A stretch of 63,802 nucleotides of DNA, the filler included, from Octopus bimaculoides (lineage: Eukaryota), in NCBI RefSeq assembly GCF_001194135.2. It is 6 parts of 6 records of this genome, joined end to end, with 100 filler letters (N's around TTAATTAATTAA, not from the genome) between each part and the next. Parts side by side here need not be neighbours in the genome. Positions count along the whole stretch, not along the records: positions 39,371 to 62,583 come from NC_068995.1; 5 more parts are not named here. One strand, 5' to 3'. Within the stretch, counting starts at the first letter, position 1. The number at the start of each line of letters is the position of its first letter. The translations under genes and the position numbers were made by a program. The notes beneath the pieces are model-generated. The model had not been told where the DNA came from and did no database searches. It worked only from the letters and a program-made list of their open reading frames with translations. This document shows positions 1-63,802 of this stretch, in pieces.

Positions 1-419
1 TATATATATATAAATATATATATAAAATTATAATAAGGGTGTTGAATGATTATAACACCAGTCTGCTAGAAATAGACCCCAAAAGGTCTATGAACCACTT
101 AGATTATTACTCCACTACACAAGGTTGTAAGCAAGGAAAACAGAAAGTAAGGATTTATAATATAATTTCGATAGTCCCAAATCCATAGATTTCACGGTAT
201 GAGTTATTAAAAACCCTTTCCAATCATCAGTGGCAACATACCAAACATATATAAATGAAAAATATATTATACATACTGCCATAAGCACAAATAATGTACA
301 TGCATTTTCGCACGTATTCACGAATTAAAATCTAAGTGTCTTTTTCAACCATATGCTTATTTACTCAGAATAGTTCCTAATTATGTATAAACATATATAT
401 ACACACACACACATATATA

Positions 420-630
420 TGGTAAGTGAGCAAGACCTTTGGCAATTTGCTGTGCTTGAGAAGACTTGTGAAACCAAGTAAAATTATAGTCATGGCTAGA
501 GCCAGTGACATGTAAAAGGCACCCACTACACTCTTGGAGCTCTCTGGCTTACCAGTTCCAGTCAAATTTTCTAACCTTTGCCAGTATGGAAAACGGACAT
601 TAAATGCACTAAATGATGATGATGATATAT
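420..630 (+). mobile_element. RTE-type LINE/SINE 3' tail ending in (GAT)n; same family at ~20320-20460, 21230-21410, 23290-23430, 24200-24580, 26060-26240, 29620-30000, 34200-34430, 35690-35820
   Basis: Shared block ...gtcaaa..gtccaacccatgccagcatggaaaacggacgttaaatgatgatgatg recurs in both orientations; short tandem-repeat 3' tails are typical of the RTE clade. Boundaries approximate. Confidence 0.7.
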
Positions 631-1264
631 ATATTTATATATGTAGTAGTTGAAACAGGGACAACTGACAAAGGGGTATACTCTTTATGTTGCATATCTT
701 GTTTCTGTTTGTTTTTTTCATTGTTCAAAAAATGATCGTTTTCTATGTTTTCGTTTTTATGTTTTTGTTTCTCATAGTGTTTAATGTTTTTTTGATGTCC
801 TTGTGCCCATATATGCATGTATGTATACATATAGATGTAGGTATGTACATATATGTATGGATATATTTATATATTATTTATATTATATATATATATGTAT
901 ATATGTATGTATATATACATATTTATACATATATATATATATATATATATATANNNNNNNNNNNNNNNNNNNNNNNNNNNNNNNNNNNNNNNNNNNNNNN
1001 NNNNNNNNNNNNNNNNNNNNNNNNNNNNNNNNNNNNNNNNNNNNNNNNNNNNNNNNNNNNNNNNNNNNNNNNNNNNNNNNNNNNNNNNNNNNNNNNNNAT
1101 ATATATACACACACACACACATACACAATCGCATGCATGCACATGCACCCACACACACTAACACAAACACACACATATAATATACAATTGCATCATGGGG
1201 TCATTAGAGATGATGGCGGTGTTAAAAAGAAAGCACCACTTCTAAACTGAACCAGCCTTGTTAA

Positions 1265-1690
1265 GGTGGCAGCTAGATTTTCTGAAACATGGCAGCTAAA
1301 AAAATCTGTTGAATATAGCAACCTATAAAGAAATTTTGTTAAATATGGCAGCTATAAAAGTTTGCCAGATATGGCAGGCAAATTATTTTGTTAAATATGG
1401 TAGCTAGAAAACTTGTTGAATATACCAGAACCATCTTTTGTCTAATATCACAACTGGATTTTATTAAAAATAGCAGTGAAGACTTTTTTGTTGGCTGGAA
1501 GATTCTGTTAAATGTGATACTAAAGAAATAATTTTCTGATGTAGCCGTTAGAATGTTTTGTTAAATATTATAGGGAAAAAATTTTTGTCAAATATGGCAG
1601 CTATGATATTTTGTCAAAAATGGCAACTAAAAATTTTTATTTAATATTGCAAACAGAAAATTTCAATGAATATGGCAGCTAAAAACCTTA
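1265..1690. repeat. Degenerate minisatellite, ~25-40 bp unit with core TTGTTAAATATGGCAGCTA
   Basis: Core atatggcagcta and variants recur more than 10 times. Confidence 0.75.
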
Positions 1691-2234
1691 CAAATAACTT
1701 TGAAATATCTGTTTTTTATACAAAGCAAACATTTATATTTGTAAATTTAGTTCTGATAAACATACCACAAAGTAACAAGGTTACACAAAGATAACTTGAA
1801 TGTACAGAATAAGCCTATCTAGAGTTGTAGATTCAAGTCGCAAGTCTTTGTGTAAATGCATTAAACTTCCTTAAACAAAATATTAAAAAACATAAAGGTG
1901 TATTCCTTGTTCAATCCTAGTTTAGTACACAAAATATTTGATGTCACGTAAAATAAGTTTCTTCTTGTATTCCATATTTTCAAATGGCAGCTAATACAAT
2001 GAATAAAATATTTTCTTGACTGAAATCTTTATTTGAATGTTTATTCAATATTTTTATATTTTTGGTGTTATATTTTTTCCTGTTACCATTTTCTTTCGGT
2101 TTAAATTCTTTGAGACATATTCATTTATACATTTAAAAGCATCTTCTTATTGTTCAAGTTGTAAACATTTTCTTTCTAAAACCAACAAGGGAGAAGCCGA
2201 CTAAACATTTTGCTACCCTATCATAGTAATAATA

Positions 2235-4580
2235 ATTATAAACCTGAAATTTGTGGGGAGGGGACAAGTCAATTACATCGACTCCAGTGCATAACTGGTA
2301 CTTGATTTATCAACTCTGAAAAGATGAAAGGCAAAGTCGACCTCAGTGGAGTTTGAACTCAGAACATAGCGACGGGCAAAATACTGCTAAGCATTTCGTC
2401 CAGCATGCTAACGATTCTAGCCCTCATAATAATAATAATAATATTAATAATAATAATCCTTTCTACTGTAGGCACTAAAACCTGAAATTTTGAGGAAAGA
2501 ACCAGTCAATCACATTGACCCCAGTGCTCCACTGGTGCTTATTTTACTGACCCTGAAAGGGTGAAGGGCAAAGTTGCATTTGAATTTAGAACATAAAATA
2601 GGAAGAAATGCCACTAAGCCTTTTGTCTGGTATCTTTCATCTTGTTTCAGACGTTTGACTGTGGTCATGCTGGTGCACCACCTTGAAGGGTTTTAATCAA
2701 ATGAATTGACCCCCAGGACTTATTTGTTAAGGGCAACATGCCATGCTTGAGAAGTTGTGGCCGATGCCAGTGCTCGTGCCAACATACCTTGGTCAGCGTG
2801 CAACAGAAATAAAAAATTGAAGAGATTGTTACCAAAGGAAAGCAATGTTTACTCGACCATATTGGTCTTAGCGCAATTTCTCATTGCTGTTGAGTTGATC
2901 ATTCAAGTTTTTTGTGCTTTGTGTTGAAAATCTTGGATATTACTGTTTTTCTATTTGTTTCATTTATTATTTTTTTGTGGGTTGTTAAGGAAGACATTGT
3001 TTCCCTCCTTCCTTAACAAATCCTTTACATTTTTAATATCTTCAATTGTTAAATTGAGCTCTTCTTTTGTTCGTTTTGTTGCGGAGGTGAAACCATTACT
3101 GTTTCGTTTGTTGTCATTATTATTAGTGTTTCTGCTTTATGTTTTCATTGCTCTATTCCTCCTTCTCCAGTGTAGGAACAATAGTGTTAGTGAGAGGAGG
3201 GAAATTGTCATTCGAAAGGCAGTTTAAAATACCGCTGTCACTCTCTTCTTCAGCATTGCACACGATGGAGCATTTTTTGTCATCCTCCTCTCAGCCTTTT
3301 CAGGCATGAAGTGGATGGAGACAGTTAACTTTGGAAATTTCGTTGTTGTTATTCGACAGCAGAGGGGGTAATTCAGAAAGAAAGGGTGTGTTTTGTTCAT
3401 CATCCACAAAACAAACCCTATTGAGGGATCTTTTGAGCAGGATGGGCTACTTGACCTGAAGGAAATTCTAACTGGGCCCCACATGCAAGGTCATGCACTG
3501 TTTATCTTGATGTGAGACCACCATGTCGCACACATATGGTTGTGATGCATGGATCTGGTGTACCCTTATCAGACAAGTAGTCATGGTGGGTATATTGGAC
3601 TTCATATATTTGTACCCCAACATCACTTTGATGGCATCCATTGCTCTCTCACTCAATAATAATAATGATAATAATTTGCCCAGTGTGCTAATAATTCTGC
3701 TAGTTCAATAATAACTATTCTTTCTACTAAAGACACAAGGCCTGAAATTTGGCGGGAGGGGACTAGTCGGTTACATCAACCCCAGTGTATAACGTGTACT
3801 TATTTTATCAACCTCCAAGGGATGCAAGGCCAAATCAACTTTAGCAGAATTTGAACTCAAAATATAAAGATAGACTAAATGTCACTTAGCATTTTGCCCG
3901 GTGTGCTAACGATTCTGCCAGCTTGCTACCTTAATAATAATAATAATAATAATTCTTTCTACTATAGGCACAAGGCCTGAAATTTTGGGGGAGGGAGTAA
4001 GTCGATTACATTGACCCCAGTCCTCAACTGGTACTTATTTTATTGACCCTGAAACGATGAAAGGCAGTCAACTCCAGTGGAATTTGAACTCAGAATGTGT
4101 AAACAGACAAAATACTGCTAAGCATTTCGTCTGGCATGCTAACGATTCTGCCATTTCACCGGCTTAATATTAATAATTTTTTTTTCAAATTTTGCCACAA
4201 GGGCATCAATTTTGGGGGAAGGGATGAGTCGATTACATTGACCCCAGTTTCCAACTGGTACTTATTTTATCAACCCCAAAAGGATGAAAGGTGAAGTCGG
4301 CCTCAGAGCATAGTGACAGGCAAAACACGCAAAGCATTTCGTCCGGCATGCTAATAGTAGTAGTAGTAGTAGTTCCAAATTTTAGCACATGGCCAGCAAT
4401 TTCAGCTGGTGGGGTAAATCGATTACATCAACCCCAGTGTTCAGCTGGTACTTCTTCTATCAACCCCAAAAGAATGAAAGGCAAAGTTGACCTCAATGGA
4501 ATCTGAACCCAGAACACAGAGACAGATGTAAAGCCACTAAACATTTTGTCTGGTGTTGTAACAATCCTGCCAGCTTAATG
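2235..4580 (-). mobile_element. Cluster of ~6 co-oriented copies of a tRNA-derived SINE (family B); other copies at ~18950-19100, 30010-30350, 39530-39850, 43640-44040, 52850-53080, 57660-57840, 58720-58920, 59190-59630, 62720-62850
   Basis: Repeated block aggcacaaggcctgaaattt...gtcgattacat(c/t)gaccccagt...ggcaaagtcgacctc...gaatttgaactcagaa...ctaagcatttc...gctaacgattctgccagc; its reverse complement has box A/box B-like motifs (gagttcaaattcc); copies separated by (TAA)n. Confidence 0.85.
3380..3650. repeat. Interspersed repeat, partial inverted copy of the element at ~51660-52110
   Basis: 3425-3650 is the near reverse complement of ...catgactacccgtctgttaagggtac...cacaaccatatgtgcgcgacatggtgatctc...cccagttagaatt... 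at 51690-51900. Confidence 0.7.
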
Positions 4581-4789
4581 ATGACAATGACAAAGTGAAT
4601 CTTGTTGGTAAATACTGAACGAGTCTTGTTAATAGATGTTGTATTTTTTAAATATTTAATACGAAAATTAAAATAAATACATCAGAAACATCATCATCAT
4701 CATTTTCACAGTCAACATAATCTTTCCCCACCAACAAGTAACATCAGCATCACCACCTCCACCACCATCAACTGCAACCACCTGTGTTA

Positions 4790-4928
4790 TTAACCTGCAG
4801 CTGACTTCTTTGGTTCTGCCTCAGGAAAGTGGACCTCACAGTTTGGCATTTGACGTCTCATGTGTTCTAAACATTCTTTCTTGCGTCGTATCTCAGGTAA
4901 GTTGGACAGGTAAAGGTAGTGTAAGTTC
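4790..4928 (-). CDS. DMAC2L: Last coding exon of mitochondrial ATP synthase subunit s (factor B) / DMAC2L homolog
   Basis: Acceptor tctctctcacacag|g (phase 2), then NLHYLYLSNLPEIRRKKECLEHMRRQMPNCEVHFPEAEPKKSAAG*. This resembles my recollection of the human ATP5S C-terminus (RNLKYLLLSDLPGVREKENLVQAFKTALPSLEL). Similarity judged by eye. Confidence 0.75.
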
Positions 4929-5119
4929 CTGTGTGAGAGAGAAGGGGTGTGAGAGAGGTGGAGTGCATTGCTGAAAAAAGGAGAGAGAGAGCATGTGTGA
5001 AAGAGAGGAAAGTTCACCATGCGGAACGTTCACCAAAAAAATGCATCCATAATATTAATAGTTAAAAACTATTTTATTGCAAAAAAAAAAAACCATTCAA
5101 TTGACGACAGTAAACTTAC

Positions 5120-5134
5120 TGGACATGTTTATAT
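5120..5134 (-). CDS. DMAC2L: Visible 3' stub of the penultimate DMAC2L exon; the remainder lies in the assembly gap
   Basis: a tat aaa cat gtc ca|GTAAGT: perfect donor, phase 2 matching the acceptor at 4929, 191-nt intron; joined peptide YKHVQNLHYL aligns with human LRHLRNLKYL. Confidence 0.55.
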
Positions 5135-5379
5135 NNNNNNNNNNNNNNNNNNNNNNNNNNNNNNNNNNNNNNNNNNNNTTAATTAATTAANNNNNNNNNN
5201 NNNNNNNNNNNNNNNNNNNNNNNNNNNNNNNNNNTATATATATGTATGTATGTATGTGTGTGTGTGTATGTATGTATGTATGTATGTATGTATGTATGTA
5301 TGTATGTATGTATGTATGTATGTATGCATGGATGTATATTTATATATATTATGAAATGCGAGCGTTAAGCAGTGACGTG

Positions 5380-5600
5380 TATACATGCGATGTTATTACC
5401 AGTTCGAAAGATGCTAGTGGCAAGTTCGAGTTCGTAAACAAGTCATCCACTGGTTTTGTCATGGAGAAAATTTCTCGCTGTAGCCGAGACAACTTGACCT
5501 CCTACTGCCCAAGGTCCCAGATGAACCTATATCACGTAAGAGACTCAAAAGAGGCCGCAGAAGATCGAACTCCCTTTTCCAGAAAAATGCCAATCACAAA
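5380..5600 (+). mobile_element. Decayed LINE (CR1/Jockey-like) RT C-terminal fragment
   Basis: An alternative frame reads ..LDLLLPKVPDEP...RRSNSL.., resembling the LD..L..VPDEP...SNSL ends of non-LTR ORF2; contains stops. Confidence 0.4.
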
Positions 5601-5789
5601 AGAATGGCCATTGAAAAGGTGATAACACTGATGGTGCCCCAGCATGGCCATTACCTTTGGAATGAAACGCATAAAAGAACATATATATAGAATATATGTA
5701 TCGATATATAGATAGAAAGAGAGCTAGATACAAACGTACACACACACACACAATATATATATACATATATACATATAGTTAAAATTTAC

Positions 5790-5965
5790 AGAAAACAACA
5801 GACGAAGACAGGTGAGGGAACAACAAGCAGGTGTATTAGGTTAACGCTTGGGTAGAATAGAAAAGTCCTTGACGTTTCGAGCCTACGCTCTTCTACAGAA
5901 AGAAACACGGAAAGAAACAAGGAGAGAAAAAATGTGTGTAGTAGTCAGCGATCTATCATGGCGAA
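5790..5965 (-). mobile_element. Penelope-like terminal (pseudo-LTR) repeat; related copies at ~19650-19800, 25130-25320, 39400-39520
   Basis: Recurrent (gac)gtttcgagcctacgctcttc..cag block; reverse complement ctg..gaagagcgtaggctcgaaacgt has the CTGA..GA/GAAACGT layout typical of PLE ends. Confidence 0.55.
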
Positions 5966-5969
5966 TGCC

Positions 5970-6006
<37 letters not shown>

Positions 6007-6879
6007 NNNNNNNNNNNNNNNNNNNNNNNNNNNNNNNNNNNNNNNNNNNNNNNNNNNNNNNNNNNNNNNNNNNNNNNNNNNNNNNNNNNNNNNNNNNNNN
6101 NNNNNNNNNNNNNNNNNNNNNNNNNNNNNNNNNNNNNNNNNNNNNNNNNNNNNNNNNNNNNNNNNNNNNNNNNNNNNNNNNNNNNNNNNNNNNNNNNNNN
6201 NNNNNNNNNNNNNNNNNNNNNNNNNNNNNNNNNNNNNNNNNNNNNNNNNNNNNNNNNNNNNNNNNNNNNNNNNNNNNNNNNNNNNNNNNNNNNNNNNNNN
6301 NNNNNNNNNNNNNNNNNNNNNNNNNNNNNNNNNNNNNNNNNNNNNNNNNNNNNNNNNNNNNNNNNNNNNNNNNNNNNNNNNNNNNNNNNNNNNNNNNNNN
6401 NNNNNNNNNNNNNNNNNNNNNNNNNNNNNNNNNNNNNNNNNNNNNNNNNNNNNNNNNNNNNNNNNNNNNNNNNNNNNNNNNNNNNNNNNNNNNNNNNNNN
6501 NNNNNNNNNNNNNNNNNNNNNNNNNNNNNNNNNNNNNNNNNNNNNNNNNNNNNNNNNNNNNNNNNNNNNNNNNNNNNNNNNNNNNNNNNNNNNNNNNNNN
6601 NNNNNNNNNNNNNNNNNNNNNNNNNNNNNNNNNNNNNNNNNNNNNNNNNNNNNNNNNNNNNNNNNNNNNNNNNNNNNNNNNNNNNNNNNNNNNNNNNNNN
6701 NNNNNNNNNNNNNNNNNNNNNNNNNNNNNNNNNNNNNNNNNNNNNNNNNNNNNNNNNNNNNNNNNNNNNNNNNNNNNNNNNNNNNNNNNNNNNNNNNNNN
6801 NNNNNNNNNNNNNNNNNNNNNNNNNNNNNNNNNNNNNNNNNNTATATATATATATATATGTGCATATATTATATGCATG

Positions 6880-6914
<35 letters not shown>

Positions 6915-6917
6915 ATA

Positions 6918-6954
<37 letters not shown>

Positions 6955-8069
6955 ATGTCTATATGTATACATCTATCTAAACAAACATATATATATACAG
7001 TCATGCATGCATAGCGATACATAAATATATCCATAAATTCATATATATCAACACTTATCCATCCATCCATCCATCCATCCATCCATCCATACATACATAC
7101 ATACATATATTTCTCAATACATGTTTTGATATCACAACATATAACCATCAAGTGCCCTGAAGTTGAGCAAAAGTAATGTTCTTATATATATATGCAAGAA
7201 TAGACAGGTAAAATGCACAACGATGTACGAATATTAATGATAATATAAATATCGATTTTACCCGATGGAAATAAGTATCGTAACTCCTGGGAATGTCCAT
7301 CCACAGACTACAGTTCGCACTTATTCTTCCAAGCTGTCCCGAATGGGCACCAGAACAACGGCAGATGTTTACCCTCGTTGTAGTCCACAAGCATTTCGCA
7401 TATACGTGATTAAATGTGATATATTTAATGTACCTTACTATCTAGGAATGTCCAGCAACTCGCTACAGTCCAGCGAGCTGTTCACCAAGCTGTCTACCAT
7501 GTTAACAATATATACCCGACCAAACCAGACCAGAGTTGACCAGATCAGAGCAGACCAAATCAGATTAGACCGGGCGTGACCACATGGAGGTGTTCAGGTG
7601 TACGTAGTGTAGTCCACAAACTGTTTACATACATGTCAGGTACCACATCTTCTGGGAATGTTCAGTTACAGATCACAGCACATCAAATAATCTACTGATA
7701 GTTCACACGTCGTCAGCAGTAGATCACAAAAGATCAACGGATCAGGGATCATCTGGAAACGTTCAAACTCGTAGAAGTCCAAGTAACAATTTATATATGC
7801 GTCGATTGTAGTAAGTATTAGATCTGCGAATGTTTAATTCTACGAACTACAGTCCAGCAAGCTGTCAAAAGTAGGTATCAGAGCGTCTGGGAATATTCAG
7901 GCTGAGGTCTTAGACCAGTCGAACCCAACTAGAGCTAACTAGACTTGTCCAGTCCTGCTGGTTTATTCCAGATCAGACCAGATCAATCCAGAACTGAGAA
8001 CATTCCGTTCGTCTTGCTTCATTTTCTTGGCCTCTGGATCTGACCCTTAAAACTTTGCGATGACTGGCG

Positions 8070-8100
8070 TGTTTGTGATGGCTGTGTGTGTGTGTGTATG

Positions 8101-8131
<31 letters not shown>

Positions 8132-8845
8132 AAGTGTGTTCCTGTGGGATTAGTGGTGTATGTGTGTGATGTTTCCTGTGTGCGTATGTGCAATGTATAT
8201 TTACGTTTGCACATATGTGATGCATAGTGCGTTTATGCAAATACATGTGTATGTGTGTGTGAGATGACGGATGTGTGTGTATGTATGTCACAACTGGTGT
8301 GTGCGGATGAGTGTGGTGATGGAAGTGTGTGTATGCGTGTATTGAGTGGTGTGTGTGTGTGAGTAGGTTTTTTGATGACGGGTGTGTCCGTGTGTATATG
8401 CGTACATATGTCTATGTGTGTGTGTGCAAGCGCGCATGTGTCTCTGTGTGTATATGTACAAGTTAGTGTGTATATACATTAGCGTAGAGCTAATACGTAG
8501 ATGCATTGGTGTGCATATGTGTGTATATGTGTGACAAGATGGCTTATGTGTGTATGTATGTGCGTACTTATGAATGTGTGTGTATGTGTGTGCTAGCAAA
8601 TATGTATTAGCAAATATGTGTGTGTATTTGTGTGCGTATATATGTAAAAGTGGTGTGCATGTGTGCAACAGCTAGAGTATGTGTGTATGTATGTGATAAC
8701 TTATGAATGTGCGTGTATGCATGCACTGCAGTGTGTGTATTTGACTGGTGGTGTATATGTATTATGTATGTGTGTGTATATGTATGTGATTTAAGTGTAT
8801 AAGTGTGTGTTTTTAATGGTTATTGTATATACATATATATATACC

Positions 8846-8890
<45 letters not shown>

Positions 8891-8990
8891 ATACCACAAT
8901 CGTAGTGTGTATGTGACCACTTGTGAGTGTATGTATGTTTAACTGGTCTGTGCGCGCAGGTGTATATATATATACATATATATATATGTG
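8070..8990. repeat. Degenerate (TG)n/(TA)n/(CTAT)n low-complexity tract; similar tracts at 10140-10385, 25490-25830, 40700-41040, 49630-50160, 58110-58460
   Basis: Directly visible; accounts for the His/Thr/Val/Cys/Tyr-rich spurious ORFs. Confidence 0.95.
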
Positions 8991-9180
8991 TGTGTGTATG
9001 TTTGTCTTTTCTTTACTTCAGCCATTGGGCCGCGGCTTTGAAAGTGTTTTGCTGAACGAATTGACCCCAGTACATTTTTGAAGTTAACTACTTATTTTTG
9101 GCCCTACCGCTAAGTTGCGAGGACGTAAACAAACCGATCAACAGCAGTTGTTAAACCACAAAGACGGAGACGCGCGCGCG

Positions 9181-9246
<66 letters not shown>

Positions 9247-9346
9247 NNNNNNNNNNNNNNNNNNNNNNNNNNNNNNNNNNNNNNNNNNNNNNNNNNNNNN
9301 NNNNNNNNNNNNNNNNNNNNNNNNNNNNNNNNNNNNNNNNNNNNNN

Positions 9347-9399
<53 letters not shown>

Positions 9400-9997
9400 A
9401 CATTGAAGTAGAAGACACTTCGTACCGCGCCGTTGGACTGAACCCGGAACCATGAGATTCAGAAGCATCACACCTGGTATGTACATTTGTTTACAGCAAT
9501 TTTTTTTTAACATTTAAATCTACTCACACACACATATGCACACACACAGAGGACAACGACTGTCAAATCGATATGTTTCGTGTCCCACGAGGGGATTCTT
9601 CATCGAACTCGCTTTCAAATCACTACCTTTGGCAACGGTGAGGCCCAGCTTTCGGTGCCAATGAATAAATCGTCAGCAACATTCTGAGTTCAAACTCTCA
9701 CCGCGGAAAGTTTTACGTTTTAACTTTATTCCCTCTCAGATGTTCATCGAAATACCAGTAATATAATTAGGGTTAAATTTAATTGCCTATACCCCCATGC
9801 TGTCCCTTGCATAATTCTGACTTCCCGCTATCCAATGTAAGACATCCTTCTTCTAATATTTCTGTGACAATGAATTAGCATTTATTTTCATTGCTTCAGC
9901 CATTGGACTGCGGCCATGCTGGGGCACCACCATGAATGGTTTTAGAACAAATCAACTCCAGTACTTCGTTTTTTTTCTATCGGTCATTTTTGCCCAG

Positions 9998-10040
<43 letters not shown>

Positions 10041-10140
10041 NNNNNNNNNNNNNNNNNNNNNNNNNNNNNNNNNNNNNNNNNNNNTTAATTAATTAANNNN
10101 NNNNNNNNNNNNNNNNNNNNNNNNNNNNNNNNNNNNNNNN

Positions 10141-10201
<61 letters not shown>

Positions 10202-11127
10202 TACAGACATACACAGTGTACATACAAGCACACACACATTCGCAATGTACATACATGCACACACATGTACACAATGTGCATACACACACACATACACACA
10301 CATACATACACACACATACATACACATACACACACATACACACACATACATACACATACACACACATACATACACATACACACACGATCACATGATGGCT
10401 CCTGCACAGTTTCTGTCGACTCAATTTACTCAAATGTCGTATGTAAGGATTTCAAATGTTATACAAATGTAAAAAAGAAACAACGAACACACAGAAAGAC
10501 ATTTTTTGTTGATGAAGTTCTTTTTTTCCTCCTCATTTCTATGTCTTCTCTTCTCAATCACTTAAGATGTTATTTATGACATGTCGAGAACTTATTGTGG
10601 CGCAGTATCATATATCAACAGTCCGGTATATATGCTATTTATTGACAAATTTATCACAATATTCAAATAATATTCTTTGTGAATGCACATTATACATCAA
10701 AATAATATTTTCTCTTATCTCCAATGTTATTTTCAATGTTATCAGTTATGAAATTCTATGGAGGAAAAAAAGATATCAAGCCTCACCATCGTGCATCGGC
10801 AAGTTACACTTAGCTTGAATTCCGAAGAAACGAGACAAATAATGGCTTATCCTTCATTTTTTTTTTGTGGGGAGGAGAATTTTCGCGGGGCTGACGTAAT
10901 CAACATATTTTTTTTCTATCATTGCTTTTAGATTACTCCCCTACCATTATTATTTTACAGGATGCTATCTTCTCTAAATACTATCGAAATATCTGTGCCA
11001 GTGTTCACAATTGCGCTTGTTTAGCAAACGGCTTGATTTCAGATTGTGTATTGTTGAAAGTACATTTACAGCGTAATAGAGACACGATTACAATTTAAAG
11101 TACACACGGATACGCACACATACACAA

Positions 11128-11159
<32 letters not shown>

Positions 11160-11220
11160 ACACACACACACACTCACATATACACACACACGCACACACA
11201 CATTCGCATATGTAAATACT

Positions 11221-11773
11221 AATATAATAATAACAATAATTCTAGGATGGAGTTTATAAATATTTAATACATCACTACGCGCGTTTCCACAAATCACATG
11301 ATCTTAACATCACAGTCGGTATCCTTGGGATTAGAACAGTATAGTCCGTATTATCCCTGGCTATCCAGTTGATCATCATCATTGATTCATTTCATCAGGT
11401 GATACTGCATTATTGGATGAATCACAGAGGGATGTTTATGCCTTCTTGCCAGTATGAAGGCCAATCTGGCTATGAGAGTATTTCTGTAAGGGGAGGTAGT
11501 TAACGTGTGTAGAGGAAGGTTAGTAGTACTATAAGAATGGATTCGTGTGTGGTGGTGTTGGATTTACTTGCTATTCATTCTGCAGATCCAGTAGTACAGT
11601 ATCACCCGATGAAATGAATCAACGATGAGGATTAACTGGATATCCAGGGATAATACGGACTAATACCAAAGATACCAACTCTGATGACAAAATCATGTAA
11701 TTTGTGGAAACGTGCGTAGCGATGTATTAAATATTTATAAATTCCATTCTAGAATTACTGCTATTATTATATT
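11221..11773. mobile_element. Long inverted-repeat element (~190-200 bp arms), probably paired Penelope-type termini or a foldback/MITE
   Basis: Left arm aatataataataacaataattctaggatggagtttataaatatttaatacatcactacgcgcgtttccacaaat... is the reverse complement of right arm ...atttgtggaaacgtgcgtagcgatgtattaaatatttataaattccattctagaatt...; right arm has CTGATGA (11681) and GAAAC (11707). Confidence 0.75.
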
Positions 11774-11944
11774 TAATTATATTTATCCTACATTATATCG
11801 GTATAACAATGATGCAATCCCGAAAAACCAACTCACTAGTCAGTATCATTAGAAAGTAGCAGGTATAATGAAATATGAGCTTTATTTGAATATACCTAAT
11901 GTTACCTTAAACGAATTTAAAAGATACATATGTATATATATGTA

Positions 11945-12120
11945 TACTAGCAGCTAAGCCCGGTTTCACCCGGTCGGTTTGGACGATGAGGCTGTAAAAC
12001 CTGCTCTGTGTAAGCATTCGACTCGTTTGGGTACGATTAGGTTAAAAACAGTTTTAGAATGACTTTTTCCAGGTAAGGGTGATCCAACTCACGGACGCGC
12101 CTCAGTCCCTGGCCATATGT
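11945..12120 (+). mobile_element. Possible Helitron/Helentron-associated (Lep1/HINE-like) 5' end
   Basis: atactagcag..aagcccggtttcacccggtc resembles the ACTAG...CCCG...CCCG start of such elements; no 3' end identified. Confidence 0.35.
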
Positions 12121-12553
12121 GCACTGTCTTCTTTTACAGCTTCTTATGCTACTATTAACAGAAGTGCAGGCAGCGCTGGATTAACCATTAAGTAAAATAA
12201 GCGCGCTTAGAGCATCAAGGGAAGGAGGGGGCACCACAGAAATGAAAATGGTTTACGGCACGAAAGAAATCACTTTAAACTTGCTAAAATAATATTCGTA
12301 ATGCCTTATCTCTACTAAGTATAGAAGCAGAAGTTTTACATAGAATTAATTTTAATAATATCATTGAAAACTTTGTAATTAAATTTAAAAAAAACGAAGG
12401 AGAAAACTTTTCAAATATAAATAAAATGTAAGTATACAAAAATAAGCATTATTCTCCATCTTACTGTAAATTTCTACCTTACTGTGAATCTCGGCTGTCC
12501 AGGAGGGCTTGCAAGTGTCCTGTTCTCTGCTTCTTTTCCAGACCCAACAACTT

Positions 12554-12584
<31 letters not shown>

Positions 12585-12595
12585 ACACACACACG

Positions 12596-12628
<33 letters not shown>

Positions 12629-12633
12629 GTATA

Positions 12634-13584
12634 TTAGGTTATTTCACATGAAATGTATTTGAAAGGTAACAGCAGGAGAACAGGACAGTGATTAGATGCA
12701 GGAGAGTCACCTTTAATACTACCCAAACTCTCCATTGCACCCTAAAAAGTCAGTGGTCACTGTATGTTAGTCTGCGATGGGAGCTATTCATTTTCGCAAG
12801 AAGGGAAAACGGTAACAACAACATCGTATCGCCAGGAAACTGATTGTATGCATGAGAATTTGAAAAAGAAGCAACCCACACTAGTGAATAGAGATGACCC
12901 AATTTTGCTCAACGACAATGTACGTCCTCATCCAATCACTGTCCTGTTCTCCTGCTGTTGTCAAAGAGTATCCATTTCTCATCACAAGTAATGATTTGAT
13001 GCTAAAATGATCTTTTTCCAGTCGAGAAAGCAATAAGGAACACACTTTGAGGCGTCTGTTTTTTTAGAATCTCGTTTAGTTGATGTGGAACAAACCTATC
13101 CGTTTTGACTTTTCTAATTTTTTACAGGTGTCCACAAACAGTTGTGCAAGATGTTTGGAGTTCTGATGCCAGTTTTCGAACCTTTGTTCTCGGATTTTGT
13201 TCAACCAAAGCATTTAATCCATCATGCCGAATAACTGATTTTGGCCTACCCTTGATTTATTTTCAAGGCTATCATCTCCTGAACGAGAGCTTTGGAACCA
13301 CCTCTGAACAGTTCTGAAGTCAATAAAACCATTACCAGGGGCTCGCCTGATATTCCGTAGAGCTTCTGCCGCAGAGTGACCCAGTTTGTGCTCATACAAG
13401 AAAATCACTCAACATGGTTTGGTTGTTATCATTTTCATAAGGCCTGTGGGTGCGAATTTTGTATACCAATATTGTTGGGAAAGAAAAAGAGTCAAGACTA
13501 AATGCAAGGTATACATAATTGAGTTTTTAAATGACTGAAATAATAAGTAATTAAAAATGCGACATTTCATATGAAACAACCTAA
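12634..13584 (-). mobile_element. Non-autonomous mariner (DD34D-type) with TIRs, TA target duplication, and an internally inverted and deleted transposase
   Basis: TIRs ta|ttaggttatttcacatgaaatg and catttcatatgaaacaacctaa|ta. Minus strand: FLYEHKLGHSAAEALRNI..RTVQRWFQ..RSGDDSLE (HTH) and ITCDEKWILFDN. Plus strand: ..PTLVNRDDPILLNDNVRPH (second catalytic Asp region). Confidence 0.9.
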
Positions 13585-13799
13585 TATATACACTTTTATG
13601 TATTCGAGTAGTATATTCTTTGTTATGACATTATAACCAGTCAAAAAGTTACTACTGCTTTCTGACAGAATATATACCATAACCAACGATAAACCGCTCG
13701 AATATATAAAAGTATAACTGCTCGAAATTTCATTTCGAGTATGATTTTTTCTGACTTATGAACATCTGACCAATAACACCATGCAATATCCCAAGCCCG

Positions 13800-14039
13800 C
13801 CATAACCAGCACTATGTTCAAAATCGATAAAGATCATCTCATTCAATCATGTCAATGCTTCCGACCCTGAATTGAAGCTGTCATTGATGCTAACGGTATA
13901 TTCATTGAAAAGGTGTGATAAAAGGATTCTCAAGATTATTTGTACCAATTTGTTTTCAAATACAGCTTTTCTTTGATGAATTACGTGTCTTTTTCTAAAT
14001 TCATATAAATGACCTCAAAAATCTGGCGCACCTTATGTA
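13800..14039 (+). mobile_element. 3' end of a maT-like (DD37D) Tc1/mariner element
   Basis: Reads approximately IDKDHLIQSCQCFRP*IEAVIDANGIFIEKV*, followed by a TIR-like end gcgcaccttatg|ta. Confidence 0.55.
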
Positions 14040-15767
14040 TAAAAAGATATACTTTTAATAGATATGCATCTGTGTGAATGCGTGTATAAATACATAGGAA
14101 CACTCACATACACACCTAGATTTTCAAACATGTGTTTTTACTTATAAAATAAATTGAAGTACTCAGTACATTTTTGTAAGGAAATATGCATGAATCATGG
14201 ACGCGTACAAGGTCTCTTTCTCTCTTTCCTTCTTTCTTTCTTTCTTTCTTTCTTTCNNNNNNNNNNNNNNNNNNNNNNNNNNNNNNNNNNNNNNNNNNNN
14301 NNNNNNNNNNNNNNNNNNNNNNNNNNNNNNNNNNNNNNNNNNNNNNNNNNNNNNNNNNNNNNNNNNNNNNNNNNNNNNNNNNNNNNNNNNNNNNNNNNNN
14401 NNNNNNNNNNNNNNNNNNNNNNNNNNNNNNNNNNNNNNNNNNNNNNNNNNNNNNNNNNNNNNNNNNNNNNNNNNNNNNNNNNNNNNNNNNNNNNNNNNNN
14501 NNNNNNNNNNNNNNNNNNNNNNNNNNNNNNNNNNNNNNNNNNNNNNNNNNNNNNNNNNNNNNNNNNNNNNNNNNNNNNNNNNNNNNNNNNNNNNNNNNNN
14601 NNNNNNNNNNNNNNNNNNNNNNNNNNNNNNNNNNNNNNNNNNNNNNNNNNNNNNNNNNNNNNNNNNNNNNNNNNNNNNNNNNNNNNNNNNNNNNNNNNNN
14701 NNNNNNNNNNNNNNNNNNNNNNNNNNNNNNNNNNNNNNNNNNNNNNNNNNNNNNNNNNNNNNNNNNNNNNNNNNNNNNNNNNNNNNNNNNNNNNNNNNNN
14801 NNNNNNNNNNNNNNNNNNNNNNNNNNNNNNNNNNNNNNNNNNNNNNNNNNNNNNNNNNNNNNNNNNNNNNNNNNNNNNNNNNNNNNNNNNNNNNNNNNNN
14901 NNNNNNNNNNNNNNNNNNNNNNNNNNNNNNNNNNNNNNNNNNNNNNNNNNNNNNNNNNNNNNNNNNNNNNNNNNNNNNNNNNNNNNNNNNNNNNNNNNNN
15001 NNNNNNNGCTCAAGGACACAATGCGTCGCCGGGAATTGAACTAACGACCTTAGGATCGTGAACCGACTGCCCTAACCACTAAGCCACGCACCTTTACGTA
15101 CACACACACGCACGCACACACACGCACACACACACACACGCACGCACACACACACACACACACACATATGTATATATCACAATAATAATAAAAGGGTAAA
15201 ATTAATTAACTATTTAATCAATTAATTAATTAATAATTAATAACTTTACCAAGTAGATCGGTACGTTAAAATAACCTTTTAAGGTAAAATATTACAAATA
15301 TTCTATAATTATAAACATAATTATGATCAGGGGTCAGCTAATTGCTTCATCATGCACCAAATTTAGAAATAGGAGTTAAAATGCCTTTTCTACTACCATA
15401 AAGATCTTCCAGACAGTAACACACTTTTTTACGTAGGCAAAACACCACCTTTAGACGAATAAATCGACTCCAGGACTTATTATTTGTAAGTCTAGTACTT
15501 ATTCTATCGATCTCTTTTTGCCGAACCGTAAACATAGGTTGTCAAGCGATGGTGGTGGTGGTGGGGAAACCAACACAGATACAAATAACAAACACATGTA
15601 TGTATATACATATATATATACGACGGGCTTCTTTCAGTTTCCGTCTACCAAATCCACTCACAAGGCTTTGGTCGACCGGAGGCTATAGTAGAAGACACTT
15701 GCCCAAAGTGCTACGCAGTGGGACTGAACCCGGAACCATGTGGTTGGTAAACAAGCTTCTTATCACA

Positions 15768-15805
<38 letters not shown>

Positions 15806-16031
15806 NNNNNNNNNNNNNNNNNNNNNNNNNNNNNNNNNNNNNNNNNNNNNNNNNNNNNNNNNNNNNNNNNNNNNNNNNNNNNNNNNNNNNNNNNNNNNNN
15901 NNNNNNNNNNNNNNNNNNNNNNNNNNNNNNNNNNNNNNNNNNNNNNNNNNNNNNNNNNNNNNNNNNNNNNNNNNNNNNNNNNNNNNNNNNNNNNNNNNNN
16001 NNNNNNNNNNNNNNNNNNNNNNNNNNNNNNN

Positions 16032-16073
<42 letters not shown>

Positions 16074-16759
16074 TACATACATACATATGTCTATATAAAC
16101 GTACACACACACACACAAACACACGCACACACACAAACACACGCACACACATTCATTTCTTGCATGTGAAGATTATCAATATTAATTCTGTTTTCTTTAT
16201 ATACAGTGCGGAAACGCAGCCGACTACTTTTCCATTTAACAAAATTTAACTGATTCCTAAACACACAGAGTCGATATGCATACGTGAAATGAGATCTCCA
16301 CTTTACATTAAAAGGAAATACCTCGACGTGCTTTATTTTTTTCGCTCGTTGAAGAGGTGCAACTTAAAATGTTTTAACATTTCGTGTTAAGTTTAAAATG
16401 TTGTCTTTATTTCATTCAGGCATCTTTGTTAAATTTAATTCCACCCTCCCTACCGACACATATTCAATAAATGCATAAAGTATGTTTTGGTCATTATCAT
16501 TAAACCATGATTTCATTTCCACGATACATTTTTCAAGATTACGATCATAAGTAGACATGCGATGACAGATTTTAGCAATTCCACCCTGTAGCACCTCCGT
16601 TGCATTTTTCTCTTAAGAACTCTTGTTTCTTTCTTTGAGCGAGAATCATGTGTCTCGGATGATTCCTTTGAGAGTTGTACCTAACATGTCATTGTATTTC
16701 CGAACATTTCAAAGTTTCCTTTAATTTTTCTGTCAGTTAAAGTTTCCTGTGTTGCAGTA

Positions 16760-16965
16760 ACCATTCTATCACCATTCTACCACCATTCTACCACCATTCT
16801 ACTACCATTCTACCACCATTCTACTATCATTCTACCACCATCTACCACCATTCTGCCACCATTCTACCACAATCTACCACCATTCTACTACTATCTACTA
16901 CCAATCTACCGCCATATACTACCATTCTACCACCATTCACCACCATTCTACCACCATCTACAATC
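16760..16965. repeat. Minisatellite, ~11-bp unit CTACCACCATT
   Basis: About 18 slightly degenerate tandem copies. Confidence 0.9.
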
Positions 16966-17231
16966 AATTCTTAAAGGTATTTTCATTCGTGTGATCTTTT
17001 ATCTTTTATCATCTACTTGTTTCAGTGATTGAACAGCGGTCATGCTGGGGCACCGCCTTGATATCGTATGTTTTTTTGTCGTTTTTTTATCGCTTATTGC
17101 ATCAATCACTTTTTCCAAACTATTAAGTACCGGAGACGGAAATAAACCACCGGTTGTCAAGTGATGGTGTGGAGACAAACAATCATAAGGAAACATACAC
17201 ATATACATGTATGTATGTATTATGTATATCT

Positions 17232-17272
<41 letters not shown>

Positions 17273-17389
17273 AAGAAGGGGGAAAAAGAGAGAAAATAGG
17301 AAAGCTTCTGACAATGGCAGAAAGTTTCACATTGTCAGAAGCTTTCTTATCTTCTCTCTCGTTTCCTCTTCTTCGATATTATTGCAACG

Positions 17390-17429
<40 letters not shown>

Positions 17430-17459
17430 ATATAATATGTGACAATTATTCGGTTGCCA

Positions 17460-17522
17460 TAATAAAACTCCGAGTTTCGGATGTCAAGGTGGAAAACTGG
17501 TTCGGCATCTCGTCAGTTATTA
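17460..17522 (-). ncRNA. Type I hammerhead ribozyme motif (Penelope-associated type)
   Basis: Minus strand: taataa CTGACGA GATG ccgaaccagttttccaccttga CATC c GAAA CTC g GAG TT ttatta. 6-bp stem I, intact CUGANGA and GAAA cores, GAUG/CAUC stem II with one extra C, stem III CUC/GAG with a near-palindromic 1-nt loop, cleavage triplet GUU. Confidence 0.65.
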
Positions 17523-17657
17523 AAACTTTCAGATAGATTCNNNNNNNNNNNNNNNNNNNNNNNNNNNNNNNNNNNNNNNNNNNNNNNNNNNNNNNNNNNN
17601 NNNNNNNNNNNNNNNNNNNNNNNNNNNNNNNNNNNNNNNNNNNNNNNNNNNNNNNNN

Positions 17658-17701
<44 letters not shown>

Positions 17702-17739
17702 GCTTCAAATGCACAGAAAACAAAAGACAGATACTCGTT

Positions 17740-18581
17740 AATTATCATACCAAACACTTTTCACGGGCGTTGCGTACTTTACAAGAGTGATACGAAGCCT
17801 GACATTTCTGAATGTCATAGGAGTAAGCCAAGGATAAAACATAAACCGTTTACTATTGAAGTCTTTCAAACTAGACCCCTTGTCGAATTTATTTGATTTA
17901 CTTTGTGTCAAACTAGGATGAAGATTTGCTCCAGTTTCAGTGATATACTTCTGCGGTAACAATGGAACCAATGGAACACATTCACTTCAAAGTTATGTTC
18001 AGCACTTGTAATATTTTCAGACATAGAAGAACCAGACTTCGAGGAGAGGAATGGGATGTATTTTGGGATGTCCGATGCGTCTCTGTTAACAGAGCTGTTA
18101 TAAGCAATAGTTAATGAAACAATAGGGTTTATTATTATATCACTTTTGTCATCAACACTCTCTACTTTATATATATAAGAAGGCCTTATGTACGGTAGCA
18201 GGATTCGGGTCCTTGTCATAACTCTGGCAAGCGACAGAAATGATTGGCGGATAATTTCTACAACTTTTCCAGCCCCAATTTCTGCTCTCTTAATTCCCTC
18301 GATTATCATCCCATGGATTACTATGCATGGGGTACAGTTGAGAAAGACACCAACAGCTCAGCCTGCAGCATCAAGGCAAGTTCGAATATCTTCTCAGGGA
18401 CACAGTAAGGAACGCATGAGCCAGGTTCCGGAGCTGTCTTGAGGCCGTGGTAGAAGCTTAATGCAGCTACTTTGAATAAACTCTCCCAGCCATAATTTAG
18501 TCCATATTTTCTGATTAATTTTTTAATATGGTGTTTTCCTTTCCTTTTATACAAACAGTCAAATTTAGCCCGAACACCCTG
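17740..18581 (+). mobile_element. Decayed maT-like (DD37D) Tc1/mariner transposase fragment with right TIR
   Basis: Frameshifted motifs QDSGPCHNSGKRQK*LADNF, PMDYYAWGTVEKDTN and ACARFRSCLEAVVEA; ends aaatttagcccgaacaccctg|ta. The 5' boundary is approximate. Confidence 0.8.
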
Positions 18582-18642
18582 TACATATGCGTGCGTGTGT
18601 CTACAGATCTAAATTGATCCAGCGGTTTGACCGTGCATAGAG

Positions 18643-18686
<44 letters not shown>

Positions 18687-19854
18687 TGTATAGATAAAGG
18701 TAGGTAAGGCCGATTTACGGGATTACCCTGCGTTTCACGTCCACAGAGCGCATAGCTTNNNNNNNNNNNNNNNNNNNNNNNNNNNNNNNNNNNNNNNNNN
18801 NNTTAATTAATTAANNNNNNNNNNNNNNNNNNNNNNNNNNNNNNNNNNNNNNNNNNNNCCCCCCACACACGTACCCCCCACACACAGATGGTGTTTTCCA
18901 TTATTTTTCCAATATATTTTGCTCTATGCTTAGTGATATTTCGTCTGTCTTTACGTTCTGAGTTCAAATTCCACCGAGGTCGACTTTGCCTTTCCTCCTT
19001 TCGAGGTCGATAAATTAAGTATCAGTTGTGTACTGGGGTCAATCTAACAGACTGGCCCCCCCCCCCAAATTTCAGGCCTTGTGCTTAGAGAAGAAAAGAA
19101 TATATTTTGTTCTATTCATCAGTTATAGCCTAGTTGAGTGTGATGGATGTGACAATACACAATGATATGAATTCATACTTAGGAAGTGGTTGCCTAATGC
19201 TTATAAATCACACATGAAAATGTTACACACCACCCATATAATAATAGATATCTATTTTCTGTATCTTATTTCTTTATTTCATATTTTTATATACTAGCAA
19301 GTGTGTATGTATATTTAAGTAGGGTGTATGATTACGAGGCCATATTACAGATGTGTGTTTTCACCTAATTAGGAGGAACATGTTATGGCATGCTATTAAT
19401 CTGCCTGTCTCAAATTCTTTGACATAATATTTCAAGGAGAAAATATTGTAACTGTTATGAATCAAATTTGTTTTAAACATTCAAATTACAAAGAAATATT
19501 TTGAAATAATTTTGATACATTCACAAATTCAAAATATTTTAGTTTCGTTTAGGAATTAGTGAAAGTGATGATGACGCTAGCACAGTTAATCTGTAAAATA
19601 CAAAAATATATGTGTGTATTTGTGTTTGAATGTGTGTGTATATATATAAAGTTCAAATTTATAGGGAAACAAAGACGAAGGCAGGTGTAGGAACAAAAAA
19701 AAAGTTTATTAGTTTGATGGTCGAGTAAAATGGAAAAGTCTTTCATGTTTCGAGCCCATGCTTTTTGATAGAAAGTAATAAGAGAAAATAAATAGAGAGA
19801 GAATGGGGAGAGAGAGAGAGGGAGAGAGAGAGAGAGAGAGTGAGAGAGAGAGAT

Positions 19855-19898
<44 letters not shown>

Positions 19899-19945
19899 TG
19901 AAAAAGTAACGTGTTGAGTTCAGTGGTCGAACATGGCGAATATAA

Positions 19946-20009
<64 letters not shown>

Positions 20010-20519
20010 GCAATAACAACAGATGGATTTTGGTTTCAGATGTTTCAGATGTGTTTTTCTTTATTGATGAACAGGAGTGTTACATCATACAAACAAAAGA
20101 GAAAAACGTTTTCAACAGGTGAATACAAGTAACTATTAAAACTTCTCAACAACAAGTATATAGTGTCAGGTGACTCTACCAACCCAAATTTTGTGAGAAC
20201 CTTGATGCTTTCACTTATTAAGTACCTGATTTTCTTGAATCTTGGAAATTATATACAAGCATATACATATGAGGTGTTATCAAAAAGTAAATAGGTTATT
20301 TTTTTTATTAAACATAACTAGTCCAGGAAGGGCCTCCAGCCATAGAAACCATGCCAAATCAGACTGGAGCCTGGTGCAACCCCTCAGCTTATCAGTTTCA
20401 ATAAAACCATCTAACCCATGCCAACATGGAAAGCAGATGTTAAATGATGATGATGCTGATATGATGCACGAATGCATACATACATTGATTTGGACACGTG
20501 ATGAGTATGAATGAAGACA

Positions 20520-20700
20520 GGTGTATAAAGAAGTACTAATTGCTTAAAATAGATGGCACCTGTGGAACAGGGAGACTCAGGAAGACATGGGATGAAGTAG
20601 TGAGGACTAGTAGTCTCAAGCTGTTGAACCTCACAGAGGAGATAACAATGGACCAAGATGTCTGGCAATATGAGATTCTTGAGAAGACCTGCCCACTTCA
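20520..20700 (+). mobile_element. RTE-clade LINE ORF2 C-terminal remnant
   Basis: Reads GTCGTGRLRKTWDEVVR...LNLTEEITMDQDVWQY.ILEKT, matching the RGRP.KTW...M..DR..WR end of RTE ORFs. Confidence 0.7.
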
Positions 20701-21451
20701 GTGAAACTGAGCTTTGGAAGCACTGTGAATTCCACCCACATGTAGCATTAAATTTTTCACACACCCTACCCAAATAAACCAAACTACATCTCCTCTATTC
20801 CTCTTCCTCTTTATGCTTATCTCTCCCTCTTCACACCTGCAACCCAATCCTGTCCTCCCGCCCTTCCAACTGTATCATTGCTATCTTGTAGTCCCTCACT
20901 TCTTGCATTCATGTGAACATCCTATTCACACACCCTGGGCAATCATCTACCATCTCATTTATATTCGCATCCTGTACATCATCACATCCTGGCACACCAT
21001 GAACCATCTCTCTTGCACTCTCTCTCTCTCTCTCTCTCTTGCTCTTTCTCACTCTCTCGTTTTAACTTTCTCCCTTGTTCACACTCTCTCACATTCTCAT
21101 TCTCTTCCTCTCTCTCTCCCTTGCTCTACAGCAAGAAACCTGTTTCTCTCTTTCTATCATACTCTAACCTCTCATCACATGGCACAAAGCCACCCTACTC
21201 TCAAAGGATCTTCATTGGTGCTGGTGCCACATAAAAAGCACTGAAACTGCTCTGTAAAGTCATTGGTGTTAGGAAGGGTGTCCAGCTATAAAAACCATGC
21301 TGAAACAGATAGTGAGGCCTGGTGCAGTCCTCTGGTCTTGCCAACACCTGTCAAACTGTCCAACTTATGCCAGCATGGAAGACAGACGTTAAATGATGAT
21401 GTTGATGATATACACTCATGTTCACTAGTAGACACTCTAGGTTGTGTGTGT

Positions 21452-22263
21452 GGGTGCTACTTTGGTATGTGATCTACGTAGCCAATGTGATCTATATGTG
21501 TCAAATTCTACTCTAGTATGTGATCTACATGTTTCATTTATTCATTATGGCTTAAATAAAACATTTATTTATAAAAATTAAAATGAAGCAGATTTGAAAC
21601 AAGTTTACTAATTTTATGGGTGAATCAAATGAATGAGTCGAATGAATGGGGGGAATCAAATGAACGGGCGAATCGAATGAATGGGCAAATTGAACGAGCA
21701 GGTGAATCAAACAAATGACCAAATTGAATGAATGGGTGAATCAAACAAATGGGTGAATCAAATGAATGAACGAATTGAACAAATGGGTGAATTGTACAAA
21801 TGGGCGAATCGAACGAATGGGTGAATTGAATGAATGGGCAAATTGAACAAATTGGTGAATCGAACAAACGGATGAATCAAATGAATAGGCAAATTAAGCA
21901 AACAGGTGAATCGAACAAATGGGTGAATTGAACAAACGTTCAAATCGAATGAATGGGCGAATCGAATGAACGGGCAAATCAAAAGAATGGGCGAATTGAA
22001 TGAACATCAGCTAGAAAAGTTAAAAATAGACAATTAAAATTTTCATACATTTTATGTATTTATTAAAAAGAAATTAGAATGAAGCAAATTTGAAACAAAC
22101 TTATGCTTCATACTCTCTAACGAGACATTCTCTCAAAACCAATACAGGTGTTTTCTTTGTTCTTGATAAGTATAACTTTTCTTGTTGTAGATCACAATAT
22201 AAAGTGTAGAATGCATACCAAAGCAGTTTCATGACACGTAGAACACATACCAAAGTAGCACTG
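21452..22263. mobile_element. Non-autonomous DNA transposon (MITE-like) with 26-bp TIRs enclosing a minisatellite
   Basis: gtgctactttggtatgtgatctacgt (21454) vs acgtagaacacataccaaagtagcac(tg) (22236), 1 mismatch; internal direct repeat aatgaagca.atttgaaacaa at ~21582 and ~22078. Confidence 0.75.
21618..22008. repeat. Minisatellite, ~14-17 bp unit (GAATGGG(T/C)GAATC(A/G)AA(T/C))
   Basis: More than 20 degenerate tandem copies, no unique spacers. Confidence 0.9.
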
Positions 22264-22787
22264 TGTGTGTGTATTTGCCATGTCACTGATCCTCAATTCT
22301 TTTGATGGAGAAAGTAGAAGTGATGTCGTAACATACTGCATGTCTTGAGCATTCTTACTATCTGGCAGACCCAAGTGAAAAACCGACCAGCATGAAGAAA
22401 GCTTATCAAGTCATGCCAAAATCATGAAGGGTCATAGTCACAGCATCTGACTGCAGATAATATATATTTATTAGGTTGTCAGATAAATTATTTTATTTCA
22501 TTTTTTTACTTGGCACTCCAATGTCATACATCTGAAAACAGGTAAAATTTATTTAAATTTCAAAAACGATAAACAAGTTTTGGAAGAAGAACAAAACTGC
22601 AGCCCCCACCCCACCCCCACCCCTAAAAAAAAAAAACAAAGAATAAAACAAAAATGCATTTAAGTCTATGACAGAAATCTTTTTTATGTTAATTCAAATA
22701 ACATTGTAAAGGATTAAGATTAGTGTAAAAAAACAATTGAACATATTCATCTCACAATACAACATACGTATGTTTATATATATGTAT

Positions 22788-22820
<33 letters not shown>

Positions 22821-23152
22821 TTGTTTATTGAAACCTGGTGTTTGCCTCATGACTTGAGTATCATACCATCATGATCTTCAAAAGTGATAAGATCAATGTT
22901 CAGTTTCAGCCTCTCCCATTCATTTGATACAGTTCAAAGTTCATATCTATCTACTTATCTAATTATCTCATCTGTCTGTCTGTCTGTCTATCTAGAGGAT
23001 TAAGACTCCTGTCAGTTTGCTGATTTTGAGAAGACACGTCGAGGTTGTCCTTGCATACAGGCATGACCCCAACATCCTTCTCCAGTTGAGAATTTCTAAC
23101 CTTGTGGGATCATGGGCGCTGGTGCCATGTAAATGCACCCATATATATATAT

Positions 23153-23197
<45 letters not shown>

Positions 23198-23200
23198 CGT

Positions 23201-23288
<88 letters not shown>

Positions 23289-23704
23289 CATCATCATCAT
23301 CGTTTAATGTCCGCTTTCCATGCTGGCATGGTTTGGACGATTTGACTGAGGACTGGTGAAACCGGATGGTAACACCAGGCTCCAATCTGATTTCGCAGAG
23401 TTTCTACAGCTGGATGCCCTTCCTAACGCCACCCACACATATATATATATATATATACACACAAGTTAATTTGAGGGAGTTATATCCTCATTAGAGATTA
23501 TATAATCCAAGATATTCCACAGGTTAATCCCTATCATATATTGTGAAAGTCATTGGTGTATGTTAGAGATTATTGAAATTATATATTATTAAAAAAAAAA
23601 AAATTAGAATTAATTATACAGAAATATCTCGCGTAATAAAATAAACAATTTATATATTAAATTAATAATTATATATATATATATATATATATATAATTAT
23701 ATTA

Positions 23705-25087
23705 AGGGAAAGTTGAAACCTGACCTATCTCCTCCAGACTGAATTAATGTCTAAGCATTATGAAGTTGCTGAGAAAAACTCCATAAATACATGTGATTGA
23801 AAGCAGGCTAATGAGAGGATATTTAAAAAGACTCCACATTAATTGCAAATTATCTAATTTCAAGATTAAAATCTTAAATGGATTTTCTTCTACCATCAGC
23901 GCAATATATGTAAAAATATATGAACAAGTCTTAATACATATCCATAACAAAGTGAGTTTGCATGTCTGTATCCGAACACTTGCAAGTATAGATTCGTAAA
24001 AGTCAGATTAAAAACTTCTCACGATGATCACATGCATTTATATCAAAATATTCTTTTTAAATAACTTCTCACTAGGCCACTTTCAATCACATGTATTTAT
24101 GAGGTTTTTCTTAGTAGCTTCATAATGTTTAGACATTAATTCAGTACGGAGGAGACATGTCATCTTTTGACTGTTCTCACTTGATATAATTATATATGGA
24201 TATATATCATCATCATCGTTTAACGTCCACTTTCCATGCTAGCATGGGTTGGACGATTTAACTGAGGACTAGTGAACCGAATGGCTGCACCAGGCTCCAA
24301 TCTGATCTGGCAGAGTTTCTACAGCTGGATGCCCTTCCTAACGCCAACCACTCTGAGAGTGTAGTGGGTGCTTTTACGTGCCACCGGCATGAGGGCCAGT
24401 CATGTGGTACTGGCAACGGCCATGCTCAAAATGGGGTTTTTTACGTGCCACCTGCACAGGAGCTAGTCTAGCGGTACTGGCAACGACCTTGCTCGAATGA
24501 TTTTCTAACGTGCCAGTAAGGCGACGCTGGTAATGATCATGCTCAAATGGTGCTATTTACGGACCACTAGCATGGAAGCCAGATATATAATAATTAATTT
24601 AATATATAAATTGCATGTTTCCATGCCGACTACCTGATAATTAACATTAACGTGATTTTTATCCTTATTTTATGAATATAAATAAAATATTAGTATAATA
24701 TTTTTATTCCTCATCAAAAACCCGCATTTTCTGCGGTCCTATTTTGATATAAATTCATGTGGTCGTCATGAGAAGTTTTTAATCTGACTTTTTCAAATCT
24801 ATACTTGCAAGTGTTCATATATAGACGTGCAAACTCGCTTTGTTATGGATATTTATTAACACTTTTGCGTATATTTTTACATATATTGCGCTATTGATAG
24901 AAGAAAATCCATTTAAGATTTTAATCTTGAAATTAGCTAATTCACAATTAATGTGGAGTCTTTTTAAATAGCTTCTCATTGGCCAGCTTTCAATCTCATG
25001 TATTTATGGAGTCTTTCTCGGTAGCATCGTAATGTTTAGGCATTAATTCAGTCTGGAAGAGACATGTCATATTTCGACTTTCTCCCT
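23705..25087. mobile_element. Foldback-type DNA element with ~345-bp inverted arms, TA-flanked, interrupted by an RTE-type repeat
   Basis: 23705-24050 is the diverged reverse complement of 24740-25087; termini ta|agggaaagttgaaa and ttcgacttttctccct|ta; an extra right-end copy at 24062-24183. Confidence 0.8.
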
Positions 25088-25132
<45 letters not shown>

Positions 25133-26599
25133 TGGAATTTACAAAAAACAAAAGACAAAGACAGGTGTATAAACAACAAACAGGTGTATTCGTTTAATGC
25201 TCAGGAAGGTGAGAAAGTCTTTTACGTTTCGAGCCTACGCTCTTCATTGAACAGAAAAGAACACAGAAATAAACAGAGAGAGAATAAAAAAGAAAGCTTT
25301 AGTAGCTAGCAGTCAATCGTGAATATAATGAAATAAACATAAAGACTCTCTCTCAGCGATTCTCTCCCCACTGAGGGAAGTTTCTCCCCCTCTTCAATTT
25401 CTTATCAAACCTTATTTCTCACTGCCACTGAAGATGAAAACAACCACAGAGGGTGACAGCAGCAATGGCAATCACCAGTCAAATTTCACATATCTATCTA
25501 TCTATCTATTTGTCTGTCTGTCTATCTATCTATCTATTTATCTCTCTCTCTATCTATCTATCTCTCTATCTCTCTATCTATTTATCTCTCTCTCTCTCTC
25601 TCTATCTATCTATCCGTCTGTCTCTGTCTTTCTCTCTCTCTCTCTATCTATCTATCTGTCTGTCTATCTATCTATCTATCTATCTTTCTCTTTGTCTTTC
25701 TATCTCTCTCTCTCTCTATCTATCCGTCTCTCTCTCTATCTATCTATTTGTCCGTCTGTCTGTCTGTCTATTTATCTATCTATCTATTCGTCTGTCTGTC
25801 TATCCATCTATCTATCTATCTATCTATAAATATATGTTCCATCAAAACCAAATGCTCTTTTAATTCATATTCCAAACGCTGTCTTAATAATGGCAAAATT
25901 ATTTTTTAAAATTCATTACTTTTGAAATTATTTGCAACAAAAATAGTATTTCAATGGATTTAAGTGAAATTGTAGTTGTGGCCATTGCTGATGTCATGTA
26001 AATAGCTCCAATGAAATCGTAGCTGTTGCCAGTTTCATGTAAATGGTACCCATGCTAATAGCATGTAAAAAGCACTCATTATATTCATGAAGTGGTTGGC
26101 TTTGGGAAGGGTATCCAGCCATAGAAACCATGCCAAGTCAGACTGGAATGTGACGCAGCTCTCTAGCTTACCAGTTCCAGTCAAACCATCCAACCCATGC
26201 CAGCATGGAAAGCGGACATTAAATGATGATGATGATGATGATGATATATGTATATGTGTATATCACATGATCATGCGACCAGCCAGATGATCAGATGTTG
26301 TTACACATTGCTGGTCACAATGCACTTTGCATCCTTTTAGCCATCGAATGATGCTACCCTGCTGGCTAGGAGCAAGCCAACAATCCCCCGCTGATTGAAA
26401 GGGGGACAGGAGCAATGTGAAATGAAGTGTTTTGCCCAAGAATACAACACACTGCCCAGTCTGGGAATTGAACCCACAATCTAGCAATGGTGAGTGGAAC
26501 AGCCTAATCACTATATACAAAGTGGAGAATTCATCATATTCCAAAAAATGTTGTCATAACAATGAAAGTCATTTCAGAACAGATTATCTCAAATACTAA

Positions 26600-27600
26600 T
26601 CTCTGACTGCTCAGACGACAGTTTAAATTTGGAAAGCAAATTCCAACATAAAATTCTAAATTGCCAAACTTTGCAGCTCATTAACAAGACTATACGTTAT
26701 CCTTTTCATTTTCTATAATCATCTCACACACACCAGTCTATATCATCCAAGACAATTGAGGTACCAGAGTGCACAGAAACTGGATCCACTGATATGCCTT
26801 CACTCATATCTCTTGACAGATCTCCATGCAGCATTTGATACAGAGTATTATGGGATCATTTTGGAATACTTGAGTATCGCAAGTCACTGAGGCATTTGTT
26901 CACAGTGGTTGTCCTTTTATGTAATAGGCAGTACCTAAAACTATAATAATTAATCAAGTTCAGCATTATTACCTGAAATATGAAGAATTCCCAGAGGCTT
27001 AGTTCCAAATCCTGTTCTTTTTGTTTTTTTATATTTGTCATCTGTGTTGGTGTTATTGTAGTTTTGTTTCAATGTACACAACCATGCAGAAAGCCATGAT
27101 GATCTCATGATATTCTACTTCTCTTTCAATCTTTCTCTCTTTCTCTCTCTTGTATAAGATGTTTACAACATGTCTACTAGCCATAATAAACAATATCAAT
27201 AAATGGATAAATAATCGTTGCTTCAAACTAAACACCACAAAATCAGAAATCATAGTTTCCTTTCCTTTTCTTTTTCTTCCCTTCCATCAAACATGGCAAG
27301 GTCATTATTAAAGCCATCTGTCTTCATAGCACAAATATACATATCTCTCCAGAGGCAAAAATTCTTGATGTTATATTAGATAAACCCATGACTTTCAACT
27401 AGCATGTCAACTAATTCATTTGTCACTCACTTCTCTGTTCTGTGTAACAAAAAAATATCAGGAAATTTCTGGCCATTGATCAGATTAAAGTTCTCATTAA
27501 CTCCATTTTGGTTTCAAGCACTAACTATTGTCATTTCCTTTTTCTTTCAATATCTTCTGAACAAAACCGGAAGAATCAAATGCCTTCTTTTCTAAAATAT
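26600..27600 (+). mobile_element. Highly decayed L2/CR1-type LINE reverse transcriptase fragment
   Basis: Degenerate motifs equivalent to LDLSAAFDT.DH.IL (26805-26860), VPQGS.LGP.LF (~26985-27020) and AKNLGVILD..L.F..H (~27355-27405); many stops and frameshifts; boundaries approximate. Confidence 0.55.
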
Positions 27601-28952
27601 TGTTCAGAAAAAGAAAAAAAATTGTGACTGTGTGTTAAGAATTTTGCTTCCCAACCATATGATCTCGGGTTCAGTCCCACTGCATGGCATCTTGAGTAAG
27701 TGCTTTCTACTATAGCCATGGGCCAACCAAAGCCTTGTGAGTGGATTTGATTGACAGAAACTTAAAGAAGCCTGTCATATATATGTATGTATGTGTGTGT
27801 GTGGCTGTGTGGTAAGTAGCTTGCTTCCCAACCACATGGTTCCGGGTTCAGTCCCACTGAATGGCACCTTGGGCAAGGGTCTTCTACCATAGCCTCAGGC
27901 CGACCAAAGCCTCGTGAGTGGGTCTGGTAGACGGAAACTGAAAGAACCTTGTCTTTATATATATGTCAGTATGTGTATATGTTTGTCTCCCCAACATCGC
28001 TTGACAACCGATGCTGGTGCATTTACATCCCCATAACTTAATGGATCAGCAAAAGAGACCAATAGAATAAGTACTAGGCTTGCAAAGAATAAATCCTGGG
28101 GTCAATTTGCTCTCAACTAAAGGTGGTGCTCCAGCATGGCTGCAGTCAAATGACTGAAACATGCAAAAGCATACATACATGCATGCATGCATACATACAT
28201 ATATATATGTCTATGTGTGTGTTTTTCTAGCTGTATTTGTTCCTCACTACTGCTTGACAACTGGTGTTGGTGTGTTCACATCCTCATTACTTAGCAGTTT
28301 GGCAAAAGCAACTGATAAAATATGTACCAGGTTTAAAAAACAGAAAATAAATCCTGGGTGGTGGGGTCAATTCATTAATTCATTCAAATAAAAACAATTC
28401 TTCAAAATGGTGCCCCAGCATGGCCACAGTCTACAAGTAAAAGATACACGATAAAAGACAGTACCCATCACAAGGCATTTCATCCAAAGCTCTAACGACT
28501 CTGCCTAATTACCACTGAAAGGCACCAACAAAACAACATATACGCATAAAACAATCCGGTCCTAATATGATGTAAACTCTACTTTTATATGGAACTGACC
28601 TACAACAATTTATTCTCAGAAACTACTTCAAGCCAATACCATCATCATCAACATCATCATCATCATCATCATCATCATCAGTAAGTAGTGGGTATAGGAA
28701 ACTATGGATAGAACACCATGGTTCCTAAATGTGGAACACACAGCCATTAGATATCAGAAAAGCTCTATTTCAGACTTCAAAAGAAAGCTATAAAGTTTAT
28801 TTTTAATGGAATATGAGTATTTCTTTCAAAATGTAAAATAATATCCTCTTAGCATCGTATACAGATTCTACAGTACTTTGGAACGATGTTAAGTTTGGTA
28901 AACAAACATGGAACTCAGGGCAATATGCTTCATCATCATTATCAGACTTTGC

Positions 28953-28983
<31 letters not shown>

Positions 28984-28986
<3 letters not shown>

Positions 28987-29592
28987 TATATTCAATTGGG
29001 TAATTTGCAAAAACCTGGACCTGCTCCATGATAAAAACTGGTGGTGGCAACACAAACCACCTCCAGTGCTTGAAAAAGAAGACATCTCACTCCTTTGGAA
29101 TTTCACTGTTCAAACTGACAGAAAAATAGATGCAAATAGGCCAGATATTATATTGAAAGACTTCAGACAAAAATCATGCCTCCTCATTGATATGACTGTC
29201 CCAATCGATATAAATGTATCTGTCAAGACCTACCAAAAATTGAGCAAGTATAAAGATCTTGAAATAGAAATTGGCGAAATGTGGAACCTCCAGACTAAAA
29301 CAATACCTGTTGTTATAGGTGCCCTAGGAATGATAGCAAAAGGGGTTAATTACTACCTAGCTCAGATACCAGGAAACCCCCAAAATGGGAGAAATTCAAA
29401 AGATAGTGCTCATGGGAACTGCCCATATCCTACATAAAATACTATGTAATCTCAAATTTTGAAACAAACTTATAATTTTCTTATGGTTTCTTAAACAAAT
29501 ATATGACACCCTTAGGCATAACACCAACATGAACTTCTAACTTGTTGTCTCTTGGAACCAACTTGTACAAATACAAAGCAAAAGACAAAAAT
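28984..29592 (+). mobile_element. 5'-truncated R4/Dong-type non-LTR retrotransposon (restriction-like endonuclease C-terminus plus 3' UTR)
   Basis: ORF ..WQHKPPPVLEKEDISLLWNFTVQTDRKIDANRPDIILKD...LIDMTVP..KLSKYKDLEIEIGEMW..KTIPVVIGALG contains the RPD..(K/D)..KY motif of RLE domains; starts directly after (AAT)n and ends at taataataat. Confidence 0.85.
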
Positions 29593-29885
29593 ATAATAAT
29601 AATCGTAATCATCATTATCATTTAGCATTTGCTTTCCATGCTGGCATGGGTTAGACAGTTTGACTAGAACGGGTAAACTGGAGAGCTGTACCAGGCTTGG
29701 TGTTTATGGCGAGATGCCTTTCCTGTTGCCAACCACTCCAGGAGTTTGGTGGGTGCTTTTTACATGTCACCAGCACAGGTGCCTTTTATGTGTTACTGGC
29801 TCCGGCCACGACTACAATTTCACTTTGTTTGATGTCTTCTCAAGCACAGCAAATCACTAAATGTCTCAATCACTTGTCATCACCT

Positions 29886-29918
<33 letters not shown>

Positions 29919-30959
29919 CATCAGCATCATCGGTTGATGTCCGCTTTCCATGCTAGCATGGGTTGGATGATTTGACTGAAGACTGGAGAACCAGATGGCT
30001 GCACCTCAGCAAAATTTGAACTCAGAGCATAGCGACAGACAAAATACCATGAAGCATTCTGCCTGGTCAGCTAAAAATTCTGCCAGCTCCCCCACCTTGA
30101 TCATAATAACAATAATAATCATTTCTTTATTGCCCACAGGGGGCTAGACATCGAGGGGACAAACAAGGACAGACAAAGGGATTAAGTTGAGTACATCGAC
30201 TCCAGTGCATAACTGGTACTTATTTAATTGACCCCGAAAGGATGAAAGGCAAAGTTGACCTCGGCGGATTTTGAACTCAGAATGTAAGGGCAGATGAAAT
30301 ACTGCTAAGCATTTCCCCTGGCATGCTAACGAATCTGCCAGCTCACTACCCTTAATAATTATTTCTAATTTAGGCACAAGGATAGTAGTTTTGATGGGAG
30401 GGACCAATTGATACCATCAATCTCAGCATTTGACTGGTATTCTATATATAAGAAAGCTAAAGTTGAGGATTTGAACTCAGAATGTAAAGACTTCATAAAT
30501 ACTGCAGATAATCACCGTTTTACATCCTTGACTGGAGTCAGCTGAAATTTATTGACACAGATTTTCAACAGCTGCATGTTCTCCCCATCATCAACCCTCT
30601 ACATGTTTTACAAGCAGGATAATTTTTGTGCTGTCACTTCTCTTATGTCTGATGACGTAAAGGACATTTGTTTACTGCAGAATCAGAATGTAAACAGTAT
30701 TACTGTGTTTTGTTTTTCATTCAGACAGTTTCATTAAGACAGGTTCAATTGACATTCACACACTCAAACATGGGAACGTTTAAGTATGGTGTGAGTGTGG
30801 TGGTGGTGGTGGTGGTGTGTGTGTAGTCAATTTTTTCCCTTACCTACCATCTCTGATGAGTACAATTGTTAGATAAGCATCCAGTTACCTAATATCTGAT
30901 AGAAAACCAATTGATAAGATCATCTGCAATGGAACTGTATTACTGAATATTTTGATTTG

Positions 30960-31118
30960 GCTGTGTGGTAAGTAGCTTGCTTACCAACCACATGATTCCG
31001 GGTTCAGTCCCACTGCATGGCACCTTGGGCAAGTGCCTTCTACTCGGGCCGACCAAAGCCTTGTGAGTGGATTTGGTAGACGGAAACTGAAAGAAGCCCG
31101 TCGTATATATGTGTATGC

Positions 31119-31153
<35 letters not shown>

Positions 31154-31362
31154 CGTGTGTGCATGTATTTGTCCCCCCAACATCGCTTGACAACCGATGC
31201 TGGTGTGTTTATGTCCCCGTAACTTAGCAGTTCAGCAAAAGAGACTGATAGAATAAGTACTAGACTTACAAAGAATAAGTCCTGGGGTCAATTTGCTCGA
31301 CTAAAGGCGGTCCTCGAGCATGGCTGCAGTCAAATGACTGAAACAAGTAAAAGAGTAAAAGA
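30960..31362 (+). mobile_element. Near full-length tRNA-derived SINE (family A) with internal (TA)/(TG) microsatellite; other copies at ~8990-9460, 15430-15760, 17000-17170, 27630-28170, 28220-28450, 34630-35030, 42460-42650, 61250-61560
   Basis: gtggtaagtagcttgcttaccaaccacatg.ttccgggttcagtcccactg..tggcaccttgggcaagtg..ggaaactgaaagaagcccgtcg...cagcatggc.gcagtcaaatgactgaaacaagtaaaaga; box A/box B-like head. Confidence 0.9.
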
Positions 31363-32529
31363 GTATATATGCTGTTCCGATCTACCAATTCCATTTATGA
31401 GACGATGGTCAGTCCAAAGCTACAATACTTACATGCTTGATCTGCCATGCAGTGGAACCAAACCTAAATTCCTGTACTAATGATTAAGATTTTCATTTGA
31501 AGAATTTTGATGGTAGACATCACCTGGTTTAACACCAATGCACAGTTTTTGGGTGTTTTTATGAAGCTCATTCTGTTGCAATCATTCTGAATTTGTCTCA
31601 CGTTTGAGGTTAACTTCCTCCCTTCCCCTCACTCATTCATGATACACTGATCAGAATTCTGGTGTTTCTTTTCCTTCTCTGAATAAGCTATACTATACCT
31701 ACATACATACATACATACATATATATATGTTAAAAATGGGGACGGCCAGTTTATGGGATTACCTTAGGTTTCTTGTCCATAAAGATTTTAGCTTTATGGT
31801 GTATTGTCATAAAGCTAAACTATTTATGGATGGGAAACCTAAGGCAATCCCATAAGCGCCCTTGCTCGAATGTTGTTTTCCACGTACCACCGGCACAAGT
31901 GCCAGTAAGGTGACACTGGTAATGATCACGCTCGAATGGTAGAAAATGTAAAAGAGTTATCCTCCTTAGACCTTAAATTACAAGGCTTCGAGCCTTAGAA
32001 TTTAAGATATCAAATTAGTCAGGAATAGGCAGAATTTTACAATTCTTCAAAATATATTTATACATACACACACGCACATATATATATACATACATACAAG
32101 CATATATATAGTTGAGGTGTATTCCGTTAAGAACGTATTAGAGTACAAAATAGAGCTCATTCACCCTTAGAATTAGCAGAAAGCCAGCAGTATTATGGTA
32201 TATTACCAATTCTAGGCTTAGGTATTTCTTGTGTGTGTGTGTGTGAATGTATGGGGATGCCCAGAGATGTAGTATTGTATCTGTGTGTGAGTGATTGTAT
32301 AAGTATGAGCGTATGTGCGAGTGCATTTGCGAAATAATAAAATTTAGCATGTGCAGCCTAACATGTGAAACAAAGTAAAGACAACGTACACAATGTCGCT
32401 TATGTCGAGCATGTAGAGGTGAACTCACAGCAAGTGGATTGGAATTGTCAGCGTCTGATAGATTCAAAGGAGCCAGTTGGATGTAATAGCATCAAAATCA
32501 AACATTTACTTATGGAGACAGTGATTATA

Positions 32530-32655
32530 CAGGGTGTCCACAAGGTCTGGGTACATGGAGTAAATAAAATCATAACATAAACAATTAAATATAAGAAATA
32601 ATAATTTCTTAAAGTATGTGTTAATCCCATGAACCCAGACTTTGTGGACACCTTG
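32530..32655. mobile_element. 126-bp Tc1/mariner-derived MITE
   Basis: ta|cagggtgtccacaaggtctgggtacatgg ... ccatgaacccagactttgtggacaccttg|ta; 29-bp TIRs with 3 mismatches and TA duplication. Confidence 0.9.
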
Positions 32656-33693
32656 TATGTCACCTGAGGAGATACAACTAGGTCCTATTATACAGGTAAA
32701 CTGTTAATTAATTTAGATTAAAATCTTGTATATATGTGGAACTATATTGTATCGAAACATGTAGTGGTCATTAAACAGCTGTTGAAATATACTCCCTCTT
32801 TGACTCTATTCATTTTTTCCTTCATATATATATATGTATACACATATATATATACACACATATGTATATCTGTTGCCTCTCTTTCTGCCTGCCTGTTTGT
32901 TTATTTGTCTGTCATATATATGTATATGTGTGTGTGTCTGTGTGTGTTTCACTGTGTGACTTTGTATTTACCATTGTCTTCATGTGTATTCATTCATTGT
33001 AAGCAAAAGGCTCCTCCATACAGTGCAGTTTGTTTCCACTTCTCCCTGTAGTCATGTCTGAGTAGTTCATTGCTTGACAGACTGGGTGAGTATTCCCCTA
33101 CTTCAAAACAGGTGAGGGCTGGTGACAGGAAGTGCATCCAGCTGTGGAAACTTTACTACAATGTAGCATGGATGTTGATGATATACAATGACATTCAATT
33201 ATATTCTCAATATATTCTAAGATATTTTAATTCTCAACATTTTAGATTATCACATATGGACAAAAAAGGAAAAAGCAAAAATATCCTTCAAAGCTGGGTA
33301 AATAGAAATTTCCATTAATCATTAATCATTAATCATTTCAATGCTATTTATAGCTGAATAGTTTATTTTTGCCTTAACCCTTTAATATTCAGATTAATCT
33401 TGTCAAATCTAAATTCTTATTAATTCGCATTGTTCTGAATTAATCATGCAGTAACTTGCAACCTTTATATTTCAATGATACAATTGAATATTTTAAGAAT
33501 GACACTGTAGGCTAACATTGTAGAATGACATTGAAAGAGGCTAGATTTTGACAGTTTCAACATAAAACAGGTAGAATATTTGAGCCAGATATGGCTGGTT
33601 TAAATGCTTACAGGTTAAGCAGTATTGTGGGACAGAAAGTACAAACCCTCAACATACATCGTCAAATAAAAAATACAATTTTATTTTATAAAC

Positions 33694-33726
33694 CTGCCAT
33701 GGCTGGTTCAACTAACAAGGCTACAG
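33694..33726 (-). other. Candidate 33-nt exon containing a Kozak-context ATG (gene assignment unknown)
   Basis: ttctcttctgtttcag|ctgtagccttgttagttgaaccagccATGgcag|gtttat. Confidence 0.35.
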
Positions 33727-34592
33727 CTGAAACAGAAGAGAAATGAATATTTTTTTTTGAATTTACAATCACAAAAGATTTCTATAAATAAGCAAACAAA
33801 CAAGCAATATCTCACTAGATGGCAATTAATCATCAATAAGAAAACAAAAGAGGAATAATATAATAGAAAATTAAACAAAGGGAAAAGATATTATTGTAAA
33901 AAATGTAAATTAAGTTTTGTGACAGGAAAAGACCATAAATCAGTTGGTAAAATTTATTTTCTCTCATTTGTAGGTAAGTTTAATGATGATGATGTTGTTG
34001 TTGTTGAGATTCTACTTGGTCATCTTAAATTGACCAATAACATTACAGTGTGGCTATGAGTACTACCGGAACAAAAAAAAAAAATAATAATAATAGATTT
34101 TGAAATCATTAGGATGTTTTAATAACATCTTAAATACCAACTGATGAATAACATCCCAGTAAGCAACAACATATGTCGTCATCGTCATCGCAGTCGTCGT
34201 CATCATCATCATCCTTTAGTGTTCGCTTTCCATGCTTGCTTGGAGTGGATGGTTTGACCAGAGCTGGCAAGCAGGAGAGCTGCTCCAAGTTGTACTCTGA
34301 TTCGACTCAGTTTCTATGGCTGGATACCTTTCCTAACACCACCCACCCACCCACCTTACAGTGCATGCTGGGTACTTTTAACATGGCATTGTATAAGCGC
34401 CTTTGCATGGCATGGCACTGGAATATCACTCTTGCAGGTCAATCCTCTTCATCAGGGGGAGTCCTCTTCATCAGGAGGAGGACTTCTGCTGTGAAAAACG
34501 AATTTTCTGGAGTAAGGACAGAGGATCTTTGTAAAACTACCTGCATTGTTAGAAGCTCTTCTATATTTTCCTTTTCTTCTACTTACGCTCTT

Positions 34593-34623
<31 letters not shown>

Positions 34624-35228
34624 AATATAGGTGCAGGAGAGGCTGTGGAGTAAGAAGCTTGCTTAGTAACCACATGGTTTCGGGTTCAGTCCCACTGCAT
34701 GACAGCTTGGGCAAGTGTCTTCTACTATAGCCTCGGGCTGACCAATACCTTGTGAGTGGATTTGGTAGACAGAAACTGAAAGAAGCCCATCATATATACA
34801 TATATATATATATATGATTGCGTGTCTGTGTTTGTCGCCCCACCATCACTTGACAACCGATGTCGCTGTGTTTATGTCGCTGTAACTTAGCAGTTTGGCA
34901 ACAGACACCAATAGAATAAGTACTACGCTTACAAAGAAAAGGGTCGTGGGGTCGACTTGTTTGACTAAAGGTGGTGTTCCAGCATGGCCACAGTCAAATG
35001 ACTGAAACAAATAAAATGAAAGAATAAAAAATATATATATATATATTGTATTTTGAGATGGTCATTTGTCTTTTTTTGCCAAATAAACACATGTACTATA
35101 TATTTTCTTTCTTTACTTGTTTATTTTATTATTTTAACTCATGTCCATTGACCAGAAATCTTTCATCACACATCTGTGACCTCTTCAGTGACACTTTTCA
35201 TTTTTATGTGTGCACTTGCTCTGCTTAC

Positions 35229-35247
35229 TCCGTTCTCCAGTGAGAAT
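35229..35247 (-). other. Candidate 19-nt microexon
   Basis: atattttttcttcactag|attctcactggagaacgga|gtaagc; strong acceptor and donor. Confidence 0.35.
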
Positions 35248-35646
35248 CTAGTGAAGAAAAAATATATAGGGCATGTGTNNNNNNNNNNNNNNNNNNNNNN
35301 NNNNNNNNNNNNNNNNNNNNNNNNNNNNNNNNNNNNNNNNNNNNNNNNNNNNNNNNNNNNNNNNNNNNNNNNNNNNNNNNNNNNNNNNNNNNNNNNNNNN
35401 NNNNNNNNNNNNNNNNNNNNNNNNNNNNNNNNNNNNNNNNNNNNNNNNNNNNNNNNNNNNNNNNNNNNNNNNNNNNNNNNNNNNNNNNNNNNNNNNNNNN
35501 NNNNNNNNNNNNNNNNNNNNNNNNNNNNNNNNNNNNNNNNNNNNNNNNNNNNNNNNNNNNNNNNNNNNNNNNNNNNNNNNNNNNNNNNNNNNNNNNNNNN
35601 NNNNNNNNNNNNNNNNNNNNNNNNNNNNNNNNNNNNNNNNNNNNNN

Positions 35647-35681
<35 letters not shown>

Positions 35682-36160
35682 TGATTACTTAAACCCACTG
35701 TTTTGGCATGGTTTCTATGGCTGGATACTCTTCCTAATACCAATCACTTTGCAGAGTGTTCTAGGTGTCTTTAATGTAGCACTGGTACTACTGGTAACTT
35801 TTATGTGGCACTGGTAGGGTCACCATTCACTAGATTAATGTCTTATTGAAAAACAAAATCATCATCTAATGACTTACAAACATTAATAAAATAATAATAA
35901 TGGCATTTTTATATACGCTTAAAGCTTATGGCGATCACCGTGCAATGAGAAAGGAAAATAGTCTGATAAAGGGGCTTATAATCCCTCGACAGTAAAAAGA
36001 AGGCTTTCCTATCCATGTGGGAGTCGAGGCCACATCCCTTTGTTAACATGACTAAGTGTGTTACCTTTACACCAGCGAATCAGTCTCCCCATTTCTGTCA
36101 AATTTAAGAACTATAATAGTTTGTGTTTGTTTTTATGTAAACAAACTTTCTATATGCTTT

Positions 36161-36457
36161 CAGTGCGAATGGTTTTTTTATACGGCGCCGAGTTTACAAT
36201 CCTGTAAATAATAATGGTATTTTTATATAAGCTTAAAGCTTATGGCGATCACCGTGCAATGACTAAAGAAAATAGTCTAACAAAGGGGATAGGAAAACCT
36301 TTTTTCTGTCGAGGGCTTATATGCCCCTTTATTAGACTATTTTCCTTAGTCATTGCACGGGGATCACCATAAGCTTTAAACTTATATAAAAATACCATTA
36401 TTATTATTTACACGATTGTAAACTCAGTGTCATATAAAAAAAACCCCACTCACACTG
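36161..36457. mobile_element. Palindromic MITE/foldback (~130-bp arms) with an inverted half-copy at 35885-36014
   Basis: cagtgcgaatgg..tttacaatcctgtaaataataatggtatttttatataagcttaaagcttatggcgatcacc... vs ...ggatcaccataagctttaaacttatataaaaataccattattattatttacacgattgtaaa...cacactg. Confidence 0.85.
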
Positions 36458-37599
36458 ATATTAAAATAAAAATGTATTTAAAGTCCTTCTAGTGAATGTA
36501 TTCAAAGCAGTGAATTGACAGAATTGGCAGAGTGACAAATTGCCTAGTAATACTTAATTATGCCTGTTAATGCTCTGAGTTCTGATCCCAGTGAAGTTGA
36601 CTCTGCCTCCCAACCTCATAGAGTTGATAAAATTAAACACCAGCCATATACTGAATCAATACATATGACAGCAATTCTCCTCCCACAAAGATCTGAAGTC
36701 TTGTGTTTATGTGAAAAACACACAATTTTCATCGAATTGTTCTAGTTATATAAACTTTTCATAGTATTTGAGGAGGTGGAGTATATCACACATTAACCAT
36801 TTCAGTGACAACTCATTTGAAACTACCCCCAGGTTCCTGTTCCATAATACAAAACCTGTTTCAAATTGTTAATATTTTAATGTAAATCTTCTATATTCAT
36901 TACTTTTATTCAGTTATATCCAGACACCAGCATAATAAGGGAAATATGTCAGATATTTTATCAAAATCGTTCCAAAGCTTGCATATTTCCAAACAAATTC
37001 AAACATGTTTAAAAGTGTATTCACAATAGGGTTACATGAGTTAAGCACAATTGAATTTGATACAAATATATAACAATTAAAATAAGCATTGGCAATATTT
37101 CCAGTGTCAACAGATACCGCAATGAAATATCAAAAATACTAGAGATGAGAATGTACTTAAATGAATAAAGAGTAAAATATTAGTGATTAATTAAATCTCT
37201 TTCTTCTCTAATTGTGTTTGTTCTGATAGAAAAATGTGACATACAGAATTTTGCCTATCATTAAAATGTATGAATGACTCTAGAAAGCAGGTGTATTAGA
37301 ATGGTAACAATAATTTGTAAAATGTTTTCAAATGTATTCAGACAAACGTGTTTATGTGCGTGCATGTGTACATGTTCATTTGTATGTTGGTATATATATG
37401 TATGTGCCAATGTGTTTCTATGAGTACACTTCCCATATGCACGCACGCACACAAACACACATTCAAATATATATCTCATAATAAATTTGTATAGTTTGCA
37501 TGAAACATTGTCTGATATAAATAATCGCTTTTAATTTTTTTGTAAAGCCAAAACAATGCATGTTCTAAGAAATAATATGAATTTATGGTTTGCAGATTT

Positions 37600-38260
37600 A
37601 TATTGTATTTCAATATTTTGGAGTTATGACCACCTCTTTCAGGAAATCTCCTTAGAGATTTGGTGTTGTGAGCTGATATTTCTGTTCTGTAGCATGTAGA
37701 TGTGGAAGGTTGCTTTGTATGTAGCCAATCAATTGAGTGCAGCTCTTTGATCTTGCTAATGATGATAGCTTCTTCTAATCTCGGGTTCCCAATGTTTCAT
37801 TCAGTGGTGTGAATGGAAACTTGGATGCCTTGGATGTGACATTTCTGTAGGTATTTTTTCGGTGAAAGAAGCGTTAGAATTGTAGTGTTCTTTAGCCTGT
37901 AGGTGTCCTTTTCTGGCGGTACTTCTGATGTAGGATTCATTAAAATTACTACATATGATTTTATACACCACATAGGACCACAAACATATATCTTCATTGC
38001 TAATTGGGCAGTTGGGCAATGTGCATATAACGTTGTTTTGTGCTGGTCTGTTTTCGGTTAAGAACCCTTCCATATAGATTGCTCAGTGTATTGCAGTAGT
38101 TGTTATTCTTTTTTATTAAAACATGGCTGTTATTTTTGGATGTGTGGGTTTTGTTAGGTGGCCTGATGCCCTGGAACACATTGCATAACTAAGTTTAGCA
38201 TTGTAACACTGTTGGATTGGCCAATTTAGATATTAAACACATTCCTGGCAACTGGTAGGT
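37600..38260 (-). mobile_element. Decayed Penelope-like retroelement, GIY-YIG endonuclease region
   Basis: ORF 37801-38073 reads C.LPNCP.....CL.SYVVYKIICSNFNESYIRSTARK...KEH, a degenerate VYKI.C..C...YIG.T.R....R..EH; downstream RLEEAIIISK; boundaries approximate. Confidence 0.7.
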
Positions 38261-38269
38261 ACATATCTC

Positions 38270-38700
38270 TCTCAACTCCCCCATTTGCGAGCGCGCATTC
38301 TTTCCTTCATATTCGTTCCCAGTAAGTTGTTTTGCACCTATTATACTATTTAAAAAAAAATTTTGTCACTGGGTCAAACACTATAGTTTAGAGGCCATGG
38401 AATGACGATATGAATGTTCCAAGTCCTCTCCCCACCCCTTTCGCGGGAGCGCATTTTCTTTTTCATATTCGTTCAGAGCAAGTCGTTTTACATCTATTAC
38501 ACTATTTTCTTTTGTTTCTTGGCTCCAGTGAAGCATCTCGGAACATTCAGGATGTGAATGTTCCGAGGCCCCCCCCCCGGTTCGCGAGCGCGCATTTTTC
38601 TTCATATTCATTCGCAGCAAGTTGTTTTACATCTATCAGAATATTTTATTTTTTTATTTCCCACCGGGGCAAACGCTTTAGTTTGACCCAAGAAACTGGA
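38270..38700. repeat. Three degenerate tandem copies of a ~140-150 bp CpG-containing unit
   Basis: Core ttcgcgagcgcgcatt.t.cttcatattc.ttc.cagcaagttgttttacatctat at ~38285, ~38440 and ~38581. Confidence 0.8.
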
Positions 38701-40181
38701 ATTTACAGCAATATGTCTAAGAAAAGTCCGTTTTTTGGCTGTTATGCTGTAAAACTCCCTATACATGCATTCGTCAACGTGTGACCATTGCATTAGTTTA
38801 ACTCTGGGATCATCAAAATAACATCCTTCTGCAGTGAATGATCTTTAGTTGAAAAGCAATAGACAAACGGGAATAAAAAATTTTTTTAAATGCCTTGATA
38901 TAACTTTATATGTGTGAATGTGTGCGTGCTTGTATGTATGTGTTTACACGCATATCGAAAAAAGTTAAAAAAACCCCCAAAATTGGGGGAGTGGGGATTT
39001 AAAATTTCAAAAATGTGACTTTTTTGCATATTCTGCATCTCCGTCATCGAAAACATAGGAAACCGCTGAGAATCGTTTACAAGACCGACATATACAACAG
39101 GTATGTAAAACATGCTGTTTCACTTGTTTCAGCCGTTCGTTTTCAGTGAGCTGCAGAGACTGTTACGCACGCACACCCTTTCTTGCTGGGTGGTGAGGGG
39201 TGTGTGGATCAATTTTAGAGTTTTTCATACAAAATTTGAAATTAATTAATTTTGGGGGAAAGACTTCCGCNNNNNNNNNNNNNNNNNNNNNNNNNNNNNN
39301 NNNNNNNNNNNNNNTTAATTAATTAANNNNNNNNNNNNNNNNNNNNNNNNNNNNNNNNNNNNNNNNNNNNATATATATATATATATAGTGAATCCAAGCA
39401 TGAGAAAACAACAACGCGAGGACGTGGTACAAGTACTGTATTATCAGAGGCTCAGGAAAGGAAAGAAAGTGGATTTAACGTTTCGAGCAAAGCACTTCTT
39501 CAGAAATAGAGGGAAGTCCAAAAGAAGAGAAGACTCTCGGGGTCAATAAATTAAGTACCAGTTACGCACTGGGGTCGACCTAATCGACATAATCTCCTTG
39601 TCTGTCCTTGTTTGTCCCCTCTATGTTTAGCCCCTTGTGGGCAATAAAGAAATAAGAAACGTTAGCAGGCCGGGCGAAGTGCTTAGCGGTATTTCGTCTG
39701 TCTTTACGTTCTGAGTTGAAATTCCGCCGAGGTCGACTTTGTCTTTCATCCTCTCGGGGTCGATAAATTAAGTACCAGTTACGTACTGGGGTCGATGTAA
39801 TCGACTTAATCTCCTTGTCTGTCCTTGTTTGTCCCCTCTAGGTTTAGCCCCTTAAAGGTGTGAATATATTATTGACTAAATCTATCTCAAAAGTATTTGT
39901 GTATTTCTGGTATTTTTTTTTCCAAAGCACTTTCTTCCTACACCAGGAAATAATGATAAGGTGAGTCGACTCTAGTATGAGATCATATCGGAGAAACTTT
40001 AAAGTCGTATAACATTCAATTCTAATTTTGTCTGCTACCCCATCGTCCTTATTTGTATTAATTAAGGCAATTAATAACGTAAACAGCCATCAATAATATT
40101 TATTTTGATAGAGTTTGTACAAGTTAAGAGATATAAACGAATCAAGAGGAAGCCTTAATTGCGCAAAATAAATTATGTTAT

Positions 40182-40218
<37 letters not shown>

Positions 40219-42179
40219 TATAATATGTTATTGATTAATGAAAGTGTTTATGTTGTTTTTTAATTAGGTTGTAGGTAAATAGATTATGACCAAGGACGTT
40301 CCATCCATGATAATCCAACTATTTTCTGGCATTGTGCATCAAGGAGTGTATTATGCAATGTACTCCCTTTGTTTAACAGTAGGGTCTGTTTTGAAAGATG
40401 TTTTTGTTTGAAGGCCCCAAGTTACTCTGCTGGCTAACCCCCCCCCCCCCCAAAGGAATGTGTATCATATACAATGCAAGGACACATGAAAAATATCTCG
40501 TGTATCACATATGATACACAGGACAGGTAAAGTGCTAATTCCACATATTATCATTTCTGTAATTGACAAGAATTCTCAAAATATCAGTTCTTTTTATTAT
40601 TTCATTTTCTAAGGAATTGCTTTCGATTAGATGCAAATAATCGATTTTCTTCAAATTGCCTTTCCCTCGCAATATTCATCTTAATGTCTCCGAAGGATGA
40701 AAGAATGAAAGTTGAATTCGATATATTGTCAGTGTTCAGGCATTATGTGCTTGTATGGGTGTATGTGTATATATTGCCTGTGTTCAGGTATTATGTGCTT
40801 GTGTGGGTGTGGGAGTGTGCATGATGGTATGTGTGGTGTGTGTACTGAGTTAAATAGTGTGTGGGGCTGCTCGTATAGTGGTATGTGTGGTAACGCTATT
40901 GAAGATGGTGTGTGGACAATGGTGTGTTAAGTGAGTAATGAGTTGAACAGTGTGTATGGGTGTTTGTATAGTGGTGTGTGTGTGGTGAGGGTACCGAGAT
41001 AGTCGTTATGCAGGTGTGTGGGTGGAGGGTGGCAGTTGANNNNNNNNNNNNNNNNNNNNNNNNNNNNNNNNNNNNNNNNNNNNNNNNNNNNNNNNNNNNN
41101 NNNNNNNNNNNNNNNNNNNNNNNNNNNNNNNNNNNNNNNNNNNNNNNNNNNNNNNNNNNNNNNNNNNNNNNNNNNNNNNNNNNNNNNNNNNNNNNNNNNN
41201 NNNNNNNNNNNNNNNNNNNNNNNNNNNNNNNNNNNNNNNNNNNNNNNNNNNNNNNNNNNNNNNNNNNNNNNNNNNNNNNNNNNNNNNNNNNNNNNNNNNN
41301 NNNNNNNNNNNNNNNNNNNNNNNNNNNNNNNNNNNNNNNNNNNNNNNNNNNNNNNNNNNNNNNNNNNNNNNNNNNNNNNNNNNNNNNNNNNNNNNNNNNN
41401 NNNNNNNNNNNNNNNNNNNNNNNNNNNNNNNNNNNNNNNNNNNNNNNNNNNNNNNNNNNNNNNNNNNNNNNNNNNNNNNNNNNNNNNNNNNNNNNNNNNN
41501 NNNNNNNNNNNNNNNNNNNNNNNNNNNNNNNNNNNNNNNNNNNNNNNNNNNNNNNNNNNNNNNNNNNNNNNNNNNNNNNNNNNNNNNNNNNNNNNNNNNN
41601 NNNNNNNNNNNNNNNNNNNNNNNNNNNNNNNNNNNNNNNNNNNNNNNNNNNNNNNNNNNNNNNNNNNNNNNNNNNNNNNNNNNNNNNNNNNNNNNNNNNN
41701 NNNNNNNNNNNNNNNNNNNNNNNNNNNNNNNNNNNNNNNNNNNNNNNNNNNNNNNNNNNNNNNNNNNNNNNNNNNNNNNNNNNNNNNNNNNNNNNNNNNN
41801 NNNNNCCTGTATCAAATTTCTTGTATCAAATTTGTTCTTGTATCAAAATGACGTTCGTTACTTTTCTTCGTTTAATTTCCGACCAACAAACCTTATACAA
41901 TATGCATGGTACTGCATGATACATTTTAAGAATGGATTAATAAATATCAAATATACCAGGCTTTAAAAATGTATTCATTTTATTAACTAGTTCTTTACTT
42001 ATGGTTTATTTCATAGTTAATGTTTCAAGTACACATTTAGGCGGTTTGCAGAAAGCTGGAAAATCCACAAATCCAGGCTTCTTCCGGTCCCAAGCCTGCA
42101 GGTACTGTGTGTGTGTGAGAGTGTGTACGTGTTACAAGGTAAAAACATCAAAAGAAAAATACATGCAAATATAGTTATC

Positions 42180-42185
42180 TTTATT
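42180..42185 (-). promoter_or_regulatory. Putative AATAAA polyadenylation signal of the STMC6-like gene
   Basis: tttatt on the + strand, ~80 nt downstream of the stop codon at 42266. Confidence 0.5.
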
Positions 42186-42265
42186 AGTACACGACTATAA
42201 TATTAATTGTACTGAAATATATTTGGTGAATTTAAGAAAATATATATATTTTTTTATAATGCCAA

Positions 42266-42356
42266 TCAGTACTGGTTATTCTTTTGGGTGCCTTTTGTTC
42301 CCTCTTCAAACATTGGATTGTTAAAATAAAGTTGCCTTTCTGCAGATGGATTTGAT
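42266..42356 (-). CDS. Shisa-like/STMC6 membrane protein, coding exon 4 (cytoplasmic tail and stop)
   Basis: tcctgttgtgttttacag|a (phase 2), then SNPSAERQLYFNNPMFEEGTKGTQKNNQY*. Confidence 0.8.
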
Positions 42357-43120
42357 CTGTAAAACACAACAGGATAACATTCAAAATACATGTATGCATG
42401 GAATATAGTGAAAAAATACGGGATGTAAATTATGGTTGGGTGTTACGATATATTCATGCTAATGGAGCTTCGGGTTTAGTCCCACTGCGTGGCATCTTGG
42501 GCAAGTGTCTTCTACTATAGCCTCGGGCCGACCAAAGCCTTGTGAGTTGATTTGGTAACGGAAACTGAAAGANNNNNNNNNNATATATGTATGTATGTAT
42601 GTATGTGGGGGTGTGTGTGTGTTTGTGTGTCTGTGTTTGTCCCCCCAACATGACTTATAAAAAACATTTAACGGACTTATATTTTTTCATGATATTTTTA
42701 CCTCACAACGTTTTTGATGCAAATTTTTGTTGCATGGGACCAAAACTATGAAATTCCTCATACTTTCTTCTATCATTGAATCTAAGATAAATATATAATT
42801 TGTTTTTTTTAAACTTGATTGGAAGCGTTACTTACTCTCCTACAACGTTGCTTCAAATTTTGACGCAAACTTTTTTCTACTGAACCAAATCTCAATTTTT
42901 TTTAATGCCAAAATCTAGCTAGGGACCATTCCTTTTCAATTTTGTTAAGAACTGAATTAGTGACAAAGCTCTGAAGATGCTGCATGTGAGTAAGTTGCGG
43001 CCCTAAGAATATTATTCAACTACTACCGTAGTTGAATGATATACACACACAATGATATATACACACATACTCACACATATGCATTTAGCATAAATAGCAC
43101 AAAATATGACATATACGTAC

Positions 43121-43252
43121 TTTTTGCATAAATAGTTCTTCAATGGTTGCTTTAGACTGCAATAGTTGACATCTTTGAAAAAGTAGAAACAAAGTATAAC
43201 TACAACACCAACGACAATGAAAATATAAACCCAGAGTTCAAACTGGTTTTTG
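43121..43252 (-). CDS. Shisa-like/STMC6 membrane protein, coding exon 3 (transmembrane helix)
   Basis: ttctttcttctttttttcgcag|c ... aa|gtacgt; KNQFELWVYIFIVVGVVVILCFYFFKDVNYCSLKQPLKNYLCK; phases 2/2 fit both neighbours. Confidence 0.85.
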
Positions 43253-43319
43253 CTGCGAAAAAAAGAAGAAAGAACAATTAGGCGTACAGTATAACATTTA
43301 ATATGGTTCTTTATATATG

Positions 43320-43610
43320 TTGGCACTCCGTCGCTTACGACGACGAGGGTTCCAGCTGATCCGATCAACAGAACAGCCTGCTCGTGAAATTAACGTGCAA
43401 GTGGCTGAGCACTCCACAGACACGTGTAGCCTTAACGTAGTTCTCGGGAATATTCAGCGTGACACAGTGTGACAAGGCTGGCCCTTTGAAATACAGGTAC
43501 AACAGAAACAGGAAGAAAGAATGAGAGAAAGTTGTGGTGGAAGAGTACAGCAGGGTTCGCCACCATCCCCTGCCGGAGCCTCGTGGAGCTTTAGGTGTTT
43601 TCGCTCAATT
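43320..43610 (+). mobile_element. Interspersed repeat (RTE-like 3' tail family); second copy at ~60110-60290
   Basis: ggcactccgtcg...gagggttcca.ttgatccgatcaac.gaacagcctgct.gtgaaattaacgtgcaagtggctgag..tccacagacac shared by both loci. Confidence 0.75.
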
Positions 43611-44404
43611 AAAGGAAAAAATTATGTAAGGTGGGTTGGCAGAATCGTTAACGCGTCGGACAAAATGTCTTGCAGTATTTCATCCAACTCCTTCTGTTTT
43701 GAGGTCAATCGCGCAGAGGGTAGTTCTACCTTTTCTTCTTTTCGGGGGTTCGATGAAATATGCAGCTATCGAATATTAGAGTCGATGTAATCCTTGACCT
43801 TTCGCCAAAATAAGGAACGGTTAAAAAGTAAAAAAGAACAAAAGGGCAGTGAACGGAAGAGTCATTAGCACGCTGGACAAAATGTTTAGCGGCATTGCCT
43901 ATGACTTTGCGTTCAAATTCCACCGAAGTCAATTGTACCTTCCATCCTTTCTGGTTCGATAAGATAAGCACCAGTTGAACATTAGGGTCGACGTAGTCGA
44001 CTACCCTCTACCCACAAAATTTCAGGCTTTGTGCCAAAGACAGAAATATTATTGTTCACATACATACACACAGAACGGGACAAAATTGCTTTCGGGCCCC
44101 GGAAAGCGCTGTCCTCTCAAAATTCAAGTAGGCTGAGCGTGTTTTACTTTCTTCTTTTAGGGAAGTTTCCCGCAAACACATACACATATGTACCCACACT
44201 ACGTACCACACTTAATCTCATAAAATATTCTACAATATATATCGAATGTATGATATAACTGGGACAACAAATATGAGGGTTGCACATTTACGGGACGTTT
44301 GCGGGCATCTACCTGCGTGGCATAAATCTGCTTGACCAAAATTGGTCTGGAGATAATGTACTCGGACCCCATTCGAAACATTTAATGCGAACTGAATAAC
44401 TTAC

Positions 44405-44552
44405 AGGTCTTCGGTAGTCTTTTCTTCACAACAAGTATATTCTACACCTCCTTCAGGTTGGCAGCAACGTGGTTTTTCTGGCTCAGGACAATAGTAAACA
44501 TTAGGAGGGCGGTCGCCCAGTTCCTTGACCTTCTGACATTTCACCCCTTTGT
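44405..44552 (-). CDS. Shisa-like/STMC6 membrane protein, coding exon 2 (six-cysteine ectodomain)
   Basis: atatttcag|ac ... ct|gtaagt; KGVKCQKVKELGDRPPNVYYCPEPEKPRCCQPEGGVEYTCCEEKTTED; C-x15-C-x7-CC-x9-CC. Confidence 0.85.
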
Positions 44553-46064
44553 CTGAAATATATGAGATCCTTTCAGGTTTATTCATATAAAGGAGCATAT
44601 TTCAAAGGTACATTCACACACATTGACACATATACAATAACATACTCAAACATGCAATATCTCCGACAAAAAAGACCGCATAAGATATCGATACATTGTT
44701 AAATGTTTCGATACATTTAACAAAGATCTTAATGTAGGTAGAACGCCGACTTTCTGGATACTGATGAACTAAAGCCTTTTATAATCCACAAGCAAGAACT
44801 TCAAATTTCCGCAGCTGCCAGACTAGTTTGCTGACACCTTTCACAGTACAGTATTAACGAGTAGCAAGGTTCCTTCTCGAGTTACATAGACGCATAAGGC
44901 CGGTTTCTCTGGTGTATATATACTCTCCACCTGGATGGGACACCTGCCCGTTGCAGGATTACTCATTTTAACCAGCTGAGTGTACTGGAGCAACGTGGAA
45001 TGAAGTGTTTTACTCAAGAAGTGTTTTGCTTCGTCCGGTCCAGGAATCGAAACCATAACCTTACGATCCTGAGTCCAAGACCCTAAACACTAAACCACGC
45101 GCCTTCACAAGTATTAATAAACATTTATAATAACGTATAGGTACCTGTATTTCATTTAATTATTTAAGTAAATTCAATATTTGTTTAACTTACTAATTTA
45201 CGTACAGGTAGAGTGTATTTAACTTGACACAAGGTGAAGGTGAGGGCTGATTCGCTGTATGCAAATGAGTTCATTACTGGGCTCCGGAACTCTCGTAGGA
45301 AAAAAAATTCGCAGGTGGGACGCCGGTCTGTCGCAAGATTGCACATTTTTACCAGCTAAGTGGACTGGAGCAACATGAAATGAACTGTTTTCCTCAAGAA
45401 CATAACACATCGCTCGGGCCAGGAATCGAAACCTCAATCTTACGATCATGAGTTCATCGCCCCTAACCACTAAGCCAGGCGCCCTTATTAGTATCAATAT
45501 AGGATGAGGGTGAGGACCAAGAAGAGTAATGAGCGTTGAAGTCAACGAGGACGATGTTTCACGAGTAACGAAGTGACGTAAGTATTCTCGATGTCAGAAA
45601 AAATATCGAAACATTTTGTTGGTGGTTGGAGGAATTCAGAGAGTGCTAGAGGGAGTAGATATATTTGGAGGAAAAAGAAAGTGAGAAGTTTTTGTTGTTG
45701 ATATCTAAATGACAAAGCTGAATGATGGGGGTGACCAGAATCTTCATATGTACAGACACTATCTTTTGAAGCGAAGGTTGAAGAAAGCTCAACAAGTGTC
45801 TCCTTTGGTGGTGTGATCCGATCGAGATTCTTACTACTATTTTTAGCAGACTGAATGACCACATATAGATTCCATCGGTTTGTAGGTATTACTCACAGTA
45901 GATCGAGCGAATGTGAAAGCGGAGTTGTAACAAGTCGAAACGTGTTTGAGTGTTTGATTCAAAGCAGTCGAAGCAAAGCAGCGAAGAGTAAACAAAGGCG
46001 CGCGCGATAGAGGATGTCCTATCGCTGATATAGGTTTATGTATTGTATACGAAGGCGAAGTGGA

Positions 46065-46282
46065 GGCGCGTGGCTTAGTGGTTAGGGTGTCAGCATCATG
46101 ATCGTAAGATTGTGGTTTCGATTCCTGGATCGGGCAACGCGTTGTGTTCTTGAGCAAAACACTTCATTGCACTTTGCTCCAGTCCACTCAGCTGCCAAAA
46201 ATGAGTAACGCTGCGATGGACTGGCGTCCCGTCCAGAAAGGGAACGCATGCGCCATTGAAACTGGGAAACCGGGCCCATGAG
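46065..46282 (+). mobile_element. tRNA-derived SINE (family D); other copies at ~15010-15090, 26280-26510, 44860-45105, 45310-45480, 60280-60420
   Basis: gcgtggcttagtggttagggtg...tcgtaagattgtggtttcgattcctgg...gtgttcttgagcaaaacacttcattgcactttgctccagtccactcagctg; box A/box B-like head. Confidence 0.85.
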
Positions 46283-47190
46283 NNNNNNNNNNNNNNNNNN
46301 NNNNNNNNNNNNNNNNNNNNNNNNNNNNNNNNNNNNNNNNNNNNNNNNNNNNNNNNNNNNNNNNNNNNNNNNNNNNNNNNNNNNNNNNNNNNNNNNNNNN
46401 NNNNNNNNNNNNNNNNNNNNNNNNNNNNNNNNNNNNNNNNNNNNNNNNNNNNNNNNNNNNNNNNNNNNNNNNNNNNNNNNNNNNNNNNNNNNNNNNNNNN
46501 NNNNNNNNNNNNNNNNNNNNNNNNNNNNNNNNNNNNNNNNNNNNNNNNNNNNNNNNNNNNNNNNNNNNNNNNNNNNNNNNNNNNNNNNNNNNNNNNNNNN
46601 NNNNNNNNNNNNNNNNNNNNNNNNNNNNNNNNNNNNNNNNNNNNNNNNNNNNNNNNNNNNNNNNNNNNNNNNNNNNNNNNNNNNNNNNNNNNNNNNNNNN
46701 NNNNNNNNNNNNNNNNNNNNNNNNNNNNNNNNNNNNNNNNNNNNNNNNNNNNNNNNNNNNNNNNNNNNNNNNNNNNNNNNNNNNNNNNNNNNNNNNNNNN
46801 NNNNNNNNNNNNNNNNNNNNNNNNNNNNNNNNNNNNNNNNNNNNNNNNNNNNNNNNNNNNNNNNNNNNNNNNNNNNNNNNNNNNNNNNNNNNNNNNNNNN
46901 NNNNNNNNNNNNNNNNNNNNNNNNNNNNNNNNNNNNNNNNNNNNNNNNNNNNNNNNNNNNNNNNNNNNNNNNNNNNNNNNNNNNNNNNNNNNNNNNNNNN
47001 NNNNNNNNNNNNNNNNNNNNNNNNNNNNNNNNNNNNNNNNNNNNNNNNNNNNNNNNNNNNNNNNNNNNNNNNNNNNNNNNNNNNNNNNNNNNNNNNNNNN
47101 NNNNNNNNNNNNNNNNNNNNNNNNNNNNNNNNNNNNNNNNNNNNNNNNNNNNNNNNNNNNNNNNNNNNNNNNNNNNNNNNNNNNNNNNNN

Positions 47191-47226
<36 letters not shown>

Positions 47227-47436
47227 GGGATAAAAATCCAAATTTACAGGTAAAAACTCAATTAAGTTCAATTTATCAAAAATTAAAATTAAATTAAGTT
47301 TCACAGTATATAATATATAAATATATAATTTAGAGAAAAGAACCAAAGTTCATGAACTCATCCATGAAAATCCACAATTACATACAGAGAAAATTAATAA
47401 GTAAATACACAATAAAGAAGTATAAAATACAAAGTA

Positions 47437-47488
<52 letters not shown>

Positions 47489-48999
47489 TAAATGAAAGAC
47501 GGAAGATGGAATATACTAGAATTTATTATTAATCACGACAATTGTTTCGACTCGTCTAGCATCGATGATTTATGGTGCTTTAGTCACATATTTGACAAAA
47601 TTCTTCTTCTCCAATCAATAATAAAACAAGAAAAACAAAAGAAAAGTAAACCCACAAAATGGCGTATCAACCCGATTACTACGGAACGAAAATCGGTCAT
47701 GTCCATCTAAAATTTGATTATTGTTAACTGTGATAAGCGGTTTACCTCATGCTTTGAAAAAAATTAAAAACTCTCCTTATTCTGCAATAAGCTGAGACGT
47801 CCATCAGTGATACTTTTTACGGACATTTTCTCAGGTCTTTCTTAATTTTTCACATATTTAATCAAATATCTCATTACATAGTAAGAATCAGATATTTTTA
47901 GTGGTGGGTATGAAAACCGTATTTCCTGCGGGAGATATTGAAAAAAATATTGCAGAAGCAGAAAATATCAATTTTATTTTTTGGTGGATAATTAACATAA
48001 TTACAGGAGTGATCATGAAATTTAATTACGTAGTCAAAGCGTTAATTAATCTGAAACAGCTCTGAAGATGACGAGGAGTATTATAGGAGCGTGTAAAATC
48101 TTCCTTATAAAAGATTTTGAATATCAAAATCATTTGGAAACGTTTAGGCTCTAATGAAGTGGCTCAAAACAGTCCACAGAATTTTATGGGGCAGGGATAC
48201 ATGCTCTCATTCGAAGGTGGAACATTGCTATTGAAATAAATGGTGACTATGTTGAGAGGTAGGGATGTGATCCACAGAGGACTAGCTTTATTTCGATGTA
48301 TGATACATGTTCCTGTGTTGGTGATTATACCTGTCCTAAACAAAATGGCGTTACTTTTTGACTCACCCTCGTATTTATGTCTGAATAAAGAAAATACTCA
48401 CCCGAAACTTCGGCTCCAATGGCAAAGTTTATAGAGAGTAAAACACAAAGATATATCTGAAGCTGTAAACTAACCATTCTGCGTGGTTTAGTCTATCGCC
48501 TCTGAAAATCATCCATGTACTGTAAGTAGAGAAAAAAATGTATCGTTTTAGAAAAGTCAGTTGAGTTTTGTGTAAATTGTGGAGACAAGTGAGCTGAAAT
48601 TGTGCTGATTTTGAAACCAGGGCAAAGGAATTCGTTTAAACGATGAAACTAGGAGCCTAAAGCACCATCTATATTCACTCAATTAGCTCTCAGTTAGCTA
48701 GGAGCCATTGGCAAACTGTTTATTAGGAGTATGGGAACCAAAGCGGGATCCCTATAATCAACTAGATAAATTGTTTGACTGGATATCAGATCAAATTGTG
48801 TAGGTAAAGTGTACTTAGTAAATTAAATGAACACCACCGTTACATTACTGTTATTTCCTCTTGTCTGCCAGACACCCAGCTTTCTTTTTTGCGCATTTAA
48901 TGCATAGAAAGAATATGTTGATATTTTTAGCGAAATCCCAGCTGTGATTTGAACCACAGCTCTCAGATTTTCCCAGTTCAGAACCGCTAACTAATATAG

Positions 49000-49590
49000 T
49001 ATATCCATAAAAGGAAAAGTGTTACCATAAACGGTGGTTGACTTATAGCTGAAACGGCAATCTTCAAAGAACTTGTCCGAAAATATTATCAACCGAAGAT
49101 ACACGATGTTGTAGCTAGGACACTGTAAAATGAAATAACCCAGAGGCCAAAGATATAAGAATCTAAAGTATGATAGAAGCCATAGCCACTAAATAATAAA
49201 AAAAAAATACTGGTGGAATGTCCCAGTGAAAACCACAATAAAATGTAAACATAATAGACCTGACATAGTAATTTGGGATAGAGAAGAGAAACTGCGTAGA
49301 GTTGTGGAAATCAGCTGTCAAGCGGATGTTGACATAAGGCTAAAGATCAGCGAAAAAGAAAATACCTACGCTGAACTATTGAGGAATCTACAGCTAGTCT
49401 TTCTAGATTACAAGTTCAGGTTTGTACTTATAATTATTGGGGTACTAGGATATGTAACACACTGCCTAAATACCAATCCTGAGAAATTAGGCTTCTCAGA
49501 ACCAGAAAGGTGAAAGCTGATTCGAAGATTACAGATCCATGCCATCACTGGAACTGTTGTAATATGTAAAATTTCCTAGAAGTTTATCAT
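49000..49590 (+). mobile_element. Truncated RLE-type (R4/NeSL-like) non-LTR retrotransposon C-terminus, different subfamily from 28984
   Basis: ..HDVVARTL.. upstream, then WWNVPVKTTIKCKHNRPDIVIWDREEK...VEISCQAD...KENTYAELLRNLQ...IIIGVLG. Confidence 0.75.
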
Positions 49591-49981
49591 TTAAGTATAT
49601 ATGAGTATGTCTAGACAGTCAGGTGTAAGCATGAAAATACATACATAAAACAAAACATACAAATCTACACACATACATACATACATACCTACATAATACA
49701 TACATACATAATACATACATACATACATACAAACATACATACATAATACATACATACATAATGCATACATACATACATACGTAAATACATGCAAAATATC
49801 TTGTTGAAATTCCAATGATGGAGTCTTGGATCTAGGTTAGAAACTGGCTCTTTCTCTATTGGCAAGAATTCTTAAAATAATACTGATAATGACACACACA
49901 CACACATACATACATACACACACAAATACACATACAAATACACACACATTACACACATGCACATATAAACGTACGTGTGTG

Positions 49982-50036
<55 letters not shown>

Positions 50037-50061
50037 ATAGATATATCTATATCTATATTTA

Positions 50062-50112
<51 letters not shown>

Positions 50113-50959
50113 ATATATATATGTATATACACACACACCTACACACCCACGTAGACAGACACATACCAATAAGAATGCTAATTACCTTAAAATCAGGTTG
50201 TATATATAACAATACCTCCAGTGTGTGTATATACCAGAGCTATGCAGATAGTTGTGAACACCAAGAGACAATTGACAATATAATAAAGTTTACCTGCAAC
50301 CTACATATTTGTTTTTTCTTTTTTTTTTTATTATACGTTAAGCTTTTTTTTAATTATTTTTGTGTCATCAGCCGACGGAAACAGTATCAATCAATGTCTT
50401 TTTTTTGTTGTTGTTTTTCTTTTGTTCTTGTTCTTTTTTATTGCCATAACAACAACTGGTTTCAAGTCCATCCGAGCATTCCCACCTCCTACCGTCAGAT
50501 CATCCCCGTCCTCCACACCCACCACCCTCCACTGCCGCCGCAACCACCATCACCATCACCATCACCGCCGCTCTTTGGGTGATTATCGAAACCAATCAAT
50601 CACCTGCTCGTTCGGTCTAATGTAGGTGGTGGCTATTGAGAAACATGAGCCTTAATTACTGCTACTGTCGTCATGGTCGTTGTCATCATCCTTGCTGTGG
50701 TTGTTGTCATCGTTGTCGCTTTTGTTATTTTTGTAGTTACTCATGCAGCTGTTTCTTTTTATATCTGTAGATGTCGCTCTTGTTGTTGTTGTTGTTGTTG
50801 TTCTTCTTCTTCTTCTTCTTCTTCTTCTTCTTCTTCTTCTTTGATTCCTGAGCTTCTCAGCCACTGTCGGAACATTGCACTGTCTATTTCTTTTCTGTTT
50901 AGTTTAACCCAGTATTTGCGATGAAGGGGCTTTTCTTGCCATCTTTTTATCATGATCCG

Positions 50960-51520
50960 TTGTTGTTCCAGTTTTAGTTTGGATTTCAGTTGTTTTACAG
51001 CTTTTGTTGTTTCTTCTTTTTCTTCATAGTTGTTAGCTACTATGACTTCTTGTATTTGTCAGCTTCCTTAAAAACTGAAATCGGTTTTTTGTTTTGTTCG
51101 TGTTTTGTGGTTATTTGTATTAGCTTTACTTGCTTCTGAAATAGGTATTTCTGTAGTCCTATGGTGGTTACTTTGTTATAGTTTTATAGCTGTATAAGAC
51201 CTCTACCACCTTCCATACGTTGTATATATAACATTTCTATGCCAGATTTTGTGTGGTGCATCCTAAATCCTGTCATTATTTTTCTTGTTTCTCTGTCTAT
51301 TTTGATTAATTCATTTAGAGTCCAGTTAAGGATATTGTAGCTGTAACTTATAACTGGGACGGCTAGAGTGTTGATACCTATTATCTTGTTTTTAGCATTG
51401 AGCTCTCTTTTCAGTACTAATATAACTCGTCTTCTCTTTCATTTGTGTGTGTTGTATCGTAACTAATTCATTGATCCCTAAGTATTTGTATGTCTGGTTT
51501 TAGTATAATTCTCTTATTTC
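50960..51520 (-). mobile_element. R4/Dong-type RT C-terminal fragment
   Basis: Minus strand reads LKRELNAKNKIIGINTLAVPVISYSYNILNWTLNELIKIDRETRKIMTGFRMHHTKSGIERLYIQRMEGGRGLIQL, with the characteristic RLY..R..GGRGL motif. Confidence 0.85.
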
Positions 51521-52246
51521 ATTTGCTTTATCTAGTGTGACGTTGCTACTTAAGAGTAGCAACACCACACTAGTTTTCCTCTTTACAAGGTTGCTTTGGC
51601 ACATTTTTGTAAGCCAAATTTCATGTTTATTTATTTGGTAGATCCATATACTGTCTCTAGTAATGTTTCCCGAGTGAGAAAGCAGTGCATACCATCAAAG
51701 TGACACTGGGGTAAAATATACGAAGCCCAGTATACCCATCATGACTACCCGTCTGTTAAGGGTACAACAGGCACATGCATCACAACCATATGTGCGCGAC
51801 ATGGTGATCTCATATTAAGATAAACAGCGCATGACCTACCAGGTGGGCCCAGTTAGAATTTTCTTCAGGTCGAGTAGCCCATCCCGCACAAAAGGTTCCG
51901 AATAAGGTTTGTTTAAGGATGTTGAACGAAGCACCCATATTTCCAAAGGTGAATTATTCAAACCCCAAAGAATTCTTCTCAACACATAGCTATGATGCTT
52001 CCCCACTACTTCTGCTTGCAATCAGAGATGCACATATCGTCAGCCACCATGAGGGATATGCTCAACTGGTTAAGGTCAAACAGCTGACAAGCACATCTGT
52101 GCTATTGAGCAGAATATTTGCTGTAGCCCATCTTTTATACCAAGACAAAACAATGTACATGATAACACTTCTAATCAGTTAAGATCAGAAGCCACGGGAA
52201 CCAGTGTCTGGAACTGCACCAGGACATATTATTATTATTATTATTA

Positions 52247-52293
<47 letters not shown>

Positions 52294-54011
52294 GTCATTA
52301 TTATTATTATCATTGTTTTTATTGTTGTTGATGTTGTTGTTCTTACTATTATTGATGTAATTCTCGTTTCTATCGCTACACGAAGAAAAATATGACAGCT
52401 GTTTCTAGCAGGTTCAATAACCTTATAGAAGCTGCCCCGTTGGCGTGCTATTGTTCGAACATTCATCATCATTGTTGCTCTTGTTCATATTGATGTAAGT
52501 CTCGTTTCTGCTGCTGCTATCGATTCTGTTACTAAGTGTATATTTCAATTGATTGTTTTATTTATTCATTTTAAACACTTATTTATCATTACTTGCCATA
52601 GATCAGCTTTCCAACGAGGGGACCATTGATTTACTTCGTATCTGTTGAAACAATAAGATCTTTAGATGCAGGTTAGCATGCAGTTTACGGCCATAAAACA
52701 GTCAAAGTAAATTTTCCTAAAAATACTGAAAGTAAATTGCGATAGGAACCGGAAATAATGACAGTGACAGCACGTTATTTCATGTACACAATTAATGTGA
52801 CATAACCAATGTACAGAGCATATATATATTTAATATTTTTTTCTAATCTAGGCACAAGGCCCGAAATTTTGGGGAGGGGGGGTTAGTCGATTAGATCGAC
52901 CCCAGTACGCAACTGGTACTTAATTAATTTATCAACCCCGAAAAGATGAAAGGCAAAGTTGACCTCGGCGGAATTTGAACTCAGAACGTAAAGACAGACG
53001 AAATACCGCTAAGCATTTTGCCCGGCGTGCTAACGTTTCTTATTTCTTTATTGCCCACAAGGGGCTGAACATAGAGAGGACAAACAAAGTATGGGCCTGC
53101 AGAGATAATATTAAAGAAAACTCATGGAATGTTCTCGTTAAAACTTCTGTAAAATCTAATCATAACAAACTGTAGGAGGAATATTTGGCAGGAATATTCC
53201 TCCTGCTACTCAGCATCGATGACGAAGACGACGACGGCTGAGGTCATGACACAGCTTAATCCAGGTAGCTGCCAGAATCTACACCACTCATGGCTACTGT
53301 TCTTATTGACATGCAAACTCTCATACAAAATGTCGACCTGCCATCACTATGGCTTCATATATTTTTTTCTATCGCCACCAATCGGGAATGTCTTATCGTT
53401 TACAAGACCAGACATAGTGAAAATCAGTTGTGCAGCAGATGGTAAGTTAATGGTAAGTCAATGGTAAGTTAAAAAGAATGCTTCAATGACGTACTAACGA
53501 GAAATTTGCGATACAACACCGGGATATAACTTTGAGTGAATGTTTGAAATTATTGGAGTATCTGGCTAGTAATTGACTTAGTAACAGTCTTGAGAAACTA
53601 GAATTTGTAATATTGGGAAGCATAAGTGTATATGTATGCGTGTATGCCTGTATAGCATAATCAACTTGTGTTGGGAGTTACACCGCGCTGATTACCAAAA
53701 TGCATGAAATACTGGTTCTTGGGTTAACAGGACCACAAAAAAAAGAAGAAAAAAAAGGATTCTATTTTGTAAAGAAAAAATAAATGAAATTAAAATTAAA
53801 AGAAAAGAAAAAATTTAAAGATGTTTAAGGTAAGAATTAAATACACAGGGTCTTCAAACTTGTCTGAAAAGAGATTCTTCTGCCTCTGATGACATATTTC
53901 CTGCCAAGGGCAAACCATTTGTTTCAACAGTTACAGTTGTTTTTTTAAAGTCTATTCGCAATAACTGACAGAGAATAGTGTGGCGAGATATAAAAGAACA
54001 AAGGTTCTTAC

Positions 54012-54057
54012 TCATCACGGAGGATAGCATAACAAGAAATAGCAGCCAATAATCCAT
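54012..54057 (-). CDS. Shisa-like/STMC6 membrane protein, coding exon 1 (signal peptide); whole exon 54012-54065
   Basis: gtcctttttgttcctctcag|ttgcaaatATG...MDYWLLFLVMLSSVM a|gtaaga; phase 1 donor matches the phase 1 acceptor at 44553. Confidence 0.7.
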
Positions 54058-54166
54058 ATTTGCAACTGAGAGGAACAAAAAAGGACATGCTGACTAGTTC
54101 GTGGCAATCAAAATCAATCACATTAAATGTAGATAAACCAAAGGACATTTTTGTAAAACAGAGCTA

Positions 54167-54227
<61 letters not shown>

Positions 54228-54788
54228 TTCTGTTATCTTCTGATACCTGAAGGCGTGGTAGGCGTTTTCCTATGACATAACGAATGCATAATCTATAAAC
54301 TGCATAGCCACAGAAACATATTAAATACAAATTGAACTGGTATCGTCCAGTAAATATGCATGTGTGTGTGTCTATGTGCCTATATGTGCGTGTAGATACA
54401 TGGCAGTAATTTGTGTTTATGTTTATCTAAGTGTATTATATTATATGTGTATTTATATGGATGCAACTTGTTATTTAAACGCTTTCCTCAGAAAGATGCT
54501 TTTCATATGATGGCTCTGATGAAGCTGCAAAATATTGCATTGACAGTCAATTCTGAGTGCACGGCTCCTTACAACTAAAACATCTGTAAGCTAATGAATG
54601 TGATTACGTAACTCATATTATTTCATCAAATTCTTTTATTAATTAATATCACGTTGTATATTGACCTTTTTGGATCATATAAAAGTCCGGCGACGTGGAC
54701 GCCAGAGAATGTCCACTCCTTGCTACCGGAGCTTGGTAGGGTGTGCATTATAGGGATAAGTGCATCGAGTACTGTTATGGCAAAGTGG

Positions 54789-54831
<43 letters not shown>

Positions 54832-55154
54832 CACGCATGCATACATACACAGACACACACACACATATGCACGCACATAGATACAAAAACACACATGCAC
54901 GCATGCACAAACACATATATCTTTGTCTCTGTGTGTATGAGTATGTACGCATGTATGTAATATACATAATATATATATATATANNNNNNNNNNNNNNNNN
55001 NNNNNNNNNNNNNNNNNNNNNNNNNNNNNNNNNNNNNNNNNNNNNNNNNNNNNNNNNNNNNNNNNNNNNNNNNNNNNNNNNNNNNNNNNNNNNNNNNNNN
55101 NNNNNNNNNNNNNNNNNNNNNNNNNNNNNNNNNNNNNNNNNNNNNNNNNNNNNN

Positions 55155-55172
55155 TTTTTTTTTTTTTTTTTT
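55155..55172 (-). other. Sense-strand poly(A) tract (at least 18 nt, runs into a gap) ~160 nt after the VWA5A stop
   Basis: T18 on the + strand; a non-canonical aataat lies ~17 nt upstream on the minus strand. Confidence 0.45.
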
Positions 55173-55331
55173 GTAATTCAAGCTTTCAATTATTTTCAGA
55201 TAAGCTACTCAGTCGATGACTAAATTTTAAAAAATGATGAAGTTTTGAGCATCGGAAATTCAAACATTTTTCTCCGCGATTGTGAAAATGCAATTAGGAT
55301 CGCAAGAAGTTTACGTTTAACGAAATCTCAT

Positions 55332-57479
55332 TTATGAATATATTTTTGTTTTCAAAATGCGTGATGATTCAGTCATTATTTGATCAAGACTAATAGCTTG
55401 TGTATTCTGTAACTTTAACCAACGTATAGCCTTATCTACAATTAAATCCCATTCACTCTTTTGTGAAGTTAATTTTTCTGTCAAGAAAACAACTGCAAGA
55501 GCTGTGGCCCAGACATTATCGTGTACGGATGGTTTTCTCTGTTTAAGTTGATCGAGGGATTCTTTCAAAACGGTTGCTAAAAACTCATTTAGTTCCCAAT
55601 ATCCAGAAAAGTTTTGTAGGAGAAGCAATGACTTAAGTCTGTCTTTACTTTCGAAATTGAATTTTGTGTTATCAATTTTCCTAAGTTCTTGGAATTTTTC
55701 TGCATCAAATTTTTTTGACATCGTCTCACGAGCTGTAACACTCACTTTGTAAGATTTCTCGGCCCCAATAAAACTTGTGTACCTTGAAACCAAGTTAGCA
55801 AGCGTAGCCAAGTCAATAATCTCGGATTTTATATTATCACCTTTACCCAAATCTTCTTTTAATTCCAGTTCCTGTATTTTCCTTCTCACACAAAGACGGT
55901 GTATCTGCATTTCTTTATCACACTGGTTCAACACATTTGTTTCGAAGTCAAGTGAAAAATCTGATTCACCGACTTTACCAGAAAGATTGAGTCTAACTCT
56001 CTGGCAAGTCGACTCAAGTTTCTGAAAAACTAGATAAACAATTAGTGATTCTTCGGTGAAAATACACGGAATATTTTCTGGAACTGTAATGTAGGATAAT
56101 TCTTTATTGCTTTCAGCATCTTTGGCAGATATACGAACTGAAGATACAAATGGTTGCATTGACAATTTTAATAGACGCATAACTTTTGCCTTAAGGTTGT
56201 CATTTGTCATCACAAACTCTGCTCGGCCTCTTCCCGCACGGGCGATACCTTTGACCAATTCTGTAGAAACTCCAGAACCTACACCGATCGTGAAATATCG
56301 AGTGTTATAAGCTTGTGACTTAACCGACTGAATTATTTCGTTCGTATTGTAGACTTCTCCATCCGTTATCAGGAATACTTGGCGATAAAGCCCATGAGAA
56401 GATCGTTTATCAGAGAGTGATTTAATAGCACTGAGCATTTCAGTTCCACCAGCTGCATAAAGATTGTTATGGAATTTCAATGCTTCATTTAGAGAATCTT
56501 CATTATATTCTCTGCTTCCATCCTTGAACAAGACTTCTAAGTAATTATTAAAGGATATAAGGTTAAATGAACAACCCAACGGTAGACTTTTCAAGAAAAG
56601 TAACAAAGTGTCTTTTGCTGCTTCAATTTTCTCTCCATTCATGCTTCCTGAGTGGTCAATGATAAAAATGTAGTCATTAAGTTGAGGAGCCTTCACTTGG
56701 GGAAGTTTAGGAAATAAATTTATCATCATAATATCTTTAGAAAGCATTCCTCTAGCATTTCCATCACCTTTCTCCATAATCACTTGTGGTTTCTCTACTT
56801 CATCATAGTACACAAGGAAAAGAATGTCTTTCTCAAAATTAAACTTCTCTGTCAATCTCACAGTAGCATGACACTTATTTTCCTGATATTCCATCTTCAT
56901 TGGCTGTTCAGACTTTACGTCTTTGATTTGTGATTTCCATTTGATGGTGGCGTTAAAACTAAACTCTCTTGGTTTTGGTGCTTTTTGATAATGTTCGTCT
57001 TTAGGAATAATGCCATATCTGGGATTAAGAACAAACGGCATATAGAACTTCACAGCTCCATCAGCTTCACAGGAAAGCTCAGAAACAAGGCATATTTGTA
57101 AATGGATCTTTTGCTTCGGTGGAATATTACCCAAATTATATTCAAAAATATCACCAGACGTGCTGGTCTCTCGCAACAAAATGGCTGACATCCCCTTTTC
57201 TACAGCTTCTTTGTACTCTTTCTGGGCGACATTTTTGTCTTTAGATTTGGCAACTATATGGACATCACCAATTTTAGCTTCGAATCTATATACGGCACTG
57301 TCCTCTTCCACAGGGAAAACAAACTTAGCTTCTGTCTTGTGTTGGCTTTCATTTATATATTCAGCCTCGATGTTGACGTGTGCAGTAAATCCGTTGATGG
57401 AAACATTGTGTGTAGCGTAGAGAAGAGAAACATCTGTTTTCTTTTCACAAATAATTCCAAATACAATCACCTGCGCCAT
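55332..57479 (-). CDS. VWA5A: von Willebrand factor A domain-containing protein 5A-like (VIT + VWA + conserved C-terminal helical domain), 715 aa, single coding exon
   Basis: Uninterrupted ORF. VIT domain (EAKFVFPVEEDSAVYRFEAKIGD..YNLGNIPP), VWA with intact MIDAS (FIIDHSGSM, GGTEM, LITDGE), C-terminal LQNFSGYW / WATALAVVFL / EWDLIVDKAIRWL. Acceptor ttttgttttatag| at 57493 lies 13 nt before the ATG, so the ORF-track start (57503) is intronic. Confidence 0.92.
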   Translation of the reverse strand: MAQVIVFGIICEKKTDVSLLYATHNVSINGFTAHVNIEAEYINESQHKTEAKFVFPVEEDSAVYRFEAKIGDVHIVAKSKDKNVAQKEYKEAVEKGMSAILLRETSTSGDIFEYNLGNIPPKQKIHLQICLVSELSCEADGAVKFYMPFVLNPRYGIIPKDEHYQKAPKPREFSFNATIKWKSQIKDVKSEQPMKMEYQENKCHATVRLTEKFNFEKDILFLVYYDEVEKPQVIMEKGDGNARGMLSKDIMMINLFPKLPQVKAPQLNDYIFIIDHSGSMNGEKIEAAKDTLLLFLKSLPLGCSFNLISFNNYLEVLFKDGSREYNEDSLNEALKFHNNLYAAGGTEMLSAIKSLSDKRSSHGLYRQVFLITDGEVYNTNEIIQSVKSQAYNTRYFTIGVGSGVSTELVKGIARAGRGRAEFVMTNDNLKAKVMRLLKLSMQPFVSSVRISAKDAESNKELSYITVPENIPCIFTEESLIVYLVFQKLESTCQRVRLNLSGKVGESDFSLDFETNVLNQCDKEMQIHRLCVRRKIQELELKEDLGKGDNIKSEIIDLATLANLVSRYTSFIGAEKSYKVSVTARETMSKKFDAEKFQELRKIDNTKFNFESKDRLKSLLLLQNFSGYWELNEFLATVLKESLDQLKQRKPSVHDNVWATALAVVFLTEKLTSQKSEWDLIVDKAIRWLKLQNTQAISLDQIMTESSRILKTKIYS

Positions 57480-57841
57480 TTCTTTAGAGTTTCTATAAAA
57501 CAAAAAGATGATACATTAAATAGACATTTTATCAATTTAAAATTAATCAAATAAGTATCTCTTGTTTAATAATATATAACAAAGTGAAATTTAAACAATT
57601 ACCTTTCTAATAAGGAGGACTTTGTTGATAATAAGATAATAACAGTTTCAAATTTTGGCACAAGGCCAGCAATTTCAGGTAAGGGGTAAGTCGATTACAT
57701 CGACCCCTGATATTTGTTTCACTGAGACTGAAAGGATGAAAAGCTAAGTCGATCTCTGCGGAATCTGAACTCAGAACGTCAAGACGGACGAATTGCTCCG
57801 AAACATTTTGCCTGACGTGCTGACGATTCTGCCAGAACGCC

Positions 57842-57931
<90 letters not shown>

Positions 57932-58423
57932 ATCTAAGTCTGCATCATACAGATGCTCATTTCATGTCTGTAGAAATGGTTATAGATTAGTTTATTCGAA
58001 AGACGGCACCAACTTAAAATGGTAGTTTTTATGGCCATATTGAGTGCAGGGATCAATAATTCTTAACCAAACTTCAAGTGATTGTTGAAGGGGTTTATGT
58101 TCATGGTAAATTTTGTTGCGATCTTTGATGTGTTTTGTGTGTGTGTATTTGTGTGTGCGTATGTGTGTGTCTGTGTGTGTTGATGTCTGTTTTTGTATGC
58201 GTGTGTGTGCATGTTTATGCATGTGTGTATGTGAGTGTGCGCATGTTTGTGTGCGTGTGTATGTGTTTGTGCGTGTGAATGTCTGTGTGCGTATGTGACT
58301 GTGTGTTTTGTGTGTGCATGTTTGTATGCGTGCGTATGTGTGTATGTGTTTGTGCGTGTGCATGTTTGTGTAAGTGTGTATGTGTTTGCGTGTTTTGTGT
58401 GTGCATGTTTGTGTATGTATGTT

Positions 58424-58461
<38 letters not shown>

Positions 58462-59769
58462 CGATGTCTTACATATATGGTAGACTACTAAACTGAGAAC
58501 CATTTAATTCCTAGATATACCAAATAAAAAAAGAATATAGGATTTTTTTAAACATCGAATGGCTACGAGGGCCCTCCCGAGCAAAAGAGGAATCAAAAGG
58601 GGTCCACAGGCAAAAATGGTTGAAAACCAAGGGAATAGACGTTAATAGTTGCGTGATTTTAGTAAAAGTTACATACTCCAAACTAATTAATAAGTAGCTT
58701 TCATTTTTATAGTATGGACTAAGGCGCTAACCTGGCAGAATCATTAGTACGTGGGGCAAAATGTCTAGCGGTATTTCGTCTGCCGCAACGTTCTGAGTTC
58801 AAATTCCATCGAAGTCGACGTCGCTTTTCATTCTTTTCGGGGTCAATAAATTAAGTGCCAGTGAAACACTGGGGCTCAAGAAAATCGTCTATCCGCCAAA
58901 TTTTAGGCCTTGTGCTTATAGTACAAAGTATTATTATATATAGATTTTTCTGGACAGGTCTAACTTTGATAATTGCTTTCTTTTAGTAAACGTTACATCT
59001 TCCAAACTAATTAGTGAGCACCTTTCTTTATTACAGGATGTTCTGGTTAAATTTGACTATTTTTATGTATCTTTTATGTTTCTCAGCAACAGCTTGAGGT
59101 ATTGGTGAACAGTCAACGGCATTAAAAAAGCATAAAGAATAAAGTTGTAGTTGACAAATAGCTGACATGGAAGTCTGGAAGCCATCTGAATATTCTTTTC
59201 TACTCTAGGCACAAGGCCCGTAATTTTGGGGTAGGGAGCCAGGCGATTAGATCGACCCAGTATGCAACTGGTACTTAATTTATCGACCCTGAAAAGATGA
59301 AAGGCAAAGTCGGCCTCGGTGGAATTTGAACTCAGAACGAAAAGACAGACGAAATACCGCTAAGCATTTCGCCCGGCGTGCTAACGTTTCTGCCAGCTCA
59401 ACGCCTTGGAAGCCATCTGAATATTCTTTTCTACTCTAGTCACAAGGCATGAAATTTTTGGGGAGCGCAGCCAATCGATTAGATTGACCCCAGTACGCAA
59501 CTGGTACTTAATTTATCGACCCCGAAAAGATGAAAGGCAAAGTCGACCTAGGTGGAATTTGAACTCAGAACGTAAAGACAGACGATATATCGTGCTAATG
59601 TTTCTGCCAGCTCGCTGCCTTGGAAGCCATTTGAATATTAGAAAAGTGTTACCTGTAGCATAATAATTCGCACCGGATGTTAAAATGCCGATATCATGGC
59701 TGCTGGTCTATGCTTTATGAACACTGTTAAATCTGTAAGACATGATGTGGACAACAGGAAAACCAAGTT

Positions 59770-60000
59770 TCCCCCCAAACTGCAATGGTCTTTGTGTGTG
59801 TCTCTAGTGAGGTGACCTCATGCCGCACAACATCTCTGAACAGATCTTAGGATCAATTCAGACGGTTATGTGAAACTGCTGGAAACTTTGGTCAAACGTT
59901 GACTGGAGCGGGGATGCTACAGGAAGGCTAAGTGTGTGGCTGCAGGATTCAGCTTCCCAGCCATACCTCCGGAAAGTGTCAGAAGTGGCTGTCGGAGAAT
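59770..60000 (+). mobile_element. Decayed maT-like (DD37D) transposase fragment, same family as 17740-18581
   Basis: Degenerate CVSSE.D.MPHNI.EQ.L..NSDGYVKLLETLVK...W.QDSA..HTSGKCQKWLSEN. Confidence 0.75.
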
Positions 60001-60480
60001 AGACAGTCCTCGATGCTCTTAAAATGACGGGTCTGCAGGGAATAAAAGCAACCAACACTAACAAAGAAAGGGTTATATTAGCGGGAAAGTTTCTGTTAAT
60101 TGTGCTTAATAACTGGCACTCCGTCGAGGGTTCCAATTGATCCGATCAACGGAACAGCCTGCTTGTGAAATTAACGTGCAAGTGGCTGAGGATTCCACAG
60201 ACACACGTACACTTAACGTAGTTCTTAGGGAGATTCAGCGTGACACTGAATGTGACAAAACTGGCCCTTTGAAATACAGTTACTACTCATTTTTGCCAGC
60301 TGAGTGAACTGGAGCAACGTGGAATAAGGTGTCCTGCTCAAGGACACAACGCCGGGAATCGAACTCACGCTCTTACGATCGAGAGCAGAAAAATACTCTA
60401 ACCACTACGCTACGCGCTTAATAATTCCTACAGAAATTCAACCTGATTCTACTTGAAAAAGAATAAAGAAAATTACTTAC

Positions 60481-60580
60481 AGTCTCTTCAATCTTTTGCT
60501 TCTTCAAACAAATATTCTTGCTTCTCTTCTTCAGTTCCTGCTCGAAGTAAACTCTCCACTGTATGTGCAACTAGATTTCA
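60481..60580 (-). other. Candidate non-coding first exon upstream of the VWA5A-like and STMC6-like coding exons (5' boundary unknown)
   Basis: Purine-rich repeat-free segment ending gaagagact|GTAAGTaatt (donor at 60480); no ATG in the one open frame. Confidence 0.5.
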
Positions 60581-61324
60581 CAACAATTAAACGATGTTTT
60601 GTTTTCCGAACTCAAACACCAACTAAAACAAGTTTTTTTTATAAAAACATTCTTCATGTTTTTGTTAGCCTGAATTAAGCTTATTTTGTTTCCCATTAAT
60701 TCCCCTTCCACAACATTTAATTAAGTTTAACGTGCAGTTAATTAATTATTAACTTAGATTTTGCGAACAAAGCATATGCTTCGTTTAAATTAATACTGTG
60801 TCTGACTTGAATAATTCATTTAAGTGAAATAATTATAGAGCAGGAAAACTTGCAGACAATGCAGCCAGCAACAAAATAAACTCGTTGTGAACATAAAATA
60901 TTTCGTTTTTGTATTTTGTTTACAAGGTTCTTGATCCGAACTTGTGTGTTAAAAGAGATATTGTCGTATATCGGAAGGGTCATAATGCCAATAATAAACA
61001 CACGCACTAGTTAAGGCTTATTTCTTTGTTACTTGCTGGTTGGTTAACTATTTATCCAACTAACTAATCGGTTGTCTGATAAATTATTCAGCCAACTAAT
61101 CAGTTGTCTTTGGCAAAGTTCTTCTGTTGCCCTTCACGACTTCTTCAATTACGTGCTCTCTCCACTTCTAGTCTGATTCACTCACATCCCTACAACTACA
61201 TAAATATATTGACCCTAAATCCTAAAAGACACTCAGACAGAAGGCTGGGACTTATATCGGTCACTTTTGTCGAACCGCTAATAAACAAACCAACACCGGT
61301 TGTTGGAAGACTAATACTAACACA

Positions 61325-61392
<68 letters not shown>

Positions 61393-61421
61393 TACACATA
61401 TATATATATATGTATATATAA

Positions 61422-61457
<36 letters not shown>

Positions 61458-61957
61458 GCGCTTTGGTTAACCTGGACTATAGTTAGAGATAGTTGCCCAA
61501 GGTGTCACGCAGTAGGGTCGAACTCGAAACACATGTGGTTGAGAAGCAAACTTCTTACCACACACATCTCTGCCTCTATGAAAACATAAAAGCCAAATTC
61601 ATATGTTTTTATCTGAAAAAAAATAATGTTTGTAAAGTCGAAAATTGCGAAAAAATTCCAGTGGCATAGTTTCAAGAAAGAAAAATGAAAGAAATTCAAA
61701 TTAGGAAAATCAAATACAGGAAAATCAAGCACAGGGTTAACAGCGCAAGGGAAACAACTTTAGTTATACGTTAACACGTTTGAGTTATTTCCCATGTTTC
61801 GCTATTTCACCGTTTTTCTATTTGAACTCCACTGTGTTTTCAGTTAATTTTGAAAATGAAGAATCCACTAGAACAACTTTGTCGTTATTAAAATGATATT
61901 TGGAGCATAAATTAATATGGGGTTTTGATGGCGAGTTGTAATTTAGAAGGTGGGTGG

Positions 61958-62124
61958 CAGGGGCAGACTGAGAGTATTAAGGGTCCTTGGGCATAACTGT
62001 TTACTGGGCCCCTTAGCATTGATAGCAAAGTAGAGTTAAAATGTAGATTGCGGGCATCTCGGGCATCTCAAAGCTCCGGGCCCTGGGGCAGTGCCCGACT
62101 GACCGACGGCTCAGTCCGCCCCTG
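61958..62124. mobile_element. hAT-type MITE, 167 bp
   Basis: TIRs caggggcagactgag / ctcagtccgcccctg (1 mismatch in 15); flanks gtgggtgg / atgggttc are a degenerate 8-bp TSD. Confidence 0.7.
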
Positions 62125-62500
62125 ATGGGTTCTCTCAGGCGGGTTTGTGTCAAAAAGGGTTGAAATATTGATCAAAGTGTGGAAGACATTATCGCATATG
62201 TTCGCTTGGGTGTTTATGTTGCGGAGATTGTTCCGTTGCTGCATCTTTCTTATTGGGAGAAAGCTGCGTGTAAAACAACTCAAGGCAACTCACGAACAGA
62301 TAACTGTATTATTTATTACTGGACATAAATGATATTTGGCGCAGAAAAATTACAAGGAAGTATATAAGGTCTGGTCAAAGAGTATCAGGACTTTTGCTAT
62401 GGCAGCGGAGCTAAAAGTACGCAGAGTGAAACCGCTTAGCACAGATTCAGCTTGAACTCTGGTGCATATGCACGCTAAGTTATAGCTTTCTCGCTCATTT

Positions 62501-62531
<31 letters not shown>

Positions 62532-62549
62532 CATTTCTCTCTCTCTCAC

Positions 62550-62583
<34 letters not shown>

Positions 62584-62683
62584 NNNNNNNNNNNNNNNNN
62601 NNNNNNNNNNNNNNNNNNNNNNNNNNNTTAATTAATTAANNNNNNNNNNNNNNNNNNNNNNNNNNNNNNNNNNNNNNNNNNNN

Positions 62684-62715
<32 letters not shown>

Positions 62716-63487
62716 TCATTCCGCCGAGGTCGACTTTGCCTTTTATCCTTTCGGGTCGATAAAACAAACACCAGTTGAGTACACGTGTCGATGTAATCGC
62801 CTTACCGCTCTCTCGAAATTGCTGGCCTTGTGCCAAAATTTGAAGTCAATATCGTGTAGAAACATATTTCCTTTACGTGTCGAAAGATCAAGTTAACAGA
62901 TCATAAACAAACGCATAATCCTATTAAACGCAAACGGTTTCAAATATTTCAGCGTTCAACAAAGAAATGAATTTTGTCTTCAGTTCAGAAAAAAAATATC
63001 TCTGAAATATGTCGGAGTTTGACGTAAATAAGTGACTTAGCGATTAATTAATCTAAATTCTGATATATTAATTTTAATATTTAAGCTGTGTAATAGAACA
63101 GAGAGATTTATTCATTTTATTGTGTTTAATATGTCTTTAAACTTTTGACAGCAACGTATAATAAACGGAGTTTTATGATTTGCTTTGTATAATAATTAAA
63201 TACACACACATATAAATGCGGTACGTGTACAATATAAATATCCATATATCTTCTGTATATCATACAGATTTAATCATACGCACACACGCGCACGCGCACA
63301 TATTAATTAATGCTTCAAACGAGATCGCACCACAGTCAAATCAATGCTTAGAATTCCATGTAAATTCTTGTACATCAAAATCTCAATCTAATATTAAACA
63401 TTATTTCTCCTCCGATTTCCTTTTGGTATTATATACTCCTGTATAATTTACAGACTACATCTGAAAGTAATATATCTTTGTGTGTGT

Positions 63488-63532
<45 letters not shown>

Positions 63533-63681
63533 CTCCTCATATACACAGTTTCATTCTTATATAACTAAAATTTTAAGATATATTGTTTTTATAAATTACA
63601 ATATTACTCCTCTTATAACTTTCTTATAACTTTCTCATACCTCTGTTTACGTTTTATATAATATGAATAATATAATGCATC

Positions 63682-63721
<40 letters not shown>

Positions 63722-63724
<3 letters not shown>

Positions 63725-63802
63725 CTGAGCAAATATAAAGATCTTGAAATAGAAATTAGCAAAATGTCGAATCTGAAGACGAAAACAATACCTATTGTCA
63801 TA
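63722..63802 (+). mobile_element. Extremely 5'-truncated copy of the R4/Dong-type element, cut off by the window end
   Basis: Directly after (TAA)n: KLSKYKDLEIEISKMSNLKTKTIPIV, nearly identical to the 29235-29320 segment. Confidence 0.85.

What the first reader, a model, noticed from the sequence alone, without database searches (positions are those of the whole stretch)
42266..54057. Hidden 138-aa Shisa-like (STMC6) single-pass membrane protein absent as a unit from the ORF track
Four exons join through canonical GT-AG introns (9459, 1152 and 764 nt) with matching phases 1/2/2 to give MDYWLLFLVMLSSVMNKGVKCQKVKELGDRPPNVYYCPEPEKPRCCQPEGGVEYTCCEEKTTEDLKNQFELWVYIFIVVGVVVILCFYFFKDVNYCSLKQPLKNYLCKKSNPSAERQLYFNNPMFEEGTKGTQKNNQY* (seen). 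Signal peptide + C*C*CC*CC + TM is the STMC6 architecture shared by Shisa-like, WBP1/VOPP1, CYYR1, TMEM92 and CX proteins, which act as membrane adaptors (established). I do not recognise a specific ortholog, so it may be a mollusc/cephalopod-specific member (inference).
Basis: partly seen in the sequence, partly recalled or inferred. Interest (0 to 1): 0.7.

Follow-up and report, generated by a model that had tools for sequence, protein, structure and literature searches.

The report
Octopus six-cysteine single-pass membrane protein gene

Summary
The piece is identical to Octopus bimaculoides CM046615.1. Both N gaps lie inside introns.

RefSeq LOC106875063 (148 aa) starts at 48477-48402 (MVSLQLQIYLCVLLSINFAIGAEVS). 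That exon is conserved in O. sinensis, aligns with a more distant relative, and has the best donor of 980 GTs on that strand.

The protein belongs to an unnamed family: 47 representatives at E<1e-3. Every source name seen is 'uncharacterized' or similar, apart from two UniRef labels. Named members are molluscs, nemerteans and annelids, plus one weak crayfish hit. Core: C-x15-C-x7-CC-x7(-9)-CC, EQLxLW, transmembrane helix.

It shares the STMC6 layout (signal peptide, C*C*CC*CC, transmembrane helix). But it has no PPxY motif, no significant Pfam hit, hhalign probability 1.2% against WBP1/VOPP1, and no Foldseek match. Its tail carries YFNNPMF (YFDNPVY in the relative), so I infer endocytic sorting. 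The finding is ordinary, with a modestly interesting unnamed family.

The parts
48402..48477 (-). True first coding exon (76 nt, phase 1): MVSLQLQIYLCVLLSINFAIGAEVS plus the first base of Asp26. It is a signal peptide with an A-x-G cleavage-type site.
   Evidence: Together with exons 2-4 it gives exactly RefSeq P0001. The donor CGG|GTGAGT is the best of 980 GTs on this strand. The exon and its donor are conserved in O. sinensis at L001 10001-10076. The P0052 alignment starts inside it. AlphaFold predicts a helix at residues 4-21.
44405..44552 (-). Coding exon 2 (148 nt): the whole cysteine-rich ectodomain, DKGVKC...NVYYC...CC...YTCCEEKTTEDL. It holds C31, C47, C55, C56, C66 and C67.
   Evidence: Acceptor tttcag, donor GTAAGT. 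These columns are invariant or nearly invariant in 42 family members. pLDDT is 88-95, with four short strands.
43121..43252 (-). Coding exon 3 (132 nt): KNQFELW juxtamembrane motif, transmembrane helix WVYIFIVVGVVVILCFYFF, and basic cytosolic juxtamembrane segment KDVNYCSLKQPLKNYLCKK.
   Evidence: Q78, L81 and W82 are nearly invariant. AlphaFold predicts a continuous helix at 70-103. Conserved in O. sinensis at L001 20552-20683.
42266..42356 (-). Coding exon 4 (91 nt including the TGA stop): cytosolic tail SNPSAERQLYFNNPMFEEGTKGTQKNNQY with an FxNPxF motif.
   Evidence: Part of RefSeq P0001. It aligns with the P0052 tail ...EEYYFDNPVYDN. The [FY][DNET]NP motif is found in 5 of 44 family tails against 0.24 expected.
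54012..54057 (-). Not supported as a coding exon of this gene.
   Evidence: Weak donor TGA|GTAAGA at 3.4 bits, matched or beaten by 15% of GTs. The resulting 138-aa protein is absent from the 15-billion-protein collection. It shows no similarity to the N-termini of the orthologs. It lies about 1.3 kb downstream of the stop of the neighbouring VIT-VWA gene.
44553..48401 (-). Intron 1 of the supported model. The written length of 3849 nt includes the 908-N gap at 46283-47190, so the real length is unknown.
   Evidence: The orthologous O. sinensis intron is about 8.0 kb, gap-free and carries no extra coding exon.
42357..43120 (-). Intron 3 (764 nt as written), containing the 10-N gap at 42573-42582.
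   Evidence: The exon 3/4 junction is supported by RefSeq P0001 and by the alignment with P0052.

Best explanation
The locus is the Octopus bimaculoides gene LOC106875063. It has four coding exons on the minus strand: 48477-48402, 44552-44405, 43252-43121 and 42356-42266. They encode a 148-aa type I membrane protein.

Shown here:
- A cleavable-looking signal peptide.
- An acidic ectodomain of about 45 residues with six conserved cysteines, C-x15-C-x7-CC-x9-CC. The family norm for the last loop is x7.
- A confident prediction of four short beta-strands for that domain.
- A conserved EQLxLW-type juxtamembrane motif running straight into one transmembrane helix.
- A basic cytosolic juxtamembrane stretch with a cysteine conserved in many members.
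- A short, poorly predicted tail of about 48 residues.
- Membership of an unnamed protein family. Its named members are molluscs, nemerteans and annelids, plus one weak crayfish hit.

Inferred:
- The six cysteines form three disulfides that make a small rigid extracellular or luminal knob.
- The protein acts as a membrane adaptor or sorting partner for another membrane protein, in the manner proposed for STMC6 proteins.
- In cephalopods it does not recruit WW-domain ligases through PPxY. Instead the tail motif YFNNPMF (YFDNPVY in the nearest relative, identical to the LDL-receptor FDNPVY signal) is read by PTB-domain clathrin adaptors such as Dab2, ARH or Numb. This would drive endocytosis or endosomal sorting.
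- The juxtamembrane cysteines may be palmitoylated.
For: Gene model:
- The CDS translates exactly to RefSeq P0001.
- The piece is identical to CM046615.1.
- The O. sinensis ortholog keeps exons 1-3 and their splice sites.
- Exon 1 has the best donor on the strand.
- P0052, from uninterrupted 1-1.2 kb contigs of ten sequencing-run assemblies, aligns over residues 10-141 at E 7e-40.

Family:
- 47 representatives at E<1e-3 and 11 at E<1e-10.
- Invariant N43, Y45, C47, C55, C56, C66, C67; nearly invariant C31, Q78, L81, W82.
- Regular 15/7/7 cysteine spacing.
- Taxa.

Fold: mean pLDDT 75.8, ectodomain 88-95, strands at 29-32, 44-47, 54-56 and 65-67, helix at 70-103.

Topology: the sequence is acidic before the transmembrane helix and has five lysines after it (read directly from the sequence).

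Tail motif: [FY][DNET]NP occurs in 5 of 44 tails against 0.24 expected, and 0 of 2000 shuffles reach that count. It is conserved between octopus and P0052. FxNPxY as a PTB/clathrin sorting signal is established knowledge from the LDL receptor.

STMC6-like layout: C*C*CC*CC directly after a signal sequence, then a transmembrane helix, as the class is described in PMC5578492 and PMC6125347.
Against: - There is no experimental or expression evidence for the octopus gene in the data I could reach. The collection holds no contig other than the genome that encodes P0001.
- dN/dS between O. bimaculoides and O. sinensis over exons 1-3 is about 0.66 (8.5 synonymous and 22.5 non-synonymous differences). 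CDS identity is 91%, close to the intronic 89-92%. Recent constraint is therefore weak, or the sample is too small to tell.
- The tail motif was defined after looking at the data. It occurs in only a minority of family members, and some of those have Gly where PTB binding needs Tyr or Phe.
- Octopus has Phe, not Tyr, and the O. sinensis tail is unknown.
- The adaptor function is an analogy only. No sequence or fold link to any characterised protein was found.
Confidence: 0.55

Rival explanations
1. The reader's model is right, or is a genuine alternative isoform: transcription starts upstream and the exon 54057-54012 (MDYWLLFLVMLSSVM) splices directly to exon 2, giving a 138-aa protein.
For: The exon is an ATG-initiated hydrophobic stretch (9-residue hydropathy 2.5) ending at a GT in the correct phase. 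Alternative first exons are common, and I had no RNA data to exclude it.
Against: - The donor is weak: 3.4 bits, matched or beaten by 15% of GTs on the strand.
- It is one of 348 phase-compatible ATG...GT candidates.
- It has no small residues at -3/-1 for signal peptidase (read from the sequence).
- The exact 138-aa product is absent from 15 billion predicted proteins.
- RefSeq, O. sinensis and P0052 all support the other exon.
- It sits only about 1.3 kb downstream of the VIT-VWA gene stop.
Confidence: 0.06
2. It is a true, very divergent homolog of the STMC6 superfamily (Shisa-like, WBP1/VOPP1, CX, CYYR1, TMEM92). It works as those proteins do, as a transmembrane adaptor that brings cytosolic partners to membrane cargo to control their trafficking and degradation. 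In relatives those partners are WW-domain NEDD4-type ligases.
For: - Same order of elements: signal peptide, C*C*CC*CC, (L/I)W-aromatic start of the transmembrane helix (octopus ELWVYIF, WBP1 ELWWFW, VOPP1 RLWYFW) and a short tail.
- Among sub-threshold Pfam hits of 42 members, WBP-1 (2 members, best E 0.025) and CYYR1 (1 member, E 0.013) appear.
- UniRef labels P0030 'CX domain-containing protein' and Capitella P0039 'VOPP1'.
- Eight family tails carry PPLP and one carries PPFY.
Against: - hhalign of the family core against WBP1/VOPP1 gives probability 1.2%, aligning 4 columns.
- Family HMM scores on WBP1/VOPP1 are negative and no better than on reversed sequences.
- The Pfam hints are at chance level for 42 queries.
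- No hit to Shisa_N, CX, DUF2650 or TMEM92 was returned for any member at E<=1, or at E<=10 for the members scanned individually.
- The octopus tail has no PPxY or PPLP.
- All three loops are about twice as long as in WBP1/VOPP1.
- My WBP1/VOPP1 alignment was vertebrate-only (Neff 1.7), so the test had low power.
Confidence: 0.25
3. It is an independent, lineage-restricted family. Its small acidic disulfide-rich ectodomain is the business end. It could be an auxiliary subunit or co-receptor that binds a channel or receptor in the membrane (as Shisa9/CKAMP44 or TMIE do), or a binder of cations or basic ligands. The tail would be secondary.
For: - Conservation is concentrated in the ectodomain and the EQLxLW-transmembrane junction, while tails are highly variable in length (about 35-218 residues in full-length members) and sequence.
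- The ectodomain is predicted confidently and matches no known fold.
- The only PDB sequence hint is the transmembrane region of TMIE, E 0.052, not significant.
Against: No partner, expression or structural evidence. The TMIE similarity covers only a hydrophobic helix plus basic residues. The recurrent tail motifs (PPLP, [FY]xNP) argue that the tail does matter.
Confidence: 0.2
4. In octopus the gene is drifting toward loss of function. It would be a relic of a family that is functional in other molluscs.
For: - dN/dS is about 0.66, and CDS identity is about the same as intron identity between the two Octopus species.
- The octopus third loop is lengthened (x9 against x7) and the canonical ECCE/FTCCE acidic residues are partly replaced.
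- No transcript-derived copy of the protein is in the collection.
Against: The open reading frame, all splice sites, all six cysteines and N43/Y45/Q78/L81/W82 are intact in both species. There are only 31 differences, so dN/dS has a wide error. The tail motif is shared with a 42%-identical relative.
Confidence: 0.08

Closest known systems
WBP1 / WBP1L / VOPP1 (Pfam WBP-1, PF11669; part of STMC6, Pei & Grishin 2012)
   Same: Both are type I single-pass proteins with six ectodomain cysteines in the order C*C*CC*CC, an (E/R)LW-aromatic motif at the entry to the transmembrane helix, and cytosolic cysteines after it. Compare octopus ...CCEEKTTEDLKNQFELWVYIF with WBP1 ...CCTYYYELWWFW. Weak Pfam WBP-1 hints: E 0.65-1.1 for octopus and 0.025 for Littorina P0014.
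   Different: The loops are 15/7/9 (family 15/7/7) against 9/4/4 in WBP1 and 12/5/3 in VOPP1. There are 13 residues between the last CC and LW, against 5-8. The tail has no PPxY and is not proline-rich. There is no significant profile similarity. WBP1/VOPP1 bind WW domains of WWOX and NEDD4-type ligases (PMC6125347, PMC11399591), and the octopus tail has no site for that.
Shisa / Shisa-like proteins (Pfam Shisa_N)
   Same: A signal peptide, an N-terminal cysteine-rich domain and a single transmembrane helix. Proposed role as transmembrane adaptors controlling receptor maturation and trafficking (PMC5578492).
   Different: No Shisa_N hit was returned for any of the 42 family members at E<=1, or for the members scanned individually at E<=10. 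The long proline-rich C-terminal region with PY motifs is absent, and the protein is much shorter.
CX module proteins and CYYR1 (other STMC6 families)
   Same: The cysteine pattern and single transmembrane helix. UniRef names P0030 a 'CX domain-containing protein'. One member gives CYYR1 at E 0.013.
   Different: My Pfam scan of P0030 did not return CX at E<=10. CYYR1 has three PPxY motifs and cysteines inside the transmembrane helix (PMC5578492), and neither is present here.
LDL-receptor-type FxNPxY sorting signal (a motif, not a family)
   Same: The octopus tail has YFNNPMF. The nearest relative P0052 has YFDNPVY, which contains the LDL-receptor hexapeptide FDNPVY.
   Different: This is a short linear motif and can arise by chance or convergence. 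Octopus has Phe at the Tyr position. Several family members have Gly there. Function was not tested.

Membership tests
STMC6 (Shisa-like superfamily, Pei & Grishin 2012) | N-terminal signal sequence immediately before the cysteine-rich domain | tested here: met
   The RefSeq exon 1 gives MVSLQLQIYLCVLLSINFAIG|AEVSDKGVKC. It has a hydrophobic core, A-x-G at -3/-1, and an AlphaFold helix at 4-21. No SignalP was available, so this is a heuristic call.
STMC6 (Shisa-like superfamily, Pei & Grishin 2012) | Six conserved cysteines in the pattern C*C*CC*CC (as quoted in PMC5578492) | tested here: met
   C31, C47, C55, C56, C66 and C67 are invariant or nearly invariant in 42 members. Spacing is 15/7/7, and 15/7/9 in octopus. 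The pattern is short and could be convergent.
STMC6 (Shisa-like superfamily, Pei & Grishin 2012) | Single transmembrane helix soon after the Cys domain, with an aromatic motif at or in the helix | tested here: inconclusive
   The transmembrane helix is present (WVYIFIVVGVVVILCFYFF; helix 70-103). L81-W82 are nearly invariant. Octopus has LWVYIF, with three aromatics, but the family consensus is LWGTVA with only Trp.
STMC6 (Shisa-like superfamily, Pei & Grishin 2012) | Proline-rich cytosolic region with PPxY (PY) motifs | tested here: not met
   The octopus tail has 3 prolines in 48 residues and no PPxY or PPLP. In the family, 1 of 44 has PPFY and about 8 have PPLP.
STMC6 (Shisa-like superfamily, Pei & Grishin 2012) | Detectable sequence or profile similarity to a recognised STMC6 family | tested here: not met
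   Pfam best hits are WBP-1 at 0.025 and CYYR1 at 0.013 among 42 members, which is chance level. hhalign against WBP1/VOPP1 gives probability 1.2%. HMM scores equal those on reversed controls. The test had low power because the comparison alignment was vertebrate-only. UniRef names (CX, VOPP1) on two members are an unreproduced lead.
STMC6 (Shisa-like superfamily, Pei & Grishin 2012) | Same disulfide connectivity and fold of the ectodomain | not testable with these tools
   No solved STMC6 ectodomain turned up in the PDB searches.
Unnamed lophotrochozoan six-Cys transmembrane family (defined here: P0001-P0052 set) | Significant full-length sequence similarity and the core GN.Y.C...CC...(F)TCC...EQLxLW plus transmembrane helix | tested here: met
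   phmmer E values of 3.6e-29 (P0003), 1.9e-17 and so on; 47 representatives. All invariant columns are present in the octopus protein.
RefSeq gene LOC106875063 (O. bimaculoides) | Identical genomic sequence and identical protein product | tested here: met
   There are 0 mismatches over 19,107 nt to CM046615.1. The four-exon CDS translates to P0001 exactly.

The most novel reading that the evidence does not exclude
The octopus gene represents a previously unrecognised, lophotrochozoan-centred family of small type I membrane proteins. Its disulfide-rich ectodomain would be a new fold unrelated to Shisa/WBP1/VOPP1, so the C*C*CC*CC pattern would be convergent. Its cytosolic tails would have swapped sorting or adaptor motifs between lineages: FxNPxY/F in cephalopods, PPLP in gastropods. 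That would make it a modular membrane adaptor family with lineage-specific wiring.
Probability: 0.3. Interest if true: 0.4.

Novelty: new member of a known kind. Interest (0 to 1): 0.22.

Why it matters
For genome annotation the lesson is practical. A plausible-looking upstream ATG, hydrophobic stretch and GT can be spliced in silico to a real gene by chance: there were 348 phase-compatible candidates here. Ortholog conservation and donor strength pick the right first exon.

Biologically, the gene gives a handle on an unnamed family that is conserved across molluscs, nemerteans and annelids. It is a small six-cysteine membrane protein with no significant Pfam match and no structural match in the PDB. 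If the STMC6 link is real, it extends that adaptor superfamily to a branch that has replaced PY motifs with NPxY/PPLP motifs. If the link is not real, the family has an ectodomain fold with no match in the PDB. Either outcome is of modest, specialist interest.

Tried and rejected
WBP-1 and CYYR1 appeared only at chance level.
- A profile search of all PDB sequences gave only a non-significant hit to the TMIE transmembrane region.
- AlphaFold model plus Foldseek against the PDB found no match; the best had E 7.8.
- The word-indexed profile search for names returned only 8 proteins, because transmembrane words saturated the candidate list.
The fetched locus starts at the equivalent of window position ~51160, 2.9 kb short of it, and no tool could extend it.
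- I looked for exon 4 in O. sinensis; the contig ends first.
- The Pei & Grishin paper (PMC3295595) is not held. The class definition was taken from papers that quote it.
- A literature search for LOC106875063 returned nothing.
- I considered a granulin-like half-module, which has the same C*C*CC*CC order, and rejected it. There was no Pfam Granulin hit and no Foldseek hit to granulin structures.

Full report
**Origin of the piece and state of the sequence**

The usable piece (39371-62583) has 37% G+C and contains N runs at 41040-41805, 42573-42582, 46283-47190 and 54984-55154. Its reverse complement is identical, at 0 mismatches over 19,107 nt and with the same N runs, to Octopus bimaculoides assembly GCA_001194135.2, record CM046615.1, around 7.10-7.13 Mb.

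**Checking the observation**

The exact exon limits are:

| Exon | Window coordinates (minus strand) |
|---|---|
| Exon 2 | 44552-44405 |
| Exon 3 | 43252-43121 |
| Exon 4 | 42356-42266 (TGA at 42268-42266) |

The introns are 9459, 1152 and 764 nt, in phases 1/2/2, all GT-AG. The acceptors follow pyrimidine tracts.

Both assembly gaps inside the finding lie in introns. The 10-N gap is between exons 3 and 4, and the 908-N gap is in the first intron. They affect intron length only. No exon appears to be hidden in them. The gap-free O. sinensis locus has no additional coding exon between exons 1 and 2. A 144-aa relative, P0052, aligns from residue 10 to 141 across all junctions, with only two short gaps before the third Cys pair and a 3-residue indel near the exon 3/4 junction. 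Physical continuity across the 10-N gap could not be checked, because the O. sinensis contig ends before exon 4.

**The first exon is different**

Both begin MVSL(Q/R)LQIYLCVLLSINFAIG..., not MDYW....

That N-terminus is encoded at 48477-48402 and ends at CGG|GTGAGT. Joined to exons 2-4 it reproduces P0001 exactly.

In O. sinensis the same exon, its ATG context and its GTGAGT donor are conserved.

A simple donor matrix ranks this donor first among the 980 GT dinucleotides on the strand between exon 2 and the end of the piece, at 11.6 bits.

The region holds 348 ATG...GT candidates in the right phase, so finding one with a hydrophobic peptide is not remarkable.

The alignment with P0052 starts inside the RefSeq signal peptide: LCVLLSINFAIGAE against LTTFLNMAFLVNAE.

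An alternative upstream exon cannot be excluded without RNA data, and I give it about 6%.

**What the protein is**

An exhaustive phmmer search with P0001 found 47 cluster representatives at E<1e-3. Eleven are below 1e-10, and the best outside Octopus is P0003/P0052 at 3.6e-29.

In a 42-sequence alignment, N43, Y45, C47, C55, C56, C66 and C67 are invariant. C31, Q78, L81 and W82 are nearly so.

The family core is [GT]KC.(K/R)N..(L/I)GDREGN(V/I)YYC.DP.KPECCE....FTCCE.....K.L.EQLQLWG followed by a hydrophobic helix and KD(V/I)N.C. The cysteine spacing is strikingly regular at 15/7/7. The cephalopod members have 8 or 9 residues in the last loop.

Every source name I could retrieve is 'uncharacterized', 'hypothetical' or similarly uninformative, with two UniRef exceptions noted below. 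The organisms are:

- Bivalves: Mercenaria, Ruditapes, Solemya, Dreissena, Potamilus, Argopecten, Mactra, Crassostrea, Sinanodonta, Mytilus.
- Gastropods: Haliotis, Gigantopelta, Littorina, Biomphalaria, Bulinus, Bradybaena, Candidula, Babylonia, Nucella, Lottia, Patella, Plakobranchus.
- Octopus.
- Nemerteans: Lineus, Tubulanus.
- Annelids: Owenia, Capitella.
- A weak crayfish hit (Procambarus, E 3.8e-4).

P0052 comes from uninterrupted 1-1.2 kb contigs in assemblies of ten sequencing runs (SRR276660xx). That fits spliced mRNA of an unidentified organism, presumably another cephalopod; this is inference.

**Structure and topology**

AlphaFold2 with the family alignment gives mean pLDDT 75.8. 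The ectodomain scores 88-95 and forms four short strands (29-32, 44-47, 54-56, 65-67). One continuous helix at 70-103 covers the EQLxLW motif and the membrane span. The tail scores low. The segment before the helix is acidic and the segment after it has five lysines, which fits an N-out type I topology; this is read directly from the sequence.

**Comparison with known families**

Its features are a signal sequence, six cysteines as C*C*CC*CC, a transmembrane helix with an aromatic motif, and PY motifs in a proline-rich tail. Its role is as an adaptor for WW-domain proteins and receptor trafficking.

The octopus protein meets the first two features and has the helix, with ELWVYIF resembling WBP1 ELWWFW. 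It fails on PY motifs: there is no PPxY and no PPLP.

Sequence tests were negative:

- No Pfam model is significant for the octopus protein, for any of 42 members, or for family consensus sequences. WBP-1 (best 0.025) and CYYR1 (0.013) are what 42 queries would give by chance.
- I retrieved authentic WBP1 and VOPP1 sequences (Pfam-tagged PF11669 / PF27963-4) and ran hhalign against the family core. The probability was 1.2% over 4 columns.
- The family HMM scores them no better than their reversed sequences.
- The PDB profile search and Foldseek found nothing.

On the other side, UniRef labels P0030 'CX domain-containing protein' and Capitella P0039 'Vesicular, overexpressed in cancer, prosurvival protein 1'. 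Both are STMC6 families. My Pfam scans did not reproduce either label, so they remain leads.

My comparison set was vertebrate-only and of low diversity, so the negative result has limited power. I put true STMC6 homology at roughly one in four, and say only that the protein has the STMC6 layout.

**How it most likely works**

Shown: a membrane-anchored, disulfide-rich, acidic knob of about 45 residues on a single helix, with a short cytosolic tail.

Inferred: three disulfides, and an adaptor or sorting role.

The one conserved feature of the cephalopod tail is YFNNPMF in octopus and YFDNPVY in P0052. The latter contains the LDL-receptor internalisation hexapeptide, which is established knowledge. 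Across the family, [FY][DNET]NP occurs in 5 of 44 tails against 0.24 expected from shuffling, and 0 of 2000 shuffles reach 5. This pattern was defined post hoc. Other lineages carry PPLP instead.

I therefore propose clathrin/PTB-adaptor-dependent endocytic sorting for the octopus protein. Other branches would use lineage-specific motifs. The juxtamembrane cysteines may be palmitoylated. This mechanism is inference with low to moderate confidence.

**Cautions**

Between the two Octopus species dN/dS over exons 1-3 is about 0.66, from 8.5 synonymous and 22.5 non-synonymous differences. Coding identity is 91%, about the same as intronic identity. Recent constraint is therefore weak, or simply unmeasurable with 31 differences. 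All family-invariant residues, the frame and the splice sites are intact in both species.

I found no transcript-derived copy of the octopus protein and no paper mentioning the locus.

**Verdict**

The finding is a real gene, already annotated as uncharacterized. The value added here is the corrected model, the delineation of an unnamed lophotrochozoan six-cysteine membrane-protein family, and a testable sorting-motif hypothesis. Interest is low to modest.

Noticed in passing
window 55332-57503 (-): An uninterrupted 723-aa ORF (from TTG; RefSeq aa from an internal ATG) encodes a VIT domain plus a von Willebrand A domain (VIT E 3.4e-28, VWA_3 1.8e-23). It looks like an intronless VWA5A/inter-alpha-trypsin-inhibitor-like gene, lying directly upstream of and on the same strand as the finding's gene.
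   Followed up: partly
window 59621-59189, 58936-58721, 57841-57646, 53087-52831, 44052-43865, 39853-39534: Copies of a short interspersed repeat of about 150-400 nt, in both orientations. They match many places (70-87% identity) in the O. sinensis locus L001, e.g. 13269-14672, 19309-19528 and 6284-6455. This is probably a SINE/MITE-type element common to both octopus genomes.
   Followed up: no
window 46283-47190 gap vs L001 12302-14712: The first intron is about 8.0 kb in O. sinensis but 3.85 kb as written in O. bimaculoides. The stretch spanning the 908-N gap (window 47482-46059) corresponds to 2.4 kb in O. sinensis, much of it copies of the repeat above. The estimated gap length is therefore probably too short.
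   Followed up: partly
window 48478-48525 (-): Just upstream of the true start codon there are pyrimidine-tract plus AG acceptor-like sites (tttttttctctacttacag|, and gattttcag|) and a 7-codon upstream ORF (ATGGATGATTTTCAGAGGCGATAG). The stretch is conserved in O. sinensis. This suggests the first coding exon may be preceded by an unannotated non-coding 5' exon.
   Followed up: no
window 49600-50200, 54100-54300, 54650-54980, 58000-58500, 61200-61450: Long (TG/CA)n, (TA)n and related microsatellites give rise to many spurious 'ORFs' rich in C/V/Y/I or H/T. They also account for most of the hydrophobic ATG...GT pseudo-exon candidates.
   Followed up: no
From memory it resembles the C-terminal tail of non-LTR retrotransposon ORF2 proteins. 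A Pfam scan gave no hit. The sequence 49710-49217 also matches L001 2063-1597 in inverted orientation.
   Followed up: partly
L006 24099-25019 (= outside the given piece, beyond window 39371): The next called gene downstream in the O. bimaculoides chromosome is a single-exon 306-aa mitochondrial carrier (Mito_carr).
   Followed up: no
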